Positions 1 through 64,000 of a stretch of 64,000 bases of DNA are shown here, in pieces. The DNA is from Callorhinchus milii. Taxonomy: Eukaryota. Every line of letters begins with the position of its first letter. Within the stretch, counting starts at the first letter, position 1. Made by a program: the position numbers and the translations under genes. The stretch spans positions 36,270,001-36,334,000 of the forward strand of contig NW_024704745.1 in the NCBI RefSeq assembly GCF_018977255.1, read 5' to 3'. The notes below the pieces were generated by a model, which did no database searches, was not told the origin of the DNA, and saw nothing but the letters and a program-made list of their open reading frames with translations.

Positions 1-178
1 GTTGATTGTTGAACAAGATGACTAGCTTCCTGACTAGCTTGGTGAGGTGGAGTGTGCATCCTTGCATGCTGATGCTACTAGTGCCTGAGGTGCGGAGGCA
101 TGACATTGGCTCTGCCGTTACCTGTCGGCTCTGGCTAACCTCACTTCCAGTGGCCTCGCTGTCACTTCTCACCTCTCA

Positions 179-240
179 CACTGACCCCGCTCCCACACTG
201 ATCCCGCTCCCACATTGACCCCGCTCCCGCACTAACCCCA
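179..240. repeat. 17-bp minisatellite, about 3.6 copies
   Basis: cactgaccccgctccca repeated with variants. Confidence 0.7.
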
Positions 241-1140
241 TGCCGGAACAGCTTGGTGTGCCCCGCCACTGCTGCTCCTGGTTGCCACCCACCCACCTGC
301 CTCAAATCTCAAAAAGTTTAGACCCAGGTGAAATTTCTCCCCAAATTAGTTGCCTCCAATCAAATACCATCACTATTGTTCCTAACAATTGTTCTTTTCA
401 TTTTAATTGGTTAAGTAGATCTTAACTTAAGTTCTGCTTATCTTCTGAGCCCAAAATTTAGTTTTTAAAATGTAATTTATACATCAAAAAAGAACAGAAC
501 AGTACACTTTACAGCAAATCAGCACCTATTGGAAGAAAATTCTCCCCTGTGTTTTACCATCTGTCAATTAATCAATTTCGGTAGCATTATTTGCTTTTAT
601 ATTTCAAAAAACAAACATTGTAAACTGAAGCCACTTGTGTATCATTAAGTTTGACATTATTTGGCCCTTTGATTTGTTTAATTATAGTTTGTAAATAGTT
701 GCCTACTACAAAATGTTTGTCCACAAACCATTCAAGTGCTTCATGTCTCTTTGGGATTATTAAATTCACTATGTGTCAGAATTTTTTAACTAAACGTGAA
801 TAGATATTGGCTTGGGGACTGACATGTACTTATGAAGATAGCAATGCATAATTTTCCACTCTTCGTGGTTAAGCGTTGATTAATTTAAACTTTTGCAGCT
901 GAAGACTTAAGCTACCAATTAAAATGCATCCTCTTTTTCTAATCTGTGTTTATTGCACAGAGCTACTGTTAGATCTTGAAAGGTAAGCACATTTCTAATT
1001 TGTGAAAACAATAAAAAGTCAAAACTTGTGGTTGCCTCAAAAGGCCAGCAAAAGTTTAAACATCTATCAAAGAGTGAAGGGTTGCAGTCGGCCTACTAAC
1101 CAGCACTGTACTGCACTGGCAGATGAAATGAAGGAGACTT

Positions 1141-1630
1141 GGATTCAACCCTGAAAGGAAGGTTGAATTTGAGTTTATGAAAATAGTAAAGTGTGAAGTG
1201 TGTGCAGATTCCCTTAAGGGCAGCAAAGGTTTAAGACAGATGGGATTCAGAGCTAGAAGAGAAACCTTAATGTTTAGAGCTTCTGTGCTATAAAAATATT
1301 GATGGGAAACAGAGGTGTTTGGGAGGAACAAGTGGTCTTTTGTTATAAGTGAAAAGTGGAAATTCTTGGATGAAGATCTATTCAAGATTGTCAAGATGTT
1401 GCCTTATGGTGATGTTGACAAACAACTAAAGCAGTTAATGAAGTTTGTTATCAGTTGTGTTCAGAGACATTTGGTATAAAGGGAGATTCAAAGAGTGGTA
1501 ATGGGAAATTGTCAAGGAGACAGAAAGAGCTTGAGCAAATGAGAAGATAAAATGAAGAGCTGAAGGAAAAATTGTGACCTGCACTGCTGGAAGGTTTGGA
1601 AGTGATGTGGGAAGAAATCATTAATCATTA
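1141..1630 (+). mobile_element. Decayed Hero/NeSL-like (RLE-type) non-LTR retrotransposon, N-terminal part
   Basis: KCEVCADSLKGSKGL (zinc-finger-like), then across stops and frameshifts EKWKFLDEDL...LCSETFG...SRRQKELEQMRR...EGLEVMWEEI; matches my recollection of Hero ORFs. Confidence 0.5.
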
Positions 1631-2356
1631 CAGCCTTAATCTCATAGTGTTCTAGTACAAAAGGAGGAGAACACAAGCTTCATGCACCCTTCTGGCTCAC
1701 TGAGGAAGTTTCAAGCTGATGAAACTTTCCTTGCAGCAAATCAGGAGCTGTTAGTAAAGTGAAATTCAAGACATCCCTGTAGACCCAAAGAGAGCTCCAC
1801 CAAAATAAAACTTTGAAATGATTCACTAAGGCAGCACAGATATTAATGCGGCAGAGTTGAGGTGGTTGACGATGTGTCAACCTGGCTCAGTTAGGAACAT
1901 AGGATCATAGGAACAGGAATGGGCCATTCAGCCCTTTGAGACTGTTCCACCATTCAATTATATCATGGCTGATCTGTACCTCAACGAGTTTCCCGATTTT
2001 TTTCCATATCGCTTGATACCCTGACCTACCAAAAATCTATCAACCTCACACTTCAAGGTGTGGATGGATCCAGCATTCACAGCCTTTTGGGGAAATTCCA
2101 GATTTCTACCAGACTTTGAGTGAAAAAACACTTCCTGATTTCACTCTTAAATGGCCTGGTTCTAATTTTAAGACTATGCCTCTGTTTTAGATTTCCCCAC
2201 TAGAGGAAATACCTTATCTGTATTTACCCTATCAAATCCTTTTATCATCTTAAACACCTCAATCAAATCACCCCTCAACCTTCTAAACTCAAGGGAATCC
2301 AAGTTTATGCAGCATTTCCTCGTAACTTAACCCTTTAAGGCCTGGTAACATTCTAG

Positions 2357-3277
2357 CATGCCTGTCTGACATCGAGTCCTGGACGAGAGACAACTTTCTT
2401 CAGCTCAACATGCGTAAAACTGAGGCCCTCCTGATTGGCTCGTGTCAGTGCCTCCGCACCTCAGGCGCTGACAGCATCAGCATCCAAGGCTGCACTTTCC
2501 ACCTCTCAAAGCCAGTCAGGAACCTCGGTGTTCTGTTCGCCCCTGAGCTGTCCTTTCTCCCTCATATCCACGGCACAACTGGCACCGCCTTCCATCACCT
2601 CCGAAACATCGCCAGACAACGGTACTACCTCACCCCTCACGCTGCTGAAACTCTGGTCCACGCCTTTATCACCTCAAGGCTGGACTATGGGAACTCTCTC
2701 CTCATCGGCCTTCCCGGCACCTCCCTCCACAAGCTGCAGGTCATTCAGAACTCTGCAGCTCGTGTAATGTCCCGCACCAGGCTTCGGGACCACATCACTC
2801 CCACCCTCGCTCACCTCCACTGGCTCCCCATCCCCCAGAGGATCGAATTCAAGATCCTCATCCTCACCTACAAGGCCATTCATGGCCTTGCTCCCTCCTA
2901 CCTCTCCGATCTACTATCCCCCTATCTACCTGCCCGTACCATCCGTTCCTCTGGCTCCGGTCTGCTCCACATCCCCTATCCCAACCGCCCTACCATCGGT
3001 GGCCGGGCCATCAGCCTCTCAGCCCCGAGGCTCTGGAACTCTATCCCCAGTGCCTTCGCCGCCTCCTCCCTTTTCTCCTTCAAGGCCAGTCTCAAGACCT
3101 TTCTCTTTGACCGTGCCTTCAGCTCCCCTCTCGACTCTCTACCCCCTCCTCGCTCCCTCCCTTCCCTCCCCTCGACCATTTCCCCCCTGCTCGGGTCCTG
3201 ACCCAACTGTACAGCACCTTGGGACGTCCTCCCGATGTGAAAGGCGCTCTATAAATGGAATCTTGTTGTTGTTGTTG
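2357..3277 (+). mobile_element. Young 5'-truncated L2 LINE
   Basis: Intact ORF2 C-terminus (VHAFITSRLDYGNSLL, LHWLPIPQRIEFKIL), (TTG)n tail, possible 3-bp TSD tag. Confidence 0.9.
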
Positions 3278-3871
3278 TAGTGGTACCTGTGCTGCACCCC
3301 CTCCAGGGCCAATATATCTTTCCTGAGGTGTGGTGCCCAAAACTGAACGCAGTATTCCAGATGGGGTCTGACTAACGCTCTATAGAGCTGAAGCATCATT
3401 TCTTCCCCTTTGTATTCCAGACCCCTCGAGATAAAGGCCAACATTCCATTCGCCGTTTTTGATTAATTTTTGTACCTGGGAACCAGTGTTTAGTGATTTG
3501 TGGATATGGACACCCAAATCCCTTTGCTCCTCCATGATTCTTTGTCTTTCCCCAATAAGAAAATATTCTGCTTCATCTTTTTTCGATCCACAGTGGATGA
3601 CCTCACACTTCCCTACATTGAACTCCATCTGCACAGCTTTGCCCACTCACTTAATCTGTCTAAGTCCTTTGTAACTTCCTACTCCCATCTACACAACTTA
3701 CTGAGTCTCCAAGTTTAGTGTCGTCTGCAAACTTGGATATAAAACTTTCTATTCCTTCATCCAAGTCAATTATATATATGGCGAAAAGCTGAGGTCCCAG
3801 TACAGACCCCTGGGGGACAACACTTGTCATGTACCACCAATCGGGGAATGTTCCCTTTATCCCTGCTCTTT

Positions 3872-4188
3872 ATAATAATAATAATAATCCTTGCATTTGA
3901 TATAGCGCTTTTCACGTCAGGAGGACGTCCCAAAGCGCTTCACAGAACACACTGTAAAGTGAATTGACTGTATATTTGTGGACGAACGTGGCAGCCAATT
4001 GCGCTCAGCAATGTCCACAAACAGTCGTAGATTGAAAATGACCAATTTATTATTGTTTTTGGTTTATGAAGGGATTATTATTAGGCATGTGGAGTAAGAA
4101 AACTTGCCCAAGGTTTCGCCCTGCCTGGAATTGAACACAGGTCTCTCACTTGCAAAGCGAGTGCTCTAACCACTAAGCTACAGGACTC
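3872..4188 (-). mobile_element. tRNA-derived SINE, short subfamily
   Basis: tRNA-like head with A/B boxes, Deu-domain-like body, L2-like tail, (ATT)n. Confidence 0.9.
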
Positions 4189-5389
4189 TTTGTTTCCTGC
4201 TTCCCAACCAATTACCAAGCCACGTCATAAGGTTACTTCCGACTCCATGCGCTTCCATTTTGCTAATAAACTTTTGTGTGGGACCTTATCAAATGTCTTC
4301 TGAAAGTCTATATACATTACATCCATAGACACTCTCTTAACTACCCTTTTAGTGACCTCCTCAAAAAATTCAACTAGATTAGTCAGATACAGCCTACTCT
4401 TCACAAACCCATGCTGATTCACTTTGACTAGTTCATACCTGTCCAAGTGCTCAGTCACTCTGTCCCTGATGATGAATTCCAGTATTTTCCCTACAACTGA
4501 CGTTAAGATTTTTTCAAACATTAGGGTGACATTTGCAATGTTCCAATCTAAGACCACAATTCACAAATGCAGCTGCAATTTCCTCTCCTATTTCCTTTAA
4601 CACCCTGGGATGGAAACTATCAGGTCCTGGAGATTTACTCCATGTGAAGGGACTATATAAATGCAAGTTGTTGTTGTTGTTGTTGTCCTCCGAACCGCCG
4701 GCTCCTGCTGCTGTCAAGAGAAGATGGTTCACTGGGGGGAAGGATAGGATGGCCCAAAATGGGAATGGTTCTCGGGCTGGATCAAATCATCCCCCTTGTC
4801 GGATGTGGCCCTCGAACTGCGAATTGGACCACTCTGATCTAAATAATACTATTGTGAATCTGCAAAAATATTTTTTCTGCACTTGTTCATAATGTACCCA
4901 TAATGATTGTAAAATACAGGAGAGAAAATACTGCCATTTGTAGAAATTTGTGAGAATTTATGTGAACACAGTAACTGTCTGCTGGTTTAACATTTTTGTG
5001 TGTTTTTCTTTCACTTACTCCTTGTCACCTGAAGGTGGCGATCCATGTTGAGGTGTGGTATCCAGGCACGAGCTGAGGCCTTCTGATACTATGTCCAAGT
5101 GACTATTATTCATGTGCCTCTGGACAGTGATTACATTTATTCCACCTCGGAACAAACGTGACATTTTACTATAAGTTCATTTTATCAACAGTTTTGACTG
5201 TAGTTCCTCAAGTGCTTTGAGATGTGCACCAACATAGAAGATGCTATATAAATGCTTTGGCCAAAACATGATGAAAATCAAATGTCTGAAAGCACGTTAC
5301 AGAATTGAGATTAATTAGAAATCAAATGAATCTTTTTTTGTGGGTAAAAATGGTACTAATTAGCACCCTGCAGTGTCTTGAAAACAATG

Positions 5390-5835
5390 GCAAGCAATGC
5401 CATTTATTGTAATAAAAATAATCCTTGCATTAGCCTAGCACCACTTATGGTGGAAAGAATGTCTTGAAGCACTTCACAAATGTTACTGTAAAATATAGTG
5501 ACTGTATTTTGTAGGCTAACACAACAGCCAATTTATGCACAGCAATGTCCCACAACTAGCCATGAAATGGTTAACCAATTCTATCTAGGGGATTGTGACA
5601 TTTAGAGAAACTCCCTTCTTTATCACCTAGTGCCATAGGATCTTTAATGTGCATGTGAAGACGTCGATTGGGCTCGCAGGTTAATGTCTCAATGGAAATC
5701 TCCAACATGCAGCTCCCCTGCAACACTAGACTGGAGTGTTAGCCTCAGACTGCAAGTTCAAAGTCACAATATGCGGCTTGAATCCTCAACCTTCAGAATC
5801 CGCAGAGTGAGTGCTCCCAACTGAGCCAGGCAGGC
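5390..5835 (-). mobile_element. Old DeuSINE-like element (similar old copies near 17530-17760, 24830-25130, 32520-32740)
   Basis: Diverged tRNA head plus gcacagcaatgtcccaca core and related tail. Confidence 0.55.
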
Positions 5836-7268
5836 ACCTTCAATTTGGGGTACATTTGGGTGAAGAAGAAATGTAAGATTTTTTTTACATTCGTCAATGC
5901 CTTGGATATTGCTGTTAGGAAATGGAACAGTTTCCCATCCCAGGCAACCTGTGTGGGAATCGAGCATTCTCAAGGAAGATAGAGCACAATCTGCTTTAGA
6001 GTAGCTTCCTCTACTCGTTGCAACTTAGCTCAAATCTTGAAAGAGAACTTCCACTGTATCAGTTTCCATACTGTTAATAAGTCTCCCTTGGGTCTCTGTG
6101 AATGACATGGACAATTTAGAACCAATGATTGTAAAATGAGTGGGTTTTTTTTTTTCTGTGGGCTCATACCAAGAAGAACTAGTTTGTTACAACTAAAACT
6201 CATTTCACAACAAACTCAAGGGGCAAGAAATATTTTTGCTGCTTCAGGCATTGTGATTTTGATGCTGTGTAATCAGAATAGGATTTTGCCATCATGGGGT
6301 CCAAAATGCAGTTGTTGCAACAGAGCATTAGTAAATATTGATTTCTCCCTATAACCAGTTGTACGCCTGCAAGTCAGTGAGAAACACATCTGGTCACCAA
6401 CAGGATTCAGTATTTTACGAATCCTGTGTGAATATAGGATGTGACTGTTATGTTTTAGACCCCTATAAATTACAATCATCAAATTCCATACACTTAGTGG
6501 CAAGAAAGGACTTTTCAGCTGGAGGATCTAACTGTATAAATCTTTCCTGCGATTTGTGTAGACCAAACCCTTTTTTTTTCAGGCATGAATATTTCTATAG
6601 ATTTGAGCAATCTAATGTCTGCGCTATATTTTCAGAAAGACTATTGCACAAGCTAAGAATAAAACAGAGGTTTAGCATTTAACTGTTTAGCTGTTGTGGG
6701 TTGGTATTTCCAGCAACTGACAATATCAACCCACAACAGCAATATATCAGCTCTGCAATACGGTCCAAAAAATCAATTGATAGTTGATTAAGTGTGCAGC
6801 CATAGTTTGTCAAACTGAACTAGTGCTTTCAGGGCACAAAAATCTCTAAACTAATGAATACATTAGTCTGCTGAGGATCTAAAATTGGTTAACTTAGTCT
6901 TGAACAGTCTGTTATAGTTAACATGTTGAAAGTGCAATGCTGGTAATTCTTTATGTCATAGTTATACAGGTCAGAAACTGAGATTTCAAAACAGTTATAT
7001 AATGACTAGGCAGCTTGCTAATACAATGTATTGTTAAATTTCATGATAATTATGCTCCTAAAACTAGCCTCCCCATTAGGACTTGTGGCATAAATACATA
7101 TACTACACCTTCAACTGCTACAGGTGAGTTATTTGAATATCTGAATTTTAACACACACATAATTTTAACATAAAACCAGTCATGGAGTTTTATGTGCAAT
7201 GTTAATTGTAATCAATTATTGTTCATCTTTAATGTTAATTTTAGTGCTGGCCACTAATAAAGAAATTA

Positions 7269-7640
7269 AATAATAATAAACTTGCATTTGATATAGCGCC
7301 TTCTCACATCTTCTAGCCATCTCAAAGCGCTTCACAGAATATACTGTAAACATTGACTATGTTTTTTGGTCAAATGCTGCAGCCAATTGCATACAGCTAC
7401 GTACCACAAACAGTCATAGATTAAGTGACCAAATAATTTTAAAAAATATATATTTTTGAAGGGATTATTAGCCCCGGAAAGCAATCTGCCAATTGAATAA
7501 CAACCAGGTTCCTACTTACCGATAGGTAAACAGAGGCATGTGGAGTAAGGAAACATGCCCAACGTTTCGCCCTGCCCTGGAATCGAACCCAGGTCCTCTC
7601 GTTTGTGAGTGAGTTCTCTAACCACTAAGTTACAGGGCTC
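7269..7640 (-). mobile_element. SINE, long subfamily with extra ~60-bp internal segment
   Basis: Same head and tail as the short family plus ccaggttcctacttac...aggtaaacagagg. Confidence 0.8.
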
Positions 7641-9013
7641 CAGGTATGAGAATAAAAGCTATTTTAATGCCAGCATTATGTACATACCTTGCCAATTTTA
7701 ATGACAACTGAAATTTCTCTCCCAAGGTCTGCAATGTAGACGTTAAGAAAATATGTCCTGTTTATATAACTTTCAGTTCAGAGCCACAGTGATTTCAGCT
7801 TCCCAGCAATTTGCACAGCTCCTCTTCCAAGCTCCCCGAGGGTGATTGAACTGAGATTTATACAGGTTGTGATGGGCACTTTTAGCATTCAACTCAAGTC
7901 CAAACATTGCTATTGCAGCAAGAGCTTTGCAACAATTAATCACATATATAAATATGACAGTCACATAAACAATTGCATTCAAGAGGCCTTCAGAAATGTA
8001 AATGGATCTTTTAAACCTCTGGCCATAATTAATTGAAACTTCCAAGGAAACTATTAATATGTTCCCCATTGCATTAAACACCAGGTCACCACATATTTCA
8101 TTATTTATATTAAGTTTGAAGAATCATCAAAACTGAATATTACAAATAAAATTATAACTTTCTCAGTTTTTATATTCTTAGTTTTAATATTCTTTTCTCT
8201 CCACTGGGACAAGCATAGATTGAGGTCTGAAAAATTGCACCTGTATAGCATTAATCTATACTATGTCCCTGCATTGCAACTTTTATTATTTTGCTTAATG
8301 TTTAAAAAAATCACACATTGAAAGCAATATGCAAATAAAATAAAAATACTTTCAATTAAACGGTAAAAGGTTACTTATGAATTAATAGCAAAAATTACAT
8401 TTAGAAGTAATTTTGTTTTTTTGATGGTTAACATACAGCAGTACCCCATCGTACATTCTGGGGGTCCTCAAGCCTTCTTGAGGGTTCTTGCCAACCTACT
8501 CCCAATGTCCTCCAGATTTAGCTAAATAGGGTGCATCCCTCTGAAGAGAAAGTGCACATTCCATTCCAAACCCAGGAATTTTCATGTGTAGATGGGATTC
8601 ATGCAATTCTCAGTTTAGGTTGAATACTCTTAAGCATGCCGATTGGTTTCCATTGTGTCAGATTCCCACAAAGCTTGGATCAAGACATCAATTAATACCC
8701 TGTAATGAGGCATTTAGTTTCTTTCTCACGTCTCACCTCAGCAAAGCAGAGGAACCAGACCCATCTGGTCCCAAGCTGGATCTTCAACTGGCAGTATTGT
8801 TTATCTATGAAATTGAATGAAAGTGAAATTGATCAGCAAGAGGCACAATAATAAAACAATCCACAAAATTACAGTCTTTACCCAATGTGAAAATGTTTGT
8901 TAAATGTAATGAAACAGAATCATTATCAATTGTGGTGCTATTTCATTCATTAAAGTTGATCGATAGCTGATTCTCCATTAAATATCAAATTTAATTTGGC
9001 CTAGAACTCCATG

Positions 9014-9475
9014 ACAACAACAATAATAACTTACATTTATACAGCACTCCTCACACAGGGTAACGTCTCAGAGCACTTGACAGTGGCAGGAGCATGACGC
9101 CAAGCTGGGGGCTGGGTGAGGTGACCCTAAGTGCGGATGCGGAAGGAAAGGGCAAGAAAGAGGAATAGAGGAAGAGTGTTCCAGAGTTTTGGGGCATCGT
9201 GGCTGAAAGTGGGACCACCGATGGTGGAATGAAGGGCATGAAGGATATGCAGAAGGCCAGAGTCAGTCAAGCGAAGGCAGCTGGTTGGGGGTAAGCAGTT
9301 TGGAGAGGTAGGGAAGTGCCACGGCATGAAAGGATTTGAAAACAAGTGTGAGGATCTAGAAATCGATCTGTTCGGTGATAGGAAGCCAGTGGAACCTGAC
9401 TAGAACTGGTGTGATGGGGATATGGAGTGTAGTGCGGGTGAAAATGCAGGCAGTGGACTTTTGGATTAGCTGGAT
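9014..9475 (-). mobile_element. L2 fragment
   Basis: RFHWLPITEQIDF, PKLWNTLP motifs; L2 tail. Confidence 0.8.
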
Positions 9476-11135
9476 CTTGTTACTAATGCAACAAATACTA
9501 GATGTATATTGTTGGAAAATGATTTGTTCACACTTTCTATCAATCAGTTTTGGGTGGGAAGACTGATTTATATTTTCCACTTGGAAATGTCATTTGCCAG
9601 AGATTAAGGAAAAGTCTGGTCATATGCAAATAATGGTACTCATGAAGCTCTGCTAACTAATACTGAAATCTACTGAGAATCTTAATCGTATTAAGGAGCT
9701 GGTTGCACAGCTGGTATATTATATTAAAAAAAATTATGGATAGTCCAATTGAGTGAAGTGAAATTTTATCTTAATTTTTTAAGCTCTTTAATATCTGCAG
9801 CAGTAGAAACCTGAATTTTACTCTAACCAACAGATCGATTTGATTCTTGAAACTTGCCCCCATAAATGATTTATGCTGCACTTCTATCATTGATTGGATG
9901 CTAAAGGTGTAGAACAAATGGTCTATTAAAGCTGAAAATGGTAAGAAGAATGGAGTTCTCTGGAATTTTACATTTTAGGACCATTTTAAAACTATAAAAA
10001 AAACATAAAATTCTCACAGAAATTATGGCAGATAATTGGGTTTAGGATAAATATATGTTCCAAAGTATTGCCTGTGTTGAATTGTCCTCTATATTCACAT
10101 CACATTCAGAGAATTGAGTCTTTGTTTTTTTAACATCCTTCACAGTTAAACAGTTCAGCGTGTTTAATTACTAGCAAGCTTAAAATCCCATTCTTTGCTG
10201 CTGGCATTTCTGTAAAGAATGCTATTTATCTTCATTACATTTGGACTGTTTCAGGCATCTGTTTAGCTCGCCCTATTTTCTCTACTATTCCAACGTATTG
10301 GGGAATTTATTTGCAAAAATGTTCATGCTCTAAATTCATTTCCCATGAACAATGAAAGCTGAATATTCTTTGGAGGACATACTTAGAGTTTACTGGTAAT
10401 TGGTAGTTGGTAACGCTGTGCCCAAGGCTTGTTGGTTGGAAGTGGGTGGAAGTATGATTATATGATAAACTATTGAACGATGAATGTCTCCTGGGATTAA
10501 GGGCAGCTATTTGTTGTGTCTGTAAGGATATTATATATTCTCTTGAGAAATATTTTCCAATTCAAATACCTTAATAGATTTTGAACAAGTTAGAGACTCA
10601 TTGTAACCTTATGACTAGGTGTTTACGCTTTCTTCAACTTCATGGTGCTTTGTTAAAGAAAGGATGAATTAATATGATATGGATCATGAGTGACTCATTC
10701 CACAATGCTTTGAGTAAAATATTCAACTCGTCACTAAATGTACAACTTTGAAAATATATGTCTGAATTGGTGAAATTCCATTGTAAGATCATCTTATTAA
10801 AGTTCTCATGGTAAGTAGTTAATTGTCCATTTTCTCAAGAAGACTAAAATGTTTTGGTAGGAATTAGTGATTACAATTTTGGGATATATAATACAGAGTA
10901 ACGCAAATAATTGTGGTTGATAAATATAAATGTTTAAATGTACTGTTTTTCCCATTGTGCATCTTTTTGCAATATTAAATACTCTTACATCAAATACGTC
11001 CAGATTTTACTGTCTAAAAGGATGTCACAAGAATAATATCAAAATCTGCAATGGAAGCAGAGAAGTTGGAAATTTATACAGATAACAGTATCTGTGAGGG
11101 GAAACATGAAGTTGCTCATCTGAATTGACGGAGAT

Positions 11136-11263
11136 TTACTGCAGTGTAGACTGGAGCTTTGAACTTGGTCTTGACTGTGGGGAAAATACCTCTGTCCGTG
11201 ACTGGTGCACCTGAAGTATCCTGTCGAGAATGTGAACACAATCAACTGTATCTGGTGGAGCAT
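11136..11263 (-). CDS. Candidate terminal coding exon of unidentified minus-strand gene, (D)APPDTVDCVHILDRILQVHQSRTEVFSPQSRPSSKLQSTLQ*
   Basis: Acceptor tttcccaatacag|, phase 1, open to TAA; phase matches exon 12686-12771. Confidence 0.45.
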
Positions 11264-12685
11264 CTGTATTGGGAAATCCCAAGGTGTTTTTTTTTGGTGC
11301 TCATAGAAAGTGAATATAGAAACATGAAGCCCAGTGTGCATCAAAATGACAACAAAGTGATTCTGAAGCTGTCACATGAATACATTTTATTTTAATCTAT
11401 CACACATTAATCTTTCACAATTATTATTATATAAAGGTAGAATGGCAGCACCCTGTTCAGAACAATTGATTAAAGCCCTGGGCAAAAACAGGGTATGTGA
11501 AATGATCATTCTTACTGGTGTTAACCATTAAAACGTAGAACTTTCTGCTTTTGGCGAAGTTCCAATCAATCACTGCTCCTATGTGAATGACTTCTCCCTT
11601 CCAAACTCTGTTCAAATGATTCCACCCAAAGACACATACTACTATCATTGAATTGGTTGACAATACTTTTAACCCTGCTAAAGTTCATCTCAGTGCTGGT
11701 TTGAGGCACACCGCCTTAACCCAACTTTAGAAATTTATTTTTTAATAATATTAATAATCCTTGCATTTGGTATAGCACTTTATCACATCGTTGAGACATC
11801 TCAAAGCACTTCAAGAATATATTGTAAAGAGAATTGACTGTGTATTTTGTGGGTGAGAATGTGGAAGCCAATTGCGCACAGCAGTGTCCCACAAACAGTC
11901 GTGGATTGAGTGACCAAATTATTATTATTACTTTTTTATTACCTCATACATTGCACTTGTGACTCCAAAATGTATCCAGATTTTTTTTATTGATATAGAT
12001 TCAAAGACTTCCATGAACATTGTATGATTTAATGAGCAAGAATTTGTAAACTGGTTCTTTATTGATTGAACATTTAACCCCCATTTAGAAATTGTGTGGT
12101 CAAACGTGTAGCAGTTACAAACTTCCCGTTGCTGCTGCACTGATGGAAATTTAGTTTGGTTCTGAAATTGTGGGATTTTGTAACAAATTCATTACTAAAA
12201 ATCACACTTCCAAAGACCATTTACTTTATGACCTTTGGGAATGTCCTCCTGGCATGAACGGTATTATGTAAATATAAATCTGTATTGTAAATAAGCAATA
12301 TCATAAATTTGATAATGTTTACATGATTCCTTTATTTTATAATTCACTTTGCTAGTATGGGTTTAATATAGTATTGCATATTGAAAGTGGTTTAGTCTCA
12401 AAACACAGTTACTCGCCTTTAGAGTAAATGCTATGAAGCTGTGACATTCACCCAAAATGAAAGGCACTATATCAAATGCAATGATTGTTATTATAAATTG
12501 AAACAATAAAAGAGAATTATATTACAAACACCTTGATGAGTTATAAATAGGACTAATCAGACTGGTAAATGACAAAGATTCACTTTCAATATGCCTCTTA
12601 CAGGCGTCGCTTTCATTGGAAAAGACTAATTGCAGAATCAAATTATCCTCCTAGTTCACACGGTTAACAAATTAGCACTACTTAC

Positions 12686-12771
12686 CAAGTATTTCTTTGA
12701 GCATTTGAGAGGCTTCCAGTGTAATCACGGAAACCATGCACGTACATACATGTTTCACTGCATATAAGGCC
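12686..12771 (-). CDS. Candidate exon ALYAVKHVCTCMVSVITLEASQMLKEIL (phase 2 to 1)
   Basis: Acceptor tttttgtctagacag|, donor TTG|gtaagt, open frame. Confidence 0.55.
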
Positions 12772-13554
12772 CTGTCTAGACAAAAAGTTTGGTGCAGGTG
12801 TAACCCTGAATCTCTAACCAAGAAATGTTCAAATTTGTTTACAAGTATAACATTAGAAATGTTAAGGTTTTTTATTGGCAGAATATTAAATGGATAGGGT
12901 TGTTCAGCACACCTTGCACGCCAGTTTCACAGAAAAGTGGTCTTACTGCAAGACTTTTTATTAATACAAAGAATCATTTTCACAACCTTGGCTGAAGTTC
13001 CATTACATTTAATAAAGGAACTCAAACAGTAATAATAAATCCCCAATAAAAATGATTTAGTTGGATTACCTCAGTTTGTAATTTTGAGCTATGACCAATT
13101 CAGTGTCTGCACAGTTATCACAAAAATGTTTCACTGACAGTGCTGGTAGATGTTCGTAGTGGAATCAGGCTATTGTTCATAAGTGTTGTGATGCCAGGTT
13201 ACTGCCACTTTATTATGAACTTTCAACTTTCCATCAATTTTAGTTGGAGATTGATTGATGAGAAATCTGCTGAAACATTACCAAATATTGCAAAGGCCAT
13301 TAACTGGATGAAAAGGCGATATGCATGTTCTCTTTTGGTCCTCAGTCAGGCTCCAGTGTGAATAAAACCCATGCATTTTCTCCAATATACATCCATCGCC
13401 TTCCCATTCTCAGACTTCCTATATCAGCCTCTAAAACAAAATGTCACAGACCACGGAGATTCCTAGGAATTCTATCATCACTGCCATTGACTGGTCAATA
13501 ATTTTTACTTAGAAATGTACAGCTGTAGGTTTTTATATGATACACTCCTGAGGT

Positions 13555-14030
13555 ACAACAGCTTGGATTTATAAAGCGCCCTCCATGCCGGACGGCGTCT
13601 CAGAGAGCTTCACAATAAAAGATCCCGGGGCCGAGCCAGGGGGAGGGGGAGGAAGGTAACCAAGGTGCGATCAAAAAGAAAGGTCTTCAGCCGAGACCTG
13701 AAAATAGGAAGAAAGGGCATGAGACGAAGGGAGTGAGGAAGGGAGTTCCAGAGCCTCGAGGCATAGTGGCTGAAGGCACGGCCGCTGATGGTGGAGCAGA
13801 GGATTCGGTGGAAAAGGAGGAGCCCAGACCCGGTGGAGCGAATGCAATGGGCATTGTTGTGAGGAGAGAGCAGGTCAGAGAGGTAGGAAGATGCGGAGGA
13901 GTGGAGGGATTTGAAGACAAGGGTGAGGATCTTGAAATTGATCCTCTCTGGGACAGACAGCCAGTGCAGTCTGCAAGGACTGGGGTTATCGGGGAGCGGA
14001 GTTTGGTGTGGGTAAGAATGCAGGCGGCAG
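13555..14030 (-). mobile_element. L2 fragment
   Basis: LHWLSVPERINFKIL...RLWNSLP in ORF 13610..14062; tail. Confidence 0.85.
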
Positions 14031-14870
14031 GTAAGATAGTACAGAGGCAATGGATAAATCAAAGGGTTAACTTATTAATCAAAAAGACGTTTATTAAATA
14101 GATACAAATTTCATGCTTACAACTGCAGAAGATGATTAGGGCAGGTTTATCTCGACCTTCCCTGGGGAAACCAACACACCGATAATCCTTTGCCTAATTG
14201 TTTAGCCACGAACCCACATGGCGAATGGGATCCAGTATCTTACAGTCTCCAACAATGTCCCGATAGTCTCCAACCTCTTAACATTTATTAGTTCTTTTAT
14301 ACCCTAAAGTTCAGTCACATGATGACGAGGTAAAAAGGTGTAGCAAGAGGCCATTCCACCCAATTAAGTTCAAAGTTTGATTGTCCAATCATGTTCCTGA
14401 ATTGATCCATCCAATCATCTTTCCACACACGGGAGGTCCCAAGGTTATGAAGGTTATCAAGGTTTTAATCTGAGGAATTTGGGAGTTCCTCTGATAAAAA
14501 GTGTGAAAGTTCAATTCAACAGTTAATTGTCCTTTCTTGACACCTTCATGTCGTAAAATCCTTTCATTAAACAATCATACATACTAAAAGATCTCATCCA
14601 AGCAAACTGCAAGGCACCAAGAGTTCCATTCATCAGGACAATGTCAAGTTAACTCCAAGCCAGAAATTTCTGACAATGTCCATTTTATTTACTTGAGATA
14701 GACTATTAGACACCATTCGTTCAAATAAGGAAAGTAATAACACCTATCCATCAAGTCTTCATCAAACATATCACAGAACCCTAAAACACAGACATCACTC
14801 CATTTGGTTCAAATTCTCTCTCTCGCATTCCTTAAGATCAATCAAGATTGTCCTAGTTCTTTTACATACA
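14031..14870 (-). mobile_element. Possible solo LTR
   Basis: Abrupt end of L2; termini (t)gtaa...ttaca; minus-strand AATAAA at 14089-14094; no TSD found. Confidence 0.3.
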
Positions 14871-16528
14871 CTTTGGGTATCAAACAATAATTTTATTAAT
14901 GATTTTAAGCCTCTTACACAGCACAGAAAGAAGACCATCGACCCACTGCATCTGTGCTGGCTCTTTTAAAAAGCATTTTCAATCCCGCTTACTTGCCCTT
15001 TCCAATCCCTCGTAGTTTACTCCTTCTATAGTATTATCATGGTTTGATATATGCTATTGTTCTTATCTGAAGTGATAGTGGAGCTCATTGAAGTTTTTGA
15101 GACTTTTGAGACATTATTATACTCTGTGGATATCAAGGAAGATCATGGATTATGGCAAAATCAGAATATTAAAATTAAATATTGAAAAGATTGCTTTCAG
15201 CCAGATTGTTCATTAGAAGTATGTAATAAGGGATTTTGAGACACAGTGTATCAATATTAAAACACATGGTGTGAAATCTTAGAAACTATAGGGGTTTAAT
15301 TTATAGGGTTAAATTTACAAGGTTAATTTAGAATTCCTTAAATATCAAGTCTGAATTAGCCGGATATGCTGAAGTCTTCCAAGGCGCCCCTCATGCCTTG
15401 TGAGATCCTCTGCCTAATAGACTCTGCTGCTGGTTCTAGGCTAGGCTCCATGGCCTAAGATCCCCAGCCCACTACACTATAATTCTTAGTAAATTCACCT
15501 AAATACACAGTCACTACACTTTACAGGAAATTCTGTGAAATGCTATTCAACAATGTAATATTGGGTTATATCAAATGCAAGGATTATTATTATTAATCAA
15601 TCATATAGCTTTTCCCTCTTTTCCATTAAGATCACAGGACCAAAAAAAATGCCATATGAGGTTGACTTAATTTGGATCCTCATATATTCCAATAAAAAAA
15701 CCTTCAGACAATTTGATCTCATTAGTCCAATGAAAGAAATAATTTAATGCTGTATTTACACTGCATGTTTGATGGCAAATAGACATGATTTTAGCTCATT
15801 AAAAGTTTGCCAAACCACCAGCCAGCATACGCGTGACGGTTTAAAACAACATGAATTAAAATATTTGCCTTGAAAACTATAACAAAAGTTATTTTGACCT
15901 TCTGAATATTCTTCAGCACGATAAAACTCTTGAGAAGCAATTTATCTGATAGTAGAACAATAACAACAATGTGTTTACATCTGAGTTGCAAAATTTAATG
16001 TATTTTCCATTGTTTTCTGTTAATAATAACAATAATCTTTACATTGGATTGGGTATTGTTCCTTTTATGTCGGGAGTAGCCCCAAAGCACTTCACAGAAT
16101 ATACTGTAAAGTTCAGAGACTGTTTTTTGAGGCTAAGCACATTGTGTGCAATTTACGAACAGCAATGTCCCACAAACAGCAATATGAAGTGAATGACCAA
16201 TTTTTAGTATATATGATCGTTTAATGAAAGTCATCACAGTGCCTTGCTCTCTCATTCCTTCCCTCCCACCCTCCATGCTTTTATTGCTAATATTCCTTTT
16301 CTTTACAGTTGCCTCTATTTCTCCTTTATCTTTCTGCCATTCTATTAAAACAAACTTGTCATTCGTCAACCAACTGTGTAGATAAATATTCTCTGCTTCT
16401 GCTCCCGTCCTGAAGATCTCCAGCTTTTCATAGAACATTATTAAAATTCTGCATTAAGATCTTGAGGTCGATCCTTGTCTCAACTAGCATGCTTCTAGTG
16501 TCTCTGAATTATTTCCTTTCTTGCTCAC

Positions 16529-16614
16529 AGCATCTGTACAACACTTTTTCTCTCCCATTTGATCTCTTGCTTCGCTGTTTTCTTGCTCATTTCCAACCTT
16601 GAATTCTTCAGTGC
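16529..16614 (-). CDS. Candidate exon ALKNSRLEMSKKTAKQEIKWERKSVVQM(L) (phase 0 to 2)
   Basis: Strong acceptor ttcttttctctcttctttcaaag|, donor GCT|gtgagc. Confidence 0.55.
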
Positions 16615-17770
16615 CTTTGAAAGAAGAGAGAAAAGAATAGCCTCAAATGGAAAAAAGTCAAATAAAAAATAAAATCACATGGCCCTTTTCCCATCAGTTC
16701 AATATCAAAAAGAGAGATCATTGAAATTACACAGCTCAAGTAGAATAAAGGTAGAACACAGTTTTATACACATGGAAAAGAAAATATTATTTTGCTGAAA
16801 ATTGCATGAAAACAAAGAACAATAAGAACCCTATCATGCAAAATGTTTTAAAACAGTACATTTATTTCATGTTTTGAAGATATGTGACTTTTTTAAAGTA
16901 AATTGAAAATAAAAGATTCACGCCCCCTCATTTTCTTTTGAAGCAATTCTTTGAAACAATAAAGAATGGTAGGATTCAATTCATTCACACGATGGCAGTA
17001 CATACCAGTACGATCCTTCTTCAACAGTACTTTTTTTCATAATTTGTAATGTGGTATATTGAAAACAATTCCAAAAATTGATCGTGCTTAGAATCCAGAA
17101 ACTGACTGCTAATCCCTGAAAGATTTTCTTCATGCTTCGACCTCACCCCTTCACAATACAAATAACTCCAGAATGCTGAATTGCAATGAAAATACTGCAC
17201 TATTGCAGTAGTGAAGTAAATTTAAACAGAGGAAGAATACTGAATTTTATTTGGTGCCCACCTCCCCAAGCCATTACCTAAATAAGCTTCTGCATAAAAG
17301 ATTATCCCAAAACACTCACATTGCAGTATCAAAACTGCCTCGTACTGCTTAGTCTTAAAGTATATCCTGACATCTTGATTTTCAAAGGAAAAAAATAAAA
17401 GCTTTTTGGATTTTAAAAGTAAAGCAATAATTTACAGCACATTAGTCATGGTTTCTTGAAACAGCGACCACTAAGAAAGAATTGGGTGCCGAAAGTGCAA
17501 ACAAAGGTACAGTTGTATTAAAATGTATTAGCCTGGCTCAGTTGGCAGCACTTTAGTCTCTGAGTAAGAAGATTGTACATCTGTCTTTTTCCGGGTGGAC
17601 ACTGGAGAACCCCTTGGCACTATTTGAAAAGAAAAGTTTCTCCTGGTATCTTGGCCAACAATCCCCTGCATAAAAACTAATCATTTACTTCATGACCTCT
17701 TTGTAGGATAATGCTGTTTGTAAATTGGGTGCTACATTTAGATGGAGTACAGTCTAAATAATTAAGTGAT

Positions 17771-18076
17771 GTCCTCAGTGGTTAGAGCACTCGCTTTGCA
17801 AGCGAGAGACCTGAGTTCAATTCCAGGCAGGGTGAAACCTTAGGCAAGTTTCCTTACTCCACACACAGCCCTAATAATAATCCCTCCAAAACAAAAAACA
17901 ATAAAAANTTGGTCATTTTCAATCTACGACTTTGTGGGATATTGCTGTCCGCAATTGGCTGCCGCGTTCACCCACAAATATACAATCAATTCACTTTACA
18001 GTGTGTTCTGTGAAGCGCTTGGGACGTCCTCCCGACGTGAAAAGCGCTACATCAAATGCAAGGATTATTATTATTA
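17771..18076 (+). mobile_element. SINE, short subfamily
   Basis: Near-consensus copy; contains the single N at 17908. Confidence 0.9.
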
Positions 18077-20092
18077 CATTTAGCCTGTAAAACACGGTCA
18101 CTGGACTTTATGATGTGTCCTTTGAAGGTTTTGAAATATTCTTTGAATCTGAAAGGTGCTATATCTAATATTATTATCATTATTGCGGTGAAAATGTGGT
18201 ATTTCATTACAGATTCAAATGATCACATGGAATCTCTTGTTCCTTTTCTGGAGTTTCATCAGTTCTATATATTTTTGTGCATTTACTGTGTTGATGAAAA
18301 ATCCTAATAGTATACTAACAGAAGTACTCAGACAGTACATTTTAACACCTTTTATCCATTGTTAACTTAAATCATCACTATATTTTAATTATTCAGACTG
18401 TGAGATAATCAAGCTCACAAAGACAGAATGTTGCATTTAAGAAACCTTTACATAGCAATGTGCATGATACAGAAAGGTTGAGTTACCAACCCGGAAAACA
18501 GAATTAGTAGTTACAGGAATTTCTTCTACCTTATCTTTTCTTCTTTGTCTTTGTTTCTTTTCTTCTTCTATTCTCTATTTTCGAGCTTCTTCTTCTTTCC
18601 CAGGTCTGTTCTGAAGAGTATCAACTACACCAATTACATTTATACCTACTTGGTTATTTGGTCCTTCCTTCAACACTAACCTTCTAGTTCATCTCACAGA
18701 TATCATTTCCTCGGTCGTACGCTTTCATCCCACAAAACAATTTCATTAAAACATTAATTGTACTCTTGTGCGCATCTTGACCCACATTTGTAAAAATAAG
18801 GACTTTAATAAGGAAAGATAGTTTTGCACTTAATTTCCTCCAAATTATGACCCAAAACTTACTTACTGCTAGGTAAGCGGAGGAGTGTGGAATAAGGAAA
18901 TGTGCCCAATGTTTCACCCTACTAGGAATCAGCATTAGAGATAAGGAGACACAATTCTTTCCCAGCAGGGTTACAAAAGTTACAAAGCATAATCATCAAC
19001 AAAATTTCATTTTAAGATATAACACTACAAATGTTTTCAATAATTTCCATTACAGATAAAATACATAATAATATTTCACTAATATATAACATTAAAGTAA
19101 TTACAACTGTATGTTTAATACTGGCAACATTTATCAATAATGTTGATGCTGCACTCTTATATGGGGGAACAAACTTGCTCATAATGCTTCGCAATGCTTA
19201 TGTTGTCATCAGGATAGTAGAGTCCTGTAGCTTCGTGGTTAGAGCGTTCACCTCGCAAGCTAGAGGAGCTGGGGTTGATTATTATAATAATAATAATTAT
19301 TATATTAGTAGTTACATTATTATATTTTTTCTTTTACTTTCCATTATCTCTTTTTCCCAATTCCCATTCTAACGTTTCTTATTTTAACCTTTTTTCCTGT
19401 TTCACTCATTCTAGTCTGATAACTAACTGCCTCCCACCCCATCTCCGAGGATTGATTTAGTCCATGCTGCTCCAACAGTTAAAAGTCATCAAATGAGACT
19501 TACAGAACCTAATTTCTTCTTGACTAGCACAAGACCATTTTTTACAGCATGTTCCCCAAACCCTTCCATACCACCATCTGTAGCCATGCCTTCAGCCACA
19601 AAGTCCCTAGTCTCTGGAACTCCCTGACTCAATCCCTCCATCTCACCCACTTTTTATGTTGGAATTCACCATGCCTATGGTCACTTCGCCCTTCTTGTTC
19701 ACTCTTGCTTTAACCCAACCCCGTCAGTGGTCTGCGTCTGAGATGCTATCCTGCAGAAGAGTGCAGGTTGTTGTTATAATGTTATCCACTGACCAAAGTC
19801 TTCTTTCTGTTTGTGCTATTACAATTCTAATAGATCATATAATTTTTTATTTTGTTCAACCTAACTTACTGTAATTGGGAAATGTATTCTTGAATAAAAC
19901 TTGGTGGGTAAGAAAAAGTAATGAATTTCAAATTATAATTCTGTATTATATTTCAAATAATTTAAAAATAATCCATTGTTTTATCCTAGAGTTATGCTGA
20001 CATGCTGCCTCTCTATTTCTACACTATTGCCTTTCAGCATGGAGATCTCACACCTGCTGTTTAACGTTTCTCTTGGTAAGGAGCCTACTTAC

Positions 20093-20148
20093 GTAATGGT
20101 TTATTGGACTCCCAACTGTGTTTATGAGTACTTGGTTGTAAGCCACAT
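20093..20148 (-). CDS. Candidate exon (D)VAYNQVLINTVGSPINHY (phase 1 to 0)
   Basis: Acceptor cattgtcagctgtaaacag|, donor TAC|gtaagt. Confidence 0.45.
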
Positions 20149-22179
20149 CTGTTTACAGCTGACAATGAAGCAACAAAACATGTCCACATAGAGTGACCAA
20201 TGACATGCAATGGTTAAGCTGGGTTTGAACTTCAGCTGCAATAATTACTGCATCATTATTAATAATAATATAATAATTATTAATAAAATATAGTATTCTG
20301 TGCCTTTTATAGGCAATGAACTTCCTACCTATCAACATTTGAATTGCCGTTTGACTTGCATAAAATTTAACATGGTGATTGGTACTTGATGTAAATGAGA
20401 GTGGGCCATGGTAATTGCCACCGACTCCTGATTTCCTACAATTGGTTCTGGAGTGATCGTAAGGGTGACTCAGAACAGCCGCTAATAGTGCTGCAAGCTT
20501 CTAAACATATTTTTAAATGTAAATAGCTGCTGCAGTCCTATTCTCAGAAGTAAAGGGCTAATTTGAATTTCCGTTCAATAGGAAAAAAAGTTTTTCGACA
20601 CAGTTATTCTCCCCTACACTGTAATCGGTTGCCTCTGATATTCACTATAAGCTAAAGCATTATAAGCATGATTGATTATGAATTGGCAATCACTTTATTA
20701 CTTTCTGCCTTAAGCCCACTCAGTGGGAAACAACACTCCCATTTTATACCTGGTCAATTGTAAAATTATATATTTTTTAATTTGCTGAAATTTACTTTAA
20801 ATTTTTTTGCTAGAAATTATGTTTCCAGTTCTAGTAACTCCAAGACATTATTCTACATGAAGTGGATCTATAAATCAAGTTGTTGCTGTTGTCTCATTAA
20901 TTGGACTTGACTCTGGAGGTAGGAATGCTTCCCACTCAACTCCTGTTAACCCTGCAAGCCAAAGTCCTAAAGGGTAGGATGTTCCTAACTGGACACCCAG
21001 TGAAAAAGTTAGTCAGGCAGTGCTTTCAATAGTAAGCTATGTGGTTTCAAGCAATACCCCAAATCATACTCTAGGGTTCCTAAGTTTTGAGTCTTGTCAA
21101 CCTGCACTTAATGCTTTCTGGAATTAGATAAGCAGGATGTATCCTGAACAGAGAGTGCACATTCCATCCAAACACAGATATTTCCATATTAGATGGCATA
21201 CGTGGAATTCTTAGTTTGATCTGGATACGCTTCTGAGTGATGATGGTTTTCTGAATGTGTCAGATACCCGGCTCACAAAAAAGAATATTGTTAAGCTCTT
21301 TGAGCTTTTTTATGTGATAAAGCACTACAAAAATGATAACATAATTCAAAAGGTAGCCTTGAAATGGAAGGAGAGCAAAAGGAACCCAAAAGTCCAATGC
21401 TAGTCCAGAGTTGGAGAAGTTCAGCTGATTGCATTCATAGAGCTGCTACGGTCAAAAGCAGAACATCTAGAATACAGGCAGAAGAGGTTAAACAACTTCA
21501 ATTGGTATTTCATAAAGGTTGGAATGTACAGGAGGACAGATATCAGGAGTTTCATAAATCTAGACACAAAGGGCATGTTCGGGCATTTTGATATACCTGG
21601 ATAAATTGGATTGAAAAGGAAATCTTGTTATTGAAGGGCAGTCATAATCAGTATTATTCTTAACACTGAAATTAGATGAAAAAAAATTTTTCTGGAATAA
21701 TATGAAATGGCCTTGTCAAGAGTTCCAAGGAGTTTGATTGTCTAAACGATGCTGGATGTTCAGGTGGTAGGGAATCGGAAATTATATCTACACCTGATAA
21801 AGAGCTTTGCTAACCTATCCTTCTCTGAGCATGTATGTGAGAGCACCGTCCCATGCAACAACCGTGATAGTGCTTCCAGCAGCCATGAGAAAAAAAATGA
21901 AGAATGTTACACCAGATTATTTGCTGAGGCATTTATAGCAAGAAACTTGCTTTGTGAGATAAATTGAGACTAATTACCTACATTTCCCTGAAAGGCAGGA
22001 TAATTGGAAATGCTGATCCAGCATTGCGTAAATCAAAGCCCATTCTTCCACTGAATTCCTCTGTGCCCCACCACTCAATTCTGCAATTTATGGACTTGTG
22101 ATCTGTTCGAACAATTCCTTGCTTACGGGAGCTATTTAAAAAAGTTTTCCTCCAGGCAAGCATCATCAATCTCACTCAC

Positions 22180-22234
22180 CATGCAGAACCATCGGAATTA
22201 GACAATCCTGTGATATTGAGGGCATGTACAGTGG
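22180..22234 (-). CDS. Candidate exon PLYMPSISQDCLIPMVLH (phase 0 to 1)
   Basis: Acceptor tattctcgtcttag|, donor ATG|gtgagt. Confidence 0.45.
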
Positions 22235-23324
22235 CTAAGACGAGAATATGTATCACTGCATTGGAAAAGTTTTCAGACTAATTTCCACTCCTTTGGCTAC
22301 ATTGCTAGTTGCAAAAGCTGTGTTCCTGTGAAAAAGAGACAGCTGTCAGTATTGCCTTCACATAACATGGAGGAGCCCGGGGATGTGGTTGTTATAATAA
22401 TCCTTGCATTTGATTTAAAAATTCTTGCATTTGATACAGTTCCTGATCACAACATCCAGAAGTCTCAAAGCGTTTCACAGATAATAATAATAATATTTTT
22501 TGCATTTGATATCGCGCTATTCACGTCTTCTAGATATCTCAAAGTGCTTCACAGAGTAGACTGCAAAGTGAATTGACTGTATATGTGTGGGCAAAACGTG
22601 GCAGACATGGAGTGAGTGACCATTCTTTTTTAATCTGGGGGATTGTTGGCCAGAAAACTGGGAGAAATTCCCTTCTCTTTTCAAATATATCCACACAATT
22701 TTTAACATCCACCTGAACAGACAGACAGTATCTAGGTTTAATATCTGATCCGAATGACAAAGAATGATAAATCCCTTTGTTTCATTATACTGTATAAATA
22801 TACATCAACATACCTTGTATGACCTTATTAATTGCTTCGTGCATAAAAAAATCAGGGCAGCATTTCTGTGGCATCTCTTTTCATGGTAGATCACAACACA
22901 TAATGCAACACACCCCAGGACTGCATTGGGGTATCATCTTAGACTTTGATCCCAAGTCCTGACTTGGGGCTTTAATCCATAAACTTCTGACTCAGACGTG
23001 AATATGTTACCACTGAGCCATACTGATTTCCAATGATTGAAACCTCAGAATCTAGTGAACATGTCTAAAGGCAACAGCCTAGGAATGCTGTTGTGCCATC
23101 ATGTTAGAAGATATCTTTTTGCAATTGTTGCCAAAGTACAGTAGTACTACATACCTGAGGACAATTTTCACATTTTGGGCAATTATACATTATGTTCAGT
23201 GCTAACTCATCGGATACTGATTCAACTGAATCCATAGCAAGAAAAATGGCAGTGCTGAAATATTACGACTAGCTTTGGTGTCCTTTGTACCAAAATCGGG
23301 GTTATTTTCACACCGAAGTCAGTC

Positions 23325-24070
23325 AGTCGGCCAATGTCCGTCCGTCCGTCCGTCCGACCGCCCCTTCCTCCCTCCCTCCCTCCCTCCCTCCCTCCCTCTG
23401 TGGAGTCCTGTAGCTCAGTGGGTAGAGCACTCACCTCTCAAGCAAGAGACCTTGGTTCCATTCCCGGCAAAGCGAAACCTTGGGCAACTTTCCCTCAAGA
23501 AAAAAAACAATAATAAATTGGTCACTTTAATCCACGACTGTTTGTGGGACACAGCTGTGTGCGATTGGCTGCCGCGTTTCGCCCACAAGAAATATACAGT
23601 CAATTCACTTTACAGTTTATTCTTTAGGACATCTCAAAGCGCTTCACAGAATATATGTAAAAAGCGCTCTATTAAATGCAAGGATTATTATTATTATTCC
23701 TTCCTTTCTCTCTTTCTCTCTGTCTCTCGCTTTCTGTCTCTCTGTCTCTCTCTTTCTTTCTGTCTTTCTGTCTTTCTCTCTCTCTCTATACCTTACTATC
23801 GGAGGTGGAGCCTTCATCCTCCCTGCCCCCAGCCTTTGGGACTTCATCTCACAGTCCCTTCACCTCACCCTTCCCTTGTCTCCTTCAAGACAAGTCTCAA
23901 GACACTACTCTTCAACCGCAGCTCAGTGACCCTCCTACCCCTACCCTCCCTGACTTCCACCCTTCCTGATCCGAACCCCCAGTTCAGGTTGAAATCCTTT
24001 AATGTCCAGTGCTTTGGGACATTCTCTTGATGTGAAAAGCGCTATATAAATGTATTTTGCTGTTGTTGTT
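23325..24070 (+). repeat. (GTCC)n/(CCCT)n microsatellites, SINE 23400-23698, (CT)n tract, L2 3' end
   Basis: Read directly; explains chance ORF 23275..24030. Confidence 0.8.
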
Positions 24071-25252
24071 TGTTTCTTTTCTAATTTGCTGTTTGTGTCC
24101 TCCAAGAAAACATTACAACCCTCGTAAGTTTGAGGCTATGTTGCTGGGTCCGGATGCAAGTGGCTCAGGCTGGGATTAAAGGGCAAGGTAAAACATATGA
24201 TTGGGCTCAGTAATGGGTATAAGGAGTGTATGTGGCAGCGGGGTAGTGTGTGTGTGTGGAGTGTGTGTGTCCACTCATGTAGGATGTGCAAAGGTGGTGC
24301 ATGAAGCGGGGAAGGTTATTAACGACATACATTTCCTAAGCAGTGGGTTAAGTATTGCTCGGACTTTGAGGAATGAGGCTTTTGTATTCTGTTCTCTCAC
24401 TGTTGTGGCAGAGCCATTCTTCTCAAATCAAACTCAAAACAAGCTGGAGATAAGCTTCTTAAGGTTTATTGTACCAGCAGCAGTATAGATTGTTATATGT
24501 ATTGCGTAGTTTCCCCAGAGAACATCACAGCTGCTATAGCATATTTATAACAGAAATTCCAGGTCAATCTGTAAGGTATTTGCGTGAAATTATGAAACCG
24601 TTATGACCTTTAGAGTTGTGATTTTTCTGTATGGATTTTGTGTAAACATGTGTTAGACATTCTGGATGAGGCAGTAGAGTCACATCATGTTGATGCATGT
24701 GTGATGGTGCTCCACGGTTTGTTGCATGGTTAGTTCTGCTCTTCATCAGAAGACAGCAGTCAGCAGCATGTTCCCAATGAGGGAAAAATTCAGATGGCAG
24801 ATGAATCACTCAGTCAGTCACGTCAGTCTGATTTATCATCCTTTGGATGAGACGTTAAACCAAGTCCCATCTTCCTGTTCAGGTGCATATTAAAGATCTC
24901 ATGGCACTATTTGAAAGAGAAGGGCATGTCTCCCAGTGTCCTGGACAACAAATCCCTCAAATAAAATTGGTTATTCACTTCATGGCTGTTTGTGGGACAT
25001 TGCTATGTACAAACTTCCTGCTGTGTTTCACCCACAGTCAAAACCACTTTACAGTACATCCTGTGAAATGTTTTGAGACATATTAATGATGTGATAAGGT
25101 GCTACATCAAATTCAAGGATTATTATTATCGTCAAAAGGAGAGAAAATTAAAACACGGTTACATTACTCAAAAGTCGTAGAATTGCTACTTTAGAAATTT
25201 CAATCACTTTAATGAATGTAAATAATTATTTTGCATTGACAAATTAGCTTAC

Positions 25253-25297
25253 CTTTAATGAGGTTGAGTCATCGCTACAAGATATGACCATCTCAGA
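25253..25297 (-). CDS. Candidate exon SEMVISCSDDSTSLK (phase 0 to 0)
   Basis: Acceptor ttttcactggtcacag|, donor AAG|gtaagc. Confidence 0.4.
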
Positions 25298-26562
25298 CTG
25301 TGACCAGTGAAAATGTGGTCATGAATTTGTTTTGAGGGTTTAGATACTGTTGGATCTAATTTGCACTAAAATATTTCTTATCAAGACTCCTTTGGAAAAA
25401 TATTGACCTTGATAAAAATGTTGAAAGTGGCAATTTTCCACAAAATGTCACAAATGAAACAAACTGGTAAAAAAAACTCCTCATAAGGATGACACAAGCA
25501 GCACCCAATTTACAAAACCAAACCAATTGTGACAGCTTCCAGAATCATGTTCGACCAATCAATCAGTGACATTTTCCCCACCTTGTATGTTAATGAATGC
25601 AATCTCCAGTGGAACAAGATTTGAACAAAAATTGCTACCAGGAGAAAAAACATAGAGCAAGGGATAAAAACCCAAAGAAATTGCATTCGTTTCCACTGCT
25701 TCAGGATTTCTCATGGTTGAAAACAACAAAAGGACAAGTGGGTAAAGAACCCACTGGGGAGCTCTAATCCTTTAATCCTTTCATACCTCTAGTTTGCTGC
25801 AGGAATGGGAAAGGGATTAGAACTCACAGTGGGAAAACTATAGAACTTCCTTACAAATACTTTCCATTGCAATCATCACCAGATTAATGAAGGCTGAAGT
25901 TCACAACTGAATCATTTTGGTTTGATAACGGTGGCCTGCCTTATCTTTCCTTGCTGACTTCTTACTCACTACCTTATTTCTGATCAAGTTTTAATTGAAT
26001 TCTGCTAAACTCCTCCCTGTGCCTCACTTCACACTTTCTCTTGTTCTTTTGAACTACTTTGCTTCAATTTCCAACATCTTCTGATCACCCTCGTTGCTAT
26101 TGTCTCCATCTTCCTAAATTCAATATTCCAATAATTTCTTATACCTCTGAATCTATGTGATATTTGTTTACCTTTCCCCCACCCACCTCATTAGCTTTAT
26201 GAAGCTCTTTGAGATAATAATAATCCTTGCATTTGATATAGCGACATATCACATCTTCAAAACATCTCAAAACGCTTCACTGTAAAGTGAATTGTCCTCC
26301 TTATGGCACTGTATTAATGTAAATTATTGTTATTCTCTACCCACATTTGATACATAATTGCAACTCCCATTGGATTGCCAGATAAGTCTGATACTTTGAA
26401 AATGGAAATTGGGAATTCCATGCTGGCAAATTCCCCTCCTTCTGCGCAACAGATTTCTATGTTTCTATATTTCTATGCTTCTAGTTAGTCTGTTGGCAGT
26501 ATATTCTTATTATCGCATTGTGACTTCCTCACCAGGCCTAGGTTACCAAATTTAGTTGGGTA

Positions 26563-27165
26563 AACAACAACAACAATAAAATTACATTTGTAAAGCGCCT
26601 TTCACGTGGGGAGGACATCGCATGGCACTGGACAGACAGAGTTTTGGACCGGAGCTGGGGGTCGGGGTCGGGAAGGGTGGAGGGCAGTGGAGGGGAAGCA
26701 GGGAAATCAAAAGCACGATCGAAGAGGAGGGCCTTGAGATGTGTCTTGAAGGAGCCAAGGGAGGGGCGAGGCGGAGGGACGGCGAGATGGAGTTCCAGAG
26801 GGTGGGGGCAAAGTGGCGGAAGGCCTCCCCGCCAATAGTGGGGCAAGTGAGGCGGGGGACATGAAGCAGGCCGGAGCCCGCTGAGTGGAGGGAGCGAGCA
26901 GGATGGTAGGGGATTAGGAGGTCGCAGAGTTAGGGGGGAACAAGGCCACGGAGGGCTTTGAAGGTGAGGAGCAGAATCTTGAAATGTATCCTCTGTGTGA
27001 TGGGAAGCCAGTGGAGTCGGGCGAGGATGGGGGCGATAGGGCCCCGGAGCCCGGTGCGGGAGAGGACACGGGCTGCAGAGTTCTGGATGATTTGCAGTCA
27101 ATGGAGGGAGGAGTTGGGGAGGCTGATAAGCAATGAGTTTGCATAGTCAAGCCTCGATATAATGC
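26563..27165 (-). mobile_element. L2 fragment
   Basis: Reverse complement of L2 ORF2 end with (AAC)n tail. Confidence 0.85.
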
Positions 27166-27889
27166 TGACAACAGTTATCATACAATATTAACAATCACAC
27201 GGAAAACGAGTCCCAAATCTATCCATTGATCTTTATCAATCTTCATCCAGAGTGGATCTGGAATCTGTTGTCTTGTAGCTGTTCGAGCACTGATGTGCTC
27301 ATGTGGTCTATGCCTCTAGCACTCAAAGAGGAAATTAAATGTGGTCTCTTGTCCTCACGAGGGTCATCCCTAAAGTGACCGTGAGGTCTAACTCCTTCTA
27401 AAAGAATTTCTAAACTGCTGTTGAATTGACTAATATCCTATGGAATCTTGCTCAATCCCATCTGATTTTGTAGACCTGTGACTCATGTTACCTTTTCAAG
27501 GACCCACACCTAAGATATTCCCTGCTGTCTGCAGATTCTATCCTCCCCACAGAGCACACATTTAAGATAGAGGCCGGAAACACAAAAATAATCACAAAAA
27601 GATTTACGATAAAAGTTATATTTATGTCAGGAGGATGTCTCAAAGCACATGACAATTTTGGCTGGGCACTTAAACTGGAGGTGAGAGCTGAGGGGTGTGG
27701 GTAGGAGAAGATAATTGAAAGCAGAATCAAATGGCCAAAATCAGGGTAAAATAAACAGCAGGTTAGAAATTATTTTAGAAGTGAGTTAGACAGAACCCTG
27801 AATAAGAAAATATATATCAAAAAGGTATGAGGAGTAAGCAGGGGAATGGGATTGATTAAAATGGTTTAAGTAGAACGACAAACAGAACA

Positions 27890-28817
27890 GAGTTAATAAT
27901 CCTTGTATTTGCATTTGATATAGCACTTTATCACAGAATATACTGTAAATTGACTGTATATTTTGTGGGCGAAACTCAGCAGCCAATTGCGCACAGCAGT
28001 GTCCCACAAACATTTGTGGATTGAGTGACCAATTTTTTTTTTGAAAGGATTATTACCCCCGGAAAAGTAATCCACCAATTGACTATCAAATCAGGGTCCT
28101 ACTTACTGGTAGGTAAACAGAGGCGTGTGGAGTAAGGTTCTCGCAAGCGAAAAACCTGGGTTCAATTCCCGCCAGGGTGAAAGTTTGGGCATGTTTCCTT
28201 ACTCCACACACCTGATAATAATTGCTCATGAAAAAAAGCAACAATAATAATTTGATCACTCAATCCACGACTGTTTCTGGGACAGTGCTGTGCGCATTTG
28301 GCTGCCGCGTTTCACCCACAAGATATATAGTCAATTCACTTTACAGTATATTCTGTAAAGCGCTTTGAGATGTCTACAAGATGTGAAAAATGTTATATCA
28401 AATACAAGGATTAAATTATTATATTAAGAAACTTGTCCAACATTTCGTTCTGCCGGGAATCGAAACTCAGGTCTCTCGCTTGTTATAATAATAATAATCC
28501 TTGCATTTGATATAGCGCTTTTCACGTCTTCTAGACGTCTCAAAGTGCTTCACAGAATATACTGTAAAGTGAATTGACTGTATATTTGTGGGCGAACGCG
28601 GCAGACAATTGCGCACAAACAAATTGTCCCACAAACAGTCGTAGATTGAAAATGAACCAATTTATTATTGTTTTTTGTTTTGGAGGGTTTATTATTAGGC
28701 GTGTGGAGTAAGGAAACTTGCCTAAGGTTTCGCCCTGCCTGGAATTGAACTCAGGTCTCTCGCTTGCAAAGCGAGTGCTCTTAGGTGAGTGCTCTAACCG
28801 TTGAGCTACAGGACTCT
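27890..28817. mobile_element. Cluster of four SINE pieces in both orientations
   Basis: Long form (-) about 27890-28135, (+) 28141-28420, (-) fragment about 28425-28480, full (-) about 28483-28817. Confidence 0.8.
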
Positions 28818-29392
28818 AATGGCCTTGATAGACTTAATAGCCAGTTTCTGTGATATGATGTGCTATGATTCTATGACAAGCTGAACCCCTCATTCCACCC
28901 TTGTTCTTAGGTTATGCTCCGTATACTCGATTCTCATCCATGCCTTTGCAGTACATGCATTTGAAAATGAATGTTGCAAAACTCCTACACTCCAACCCAG
29001 ATCTGACTTACAAAATGTCCAAGAATGTTGTTGGCTGTCAGTGATTCAGGCGTCACACATGGCTCACATTAAGCACAATTCACATTATTTCATTCGAGTA
29101 ATACAATTAGTTGCATCTATTAGCACAGTAATTGCATAGTTTTCAGAACTGAAGATTTTAAGTGATGGATGGTTTTCCCCTGATCAGTGGCTGGATAGAG
29201 AACATTACCTATGTGTTTGATGGAGGTGAATACTTTTAATTAAAACATAGGGGATTGTAAAGTTGATACAATATTATAAATGTGCAGTCTTGTCTATGCA
29301 ATGTATCCCTGGTGAGCAATGCTGAATGGGTTTGAACAATGGCACGGCGAGCATAGATTTACTAGTTGGCTGTGGTGCAGCTTATTTTTATT

Positions 29393-29688
29393 AATAATAA
29401 TAATCCTTGCATTTGATATAGCACTTTTCACATCTTCTAGACGTCTCAAAGCGCTTCACAGAATAGACTGTATATTTGTGGGCGAAATGCGGCAGCCAAT
29501 TACGCACAGCAGTGTCCCACAAACAGTTGTGGATTGAAATGACCAATTTATTATTGTTTTTTTTGAGGGATTATTATTAGGCATGTGGAGTAAGGAAACT
29601 TGCCCAAGGTTTCGCCCTCTGCCGGGAATCGAACCCAGGTGTCTCGCTTTCAAAGCGAGTGCTCTAACCACTGAGCTACAGGACTCCA
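29393..29688 (-). mobile_element. SINE, short subfamily
   Basis: Head and tail as consensus. Confidence 0.9.
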
Positions 29689-30762
29689 CTTCAAATTTCA
29701 AACAAGTCTAAAGAAGCAATGCGTTGTGTGAAGGATTTTGGATGTTTCAACCTAATAAGTCATTATTGGGTGGCATTTGTGGAGTCTCAATATGAAATGA
29801 CACAAATTTCATGTCCAAGTTGAAGCATTATTGCATTATAACAGTGTTATTTAAGCGCCCATGAGTATTTAAAAGTAGTCAGGTTTATGCCTGTGTGGAG
29901 TGTTGAAATCAAAATACCCAATAATATAATTGCTATTTTTAATATTGATATTGATAGACTCTGATGAACTTGTGTTTGAAATATGTATATCTCAAAAAGC
30001 AATCTCTACAATCTGTGTATTGAATATTCCTCAAAAACTTCACTTATTCCTGTCTTCAGTGTCACTGATGGTTGATTTTGCACTCCAAATCTATGACCTC
30101 ATATTGTCAGCAGCTACAAAATTGATTAAGGTACAAATTCACAACAGAGAATTCATTCCACAAGTGAGATGGATCTAATTATTTATTGTGGCTCAGTGTT
30201 CCAATGTTTATTCCATTTATAATATTACAATTACCCATCAGGAATTCCAGATCACATACAGAGGCATTCAATATAAAACATCTTTGTAGAGAAATTCTAC
30301 CTGAGTCTAGATTTACTCTTTTTATGAAGCATTTTAAAGTGCTTAAAATTTGGCAAATTCTTCAATTCATTCTTACAATTCATTTTTTGAAGCCCATGTT
30401 GTATAGGTTTTAAAAGCACTGTCTTGAAAATTAAGGCTGTATTCAACAATTTGTTAAATGATGCAGTCAGTCAAAAGCAAACACAGCCTGACATGTGAGG
30501 GGTCCCCTAACTGTCTAGTTAGTGAGATTAGTAAATTTCTGTTATCTAGGAACCATTCCAAACTGGAGCACAATCGTTCATTCAGACCCCTAGGATCAAA
30601 ACATTTTGAAGAAAAATCTCGACCAGCTCATGAGTGCCAAGTATTGTTTTTATTGCCTACAACAAAAAGTTCTACCACATCCATAAATATAATTTCATTG
30701 TTTTGTTGTTCATGTACTTTGATCAAGTATATTAAACAGGTTTTGATAGAACCCATTGTAAC

Positions 30763-31639
30763 GCGAATGCACCACATGACGTCAACGTGACTTGGACACA
30801 AGAACAGACACATTTACAGTCTGGATATGGGAAACCGTCTGCCACTGGGCCTCAGGAAGTGATCAGTAAACTAAACATTTCTACACAAGACTGGACCGAT
30901 GGGAAAGTATACTTCTGCATTGTCAGCCATGACGATATACTGACTCCCATCAGAAAAAAGATATTTAAGGAGCCCGTTGAGTACAGGAAACAACCTTCAG
31001 TGTATCTGCTCCTCCCATCGGCAGAAGAATTGTCTGCTCAGCAGTCTGTCACCCTCAGTTGCCTGGTGAAGAACTTCGCTCCCAAAGAGATCTTTGTGGA
31101 GTGGACTGTCAATGACCAATCGATTGATGCCAACAAATACAAGAACACTGAGGTGATGGCAGACAGTGCAGATGGCAATTACTCCATGTACAGCATGTTA
31201 TCCATCTCAGCCGGAGATTGGGACAGAGGCTATTCCTACTCCTGTGTGGTCGGACATGAAACTTTCCCACTGAAGACCCTGACCAGAGCCGTTAATAAAT
31301 CCAGCGAGATTATCCCAACCGAGACGATGCTGGAAGGTGTTCAACAAGATGAACGTGACAACCTCTGGCCGACTGCTTCCACCTTCATCATCCTCTTCTT
31401 CCTGAGTATTTTCTACAGTGCCACGGTCACTCTATTTAAGGTCGAATGAGTTTATTACCATCAGCTTCACCGATGTTCTTCGTCTGTTTGTGTTTATCTT
31501 CAATCTCCTGTGACAGAGTATGTGATGTCTTGTTTCACCCATTGAACACATTCATGGAAAGTGAACATTGTATTGTGCAGCTATGTGAATTTTAGTGACG
31601 TTTCTTATTGTTAGTTTATGTTACAATGTGTCTTGTACA
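30763..31639 (+). pseudogene. IGHM: Processed (intronless) retrocopy of membrane-form IgM heavy chain: partial Cmu3, Cmu4, TM1, TM2, probable 3'UTR
   Basis: Frame open 30763-31449. Cmu3-like ANAPHDVNVTWTQEQ...DWTDGKVYFCIVSH; Cmu4-like QPSVYLLLPSAEELSAQ...CLVKNF...VEWTVND...YKNTEVMA...YSCVVGHE...VNKSS; TM NLWPTASTFIILFFLSIFYSATVTLFK-VE*. Domains are fused without introns at about 30970/1, 31306/7 and 31440/1. YKNTEVMA and VNKSS recall shark IgM Cmu4 rather than IgW/IgNAR (from memory). UTR assignment of 31450-31639 is inferred. Confidence 0.9.
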
Positions 31640-31953
31640 GAGTCCTGTAGCTCAGTGGTTAGAGCACTCGCATTGCAAGCGAGACACCCGAGTTCAATTC
31701 CAGGCAGGGCGAAACCTTGGGCAAGTTTCCTTACTCCACACGCCTAATAATAATCCCACCAAAACCCAAAACAATAATAAATTGGTCATTTTCAATCTAC
31801 GACTGTTTGTGGGACATTGCTGTGCGCAATTGGCTGCCGCGTTCGCCCACAAATATACAGTCAATTCACTTTACAGTGTGTTCTGTGAAGCGCTTTGGGA
31901 TGTCCTCCCGACGTGAAAAGCACTATATCAAATGCAAGGATTATTATTATTAT
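31640..31953 (+). mobile_element. Young full-length SINE directly 3' of the IgM retrocopy
   Basis: gagtcctgtagctcagtggttagagc...gggatgtcctcccgacgtgaaaagcactatatcaaatgcaagg(att)n; only a few differences from other young copies. Confidence 0.92.
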
Positions 31954-33209
31954 GATTATAGAGAGAATCACATGAAAACATGGAATTTCAAGTAATGAGG
32001 ATTGTGTGCTTGAATCCCATCCAAATGATATGTTAACTTATCTGCACCCACTACAAATGCTTTGTTCCTTCTTAGGTGTTGGACAGGCAACACGTAGGGT
32101 AAACCTTTATTTAATATTCTACTCAATTCATTAAAAAGTGTAACAGCTAAAATTATATTGAAAATAGAAAATGTATTTAATATTATTATATTAGAATAGA
32201 TTTACAGTCGAGATTCCATGTAATTATATTTCAGTGAATCAATTCAAAAGTGACATAGATTGGGAATAGTTTAAGATGTATTTTATTAAAATACATATCA
32301 AACACCATCTACTTTATTTTTGTGAGGCAACTGTTTCCACAATATTACTGAGTGGGGATCAGAGCAACATTATTTTCCTATTCAAGTTCTGTCTTTTCAC
32401 CAGTGCTAAAGTATGCCTAGTTGATCTTAGTGTTAACAAGTTACATGCTACTGTCAAAGGAATATTCATGATTGAGTGGGCAGTTAGTAGGATTGGGAAC
32501 CTATTCCTTTATGTGAAAGGTTCTTCACTATCAGCTATTGCTTAAGATTTCTCCTGGTGTCCTAGCCAACAATCCCCTGAATTAAATTGGTCATTCACTC
32601 TATCACTGCTTGTGGGACATTGATCTACACAAATTGACTGCAGTATTTGCTCACAAAACATAGTCACTCCACTTTACATTATATCCTGTGAAACACTTGT
32701 AACATCCTCCTGAATTGAAAAATGCTATACAAAATGCAACGTTTTTTCAAGCCATAAATCTCTCTCTTTCTCTCTCTCTTGCAGTGTGTGTGTCGTCAAA
32801 AGCAATTCTTTTCTCAGAGCTTTGTCACAACTTAGCACAGTGGAGACTTAATGGAGACTCTTTCCTCCCACTGAATCCTGGTCTTTGGAGTAATACCTCA
32901 GAACCAAGCTACTACTGATAGTAGTGTTTCTCTGCACAAGTTTCAAAGTGTAATAATAATAATAATCCTTGCATTTGATATAGCACCTTTCACATTGGGT
33001 AGACACCTCAAAGCGCTTCACAGGATATACTGTAAAGTGTAGTGATTGTAACTTGCAGGCAAATGAGGAAGCTAATTTATGCTCAGCAATGTCCTATGAA
33101 CACGCAATTTTGTATGACATATACAGAATACCAAATAGAATTTGATAAAGATTGACTGCTGTAGAAGAACAGAATAAGACTTGCAATACATGCTATACTC
33201 TACTTCAAC

Positions 33210-33244
<35 letters not shown>

Positions 33245-33478
33245 CCTTGCATTTGATATAGCGCTTTTCACGTCGGGAGGACGTCCCAAAGCGCTTCACA
33301 GAACACACTGTAAAGTGAATTGACTGTATATTTGTGGGCAAATGCGGCAGCCAATTGCACACAGCAATGTCCCACAAACAGTCGTAGATTGAAAATGACC
33401 AATTTATTATTGTTTTTGGTTTTATGAGGGATTATTATTAGGCTCTGTGTGGAGTAAGGAAACTTGCCCAAGGTTTGA
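33210..33478 (-). mobile_element. 5'-truncated SINE with long (TAA)n tail
   Basis: Stops at aaaccttggg; a similar copy lies at 35420-35661. Confidence 0.85.
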
Positions 33479-33735
33479 AACCAGATAATCAATTGATCAT
33501 GAACTGTATGTTTGCTGATTTAAGTATTACAAGTATAGTGAGTCAAAATCATTGTTCTAATGTACCTCAACATCAAGATTTAGAGTAATCCTAAATAATT
33601 CCATACCTTATTTAATGACTTAGATTCATTTGCATTTTGAAATATCCCCAAACTTCTAAATAATGGTTATGTCAGTAAAAGTAACCGAAAATGTTTAGAG
33701 CTGTCATCTTGGATTTGTGTTTAGGGTAATCATAC

Positions 33736-33837
33736 ATCTCCGATTTCCGAGGACAGTCCCCAGAATAGATATTGTGTCCTTGGCCATATTTGTCCTGTCT
33801 TAAATTCAGCAACAAACTGAACAAGAACAATAGCATT
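33736..33837 (-). CDS. Candidate exon NAIVLVQFVAEFKTGQIWPRTQYLFWGLSSEIGD (phase 0 to 0)
   Basis: Acceptor tgtatctgttttag|, donor GAT|gtatga, 102 nt open. Confidence 0.45.
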
Positions 33838-35799
33838 CTAAAACAGATACAGTCATCAGAGTAATACAGCCATTCATATGACAAGCTTTTCCAGTACTGC
33901 CAGTATCAGAAATTATAGTGAGTTCAATTTATTTACATGTGTCCCTGGATTTAGTTTATAGTTTAGAGGGTTGCCTGCTTTTACAGTAGCAGTGGTGATT
34001 CTGCCAGGCATGGCCTACAAGAATACAATACAAAATACTTAACAGTCCTGGCTGGGCACCCAAGCTGGGGTGGGATCAGGAGAAGTGGGGATTAGAAAGA
34101 TGACCGAAAGCACAGTCAAAGAGGTAGGTCTAAACAAACAAGATGGCGGACTAGGAGACTACAAGATGGTACACGTTGGAGTCACTGGTTTATTTTTTGT
34201 CTTTGCTGCATGGAAGCACAGAACACCTAACCGTATCAAAGCCATTTTACAGGATAATGACTTAATTAAATCAATATCTTGCAAAGCGACAACTGAAAGG
34301 CTACTCTTGGTCCATAAACAGTGGTCTGACTAAGTATAATTACAGGGTGACAGATAGAACAGTTTCAGCCAGCATTAAGCACTCCCATTAATGAGAAGTT
34401 CGGAGGTGAGCATGCGTCAAAATACATTTCAACCTGGTTCCTTATACAAGGAACAAAATATATTAAAGAATGCCACATTTTTGATCCCATTATTCTTCCT
34501 GTGTTCATGACTTCTATTAGGTCAGGGTAGTAAGGGATATGGGGCAAGGACAGGTAAATGGAGTTGAATTACAGATCAGCCGTGATAAAATGGCAGAACA
34601 GGCTCGAGAGGCCGAATAGCCTACCCTTTTTCTATGTTTCTGTGTTTCTGTGACAACAATGATGTTACAGCTAATAAGAAGAATATAATCTTGAAAATGT
34701 ACCTCTTTGACCATGCTATTGGTCATCTTTACCCTCCACACACCCCGTTGGCTCCCACCCCCAGCTCGGGTGCGTATCCAGCACTGTGAATGAAGTGCTT
34801 TCAGACATCCTCCTGGCTATATTAATGCAAATTTTATTCTCTATTTGTGTAAGCAGTTTTCATGCTTCTTTGTTTCCTTCGTATCTGCCGACAGAAGCAA
34901 CAAAGGTATACTGTTATATATTCTCTCTTAAAATCAAATCAGCAGATTTAACTGTATTTCTCCGTTTACCTTCTTGTGATGCAAATTTACTTCCTCATCC
35001 TGCTTTTTATCAAAGTAATTTGTTTTATCCAGTGCCAATGTGAATGGTAAGATCGTGAACGATCTTCAGATCTACGACTTATCTGAGGGCTGCAATTTGT
35101 AAAGTCTTTACAGAGATAGATGCAGTGATGATTACATTCCTTCTCATGTACCTTTATGCTTAATATTAGTTGAACAAAGTGTGACAAAGTGTTCTGTATT
35201 TGAAAACTGCAAGCTGCAACAATGGTTTAAAAAAACATAAAGCTTTCCTGGGTAAATACTGGCCAAGACAGGATAATACTGAAAGTTAGAAATAATTAGG
35301 CAATTAAAAAACAATTGTTGATCAGGGTTGCTAACATATGACACAAACATTTTGGGGGTGAAATTAGCAACTTTTCGATTGGCGCTATACCATGTACAAG
35401 AATTATTATTATTAGTTTGATGTAATAATAATAATAATAATCCTTTCATTTGATATAGCGCTTTTTACATCTTCTAGACAACTCAAAGCGCTTCACAGAA
35501 TAGACTGTAAAGTGAATTGACCGTATATTTGTGGGCGAAATGTGGCAGCCAATTGCGCACAGCAGTGTCCCATAAACAGTCGTTGATTGAAATGACCAAT
35601 TTATTATTTTCTTGAGGGATTATTATCAGACGTGTGGAGTAAGGAAACTTGCCCAAGGTTTCATCCTTAATATATATACATTATATATATATGAGAATAT
35701 AATTCGCATATGAAATACACCAGCACTTCCACGTTAATTTTAAGTAAATTACTTTATTCATGTAAATTAAACCTCTTTCTAATCCTGTTATATAAATGT

Positions 35800-36070
35800 C
35801 CTGTAGCGTAGTGGTTGGAGCACTTTCCTGGCAAGCAATACTGTTCACCCAGCAGTAAGTAGGAACCTGGTTATTAGTCGTCGATTGGCGGATTGCTTTT
35901 CTGGGGTTAATAACCCCTCCAAAATAATAATAAGAAATAATAATAATAATAATAATAATTTGATCACTTAATCCACTAATGTTTGTGGGACACTGCTGTG
36001 TGGAATTGGCTGCCAAGTTTCGCAACAAAATATCTGGTCAATTCACTTCAAAGTGTATTCTGTGAAACAT
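35800..36070 (+). mobile_element. SINE, long subfamily (another at about 47575-47895, minus)
   Basis: Contains gttcacccagcagtaagtaggaacctgg segment. Confidence 0.7.
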
Positions 36071-38442
36071 TTCCCCATCTTGCACCATACATGGTCGTGA
36101 CGTTTCTGTGAGCGAGACTGCCAATTAGTGAATCACAAACAGGATAATAGTACGGACTCTAGCTTGGGTTGATGTTGCCACAACCAATTTAAATTGGGAC
36201 GTTTTCAGCTGCCATGGAGGAGACTTTTATCCCATGGGTCTTGGATACATTCAATTGAGGTCCCAGAGGTGGATTGATGCTGTCCTAACCTATTGTGTTA
36301 ACATCCCTTTCTGCAGCAACAAAACGTTGATTAAACTCAGCACACATTGAATCTCATGTAATTGTCGTTTGTGTCAAACAGCCTTTGGAACCAATTTTTG
36401 TTTCTGTCTCAGCTGTCCTTATTTAAATTGGAGCTAAGCCTGATGAACAACTCATGAGACATAGCGATCAAGACATTTGGATCAAAATATAGTTCCAAGA
36501 AAGTAATTTTGCTTGGATAAAGGTGTTTGAAATTCACTCAAAAATTCACAAAACTCTCCATTCTGTGAATATGGTTGTGTGAAAACACCACTACCACTTG
36601 TTGGATAATATATAATTACATGAATAACTATTGCAATGAAGGTCAAGAACCCAGCTTTCATTGTAATTAGTTTGAACAAACCTACAATCAATGGCTGTTT
36701 ATTTTTAACATTATTTTTTGCCGTAAGTCAATGCATTTGAAACCAATGAAAATCCATGTTGAAAATACAATTCCGAAAGAAATGGGCTGCAAGGCTTTCC
36801 AAAAGCTTTCCATCATTAGGGACTGAATTATGGTTAAACCTATTCCTTGTGAAAAGGTAAAAATAAAGAACTAAATCCTGATTAAAGGTTCATGTGGGGT
36901 GAACCATGTAACCACATTCACTCTGATTTTCATAGGAAACAACTGCTGTTTTCATTTCATTGCTTGAATTAACCTTGCAAGGATGCAGCAGCACGTTGTT
37001 ACCATTTATAGACATAGTATAGGATTAGTGATTTCCACATTTTTACGTGCATTTTATTTATGCTTTTTAAAAAATAATCTCTAAAAAAATAGAATTATGA
37101 ATATTTGGTGTAACTTTATCAATGATTGCCAAATTACACTGGCAATCTAAAGTTAATTTCTACATTTGATGCCAAATTAATAGGTCTCTAATTCTATGTG
37201 TTTCTGACTATTGTTTGAAATATTGGAATAATAATGCCATCATCCAGTCCTCTGGTAGCATTCCTTGTGTCCAAATAAGTGGAAAAATGTCTTGCAATGT
37301 GTTTCATTTATCTTACTGCTCTTTGGTATCTTTTTGAACTTGTATTTTTGAACTTTAAATGCTCCAGTAACTTTTTTTAAAAAATGATAGATTCATTGAT
37401 CAAATTGATTCACTAGGCTGAAAATGTTTCTATTTCTGAACAGGTTGGATGTGATTATCAACAGCTTTTAATCCCACTATTGTTATCTGGAGAATATTTG
37501 TGGGTAAGTTCCACCACATTGACAGTGCTTGGCTATAAGTGAGTGAGGTTCTGTAATAAGAGGTTGGGCTGTGTTCACAGATCATGGAGAACAACTCAAG
37601 TTTTGGATCTGTTGCATATATTGCTGGTTGCTCCCTACCTGGAGCACTGTGAGCAGCTCTGGTCAACAACAACAATTTGCATTTATATAGTGCCCTTCAC
37701 ATGGGTTAGCCTCCCAGAGCGCTTCTGTTCATTTAATTAGAGGAAAGATATAATAAATTTGAAAATGGTTCAGTGTAAGGCCACAAAGGTGACACTAGAA
37801 ATTGTTTTCTGTAACGAAGGATTCACAATACAGGACACGTAAAACAAAATAAATTGTTTGGAGTAAGGATGAATGTCATGGAATTTTTTTTTGAGAGGAT
37901 AATAGACTTGTGTAATAAGTCACCAGAAAAGGTGGGGCTACATCTCACTCAGAGGATAAAATGCTACCAACTGAGCCAGCCTGAAATCTGGCAAAGATTA
38001 ATAATGATTTATGCTTGCAGTAAAATGAGGGAGGAATGCAATTTTCATTATTGATGCTCTCTGCTGTGTATTCAGTTTATAACCACAGGTTAACAATTCA
38101 TTGTTATTCATTTTGATGTTAAATAGTTAGATATTAAAAGGTCAACTGAGAGACTATTGAAGCAGAGTATGTAAAGTGGTTTAAGAGGCAACGAGATATA
38201 TTCTGCAGTTAGAGAATGGATTGAAGGACATGGTGAGAGAGCAGATAGGTGGGGCTGAAATTAACAAAAGAGGCAAGCTTATTTGGCTGACAACCTTTTT
38301 TTGCTACTTAAACCTGTATTCTTTCAATTAAATGGATTGACTATTTTTATTTTCTAAAATGATTTTCTTCATTACAGATCCTTGTTTCAGCATACAAACT
38401 ATCCATTTTAGTTATAATACATTGTCTGATCTCACTATTTAA

Positions 38443-39030
38443 CAACAACATTGCATTTATATAGCACCTTTTATATTGGGAGGATATCTCAAGGCGCTAG
38501 ACAGCTAGTGTTTCGGACCCTAGCTCGGGGGTCAGGATTGGGGAGGGTGGAGGGCAGGGGAGAAGGAAGGTGATCGAAAGCACGGTCGAAGAGGAGGGTC
38601 TTGAGATGCTTCTTAAAGGAGGCGAGGGAGAGGCTGAGGCAGAGGGACTGCGGGATGGAGTTTCCGTGGGTAGGGCAGAATGGCAGATGGCCCGCCTGCC
38701 AATGGTGGGGTGGGCAAGGTGGAGGACGTGAAGCAGGCCTGAGACTGCTAAGTGGAGGGAATGGGCAGGATGGTAGGAAGTTAGGAGATTGAAGAGGTAG
38801 TGGGGAGCAAGGCCACAGAGGGCTTTGAAGGTGAGGACCAGGATTTTGAACTGTATCCTCTATATGATGGGAAGCCAGTGGAGTCAGGCGAGGATGGGGG
38901 TGATAGGGTCACAGAGTCTGGTGCGGGAGCGGATACCAGCTGCAAAGTTCTGGATGATCTGCAGCCTATGGAGGGAGGAGTTGGTGAGGCCGACAAGCAA
39001 TGAGTTTGCATAGTCAAGCCTGGATGTTAT
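38443..39030 (-). mobile_element. L2 fragment (further copies about 40927-41445 and 43590-43850)
   Basis: Homology to the L2 at 2357. Confidence 0.8.
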
Positions 39031-42000
39031 GAATGCATGTTAACTACTCTAAGATAGCTTCCCTTATTATTCCCTTATTAGGAGAATAATAATGATATTG
39101 TAGTTATTTTCATGCATTCTACTGTAAATTTTTAAATGTTAGATTTAGTGTGTTGCCATATTTTTCCTTTGGTTCTTTCTCATTGCTGTAAACTGAGCTC
39201 TTTAGACATTTGCCTTTTACAGGCAGATCAATTATAGCATTGTGTGCACAATTATTTAGAGCAGGAATACTGTACATTATTTACACTGTACAGTACTGTC
39301 AAAATTAAGGATTAATTTGCTGTGGGTTGGAGAGGTTTTGACAGTATAGAGTCTTGTAAATAAACTATGCTCATTTGAAATTCAAGCAGTGCCTTTTATT
39401 GATCTTTGGGATTTACTCTCCCTGGTTGTGATCCTCAAATAATCCTTTCCTTGGTTTTGAGGAAAACTAAGGTACTTTACTTGACTAACTGTTGGGAGTA
39501 TCATTAGTCATACCACGCTGAGGTTAAAAACACACTCATGACTGAATACAGAAACCAAGTGGCTGTGCATTAGGGAAATCTTTTTAAAATTAAGAGTTAT
39601 CATGTTGTGTCCATTTGCTGTAGCCAGTTTCAATCCGCCCTTCTAATGGGATTTACAATTATAAGCATGCAGCACACACTTTGCCACAACTAGCAAACAG
39701 TACAAGATAACCCCTTAATCTCCAGGGCTTGGGAGTGCAAGACACATTATATTTACAAACCTTACCAAGGCACCCAGGTTAATTTGCAGAAGAGCGACTG
39801 CAGTATCTCAGATATCATCCCAGTGAAGTGCTCTGAGATGGAACTCTCCTTGAAGGGTGCTTTATCAATACAAGTTGTTGTCTCAAGTTGTTGTCTGATG
39901 TGTATTCAATTACTGTTTTGGGATAAAACAGAATTGGACACACCATTTGTTTAAGGGAGATGTTGGGAGATGGAGTTGATACTCACTTTAGTAAAGCTGG
40001 CAAATGTTGATATGTTTTGTTGTTCAGGATTAGTTTTGCAGAGAGGACGCTTGGATCAAAAGGGAACCCTATTATTATGTCCCTGCCATGGTAAGCTAAT
40101 TTAATGGGTGTTCTTATCCATTCCTTGAAATGTATCGTACATGTATCCTATATTTCTAATAGGAAACATAATTTGCATTAAAAATTCCACCTGACACAAC
40201 TTGAGGAGCATGCCATAACCCAAAACAACTGAATGGCAGGAACATGAGGCATGCATCTGAATTCATTACCTCGAGAGCAATCAAATATAGATCCTGTTTT
40301 AGAACTAATATTGTTTGAATAAGGAGGCTAGAAGCTAACAATGGTTAGATATTAGCAATATTCAATGCAACAAGAAATAAGAAGCTGTTGGCTAACATTT
40401 GGCCATTTGAATGAGAGCTTGTTTCATGCACTTATAACTCATATCTAACAAATTATCTACAGTCTATTTGCTATTACATAATTTAATACAACTTGTGCAG
40501 AGTGATGTTGTCACTACAATAGTGTTTTAGATATAAGCTGCTATTATTAATACCTAGAAATGATTAGCCAATTTATACTTCCAAAAACAAATTCTGTGTA
40601 ATGATATGCAGTATTAGATTTCGTAACAGAAAGCTGTTTAAAGTTAAAAGTTGCCTCAGAACAAAATGGCTTCTGTAAGTTTATTATTAAGTCTCACATG
40701 TGGAGTCAAAGTGCATTATGCATACTTATCAAATTGCTAAGAAATATCGAATTGGGAATTGGTGAAACGTGTAAGATTATTCCCAGAAATCAAATTTCAT
40801 TGCCTTGAAAGTAAAGGTGAGTTACAAATCTCACCTTTGCAATGTCAGGGTCTTGTACATATTTTCCATCATTTTCTGTAATTTGAGCCTTCGCAAATGG
40901 CTGAATACAGGGAATCTGTGAATATCACAACATACATTTGTATAGCACCTTTCATGTTGGGAGGACGTCCCAAAGCGCTGGACAGTCATTGTTTCGGACC
41001 CGAGCTGGGGGTTAAGATTGGGGAGGGTGGAGGGTAGGGGGGAAGGAGAGTGATCGAAAGCACGGTCGAAGAGGAGGGTCTTGAAGGAGGCAACGGAGGA
41101 GGCGAGGCAGAGAGACTGCGGAATGGAGTTCCAGAGGGTGGGGGCAGAGTGGCAGAAGGCTCACCTGCCAATGGTGGGGTGGCCAGGCAGAAGACGTGAA
41201 GCAGGCCTGAGCCTGCTAAGTGGAGGGAGCGGGCTGGATGGTAGGAGGTTAGGAGGTCACAGAGGTAGGGGGCAGCAAGACCATGGAGGATATTGAAGGT
41301 AAGGACCAGTATCTTGAACTGTATCCTCTGTGTGATGGGAAGCCAGTGGAGTCGGGCGAGGATGGGGGTGATAAGGTCACGTAGCATGGTGCGGGAGAAC
41401 ACAGGCTGCAGAGTTCTGAGTGATCTGCAGCCTATGGAGGAAGGAGATAATAGTGCAAGCTGGTAATTATAATTCACAAATTCGCAAAGTACGTAATTTT
41501 AAAACCTAAATTTTGACAAGACTGGGTAGAACTTTATAAAATGTTTGGACATGACAAGTATTTGAGGTGTAGCAGATTGACTCATAGTTTCATTCCTAAC
41601 TGGTTAAAAAGAGGTCTAGAAGTTATAATGATATGAAGAGATGAACAGTTATTCCACGAGTGCTACTGAGTCTGTGACAAAATTAGCAGCGCGATGCCTC
41701 CATATCAATGCTTAAGAACTGATAAGAACTATAATATCTTGCCTTCATGAATGAAAATCGGCAATATTAAATGAACTGAAACAAAATTTTATTTTCTGAG
41801 AATATGAAAAACAGCACAAGGCAAAGCCAATTCAAAGTTCTGATTTTACCATAAAATATTCACTAGTGCTAGTCTCAGTGCAAGAACCATACATTTATGC
41901 AGTGGGAAGCTTTTAATACTATACTAAAATTACACACACAAGCATTTATATTGGAGTTGGGACTTGGGTAACATCACTTTATGGGCTTACAAATCTTTAC

Positions 42001-45000
42001 CGTTTAACAAAAGTCAAAAAGAACAATGCTTTGTTCCAAAAGCAGAATTTGACAGCAACTTGAGTTTTGGTCTTTTGTCAACAACACCAGTTCTCTATTT
42101 CTAATAATCCGTTCATAGAATCTTTAAAAGGGAGCACAAGCACTGAATAAAATATTCTCGCTGGTCAAGGTTTGTACACTTACCTTGTCTTCACAGAATC
42201 ACGTCTACAATGTTGCTGCTATGCGAAAAGCAAGAATTTTTTTGGAACAATTCTATTATTCGGAGCCTTTCGTGAAAGGTTCTATATAAATGTAGATTGT
42301 ATTGTAAATACAATTCTGTCATCCAAAAAAAGGTTTCATTCACAACAATCTTTTTAACATTTCAATGTCAAATATTTCTTGTACATGTAGTTCATTATAT
42401 TTGTAAGGGGAATAAGGAAGCGTGCTTGGCGAGGCACACTGTGTATTTGTTGTTTGACTTCTGAGCTACCGAAACATAATACGTGTATTTTGGTGTCGTA
42501 AATAATTATTATTTTGTCAGAAAAGATGTATCTTAGGTTTTTGCAACTTTCTATCTTTAAAACTCATTTTAAAACCTACCTCTTTAAATGCCCCAGTGTT
42601 TTTCCATCCCCGCCACTACATGAAGGATGCAGGATAAAGGTAAGTTGTTGTTTTAGGGACTACTGCAAAGAGATTTATCCGAGAGGGCTGTCTAAGTCTT
42701 AATAAGCTACATTTTAATACAACAATTTCCCCATAAAGTATACAGTCAATTCACTTTACAGTACATTCTGTGATGTGCTTAGAGACGTCTGAATGATGTG
42801 ATAAGGCACAAGGATTTTTATTATTGTAACAAAAGAAAATATCCTGAGCAATAACTAGGACATGCCCTACACATAAACATTTATCCTTCTAAGAGAATGA
42901 AATAGCTTGAAAAGGCAATTCGTAGAAGTGGAGTAGTTATGCTATCTCATCTCAGCTCCTGTTTTGCAGGTGGACAGACTGAGGAAGGATTCTCACCTAA
43001 CCCATACTGACCCAGTTTCCTGGGCAACATAGAGTCATTATCACCTCTGTCAGAACAGCTGATTTGGAAACAATGAGGAGGCAGATCAGACAGACTCGAT
43101 TAGAGGATCAATTTGTCAACTGTTTAACGTATAAATTTACCTTTCTCGTCGCAGCAACGCTGCAGACTTGATTCTTTGAAGACAAGGTAAATGTATGAAC
43201 CTTGTTTGGCAAGAACATTTTATTCTCTACTGATGATGACAATGAGAGTTAATGCATTATTAGATGTCACCTTGGCTCAACGGTAGCCTTCACACTGGTA
43301 GAGCAGAAAGTTGTGGTTTCAAACCTCAGGTTGGAATTTGTGATTATAATGTAGGCTCATACTCATAGCAATTCATATATCATAACCTGACAGAGTGGAG
43401 TGATAGTGCAGTGATCACTGGTGAGAATTATCACAGTCAGAATTGTACACCGAGCAAGGGAGAAGGGAGAGGGGAGGTGAATATAACCATGAGGTGGGAT
43501 TTAAATAGATTGTGAGCAGTGAGATGGAGGGGTAGTAGCTGAAGACTCGATCATCGAGATTAGGGTACAGTGGGGGTAATGTGCATCAAGCTTGATTTTG
43601 CAGAGTGGAGAGGTGAGAGAAGATCAGACATAGGGAGATGTTGGGACATGAAGTGATTTACAGGTGAGGGGAGGACCTTGAAGTCAATCCGTTGGACCCA
43701 GGGAGCCAGTGGAGCATGGCGAGGCCAGAGCTGATGGGCATATGGAGTTTGGTGCAGGTGAGGTTGCAGGTGGCAGAAATTTGAATTAGCTGGACCTTAT
43801 GGGTGATAGAACTGGAGAGACCAGTAAGGAGTGTGTCGATAACACACTGAATAATTATACGATATATAGTTATACTGAATCTTTCATTCGCCATCATTGG
43901 AGTTACCACCCAAGCACATCAGTTCCATTTTGCAGATTTCAGCTTAAATTCTGTGAAGTGGTTTGATTGACTGCACTGTGATTTTCAACAATATGATATT
44001 TACCACTTCACATGCTGCAATTTTCTCTGCTACATCTCTCATGTCATGTGAATAACAATCATCTCTTTATTAAACCACATTTAGATTTCCATCTGTTAAT
44101 GGTATGAATCTAACTTTGATATTTATTTGTATATTTGTGTATTTGAGGCAGAAAATATTTCAGATAGACTTTGGATGCAAATCGAGCAAGTTTATACAAA
44201 TTCTAACCTGTAGTTTGTCATTTATTTATATTTACCTCCATTTTTAATTCCTTCTAACCCAAATGCCCTGTATACATTTTAATTATTAAGCTACTTTTTT
44301 CTCATAAGAAAATAAATCCTTCTATAGCCCTTAAAACAGTCTAAAAATTATCCAATTTTTCTTTTGTTGTTTTATTTTCCACATCCACTTGGCACTTAAT
44401 CCTCTCTAAAGCTTGCTCAAAGCTACAAAATGTGCTTCTCTGATGTCTTGCAGATCTGCACTGTTATTTTTAGCTGCAATCTTTCTTGCTGTATCAAATT
44501 GAAATATCCATTGATCAATAGAATTGAAATGTTCACCTATATCCACATTACTAATTTGTTCTGGTAGACTGATTAATACTAAAGGGTTTATCTTTCACTT
44601 GAGTGTTGGTTCAGAACTTGTGTGGTCAAGGATACTGGATATTAATAATGCATTCACAATAGCATCCAAAATTCAACTCTGTTGAGAGGCCTGCCATTTA
44701 TATGGGCAGCAAACTTCACAGACTATCAGCCAACAACAAGGTGTGTTTGTGATGCAATTATGTTTTAATTATCTGGAAGAGCAAATCAAGCAGAGTGACA
44801 ACAACAAAGTCATGAAAACTAATTGTGGAATGTGGATTTTTCAAGAAGATCAAATCCCGTCAAATCTAAACCTAGATATTCAGTAGATAATAGAAATCCC
44901 AGTAAGATAAAGTGATATATTGACTTCTGGTAGGAAATCGATGTACAAATATAATTTTACTGATAAAGTGCACAGTCACTCCATTTTATGGTATATCCTA

Positions 45001-45884
45001 ATGACGAGCTTTGAGACGGTCTCCCAAATAGAAGGGGCTATATCAAATGTAAGGATTATTATATTTTTTCAAGGAATTATGTTTGTGGCAAATATTTATG
45101 CAAGTGAGGATTTCATTTAATTTCCTTCAGAGGGAAGTGGAACTTTTTCACAGAATAGTTTTTCACAGTCACTTCCTGTTGTGAAAAAAATCCGGGGAAC
45201 ATGATATAATTATTGCTAAAACAAAAGTGATGAAAAACTCTGTTGCGCAGATAATGATAATAATAATAATAAACCTCTCATTTGATATTACGCCATATCA
45301 CATCTTCGAGACGTCTCAAAGTGCTTCACAGAAAGTGAAAGTGAACTGACTGTGTTTTAAGATTATCATAAGAACAGCATTTGCAGTTTTTGTCTTGTCC
45401 TTAATGACAGGTCAGTGGCCTAACAATTTTTTCCCTCCTCACAACTTCTGTAGAATGGTTGGTCCCCTCATCCCGTTTTGGAACAACAACTTGCATATAA
45501 ATAGCACCCTTCATGCAGGGTAGTGTCTTGGAGTGCTTAAACAAAACTAAGTCTTTGTCAGTCTAATTTTATCTTAGTAATTCATTTTATTTTGGCTTTT
45601 AATCCTGCCATTAAACCAACTTTTCAACTTAGATATTTACTTAAAATATTAAATATTTTTAGACCACTTTCTGGTGAAGAAGTAGAACTATTTTTCCCCT
45701 GACTCTAAATCGACATGTTCCCAATCACGAAAATCTTCTTTTCCCTGGGTTATCACCAATGAATTATTTAGGTAAGAACACATTTGCCATATGGGCTAAA
45801 TTAAAGATATTCAACTTCAGTTTGACCAAATGATTAAGTGTTTGCAACAGACACAGACTGGGAAAGAATAATGATCTCCGTTGA

Positions 45885-47272
45885 GAACAACAACAACAAA
45901 ATTACATTTATAGAGCGCCTTTCACATCGGGAGGACGTCCCAAGGCGCTGGACAGTCAGGGTTCAGGAACCGAGCATGTGGGAGGGGTGGGAGGGCGACC
46001 GAAGGCATGATCGAAGAGGAGGGTCTTGAGACCAGCCTTGAAGGAGGCAAGGGAGGAAGCGAGGTGAAGGGACTGTGGGATGGAGTTCCAAAGTCTGGGG
46101 GCAGAGAGGCTGAAAGCTCGGCGGATCGAGCGGAGCCCGCTGAATGGAGAGAGTGGGCAGGTTGGGAGGGAGTCAGCAGGTTAGAGAGGTAGGAGGGTCA
46201 AGGCCATGGATGGCATTGAAAGTGAGGACGAGGATCTTGAATTCGATCCTCTGGGGGATTGGGAGCCAGCGGAGTCAGGCGAGGGTGGGTGTGATGGAGT
46301 CATGGAGCCTGGTGCGCGAGAGTGCATGAGCTGCAGAATTTTGGATAATCAGCAGCTTGTGAAGGGAAGAGTTGGGAAGGCCGATGAGGAGGGAATTTCT
46401 ATAATTAAGCCTTGATGTGACGAATGCGTGGGTGAGGGTTTCGACAGCCTGAGGAGTGACGCAGTGGCGGATTCTGTCAATGTTGCAGAGGTGGTGATAG
46501 GCAGTGTTGGTCATGGTGCGGATGTGGGGGAGAAAGGACAGTTCAGGTTCCTGACTGGCTTAGTGAGGTTGAGTGGTAAAACGCCTTTTTGTGGATTATG
46601 TTTCTGTTTTGATTCTGTACACTTATTTGCACTCTCTGATCTCTGCTAATAGGATATGGTTGTCTGACAGTACCTTGCCCCAAATGCAGTCGAAATCCTA
46701 GTGTAGGCATTTGTCACCTCGCGCCTGGATTACTCGAACACACTCCTTGCTTGTCTCCCCAGCTCCACTGTACAAAAAATCCAGCTCATTCAGAACTCTG
46801 CTGCTCACATATTGACCTGGACTAAACTCTGTATCCCCATCTCACCAGTTCTGGCCAGGCTCCACTGGCACCTCATCACCAAACGGATCAACTTCAAGAT
46901 CCTCACTCATGTTCAAATCCATTCACCCTATGGCACCCCTCTACTTCTCTGACTTCTACACTCCCCAATCCACCACCCGGTGCCTCCGCTCGACTGGCAA
47001 CGGCCTCCTGATTGTCCCTCACACCCTCCGCTCTGCCATTGGAGGTCACGATTTCAGCCCCTATGCCTCAAAGCTCTGTCTCAATCCTTCCACCTTGCCC
47101 CCTCTCTCCCCTTTTTCAAGTTCCGCCTGAAAACCTTCATTTTCGACCATGCTTAAAGTCACGTCCACCCCACCCCACTTCACCCCCGCAGCTCGGAGTC
47201 ACGCTCCGCCACTGTTAAGCACTCTGTGTCACTATCCTGCATGGAGGGCGCTACTTAAGTGCAAGTTGTTGG
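45885..47272. mobile_element. Head-to-head L2 pair: (-) 45885-46530 and (+) 46660-47272
   Basis: Tails point outward; AFVTSRLNYRNSLLIGLP motif. Confidence 0.8.
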
Positions 47273-48182
47273 TGGTGAAGAGGAACAGCTCTCAGCTGTC
47301 CATTTTCAAGGCCTCCTCTAGACTGTCTCTGGCTGGTGTTTTCACTGAGTCCATTTTTATTATGTCACAGGATTTATTCTCATCCATTCGGGTTGGAATA
47401 TAGGAAGATGGCACCTTGCCCAGACCCAAAGACTGTACCCGGAGGGAATTGATATGACTGCAGCTGCTTTGTATCTCAAAAGCATAGACAACCTAATGTA
47501 GATAGCGATGGGATGCTTTCGGTGCATGAGGACAAGAGGTTTCTTTGGAACAGTCTTTTCCTTCTGCTCTTGATCAATGTGAAAAATAATAATTTTAAAA
47601 AAGCGCTTCACAAAACATATTGTAAAGTGGATTGACTGTGAATTTTGTGGGCAAAACACGGCAGCTGATTGCGCACAGGCAACTGTCCCACAAACAGTCG
47701 AGAACTGAGTGACCATATTATTTTTGAAGGATTATTAAAATGTAAAGCGATTTGCCATTCAACTAACAACCAGGTTCCTACTTACTGCTAGGTAAACAGA
47801 GGTATGTGGAGCAAGGAAACTTGCCTAACGTTTTTCCCACCTGGGAATCCAATCTGGGTCCTCTCGCTTGCGCGTAAACCACTATGCTATGGGATCGCTA
47901 AATTTAATCAAGTACCTTATGTGAGCACAAATGTATAGCCAGCAGCAATTACATTCTCAATTTTACAAGATTACAGAGTGATTCAGGTGATGAAGGCCCT
48001 TTGGTTGAGTTAATCACATCCTTTTCAATGTGCCAAGCCTCCTGTCATTCCCATTACACTATTAATCAATTTCGTTCAATGTCTTGGCCTCAACCAGTTT
48101 TCCGAACAACTGTATCAAATTCTGCACAATTAAAAAAACCACGATGATAAATGTTTTAAGTTTAAAACTAGGAGAAGTTTTG

Positions 48183-49570
48183 AACATAAGAACATAAGAA
48201 CATAAGAATTAGGAGCAGGAGTAGGCCATTCGGCCCCTCTAGCCTGCCCTGCCATTCAATAAGATCATGGCTGATCTATTCTAACTCCACCTACCCGCCT
48301 TATCCCCATTTCCCTTAATCCCTTTAGCCACAAGAAATCTATCAATCTCAGTCTTGAATATGTTCAAGGACTGAGCATCTACAGCAGATAATTCCATAAA
48401 TTCACAACCCTCTGAGTGAAGAAGTTTTTCCTCAACTCAGTGCGAAAGGGCTTACCCCTTATTTTAAGACTGTGACCCCTGGTTATAGTTTCTCCAACCA
48501 GGGGAAAAAGTCTCCCACTATCTATTCTCTCATGCCCCTTAATAATCTTATAGGTTTCTATAAGATCACCTCTTATTCTTCTATATTCTAGAGAATACAG
48601 GCCTAAATTGCTCAACCTATCCTCATAACTCATCCCAGGTACCAACCTAGTGAATCTATGTTGTACCCCCTCCAAGGCAAGTACATCCTTTCTTAAATGA
48701 GGAGACCAAAACTGCACACAATATTCTAGGTGCGGTCTCACCAGGGCCCTATACAGTTGCAGCAAGACTTCCCTACTTTTATATTCTAACCCTTTTGTAA
48801 CAAATGCCAACATACCATTAACCTTCCTAATTGCTTGCTGTACCTGCAAACTAACTTTTTGTGACTGGTGTACAAGGACACCCAAATCCCTCTGAAAGCT
48901 GACACTATCTAGTCTCTCCCTTTCTAAAAAATTATCTGCTCTACTGTTTTTGCCACCTAGGTGGATGACTTCACACTTCCCTACATTATACTTCATCTGC
49001 CATCTATTTGCCCACTCACCTAGCCTATCTATATCTCATTGCATTTTATTAATGTCATCCTCAGTGTTTACTCTCCCTCCTAGTTTAGTGTCATCCGCAA
49101 ATTTGGATACATTAAGTTCAATGTCCTCATCTAGATCGTCGATGTAGATTGTAAATAGTTGAGGCCCAGGAACTGATCCTTGTGGCACTCCACTAGTCAC
49201 ATCCCGCCAATCTGAGAAGGACCCGTTTATCTCTACTCTTTGTTTTCTTCCCATTAGCCATTCTTCAATCCATGCTAATATATTCCCCTTAATTCCATGG
49301 GCTCTAATCTTGTGGATCAACCTTTTATGTGGCACCTTATTGAATGCCTTTTGGAAATCTAAATACACTATATCCACTGATTCCCCCCTATCTAATCTAC
49401 TTGATATGTCCTCAAAAATATCTAAAAGATTTGTTAAGCATGACTTTCCTTTTGTAAAGCCATGTTGACTCTGTCTAATCATATTGTGATCCTCTAAGTA
49501 CCCCACTACGACATCCTTAATTAAGGATTCTAGAATTTTCCCTACCACTGATGTCAGACTAACTGGCTAA
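48183..49570 (-). mobile_element. CR1 LINE 3' ~1.4 kb, RT region nearly intact
   Basis: ORFs 49036..49548 (QHGFTKGKSCLTNL, YLDFQKAFNKVPH, GVPQGSV, KFADDTKL) and 48379..48996; 8-nt tail repeat (aacataag)n. Confidence 0.92.
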
Positions 49571-49712
49571 CTGAGTCTCAGAAACTCCAAAATTACTCCC
49601 AAAGGCTAGAATGGGCTGCAATCAGTAAGTGTCCCTTTAATGGTGCAGCATGTATAGTTAAGGAAGCACCAGTCTGAAGGTTGCAGCTGATCCTTGCTGC
49701 CCTGGTACATAA

Positions 49713-50060
49713 TTTGCAAGTGAGAGAGACCTGAGTTCAATTCCAGGCAGGGCGAAACCTTGGGCAAGTTTCCTTACTCCACACGCCTAATAATAATCCC
49801 TCCAAAACCAAAAAAACAATAATAAATTGGTCATTTTCAATCTACGACTGTTTGTGGGACATTGCTGTGCGCAATTAGCTGCCGCGTTCGCCCACAAATA
49901 TACAGTCAATTCACTTTACAGAGTGTTCTGTGAAGCGCTTTGGGACGTCCTCCCGACGTGAAAAGCGCTATATCAAATGCAAGGATTATTATTATTATTA
50001 TTATAATAATAATAATCTTTGCATTTGATATAGCGCTTTTCACGTCGGGAGGACTTCCCA
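49713..50060. mobile_element. SINE (+) 49713-50003 fused tail-to-tail with an inverted SINE tail
   Basis: (ATT)n runs into (AAT)n followed by the reverse-complement tail. Confidence 0.85.
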
Positions 50061-51450
50061 TCACCATATAAACTAAATGCAAGCTGTGTGATACCAGGTA
50101 GTTTTAAAGCTGAGGGCTGTTCACAGAGGAATAACTATGAGTTTAAGATTTATATTGGTGCTTGCTTCTGTGTGGAACTGTATGGTTATTGAATGGAAGT
50201 CATGTGGGATGAGAGTCATTCAATAGCATTGCTGATCGGCAATGTTGTGACTATTCACAGGGGAAATGTTCAGTGTACTGTAAATAAATAAACTGCCTGC
50301 CTTGCTGCAGCTATTTTTGCCTCCATCCATTTAATTTGCGAGTGTGTCTTTGCTTCACAAGTTGCATGGCCTAAAAGGTCAACACTTTACAAAATCAAAC
50401 ATAAGTTAAATAGTATAGGGCTTGACCAAAGCATTTAAGATCGATTTAACTTGAGCCTGATCTAGTTTTCCTTAGGGCATTTAGTTCACCTCAGTTGATT
50501 CATTTCCAATCTTAATATAGGCCTAAAGTTTGAATGTTACTAATGTTATATAAGAACGCCTGCACAGGGAAGTTGTCTGATATAATTTGCCTTTGAGGTT
50601 TCACAGTAGCACATTATTTTATAAACTCTGTGAAGTATTCCTTTCGGAGCTCATGGTAATAGCTTATGAAATCATTACTTTCCTTCAAGCCAAGGGAGGA
50701 CAAAATTCCTAATATTGCAAGTGCTGAAAATGACTGAGAGTGATAAAGCTGCACCAGTATTCTTGCAAAGGGAACTGCTGGGATTATATGGGCACAGGAG
50801 AACGACTGTTACGCAGAAAACAGTTCTCCTATTATCTATGTTTATGGTTTGGGAAGTTCAAATGTAAGGGCACCTAGCCTCTAGCCTCTCCAAGCAGTAA
50901 CACGTATGATTTGTTCCCCTTTTTTTCTCCTGTCCACAGCTAATGACATAGCCAATTGTATGCAATTGGCTGCTGAGTTTCACCCACACATTATACATTC
51001 AATTCACTTGATAGTATATTCTGTGAAGCAAGGATTATTATTATTATTAACTTCCAGTGAATTCTACCCATAAGAAACCAAACAAAGCATTGATTGATGC
51101 ATATGTCACATTTATTTAAAATATAGATAAATGTCAAACTCCATAATTATATTTAAAGACTAATCTGGCAATTTAGGCACAATTTAAACATTAGGCACCA
51201 AACTTTACAGCTTTGGGAATATGATTTAACGTATGATGAAGTGTCTGCAGGAATTATCAATTTTATAAATTCTTAATGTAAAATAATACAAAATGGTAAC
51301 AAAAGAATAAAATAAAGGATAACATATACTTTTATCTGAAGCAGATTTTATGGATTTGGAGTCGAAATACTGATTTGCAAACTTTTATTTTGTTAGAACA
51401 TTGCCACAGTACTGTAATTCTTAAAAAGTCATCTAGGTAATTGATATAAC

Positions 51451-51572
51451 CTTCAACACACTAGGAAGCCCATGTGAATATATTATTGCTTGAGGAGCAA
51501 TTTCAATTGGAACTCGATTCACTTTTGCAAATTCATGAATCTCAACCATGATTGTTTCTTCAAGTGAAGTTT
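51451..51572 (-). CDS. Candidate exon (E)TSLEETIMVEIHEFAKVNRVPIEIAPQAIIYSHGLPSVLK (phase 1 to 0)
   Basis: Acceptor ttattctgctctgccatttcaag|, weaker donor AAG|gttata; this is the non-L2 tail of ORF 51433..52113. Confidence 0.4.
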
Positions 51573-51644
51573 CTTGAAATGGCAGAGCAGAATAAGGTAA
51601 GCTGTTGCAGTAGCAGCAGCGGCGACGATTGGGAGAGGGATGGG

Positions 51645-53625
51645 AGAGGTGACTGTAAGCACGATCAAAAAGGAAGGCCTTTAGGCAGGATTTCAAGGTA
51701 GAAAGGAAGGGAACAAAGCAGAGGGATTGAGGGAGAGAGTTCCAGAGTTTCGGGAATAATGCGTTAAGGCTTGGCCACCGATGGTGGAACGGAGGGGACA
51801 AGAGACAAACAGGAGGGTGGAGCCAGTTGAGCGGAGGCAGGTGGTATTGGTTTGAGGGGGTAAGCAAGTCAGATAAGTAGGGAAATGTGAGGCCATGAAT
51901 GGATTTGAAAATAAGTGAGAGGATCTTGAAATCGACCCGTTCAGTGATTGGGAGTCCGTGGAGGTTGGCAAGGACTGGTGTGATGGGGGTACAGAATTTT
52001 GTGCTGGTGAGGATCCGTGCAGTGGAGTTTTTAATGAATTGAATTTTGTGTATAATAATAATAATAATCCTTGCATTTGATATAGCGCTTTTCACGTCGG
52101 GAGGACGTCCCAAAGCGCTTCACAGAACACACTGTAAAGTGAATTGACTGTATATTTGTGGGTGAACGCGGCAGCCAATTGCGCACAGCAATGTCCCACA
52201 AACAGTCGTTGATTGAAAATGACCAATTTATTATTGTGTTTTGTTTTGGAGGATTATTATTAGGCGTGTGGAGTAAGGAAACTTGCCCAAGGTTTCGCCC
52301 TGCCTGGAATTGAACTCAGGTCTCTCACTTGCAAAGCGAGTGCTCTAACCACTGAGCTACAGGACTCCACGAGTCCTGGTGGGGAGACTAATGTGGAGGG
52401 CATTGAAATAGTCCAACCGGGAAGTGAGGCGTGGATGCGTGGTGTGTCCGTTGTGAGGTATAGACGGAGACGGACAATGTGGTGGAGGTGGAAAAAAGTG
52501 GTCCTGGTTAGTGAACAGATGTTAGATAGAAAAGAAAGCTGGCGATCGAACCTGGCGCCTAAGTTACGCATGGGTTCAGAGAGTTTGAGGGAGATCCCGG
52601 GAGGTTGAGGAGTTCAGAGCCGCAGGAGAGAAGATGTTGATGGGAGCCAAAGAGTATGGCTTTGTTCTTGCTGATATTCAGCTGCAGGAAATGTGCGCTC
52701 ATCCAGGCCTGATGTGTGTCAAACAAGCTGACAGGACAATAGCAGATTGGGAGTCACAGCTGGAGGAGTAGATTTGATTGTCATGCGCATACATGTGGAA
52801 GTTGACCCCATGTCTGCGTATGACATCGCCGAGAGGGAGCATGTTGATGAGCAAAAGAAGGGGGCCAAGGATGGAGCCTTGGTCATAGAGAGAGAGAGAA
52901 TGTCATTTGTTACTTTGATATATTCTGAGCATTCACAGAATTTATGGAGTTATAGTTATTTTGGATGCCGTGGTACAAAGAAATAATAACTGAATGACTT
53001 CTTCCTCAAGGTGGTTCATTGTTCAGTTCATGATTTAGAATTATTTGCTCACGAATTTTCTTCCAACAATAAAGGGTTGCTTCTACGGAAACTCCCTCTT
53101 GTCGGCCTTCCCAACTCTTCCCTCCACAAGCTGCAGATCATCCAGAGCTCTGCAGCTTGTGTCCTTTCCCGCACCAGATTCAGTGACACCATTACCCCCA
53201 CCCTCACCCGGCTCCAATGGCTCCCCATCCCTCAGAGGATTTAAAATCTTCGTCCTCATTTTCAAGGCCCTCCATGGCTTTGCCCCATCCTACATCTCTG
53301 ACATGCTGACCCCCTATCAACCTGTCCGCTCCCTCCGTTCAGCAGGCTCCGGCCTGCTCCATGTCTCCTGCCTGAACCATCGATGGCTGGGCTTTCAGCC
53401 TCTCTGCCCCCTCCCTTTGGAACTCCATCCCACACTCCCTTCACCTTGCTCCCTCCCTTGCCTTCTTCAAGGCATGACTCAAGACCCTCCTTCGTCTGTG
53501 CCTTCAACCACCCTCCTACCCTCTCTGCCCTCCCTCATCTGAACCCTGCCCCCACACGCTCGAGTTCTGATCCCTGACTGTTCAGCGCCTTGGGACATCC
53601 TCCCGATGTGAATGGTGCTTTACAA
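51645..53625. mobile_element. L2 (-) 51645-52880 interrupted by SINE (-) 52052-52370, then L2 (+) 53095-53625
   Basis: L2 motifs in ORFs 51433..52113, 52260..52571 and 53011..53244. Confidence 0.8.
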
Positions 53626-55537
53626 ATTACTAACAATTAGTAAGATATAAAATGCAGAATATTTAATGGAATTTCCTTAAGGAATCTGAGTGAGGGCTAT
53701 GTTCTCGATAATAGGAAATACACAATACTGATCTTTAGTGCTCGATTCCGCATGTAGGTTGTGTTAGAAAGGAGGTCCTAAGATTCATTGTGACGTATGA
53801 GGAATTTCCTTTAGAAGTGACCACATATTAGATTGTGTATTGCTGAGTGAATGTCTGCTGAGTATTGAGCCTGAGCCTGATCTAGTTCATAAAGCATTAT
53901 AGGCTCTCTTTGCATGATCATACTGTTGATTTATTGTTTTATGCAGTCTTCTGCATCATTTTGCTTCTCTATTATTTTGTACAAGCCTTACTTAAATAAC
54001 TGTGCTGCAGTTATAAAAAAGAGTGAGTAAACCAAAACACAAATGCAATACTCTCTTTGAGACATGATTCCTTAAGGTATAAGGTAGAAATCTTTCATTT
54101 GGTATTTGTCTTGTTATCATGTTAGGCAACAGATTGGTAACAGAACTGTCCAAATCTTCTGATCTATTGCTTAATTATTATCCACATTTCAAGTCGTAGT
54201 TTTGATTTCAGACTTCAGTTAGGTTTATACGAAGATAAAAATGTCCAAAAAGACCACTCTGAAGTCTGGAGTAAAAACAATTAAAAACAAAAAGATTTCT
54301 TTGAAAATCCTACAGAATTCTGACAAATAATATCATATTGTTTTCAATATTATTTATTATGCATACCATTTTAGGATGAATAAAATCAGCGCAGATTATC
54401 AAAGCAAAAGCATCTGGCTTCAGAATTCATCCCTAACTCTACTTAGGGCTTTACTGCCATGACTGATTCATGCTCAGATTCAATCTGGACTCTAATAAGT
54501 CCAGTGACCTGGACCACCCTTCCTGACAATCTGATTCATTTGTTAATTACCCTCTGAGTAAACTTCCTGGTGTCTGTCCTGAACCTGAGCAGGAATTCTT
54601 TGATGTGCAAGCACTTAACTGGACTAGTTGAAACAGTTCCAACGTTTTTGTAAACCAATATATCTTTGTTAACTGCTATTAATTACTCAGTTTTCAGAAG
54701 AATTAGAACATTTTATTAGGTATGGTAGTAATTTAGCTATGTGGATCAAGAAATGCAGATTCCATTTTGACAAGTAAAAGAATAGAACTGGCTTTACAAC
54801 CTTTGTAGGGCAAGTGCAACCTTTTCTATTCATTTTGAATTGCTGTGATTCTTATATGTAGGCTTTGAATTTTTTTAATACTTCATCTGACAGAATATTG
54901 TCAAATATTGAAATGAGCACACTGTTGAATAGAATGTGGTTGCAAACATCCAAATAATAGAGTATGTTTTTCAAATGTGTGAGCTGAAAACTATACAAGA
55001 AGTAATTCTTGGTTCCTGGGATAATAATAATCCTTACATTTGATAGTCTTTTTACTGTGAAGTGTAATGACTGTGTATTTGTGGGCAAATGCAGCAGCTA
55101 ATTAGCGCATAGCAACAGTTTTCCCAGACAGTAAATTGAGTGAGCAATTTTATCTGGGGGATTAATAGCCAAGGATGAATTTGAATTGAATTTTGTTTTG
55201 TTTGTCAATGAAATCAATCCACTGTCATGTGTGCAAAAGGATGTCATAGAGAAACCCAAATGCTTATACATCTTGGAGTTAGATAGGCATTCTCACAACC
55301 CATAACGCGAAACCTGTTTTCAAATCATTTTCCTATGGAGGAACGTCAATGTTAATTTGGTAAGGAATACATGTGTCGGGATTCTTTAAGGATTCCCTTG
55401 TTTTGATAAGCAAAATGCATACTTTATGGAATCCTGCATAATTTGCTTTTAAATGTTTATATTTAAATGTTTGTGCTAGTCGATGCAATGATGCAACATG
55501 CCACAGAAACAGAAAGAGGTGCCAAAACAGGACAATA

Positions 55538-56480
55538 GCAGCAACAACAAGAACAACAACTTGAGTTTATATAGCGCCCTCCACGCTGGACGGAGTCTCA
55601 GAGTGCTTTACAGTTTCGGATCCCGGGACTGAGCCAGGGGGAGGGGGAGAAGGTGACCAAAGGCGCGGTCAAAAAGAAAGGTCTTCAGCAGAGACCTGAA
55701 AATGGAAAGGAAGGGAATGAGACAAAGGGAGTGAGGAAGGCAGTTCCAGAGCTTCGGGGCATAGTGGCTGAAGGCACGGCCGTCGAGTGTGAAATCGGAG
55801 GACTCTGGGGACGAGGAGGAGGCCCGACCCAGAAGAACGAAGGCAATGGGTACTGTGCTGAGGAGAGAGGAGGTCAGAGAGGTAGGGGGTGCAGAGGAGT
55901 GCAGGGACTTGAATACGAGGGTGAGGATCTTGAAATCGATCCTCTCTGGGATAGGCAGCCAGTGCAGTCTGGCAAGGACTGGGGTGATCGGGGAGCGGAG
56001 TTTCGTGCGGGTGAGAATGAGGGCGGCAGAGTTCTGAATGAGTTGGATTTTATGGATGGTAGTGGATGGGAGACCGGCAATGAGGGCATTTGAATAGTCC
56101 AGCCGGGAGGTGACAAAAGGCATGGACCAGGGTTTCAGCGGCTTTTGGGGAGAGGTATTGGCGGAGACGGGCGATGTGTCAGAGGTGGAAGAAAGCAGTA
56201 CTGGTGAGGGACCGAATGTGGGGGAGGAAGGATAATTGGGGGTCGAACCTGATGCCAAGGTTGGGTACGGGTTCAGAGAGTTTTACGGGGAGGTCGGGTA
56301 GGTGGAGGAGGTGAGAACCATGAGATTTTAGACGTTGACGAGAGCCGAAGAGTATGGCTTCCGTCTTGTCAACGTTCAGCTGAAGGAAATTTGTGCTCAT
56401 CCAGCTCCTGAGATCTGACAGGCAGGCTGACAGAACATCAGGGGACTGGGGGTCGCAAAGAAAGGTGGAAAAGTAGAGTT
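55538..56480 (-). mobile_element. L2 fragment, about 940 bp
   Basis: [44 protein letters not shown]. Confidence 0.9.
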
Positions 56481-56483
56481 GGG

Positions 56484-57080
56484 ATGCAAGTAGATGAGCA
56501 AATGTTCCAATTTATGTTTGCAGCCTACAGCAAGAAGGACAAAGTAAAGGCAGAAATTCTGAATATTCTAGTTCTAGAGTATAATTATGAAGTAGCAAAT
56601 TATAATTATCATATGGGTGTTGATCTAATGCAGATTAATCCTATTTTAAACCAATTCTCTTTTTTTCCCAAAATGCCTTCAACCATATGGAAGAAAATAC
56701 TCAGAAGAGACAACAGTGAAGCATTTGAATGTCAGCAGAAATGCAGAGGTTCCCTATTGTAGTGAAAGATGAGGACATGTAACATGTACGACAGAGATCT
56801 TTGGAATAATGAGTGATGGAGAAGTACATTTTGTCTGACCTAACTGTTGAAAGCAGTGGCGGTGAAGCGGAAGTCCAGATTGACAAAATCTGGTTGGAGG
56901 TTTTGAAAATAAATGATCCTTTCACAGGGAAATATTGTTTTACAATTCTGTACCAGCTTGCTAAAGTTCAACTGTCACATTGTAATGCTGACCATGAATT
57001 GTTTATAGGTAGCAAAACAGATGGAGACTAGATACACTATAGCTGCTGGCTTTGCAGAAGCAATTCTTATCTGCAGAGTA
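56484..57080 (+). mobile_element. Decayed hAT-like DNA transposase fragment
   Basis: KIWLEVLKINDPFTGKYCFTILYQLAKVQLSHCNADHELF resembles the hAT dimerisation region W...F..L..LAK.VL.LPHSNADxERxF. Confidence 0.55.
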
Positions 57081-58097
57081 ACAGTTAAGGGATACTAAAG
57101 GTTTCAGAATTTGACCATATAAAACATAAACAGGGTCGGGAAGAGCTGATAAAATCTACAGTAACTTGGTGTAGATCAATATCTATGTTTCTCTAGTCAT
57201 ATCCAGAGCGCAATTTATGTGCAAAATTAGTTTCTATATGTTTGGTAATCCTGTCGAATAGCTAGGTACTGAGGTAGCTTGGCAATAGTACTAGAGCAGT
57301 TAAGTTAGTTAGTTAGTTATGATGAGTGGCTGGATAAGGATAAGGTTATACCCAGTGGATTTGAGGCAATTAAGAGGTGATCTGACTATTTTGACTAATG
57401 GAGGGAATTGCCAAGTTAGATAAGGTAACTTCCTGTCTTCAGTAGAGCAGTTAGACCAAAGGGATGTAGAGTGATTTGTGATTCTTGACGTTAGTAATAA
57501 TAAATGCTGATAATCTTTGCATGTTGAAAGAGCATCCTCAAGTAATAAACAGGGTTCACTGTAAATAATAATAATCTTTGCATTTGATATAGCACCTTAT
57601 CACGTCTGGGAGATGTCTCAAAGCACTTCACAGAACATATTGTAAAGTGTCGTGACTGCATTTTGTAGATGAATGTGGCAGCCGATTTGCACACAACAAT
57701 GTTCCGCAAATTACCATGAAGTGAATGACCCGTTTTATCTGGGCTATTGATGGCCAGGACAGTGGGAGAAACTTCTTTCATTTTTGAATAGTATGATGAG
57801 ATCTTTAACACCATTCTGAAATGGCAGACAAGGCCTTAATTTAATGCCTTAAATGTAGGACAGCACATTTGACAGTGCAGCACTCCTAGCATTGCTTTGG
57901 AGTAGCAACCTAGATTGTGAGTTCAAAGTCCCAATTTGAACCCTTCAAATTGCGATTCAGTGAATAAGTTGGTAAGTGCTACCAACTGAGCCAGGCTGAC
58001 AGATATATACTGGAGGTAAGGGTAGTGAAGGATATTGAGTAAGAGTGGGGAAAGGTGATTAAAAACTCTGCCATGATTTAATAGAACATTGAATATT

Positions 58098-58389
58098 GCT
58101 TTGCAAGTGAGAGACCTGAGTTCAATTCCAGGCAGGGCGAAACCTTGGGCAAGTTTCCTTACTCCACACGCCAAATAATAATCCCTCCAAAAAAACAAAA
58201 ACAATAATAAATTGGTCATTTTCAATCCACGACTGTTTGTGGGACATTGCTGTGCGCAATTGGCTGCCGCGTTCGCCCACAAATATACAGTCAATTCACT
58301 TTACAGTGTGTTCTGTGAAGCGCTTTGGGACGTTCTCCCGACGTGAAAAGCGCTATATCAAATGCATGGATTATTATTATTATTATTAT
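58098..58389 (+). mobile_element. SINE, short subfamily, 5'-truncated in the tRNA head
   Basis: Begins at gctttgcaag. Confidence 0.9.
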
Positions 58390-60233
58390 AAAATAGCAGT
58401 AAAGGCTTCAGGGGTCCAATTGTTGTTTCTTTATTCCTATTGGTTTGTTCTTTTCATATCTTTGAATGTAATAATTATACCTTTGAATTTAATAAACTGT
58501 TCAAAAATGTGAGGAAAAATATGGTATGATATCAGTAATAGTCAACTGAATGTGCATAATATTCAGATTGAACCATGTGTGCACACGTAGAAAGAGGAAT
58601 ATGATGAATAAAGGAATGAAAGCCAAGAAAGTAAGAAAGAGTGATTTTCTGATGAGATGGACAAATTACTCTTTGCAAACACAGTGAATGAAACATTGTA
58701 ATTGAATGTTTGGGATGAATACAATTAACTCTGACTCAAATCGCTACATGTTACACACGATGAGCACAAAGAGGACTGAAATAGCACCTCTAGCTTGGAG
58801 CACTGTTTTAAAGGTTTGTGTTTGTGCAGCATTATATCAAGGACACAATTGGACCAACCCCTTAAAGCCAGAGAAAATCTGCAAAGTTTTGAAAAATAAA
58901 TCCTGAGACATCTGTGTCTGATTGCTTGGACTGGAGACCATGCTTTGGCGGAATAAGACATTTAGAGGTTTCAGCATCAAAATTATTGTCTTAATTTTTA
59001 TGAACACATAGAATTGTTGGAATTTTTTTACATTCAGTTTAAATTTGGAAGCTAATTTTCTGGAGGTTGCAATTCAATACTGAGCTAAAGCAACTTCTAG
59101 ATTACAGTTAAAATTAAATATTTTCCCAAACCTTCAATGTTATGAAAATGGTCTTGGAGCTAAAACCATGAGAAATCTGGACTTCAGTTGTTTGACAAAT
59201 GCAATTTTAAATTTGTATTTTTCCATCACGTTGAGGGATGTCAGTGTTGGATAATTCCTAGTTGAGATATAGAAGGGTAAAATGTGGTAAACACCTTTGT
59301 CCAATCTTCTGGCTTTGTCCCAAGATTAGAGTCTGGTTTATGCTGATCACTAAACGGTGATGTTTTTTTGGCTCCTCGTTTGGATCTGTAACTATGAAAG
59401 ACATTGACTGGCTGAATTTGTCAACAATTTTTTAAATGGGTCACAGTTTTTGCCCTTAATAACCTAGTGCATCATCCCATTCACTGAAAACAAACTTTAA
59501 AAACATGTGACAATTTGTCAAATGAAACCAACTAATCTATACTGATGGCTACTTCACAACTTTATCCATGAAAATCAGAGAAAACTTTAGCATTCTCAAC
59601 AATCTATCCTGCAAGTTCACCCAAACGAAATACAATGGGTGGGAGCCCAGTTGTTGGTCAATTGGCAGATTGTTTTTCAAGGGGGTAATAATTCCTTCAA
59701 ACAAAATAATAATAAATTGGAAATTGGTCACTTCAATCCAAGAATGTTTGTGGCACACTGCTATGCACAATTGGCTGCCACTTTTTACCCACAAAATATA
59801 GTCAATTTACTTCACGGTATATTCTGTGAAACGATTTAAGACATCTCAAAGCCGTGTTAAGGTGCTATATCAAAAACAAAGATTATTATTATAGTATTCA
59901 GTATTCTCTTTCCAGCTTCCTCCAGTTTGTTTTTTGGCAGATTTAACACAATTCAGAAAATAGATTTGCCTGATAATGAAACACAGCCCTCAATAATGCA
60001 TTTTAACCCTCATCCCAGAGAGCGTCATTGCTAATTTAAATTCTGAAATGTAGACGCTAGCATTTAGGGCTACATTTTAGGAACTCTTGATAGCTTCTCA
60101 TCTAAAGCATTCTCCAAGAAAATGTAGCAATCAGTAGGAATAGGACAACAGGGCTGGAAGGCTCAAGGGGTGGAGCCTGTGCCTTCTGAAGAGGTGCCAT
60201 CACTCTTTTGGGGGCTAGGCTGAGCTGAGAAGG

Positions 60234-60452
60234 GTGGAGACCCTGGCTATTATGGTGTTTCACAAGGCCCTCTTTGGGAAAGTCAGACAGTGAATAAATA
60301 TGTTGAGGAGGAAGTATGCATGGCAGGAGGTGATTTCCCAGCTACATTTAATCACTGAGACTAAATGGACACTTCGGGAGGTCTGGAAAGATTTCCGTCT
60401 TTCGAAACAAAGTGCTGAAATAAGACAGTATCCAATTACTGTTATCAAGTGA
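60234..60452 (+). mobile_element. Myb/SANT-like domain remnant, probably Harbinger/PIF DNA-binding ORF
   Basis: VETLAIMVFHKALFGKVRQ*INMLRRKYAWQEVISQL...LREVWKDFR: LFG...AW.E...W.D pattern with one internal stop. Confidence 0.45.
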
Positions 60453-61669
60453 AGATGCTCAACTATATTCAACCAGAAATAGAGATAATTATATATATAA
60501 TAGATAAAATAATTCATCACTCAATGTAAATCTGGTTGTGCACCCTGGTGTACTAAGTGCATTACTCTAGCTTTGTGCTGCACAAGTCAACTGCTAGAAA
60601 ATAGAAATGAGAGGAAAGTACTGAGTTACCAACTGTAAACGTGAACCTTTACTGACATTTTGAACTTGTTCTTTCTCAGTAAATGAAGGACACAGGCCTG
60701 AGCACCAGCATATGGAGAGCAAACCTACTGAAACATTGGCATATGCTTATTGAGTTCCAGACCTCTAGACATAACATGCATTGGCTCTGACAGCACCAAA
60801 GGGAGCACAGGTGTTGAGCAGGTTGAACAGAATAAGTTATGGACACAGCTTTCACTGGGGAGTATGTAATGTAGTTGTCAGAGGTATCCCAACGTGGATG
60901 TAACATCTGAAGGGAAAGTTGAACCAATGGACTCTAGGCTGATTGATACAATGATGTGTTTTTATCGAAAGAGCATAAGGAATTCATCCCTTCTTAACAG
61001 AACAACCGAAGAAAATAAATCTTAAAATAAAATGTTGGCCCTACTCTAGGATTTGCAATTCACAAAACAAATCTCACAGAAAAGAACAAAGATGGCAGAC
61101 AATGTATCTGAAGAGAGAACTCAATATGTGCTGCCACCTAGTGGGCATTCATTAATGCTGATGGCTGTTTTAAAACCATGCAAGCTTTATAATAATCCTT
61201 TAATTTACTAGAATGCTTTATCGTGTTGTCAAAGCACTTCAACAACAACAAGATTCCATTTATAGAGAGCCTTTCACGTCGGGAGGACGGGATGTGCTGG
61301 AACTGTGTGAATAATTTTGGGTGAATGGAGCAGGTAGTTTGTGAGCCGAAACATCCCACAAACAGCTATGGAGTGAGATTGCCAGTAAGGATGAAAAAGA
61401 ACTTGTGTTCTTCTGCTGCATAACTACCATTAAAAAAAACTTGCATTTGATATAACGCCTTTCATATAAGGAAAATGTCTCAAAGTACTTCACAGGACAT
61501 TATGTAAAATGTTGTGATCATGTATTTTGAAGGTGAACATGGCAACTACTTTGCACACAGTAATGCCCCATATACAGCCTTGAAATGAATGGTCTATTTT
61601 ATCTGAGGAATTATTGGCCAGCACACTTGCAGAACCTCCCTTCTTCATGGGAAATATTCTCTCTATCGA

Positions 61670-63925
61670 ACGCATGGTTGAAGAGGAGGCTCTTGAGATG
61701 GGTCTTAAAGGAGGTAAGGGAGGGGGCGAGGCAGCGGGACTGCAGGATGGAATTCTAGGGGGTGGGGGCAGAGTGACTGAAGGCGCTCCTGCAAATAGTG
61801 GGTCGAGCGAGGCGGGGGAACGGGCAACAGGCAGATGCCCGTTGAGTGGAGGATGCAGGCAGGTTGGTAGGGGATTAGGAGGTCACAGAGGTAGCGGGGA
61901 AGCAAAGCCATGGAGGGCTTTGAAGGTGAGGAGCAGGATCAAAGTCGTGGCACGGATGTGGGGTAGAAAGGATAGTTGACAGTCAAACAAGATCCCAAGA
62001 TTCCGGACTGTGTTAGTAAGGTGGAGTGTGCATCCTTGGATAGTGATGCTGTCAGTGCCTGAAGTGTGGAGGTGCTGACCAGAGCCAATCAGGAGGGTCT
62101 CGGTCTTGTTGACGTTCAACTGACGAATGTTGAATGTTTGTTAATGTTGATGTTTGTGTGAAATGTTCAATCATACAGTTAATTTCCTCAAGAATTTGGT
62201 ATTATAGTGGAAGATAACACTTGAATTTAATGAATAAAATCATACAATGTCTGACAAACATCAGGGCCTGAATGAGTGCAAACTTCCTGCACCTGAATGT
62301 AGGACAAAATGGAGCCATAGTCTTTGGCTCCCGTCAATGCATTCCCTCCTGTGGATCTAAACTACTCAACATCCCTTGACTCTCCCTCAGACTCACCAAA
62401 CCAGTGCGCGATCTAGGTGTCCAGTTCGACCCCCAGCTGTCCTTCCTCCCCCACATCTGTTCCATGACCAGCTGACAGCATCAGCATCCAAGGCTGCACT
62501 CTCCACCTCTCAAAGCCAGTCAGAAACCTTGGTGTTCTGTTCGACCCTGAGCTGTCTTTTCTCCCTCATATCCGCGTCACAACTGGCACTGCCTTCCATC
62601 ACCTCCGGAACATCGCCAGACTACGGCATTACCTCACCCCTCACTCTGTTGAAACTCTGGTCCACGCCTTCATCACCTCAAGGCTGGACTATGGGAACTC
62701 TCTCCTTGCCGGCCTTCCCGTCACCTCCCTCCACAAGCTGCAGGTCATTCAGAACTCTGCAGCTCGTGTACTGTCCCGCACCAGACTTCACGACCACATC
62801 ACTCCCACTCTCACTCGCCTCCACTGGCTCCCCATCCCCCAGAGGATCGAATTCAAGATCCTCATCCTCGCCTACAAGGCCATTCACGTCCTTGCACCCT
62901 TCTACCTCTCCGACCTACTATCCCCTACCTACCCGCCCGTACCCTCCGTTCCTCTGGCTCCGGTCTGCTCCACATCCCCTGCCCCAACCGCCCTACCATC
63001 GGTGGTCGGGCCTTCAGCCTCTCAGCCCCTAGGCTCTGGAACTCTATCCCCCAGTGCCGTCACCTTGCCTTCTCCCTTTCCTCCTTGAAGGCCGGTCTCA
63101 AGACGTTTCTCTTTGACCGAGCTCCCCTCTCGACTCTCTACCCCCTCCTCGCTCCCTCCCTTCCCTCCCCTCACCCTGACCATTTCCCCCCTGCTCAGGT
63201 CCTGACCCAACTGTACAGCACCTTGGGACGTCCTCCCGACGTGAAAGGCGCTCTATAAATGGAATCTTGTTGTTGTTGTTGCTGACCAGAATTACCTTCC
63301 TCCACCTCAGCCACATAGCCTGCCTCCGACTGTACCTTAACCTAAATGCAGCCGAAACCCTAGTGCATGCCACCTTCCACCCAAACACACTTCTCACTGG
63401 TCTCCCAGCTCCACTATTCAAAAAATCCAGCTCATTCAGAACTCTGTCACTTACATGCTTACCTGGACCAAACTCCATACCCCCATTTCACCAGTTCTGG
63501 CCAGGCTCCACTGGCTCGCCAACATTGAATGGACCAATTTCAAGATCCTCACACCCGTGTTCAAATCCATTCACTCCCTGACACCTCCCTACCTCTCCGA
63601 CCTCCTAACTCGCCAATCCACCTCCCAGTGCCTTTGCTCGACTGGTACCAGCCTCCTACCTGTCCCTTGCACCCTCTGCTCTACCATTGGAAGTTGCAGT
63701 TTCAGCCACTATACCCCGAAACTGTGGAACACTCTCGCTCAATCCCTATGCCTTGCCCCCTGTCTCCCCTTTTTCAAGTCCTACCTGAAAACCTTCCATT
63801 TTAACCATGCTTACGGTCACCTCCCCCACCCCCCCACACCCCAGCTCGGAGTCAGGCTCGGAGTTTGCCACTGTTAAGCGCTCTGAGATGCTACCCTGCA
63901 TGGAGGGTGCTATGTAAGTTGTTTT
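61670..63925. mobile_element. L2 cluster: (-) 61670-62130, young (+) 62410-63282, older (+) 63283-63925
   Basis: 62410-63282 closely matches 2440-3277 including its 3' tail; the next L2 starts right after the (TTG)n. Confidence 0.85.
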
Positions 63926-64000
63926 TGTTAAATGAAATGGTCAGTTAAGTGGAGAATTCTTGTCACTGGTCTTGGTAGACAGAAGGCTTTGTGCATTTCC

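What the first reader, a model, noticed from the sequence alone, without database searches (positions are those of the whole stretch)
31450..31960. The retrocopy ends in a SINE with an L2-type tail instead of poly(A): possible route for mRNA retroposition by a stringent LINE
Seen: no AATAAA or A-tract between the stop and 31639; a young full-length same-strand SINE abuts the UTR; no TSD around the SINE alone or the whole unit. Known: L2/CR1 reverse transcriptases recognise specific 3' tails and rarely copy ordinary mRNAs. Inference: either the parental mu 3'UTR ended in this SINE, which gave L2 its handle, or L2 RT switched template from SINE RNA to IgM mRNA. Either would be a SINE-tagged retroposition route that could apply genome-wide.
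Basis: inference. Interest (0 to 1): 0.7.

Follow-up and report, generated by a model that had tools for sequence, protein, structure and literature searches.

The report
SINE-tailed IgM retrocopy, copied twice
A dead, intron-free piece of a membrane antibody (IgM) gene is fused to a short mobile element, and the same fusion sits on a second chromosome; the element likely lay in the tail of a parent gene missing from this assembly and likely let a choosy copying enzyme paste the messenger RNA into DNA, as the anatomy of 23 copies of another gene here also indicates.

Summary
Real, and richer than reported. A spliced IgM CH3-CH4-TM1-TM2 copy (30734-31634) stops about 210 nt short of the parental AATAAA and joins a sense tRNA-Ala SINE. 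The same junction and a SINE-head haplotype found nowhere else recur once, 5'-truncated, on contig C16. The SINE body now at about 31712-31952 is not the original: a later 1.7-kb inversion swapped it with a neighbour. The original tail is at 33210-33476, and the old repeat interrupted at 30733 resumes right behind it. So mRNA and SINE most likely entered as one insertion primed at the SINE tail. No assembled IgM paralog carries the SINE (0 of 25 UTR hits), but the template's UTR matches none of them closely and paralogs appear to be missing. As an independent test, 23 of 23 RPAP2 copies run into a SINE in their parent's 3'UTR and none passes it. Best reading: SINE handle in an unassembled or lost IgM cluster (0.68); template switch 0.18. 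This scan noted the route before on other DNA (WEE2, RPAP2, RBM8A, HESX1, MFSD2A); I found no paper describing it.

The parts
30596..30733 (+). Left part of an old, unidentified repeat: the target of the insertion
   Evidence: Homologs at 71-83% run up to the junction
30734..30976 (+). 5'-truncated IgM CH3 exon (starts about 50 nt into the exon) with a 16-bp frameshifting deletion after 30762
30977..31306 (+). IgM CH4 exon, spliced to CH3 and TM1
   Evidence: 95-98.8% to paralog exons; C1-set domain; best PDB hits are membrane-form mu
31307..31440 (+). TM1 exon, spliced
   Evidence: separate exon in paralogs, intron absent here
31441..31634 (+). TM2 exon (stop 31447-31449) and the first 185 nt of the 3'UTR; the parental UTR runs on about 210 nt to AATAAA
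31635..31639 (+). 5-nt junction, identical in the C16 copy; may partly be the SINE's own 5' end
31640..31711 (+). Head of SINE A (original). Three variants shared with C16; this haplotype occurs exactly twice in the genome
31712..31952 (+). Body and tail of neighbouring SINE B, swapped in; exchange point inferred between 31712 and about 31744
   Evidence: lacks the subfamily indels of C16; 225/238 identical to the C16 body
31953..31959 (+). One copy of the likely 7-bp TSD of SINE B
   Evidence: inverted partner at 33485-33491
31960..33209 (-). Inverted spacer: continuation of the old target repeat on the minus strand, with two older SINE pieces inside
33210..33476 (-). Headless body and (ATT)n tail of SINE A: the original 3' end of the retro-insertion
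   Evidence: carries a marker with 11 exact copies genome-wide, C16 among them; 233/238 identical to the C16 body
33485..33491 (-). Second copy of the likely TSD of SINE B

Best explanation
This is a dead spliced copy of a membrane-IgM mRNA fused to a SINE, present twice in the genome, and it was likely made when an L2 reverse transcriptase bound and primed at the tail of a SINE that likely already lay in the 3'UTR of one IgM cluster now missing from the assembly. Step 1 (inferred): a SINE inserted in sense into the TM2 3'UTR of one IgM paralog. Step 2 (inferred): its spliced mRNA, present in a germ-line or early embryonic cell, offered the L2-type stem-loop and (AUU)n repeat. Reverse transcription began there rather than at poly(A), copied the SINE and ran on into UTR and coding exons, leaving out the UTR downstream of the SINE. 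Step 3 (two copies shown, route inferred): this gave a 901-nt 5'-truncated copy on C4 and a 76-nt one on C16; C16 may instead descend from an early C4 transcript by the same mechanism. Step 4 (inversion shown, cause inferred): recombination between SINE A and an antisense neighbour inverted about 1.7 kb and swapped the SINE bodies.
For: Exactly 2 copies of the UTR-SINE junction (control 0) and of the head haplotype, with unrelated flanks. The old target repeat resumes behind the original tail: profile E 3.1e-20 on the minus strand; 13 of 14 non-SINE hits on minus, from 6 of 9 homologs; 4 of 9 independently found loci show the same strand flip. C16 lacks both C4-private UTR changes. The UTR differs from every sampled paralog more than the coding part does (8/190 versus 10/710, Fisher p 0.035, hand-completed counts), which points to an unsampled paralog. 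Contig depth hints at roughly 13-26 close paralogs against 8 assembled (the tool warns depth is no copy number). One paralog carries a sense L2 fragment with intact tail in the same UTR. RPAP2: the parent holds a sense SINE in its UTR; 23 of 23 other copies run into it, 0 of 23 continue past it, 13 of 23 are spliced. The head haplotype has no free-standing offspring, as an active SINE source would be expected to leave.
Against: The parent itself was not found: 0 of 25 upstream-UTR hits (two are one locus) and 0 of 28 downstream-UTR hits carry the SINE at the breakpoint. The mutation clock does not separate handle from switch (11/390 versus 10/710, p 0.11). IgM mRNA must reach germ-line cells, twice if C16 came from the parent. 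The 33476 body shares with C16 the subfamily marker and only one further, CpG-type, variant. About 110 nt of the target repeat are unmatched within the first 60 nt behind the tail, and the first 20 nt scored best against only 6 of 9 homologs, so exact reconstitution of the empty site is modestly supported.
Confidence: 0.68

Rival explanations
1. Template switch at C4: L2 RT copied a free SINE RNA to its 5' end and jumped onto a broken IgM mRNA 3' end in mid-UTR. Later a read-through transcript of C4 was retroposed from its SINE tail to give C16.
For: No assembled paralog has the SINE. It needs IgM mRNA in the germ line only once. The SINE is nearly full-length at the junction. The clock is compatible. 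Chimeric retrotranscripts are known for L1 and a fungal LINE (PMC4476161, PMC2104539; search listing only).
Against: It needs a rare source SINE with three head variants and no other offspring, a free mRNA end in mid-UTR, and sense transcription of C4. C16 lacks C4's private changes. C16 would still be a handle-type event. The same anatomy has a visible parent in RPAP2.
Confidence: 0.18
2. Independent later SINE insertion: a conventional or tailless retrocopy came first, SINE A landed at its 3' end and removed any remaining UTR and poly(A), and C16 arose afterwards by 5' transduction or DNA-level copying.
For: The SINE family makes up 8-10% of the DNA examined, and an L2 insertion in a paralog's UTR deleted about 54 nt of target.
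Against: The deletion would have to remove about 230 nt plus poly(A) and stop at the flank, or the SINE would have to hit the exact end of a tailless copy. No UTR remainder is left and the target repeat resumes behind the tail. No disabled intronless full-domain copy was seen among L7Ae (14 matches), GTP_EFTU (10) or Ras (150 listed of 151) matches, so SINE-free retrocopies look rare, within the limits of those searches.
Confidence: 0.07
3. Homology-guided double origin: each copy was primed on a different free SINE RNA and switched inside the shared head onto an IgM mRNA carrying an older SINE.
For: At face value C4 and C16 share the head but differ in body subfamily.
Against: The inversion explains the mismatch: the C16-type body lies 1.3 kb away, with the target repeat behind it.
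Confidence: 0.03

Closest known systems
CmiSINEs (SINE2-1_CM, SINE2B-1_CM) mobilised by L2-2_CM in Callorhinchus milii (PMC5499810, passages read)
   Same: tRNA-Ala head, tail shared with an L2 LINE, very high copy number; the paper reports 104 mRNA hits, all in 3'UTRs.
   Different: The passages I read describe SINE mobilisation, not host mRNA carried along. I could not align to the Repbase consensus or see the mRNA list (supplement unavailable).
Stringent tail recognition by L2-clade LINEs: UnaL2, ZfL2-1, ZfL2-2 (PMC4176376 and PMC3747384, passages read)
   Same: Stem-loop plus short repeat at the 3' end; a stem-loop is predicted in this tail (z -2.2 for the original body).
   Different: Here the recognised tail would be internal to a spliced Pol II mRNA, so the cargo is a host gene.
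3'UTR-embedded Alu/B1 as facilitators of processed pseudogenes (PMC5199112, abstract and passages)
   Same: A SINE in the 3'UTR raises the odds of retroposition, most for genes with low germ-line expression.
   Different: That is a statistical enrichment in the poly(A)-reading L1 system. Here copies end at the SINE tail and lose the downstream UTR and poly(A).
Processed pseudogenes in general, and the view that CR1-type specificity limits them (PMC5470649, passages; Suh 2015 seen only as a reference there)
   Same: Spliced, 5'-truncated, disabled copy.
   Different: No poly(A), no complete UTR, no long TSD; made in spite of a sequence-specific RT.
Chimeric retrotranscripts (U6/L1; Magnaporthe chimeras; platypus snoRNA-RTE) and SVA 5' transduction
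   Same: Host RNA on the 5' side, retroposon tail on the 3' side, one integration.
   Different: Those arise by template switch or RNA ligation, or carry unspliced upstream flank. Here the fusion is best explained as present in the parent gene, with multi-exon mRNA as cargo.
Processed immunoglobulin pseudogenes of mammals (human IGHEP2 and a lambda pseudogene; recalled, no call)
   Same: An Ig constant-region mRNA retroposed in the germ line.
   Different: Those are, as recalled, poly(A)-tailed L1 products.

Membership tests
Processed pseudogene (retrocopy) | Introns precisely removed relative to a parent | tested here: met
   Three junctions joined; exons separate in paralogs
Processed pseudogene (retrocopy) | Dispersed location and disabling changes | tested here: met
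   On C4 inside an old repeat; 5' truncation and 16-bp deletion
Classical L1-type retrocopy | 3' poly(A) after the parental polyadenylation signal | tested here: not met
   UTR stops about 210 nt before AATAAA; remainder absent
Classical L1-type retrocopy | Long TSD around the unit | tested here: not met
   3-nt match with the present tail; at most 3-4 nt merged with the repeat tail at the original site
CmiSINE (SINE2-1_CM / SINE2B-1_CM) | tRNA-Ala-derived head | tested here: met
   ARAGORN tRNA-Ala call at 31641-31712
CmiSINE (SINE2-1_CM / SINE2B-1_CM) | 3' tail homologous to an L2 LINE | tested here: met
   55 nt at 80-82% to 2 of 3 window LINE ends. The L2 label of those fragments rests on recalled motifs and PMC5499810; Pfam named no family on them
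CmiSINE (SINE2-1_CM / SINE2B-1_CM) | CORE domain and identity to the Repbase consensus | not testable with these tools
   No repeat library on hand
SINE-handle retrocopy | Parent carries the same SINE at the same UTR position | tested here: inconclusive
   IgM: 0 of 25 and 0 of 28 hits, but the parent appears unsampled. RPAP2: met
SINE-handle retrocopy | Independent copies share the junction and end at the SINE tail | tested here: met
   IgM 2 of 2. RPAP2 23 of 23 reach the SINE, 22 with a clean tail
Template-switch or ligation chimera (U6/L1 type) | Fusion absent from the parent gene and unique to one locus | tested here: inconclusive
   Absent from assembled parents, but present at two loci
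IgM heavy chain, membrane form | C-terminal C1-set domains followed by TM1 and a short TM2 | tested here: met
   paralog TM2 reads Val-Lys-stop

The most novel reading that the evidence does not exclude
In this genome a sense SINE in the 3'UTR, not expression level, is the main licence for an mRNA to be retroposed: one such SINE gave RPAP2 23 copies while ribosomal-protein and elongation-factor genes show none, and it let even B-cell-receptor mRNA enter the germ line twice, so the retrocopies record an IgM cluster that has since vanished.
Probability: 0.5. Interest if true: 0.78.

Novelty: new variant of a known kind. Interest (0 to 1): 0.62.

Why it matters
Stringent L2/CR1 enzymes are held to make few retrocopies (PMC5470649), yet a 2026 preprint counts 14,081 in cartilaginous fishes, with unusual top parent genes, and attributes non-mammalian copies to CR1 or Tx1 by correlation (10.64898/2026.06.26.734816, passages). 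A SINE handle would explain how, and it predicts which genes get copied and where copies end. That is testable in any genome with L2- or CR1-tailed SINEs and in existing retrotransposition assays. The IgM case adds a lymphocyte-restricted cargo and a likely fossil of a missing Ig cluster. It also shows that SINE-SINE inversions can swap tails and mislead TSD and subfamily readings.

Tried and rejected
Sequencing runs: no listed holder was on record as RNA. Contigs of three RNA-guessed runs and one small run showed only paralog-type alleles and no junction; this is no evidence on expression or on the parent, since contigs drop rare variants, and C4's own single-copy alleles were also missing from DNA contigs between 30793 and 31558. 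The inversion could not be checked in those samples because its breakpoints lie inside the SINE. TSDs as a discriminator: rejected. Breakpoint as a typical insertion site: the commonest 4-mer after the tail (11 of 60) occurs 6 and 13 nt behind the breakpoint but 5 times in 430 nt of UTR; weak, not used. Two different SINE sources for C4 and C16: dropped once the inversion was shown. Family screens for an unbiased retrocopy count: Sds3 gave 1 match; Pkinase 36 matches from 127 of 1449 candidates, none with stops, not followed up; the 15 full-domain Ras hits are intact ORFs that look like known single-exon genes (names recalled). These screens miss 5'-truncated copies and are lower bounds. C16's empty site could not be reconstructed: its 5' flank matched nothing held. 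One search crashed and one search had one strand mis-set; one search is the corrected count. The CmiSINE paper's supplement and Suh 2015 were unavailable.

Full report
Setting. The window is G000:C4:36270001-36334000 of a 992-Mb genome. I take the species to be a chimaera, likely Callorhinchus milii, from the match of its dominant SINE to the published description and from earlier notes. The frame at 30736-31449 encodes Ig C1-set domains and a transmembrane end, best matching membrane-form mu chains. Against paralogs on C83, C403 and C1091 it is CH3 (5'-truncated, 16-bp deletion), CH4, TM1 and TM2 without introns: a processed pseudogene.

The observation. Parental homology ends at 31634. In the close paralogs the UTR continues about 210 nt, in most to an AATAAA. 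A sense SINE with a tRNA-Ala-like head begins at 31640, and its last 55 nt match 2 of 3 LINE ends tested. No UTR remainder occurs on either strand of the window. No assembled paralog has the SINE at the breakpoint: 0 of 25 upstream hits, 0 of 28 downstream hits.

A second copy. G000:C16 (about 9541329 to 9540926, minus strand) holds the last 76 nt of the same UTR, the same 5-nt junction and a full SINE between unrelated flanks. A pattern scan with 2 mismatches finds this junction exactly twice. A 29-nt head haplotype with three variants also occurs exactly twice; without its rarest variant it occurs 20 times in mixed subfamilies. C16 keeps the parental base at both sites where C4 has a private change. 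Contigs of 4 samples from one study cross the C4 5' junction (4 of 4) and reach from the present tail into the flank (3 of 4, by under 31 letters on the SINE side); 2 hold a contig of the C16-type junction.

The inversion. C4 and C16 share the head but differ downstream in subfamily indels. The C16 marker has 11 exact copies genome-wide, one being the headless antisense copy at 33210-33476. The C16 body is 233/238 identical to that copy and 225/238 to the body now on C4. The 5' flank 30596-30733 is an old repeat. Its continuation maps to the minus strand leftwards from the tail of the 33476 copy: profile hit 33149-32769, E 3.1e-20, built from 7 of 9 homologs (two whose continuation diverged were left out); 13 of 14 non-SINE hits on minus; and 4 of 9 loci found independently carry the left part on one strand and the spacer on the other. 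A 7-bp repeat at 31953-31959 recurs inverted at 33485-33491, as expected for the TSD of an antisense neighbour. So about 1.7 kb was inverted after the insertion, with exchange near the start of the shared homology. An assembly error is not excluded. The original unit was mRNA piece plus C16-type SINE, with the target resuming behind the (ATT)n tail. Contiguity is modestly supported at base level (6 of 9 homologs), and about 110 nt of repeat are unmatched shortly after.

Where was the fusion made? C4 has 10 unique substitutions in about 710 coding nt (8, 2 at the TM2 start; by my reading 7 change the amino acid), so about 1.4% of neutral decay. The UTR has 8 in 190 (p 0.035); of the 5 in the C16 overlap, 3 are shared. 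The template therefore looks like a paralog that is not in the assembly. Contig depth over the paralog UTR is 130-162 against 6-12 for single-copy contigs, a rough hint of more close paralogs than the 8 assembled. Insertions into this UTR do happen: the C52 paralog has a sense L2 fragment ending 29 nt before our breakpoint. Against this, the parent was not seen, and the clock on the SINE side fits either model (p 0.11 and 0.78).

Independent test. A family search found an intronless copy on C4 and the parent on C5. Twelve exons are spliced; the parent's UTR holds a sense SINE with private variants shared by the copy, and the parent continues 428 nt to AATAAA while the copy stops at the tail. 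Of 24 hits to the last exon, 23 are not the parent: 23 of 23 run into the SINE head, 22 show a clean tail and one a degenerate one, 0 of 23 continue into the parental UTR, 13 are spliced to an upstream exon, one carries upstream intron sequence, and the rest are short like C16. By contrast, no disabled intronless full-domain copy appeared among 14 L7Ae, 10 GTP_EFTU or 150 listed Ras matches; these are lower bounds and miss 5'-truncated copies. RPAP2 was chosen because it was already flagged, so it shows that the route exists, not how common it is.

Mechanism. Shown: splicing, shared junction at two loci, end at a SINE tail, inversion, parent-borne SINE for RPAP2. Inferred: L2 as the enzyme (tail homology; stringent stem-loop recognition in fish L2s, PMC4176376 passages; stem-loop predicted at z -2.2), internal priming, a SINE-bearing IgM parent, and germ-line access of IgM mRNA. 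Odds: handle in a missing paralog 0.68, template switch then transduction 0.18, later independent insertion 0.07, double homology switch 0.03. Under the first two, C16 is itself a tail-primed copy carrying non-SINE RNA.

Literature. Read as passages: PMC5499810, PMC5470649, PMC3747384, PMC4176376, PMC5199112 (also abstract) and bioRxiv 10.64898/2026.06.26.734816. Seen only as listings: PMC4476161, PMC2104539. Searches returned no listing that describes mRNA retrocopies ending at an L2-tailed SINE of the parent UTR, or this IgM copy; one search returned nothing. Subscription journals are mostly not covered, and the CmiSINE supplement listing 104 mRNAs, which might include an IgM, could not be read.

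Verdict. A real retro-insertion of mRNA plus SINE; a new variant of a known kind. The locus is dead and the IgM parent is unproven, but the route is well supported in this genome and testable. Interest 0.62.

Noticed in passing
L199 (G000:C52, about 63313-64065, minus): An IgM paralog with a sense, 5'-truncated L2 fragment of about 720 bp with intact tail in its TM2 3'UTR and about 54 nt of target lost: a potential handle. No retrocopy of it stood out.
   Followed up: partly
L040 (G000:C83:20800-30700): CH3 matches three times and CH4 four times in tandem; contigs of runs X5, X6 and X8 join CH4 back to CH3, suggesting an extended multi-domain heavy chain.
   Followed up: no
L101/L188 (G000:C30:1527828): A headless SINE 236/238 identical to the C16 body, sharing three variants: a third product of the same source, or an offspring of C16.
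   Followed up: partly
L092/L093 (C3:41.266 and 41.282 Mb); L098/L099 (C16:9.418 and 9.541 Mb): The 11 copies of the rare SINE marker cluster locally, hinting at local conversion or local hopping.
   Followed up: no
L262-L275: 12 of the 13 spliced RPAP2 copies skip the penultimate exon; only L266 includes it, so the family records an alternative isoform or a secondary master copy. L179 keeps a 596-codon open frame.
   Followed up: no
window 30596-30733 and 32207-33209 (minus): Unidentified old repeat of over 1 kb with dispersed homologs at 70-83%.
   Followed up: partly
L031, 5' junction of the C16 copy: About 45 nt of short locally repeated AT-rich sequence precede the UTR piece, like templated end-joining scars.
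   Followed up: no
L058/L200 (G000:C29:655-656 kb): Another IgM paralog has an insertion of about 375 bp in the TM2 UTR.
   Followed up: no
window 48379-49566 (minus): Reverse-transcriptase fragment (RVT_1) that looks CR1-like by recalled motifs, distinct from the many L2-like fragments.
   Followed up: no

Follow-up and report, generated by a model that had tools for sequence, protein, structure and literature searches.

The IgM copy and its exon junctions

The window, by which we mean the whole 64-kb stretch of Callorhinchus milii DNA analysed here, contains at 30734–31449 on the plus strand a part of Cmu3 followed by Cmu4, TM1 and TM2 of the C. milii IgM heavy chain, with the introns absent. 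The open reading frame extends from 30787 to 31449 (+), and the same frame is free of stop codons from 30736, giving 237 codons. Translation of 30751–31446 yields a Pfam C1-set match at residues 84–171 (E = 2e-30). The parts of the copy and the sequence adjoining it downstream are as follows.

30734–30762 (+): 5′-most Cmu3 remnant, KQVLIEPIVT, in a frame that differs from that of the rest; matches parental KQVLMEPIVT
30762/30763 (+): site of a frameshifting deletion of 16 nt relative to the parental mRNA, predicted from the protein alignment
30763–30975 (+): rest of Cmu3 (ANAPHDVNVTW ... KKIFKEP), aligned without gaps to AFM89341.1
30976–31306 (+): Cmu4 up to the internal (cryptic) membrane-form donor, ending ...TRAVNKSS; Pfam C1-set; secretory tailpiece missing
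31307–31440 (+): equivalent of the TM1 exon (EIIPTETMLEGVQQDERDNLWPTASTFIILFFLSIFYSATVTLFK), aligned to 8ema, AFM89341.1 and AFK11405.1
31441–31449 (+): coding part of TM2, V E stop (V K stop in the parental cDNAs)
31450–31639 (+): presumed remnant of the mu-m 3′ UTR, 190 nt, not repeated in the window by self-BLAST
31640–31956 (+): complete tRNA-derived SINE in the same orientation as the copy, abutting the UTR remnant at the first base of the SINE

Among solved structures the copy is most similar to membrane IgM, entered as ‘isoform 2 of Ig heavy constant mu’ (8ema, E = 1.7e-54), with an alignment that spans late Cmu3, Cmu4 and the transmembrane segment up to ...TLFKV. Of the 29 proteins closest to the ORF, nearly all are Ig heavy chains of C. 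milii (lowest E-value 1e-133). Two cDNA-derived GenBank proteins, AFM89341.1 and AFK11405.1, found by cluster look-up and both entered as ‘transmembrane form of immunoglobulin heavy chain [Callorhinchus milii]’, provide the most direct comparison: the translation of 30763–31446 aligns to the former over 228 of 228 residues without a gap (94.7% identity) and to the latter over 228 residues, likewise ungapped (93.9% identity). These alignments cross three exon junctions, namely Cmu3/Cmu4 at ~30975/30976, KSS|E(I/V)IPTE at 31306/31307 and TLFK|V at 31440/31441. Since the aligned proteins are derived from mu-m cDNA, the continuity of the alignment means that all three junctions are those of genuine spliced mu-m mRNA. 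The Cmu3/Cmu4 boundary is placed to within ±2 nt by the exon ends of the bamboo shark and by the point at which the Ensembl isoforms diverge.

The second of these junctions distinguishes the membrane form. The internal Cmu4 donor, AAATCCAGCG, occupies 31297–31306 and is followed by AG from 31307, such that the copy and the membrane cDNA read KSSE(V/I)IPTE where secreted forms read KSSGKPSF.... The copy thereby combines the characters of the mu-m isoform, with a C1-set domain, a join from the internal Cmu4 donor into TM1/TM2, the tailpiece gone and a conserved transmembrane segment. As judged from sequence, the template is a mature mu-m transcript, spliced from Cmu3 to Cmu4, from the internal Cmu4 donor to TM1 and from TM1 to TM2. 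A preliminary description of this DNA had proposed that Cmu3, Cmu4, TM1 and TM2 are joined without introns, that the internal donor was used with removal of the secretory tailpiece and that TM1 meets TM2 at FK|V. The gapless 228-residue alignment to cDNA-derived membrane IgM bears out each of these points, including the placing of the donor junction at 31306/31307 (KSS|EIIPTE here, against KSS|GKPSF in secreted forms).

Loci of the parental type were compared at the same junctions. The Ensembl isoforms of the parental C. milii clusters have their exon bodies in common and vary at each joint: the Cmu3/Cmu4 joint occurs as KEPVYLLLP, TEPGEQPMYLLLP and TEPVLYTKQPSVYLLLP, and the Cmu4/TM1 joint as several differing joins. 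After TLFK, where the copy has VE-stop, several parental isoforms run into VGRGNSLTL or VGRVHS, which is the translation expected of a GT-intron; the parental DNA after TLFK is therefore intron. In the bamboo-shark IgM locus the exons lie at 23111–23419 (Cmu3), 23877–24206 (Cmu4, ending ...DKSS) and 27309–27443 (TM1), then TM2, with the same three junctions interrupted by introns of ~457 bp, 3.1 kb and 140 bp. From the protein models and this one elasmobranch locus we infer that the parental C. milii IgM clusters have introns at the three junctions. The earlier identification of the sequence as a retrocopy of a spliced membrane-IgM mRNA is thus sustained from two sides, by junctions equal to those of mu-m cDNA and by parental loci with introns (isoform read-through and the bamboo-shark locus).

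The 5′ end required revision. The copy had been taken to start at 30763; homology in fact begins at ~30734 in another frame, which puts the 5′ end ~18 codons into the Cmu3 exon. An upstream ORF (30458–30790) ends in ...IKQVLIEPIVT, the parental counterpart being ...SPKQVLMEPIVTLTC, and inspection of the sequence upstream of 30734 revealed no FLPPSP-like coding. A truncation point within an exon fits incomplete reverse transcription. Where the two frames meet, the DNA has gta ac|gcg aat gca, translated as V T(ac-)|A N A, against V T L T C V V A N A in the parent, whose protein across the site is ...SPKQVLMEPIVT-LTCVV-ANAPHD. A deletion of 16 nt appears to have removed the third base of the Thr codon together with LTCVV, including the first Cmu3 cysteine, and to have shifted the frame. 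Truncation within Cmu3, as originally described, is retained, while the loss of the first cysteine, then ascribed to that truncation, is reassigned to the internal deletion.

Retroelements around the copy and the route of copying

No other Ig exon accompanies the copy. When 84 Ig heavy-chain proteins, full-length V-Cmu1-4 sequences among them, were compared with the 64 kb by tblastn, no V, Cmu1, Cmu2 or additional Ig exon came up, and the sole extra matches were false exons derived from SINEs. This agrees with the preliminary description as regards V segments; its further statement that the copy lies far from any Ig cluster holds for these 64 kb, the span for which it is shown. A comparison of 147 stop-to-stop ORFs of at least 71 aa with Pfam returned RVT_1 (two ORFs) and the Ig domain of the copy and nothing else, a host-gene scan that covers ORFs of this length, short exons being below its reach. 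The flanks of the copy, 29690–30733 and 31966–32547, are unique within the window by self-BLAST; LTR-like or other repeats bracketing the copy are ruled out on these grounds.

The 3′ end departs from that of an L1-type retrocopy, in which a poly(A) tail with its signal and a target-site duplication of ~7–20 bp are expected. A poly(A)-signal scan found neither AATAAA nor ATTAAA in 31450–31639, the interval 31000–35228 lacks any run of 6 or more A, and the copy bears no poly(A) tail. A target-site duplication is likewise absent: the k-mers common to 30640–30760 and 31450–33500 are scattered 8–10-mers, none of them at the ends. The preliminary description had drawn an analogy with an L1 genome. 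With no tail and no duplication, and with local retroposons that are a CR1-like LINE and a SINE, this analogy is abandoned here.

What follows the unique, presumed UTR remnant directly is the SINE at 31640, which starts at the first base of its consensus, GAGTCCTG. A retroelement complete to its 5′ end, fused directly and in the same orientation, is the configuration of a template-switch junction. ARAGORN recognises a tRNA-Ala-like head at 31641–31712, and the element ends in (ATT)4 at 31940–31951. It diverges by 2.8% from the local young consensus, and other copies in the window are 92–96% identical. Its age and that of the IgM copy (~1–2% divergence) are compatible, and do not discriminate between readings.

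The family to which this SINE belongs accounts for 50 intervals and at least 11% of the window, or about one per 1.3 kb. Examples with (ATT)n tails are:

3872–4188 (−)
17774–18076 (+)
28485–28817 (−)
49714–50060 (+)
52052–52367 (−)
58098–58386 (+)

Several copies lie only 2–4% from their own consensus, which points to recent activity. One pair is inverted, tail to tail, ~60 bp apart (28143–28422 (+) and 28485–28817 (−)). ARAGORN calls the SINE head at 29614–29684 (−) tRNA-Ser(TGA) and the other three heads tRNA-Ala(TGC); the former, at 84% identity, probably belongs to an older copy altered by mutation. A single N, at 17908, falls inside a SINE copy.

LINE fragments, with RVT_1 in their ORFs, are also present in the window. 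The SINE 3′ tail, ~50 nt before the microsatellite, is common to the sequence right after the LINE ORF ends in four places. The LINE 3′ ends concerned, directly after ORF2-like frames, and the SINE-tail alignments at LINE ends are:

3207–3277: LINE 3′ end; SINE-tail alignment 3207–3260
63211–63281: LINE 3′ end; SINE-tail alignment 63211–63264
45888–45955 (−): LINE 3′ end; SINE-tail alignment 45902–45955
40935–40985 (−): LINE 3′ end; SINE-tail alignment 40935–40985
26565–26636 (−): LINE 3′ end

A tail held in common in this way is the mark of a stringent-type SINE/LINE pair. The microsatellites differ, the LINE ending in (TTG)n and its partner SINE in (ATT)n. The segments 2001–4000 and 62001–64000 are the most GC-rich (0.49–0.53) and most C-skewed (~−0.32) of the window and coincide with proline/serine-rich 3′ parts of LINE ORFs. 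For the genome at large, Venkatesh et al. 2007 described a tRNA-derived SINE and a CR1-like LINE, each making up 7–8% of the C. milii genome, with 41 of 46 bases identical at the 3′ end of SINE and LINE and a reverse transcriptase of CR1-like type (PMC1845163). In the window there are ~34 (ATT)n or (TTG)n tails on either strand, against five T-runs of 9–11 (minus-strand A-runs), and no A-run of 9 or more occurs on the plus strand of the window.

Taken together, the copy is very probably a dead-on-arrival processed pseudogene of the C. milii membrane-form IgM heavy-chain mRNA. Reverse transcription of spliced mu-m mRNA as its origin we regard as established, apart from read-level confirmation, and in the explanation as a whole, weighted to this processed-pseudogene core, our confidence is fairly high. 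The reverse transcriptase would have been supplied by a LINE, with incomplete reverse transcription leaving the 5′ truncation. Tail-stringent LINEs need their own 3′ tail and are not expected to copy ordinary mRNAs (PMC3747384), and stringent LINEs rarely make retrocopies, as the work of Suh 2015 is represented in PMC5470649.

How such a copy might nevertheless arise is suggested by its 3′ end. Given the lack of poly(A) tail, poly(A) signal and target-site duplication, together with a junction at the first base of a complete sense SINE that carries the LINE tail, we propose priming on the SINE tail. The LINE enzyme would have primed on this tail, with its (ATT)n end, and would have reached the IgM sequence by one of two routes: either it switched template, leaving the SINE RNA at its 5′ end and continuing on the mu-m 3′ UTR, or the parental 3′ UTR already contained the SINE. 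We put this SINE-primed route forward tentatively. The probability that a sense SINE lies a few hundred bases or less from the stop codon by chance is roughly 0.2; the unit of IgM and SINE is not flanked by a target-site duplication; and a hairpin can be drawn in the SINE and LINE tails, yet it is no more stable than in shuffled sequence (z of −0.4 to −0.6, about −0.5).

A possible alternative, also short of probable, is that the copy is a processed pseudogene to which the SINE is unrelated, the element having inserted later into or after the 3′ UTR of the copy, or the copy having landed beside an existing SINE. In one variant a poly(A)-recognising enzyme made the copy and the tail was lost afterwards; in another, a partial cDNA was captured in double-strand-break repair, leaving neither tail nor target-site duplication. 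The high SINE density given above makes a chance neighbour easier to accept, and the 580 bp after the SINE (31966–32547), unique in the window, could be either continuing UTR or target DNA. Clear target-site duplications are missing from other full-length SINE copies in the window as well, and little weight can be given to the lack of one here. Set against this, neither candidate end is followed by an A-rich remnant, though with 3 unique changes among 181 C-domain residues the copy is young, insertions with a poly(A) tail hardly occur in the window, and the SINE meets the junction precisely with its first base, nothing being lost from its 5′ end.

On the SINE-primed route, as on any route to a heritable copy, the event would have occurred in a germline or early embryonic cell containing IgM mRNA. 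Both the cell type, which the preliminary description likewise took to be germ line or early embryo, and the kind of transcript are what we infer. The full chain, in which a tail-specific CR1-like LINE primed on its partner SINE and jumped onto an IgM transcript, so that spliced mu-m mRNA was present in germline-lineage cells, strikes us as rather unlikely when taken as a whole.

State of the copy and the gene model at the locus

The copy has no start codon, leader, signal peptide, V(D)J, Cmu1, Cmu2 or promoter, and is both 5′ truncated and frameshifted. Compared with 17 C. milii IgM sequences, seven of its residues are unique. Three of these lie in the C domains (181 residues), at positions otherwise invariant, and four in the TM part, where there are only two comparators; one of the latter turns the terminal KVK into KVE. 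With a divergence of ~1–2%, an open frame of ~230 codons is expected by chance and is not a sign of function.

A protein model of the same locus is present in UniProt/Ensembl as A0A4W3JEY8 (P0004; ‘Ig-like domain-containing protein’, 297 aa). Its first 100 residues correspond to the upstream non-Ig ORF, with 99% identity to 30458–30757 by tblastn, and the remainder follows the copy. Two amino acids distinguish the model from the window, one of them being P versus L at 30940, with the window allele derived. The model fuses an unrelated AT-rich upstream ORF, which contributes its N-terminal 93 residues, to the Ig part across the frameshift. The entry is probably an annotation artefact, in which case UniProt lists a pseudogene as a protein.

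The model nonetheless implies a further reading, that the open Cmu3-Cmu4-TM frame is used as an expressed retrogene or exapted exon, for example by splicing to upstream exons. We consider this very improbable. Its basis is the run of 237 codons from 30736 without stops and the existence of the model itself, and each is weakened by what has been described: such a frame is expected at this divergence, and the N-terminus of the model is an unrelated ORF joined across a frameshift. Moreover, the start codon, the signal peptide and the first Cmu3 cysteine are all missing, and the invariant cytoplasmic KVK has become KVE. A functional truncated receptor is ruled out by the same three missing features.

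An artefact, whether cDNA contamination or a chimeric assembly of an IgM transcript with genomic repeats, was named in the preliminary description as a condition that could overturn its reading and can hardly be credited, because A0A4W3JEY8, obtained independently of the window sequence, contains both the non-Ig flank (99% over 100 aa) and the copy while differing at two residues, and because the copy is cut short at its 5′ end, carries a frameshift and has diverged from all known cDNAs.

Related cases and significance

Processed Ig pseudogenes are known in humans, where they include a processed IGHE pseudogene and a dispersed processed lambda-like gene. The C. milii copy resembles these in that a constant-region mRNA was reverse-transcribed, the introns are precisely gone and the product is non-functional, and in that Ig transcripts are implied for cells of the germline lineage; the human ones were inserted away from the Ig locus. 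Unlike the human cases, which are of L1 type, it is holocephalan and comes from the membrane splice form, has neither poly(A) tail nor target-site duplication, and ends in a SINE with a CR1-like tail. No report of a processed Ig pseudogene in chondrichthyans was found in the literature searched. The kind of pseudogene is therefore already known, and what is new is the lineage together with the membrane splice form as source.

Ig genes are generally regarded as silent outside lymphocytes, and a heritable copy of spliced IgM accordingly implies that cells of the germ line or early embryo contained Ig transcripts. Germline V(D)J joining is documented in cartilaginous fish (PMC2193156) and bears on the same question as the C. 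milii retrocopy. Like the copy, the germline-joined Ig genes are evidence of Ig loci that are active in chondrichthyan germline cells; they differ in that they arise by RAG rearrangement at the DNA level within clusters and keep their introns, whereas the copy arose through RNA, has no introns and lies outside any cluster seen. The germline-joined genes are those described in PMC2193156. If the SINE-primed reading is true, it would provide RNA-level evidence, independent of the germline-joined genes, for active Ig loci in the chondrichthyan germ line.

In its architecture the copy with its SINE resembles chimeras of the U6-L1 type and a tripartite pseudogene of Magnaporthe, in which a 3′ retroelement extending to its 5′ end is fused to a 5′-truncated copy of a cellular RNA, as described in PMC4476161 and PMC2104539. 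It would differ from the known vertebrate template-switch chimeras, for which the enzyme is L1, in that the 3′ partner is a SINE dependent on a stringent CR1-like LINE. A single target-site duplication, which would prove one event, was not found around the copy and SINE. A different parallel is provided by the CR1-dominated genomes of birds, where the dominant LINE recognises its own 3′ tail and mRNA copies are rare and would be expected to depend on such a tail (Suh 2015, as quoted in PMC5470649), though taxon and LINE lineage are not the same. An mRNA copy that lacks a tail and ends in a SINE would exemplify how genomes dominated by CR1-like LINEs still gain retrocopies.

Two observations were made on the proteins compared. 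The parental IgM Ensembl models P0069 (A0A4W3GZW2; residues 88–128) and P0001 (~88–105) contain a stretch, …VWYKETCPRFRPLPGIELVS…, that is translated antisense SINE and matches the SINE copies at 29583–29699, 52263–52368 and 4084–4198 of the window. A SINE in the Cmu2-Cmu3 intron has thus been called as coding, and the family sits inside IgM clusters too. In addition, P0052, a 232-aa ‘hypothetical protein, partial [Aeromonas veronii]’ from a contig of 742 nt, is 49% identical to shark IgM constant domains and has the appearance of host DNA, from a vertebrate, that entered a bacterial assembly.
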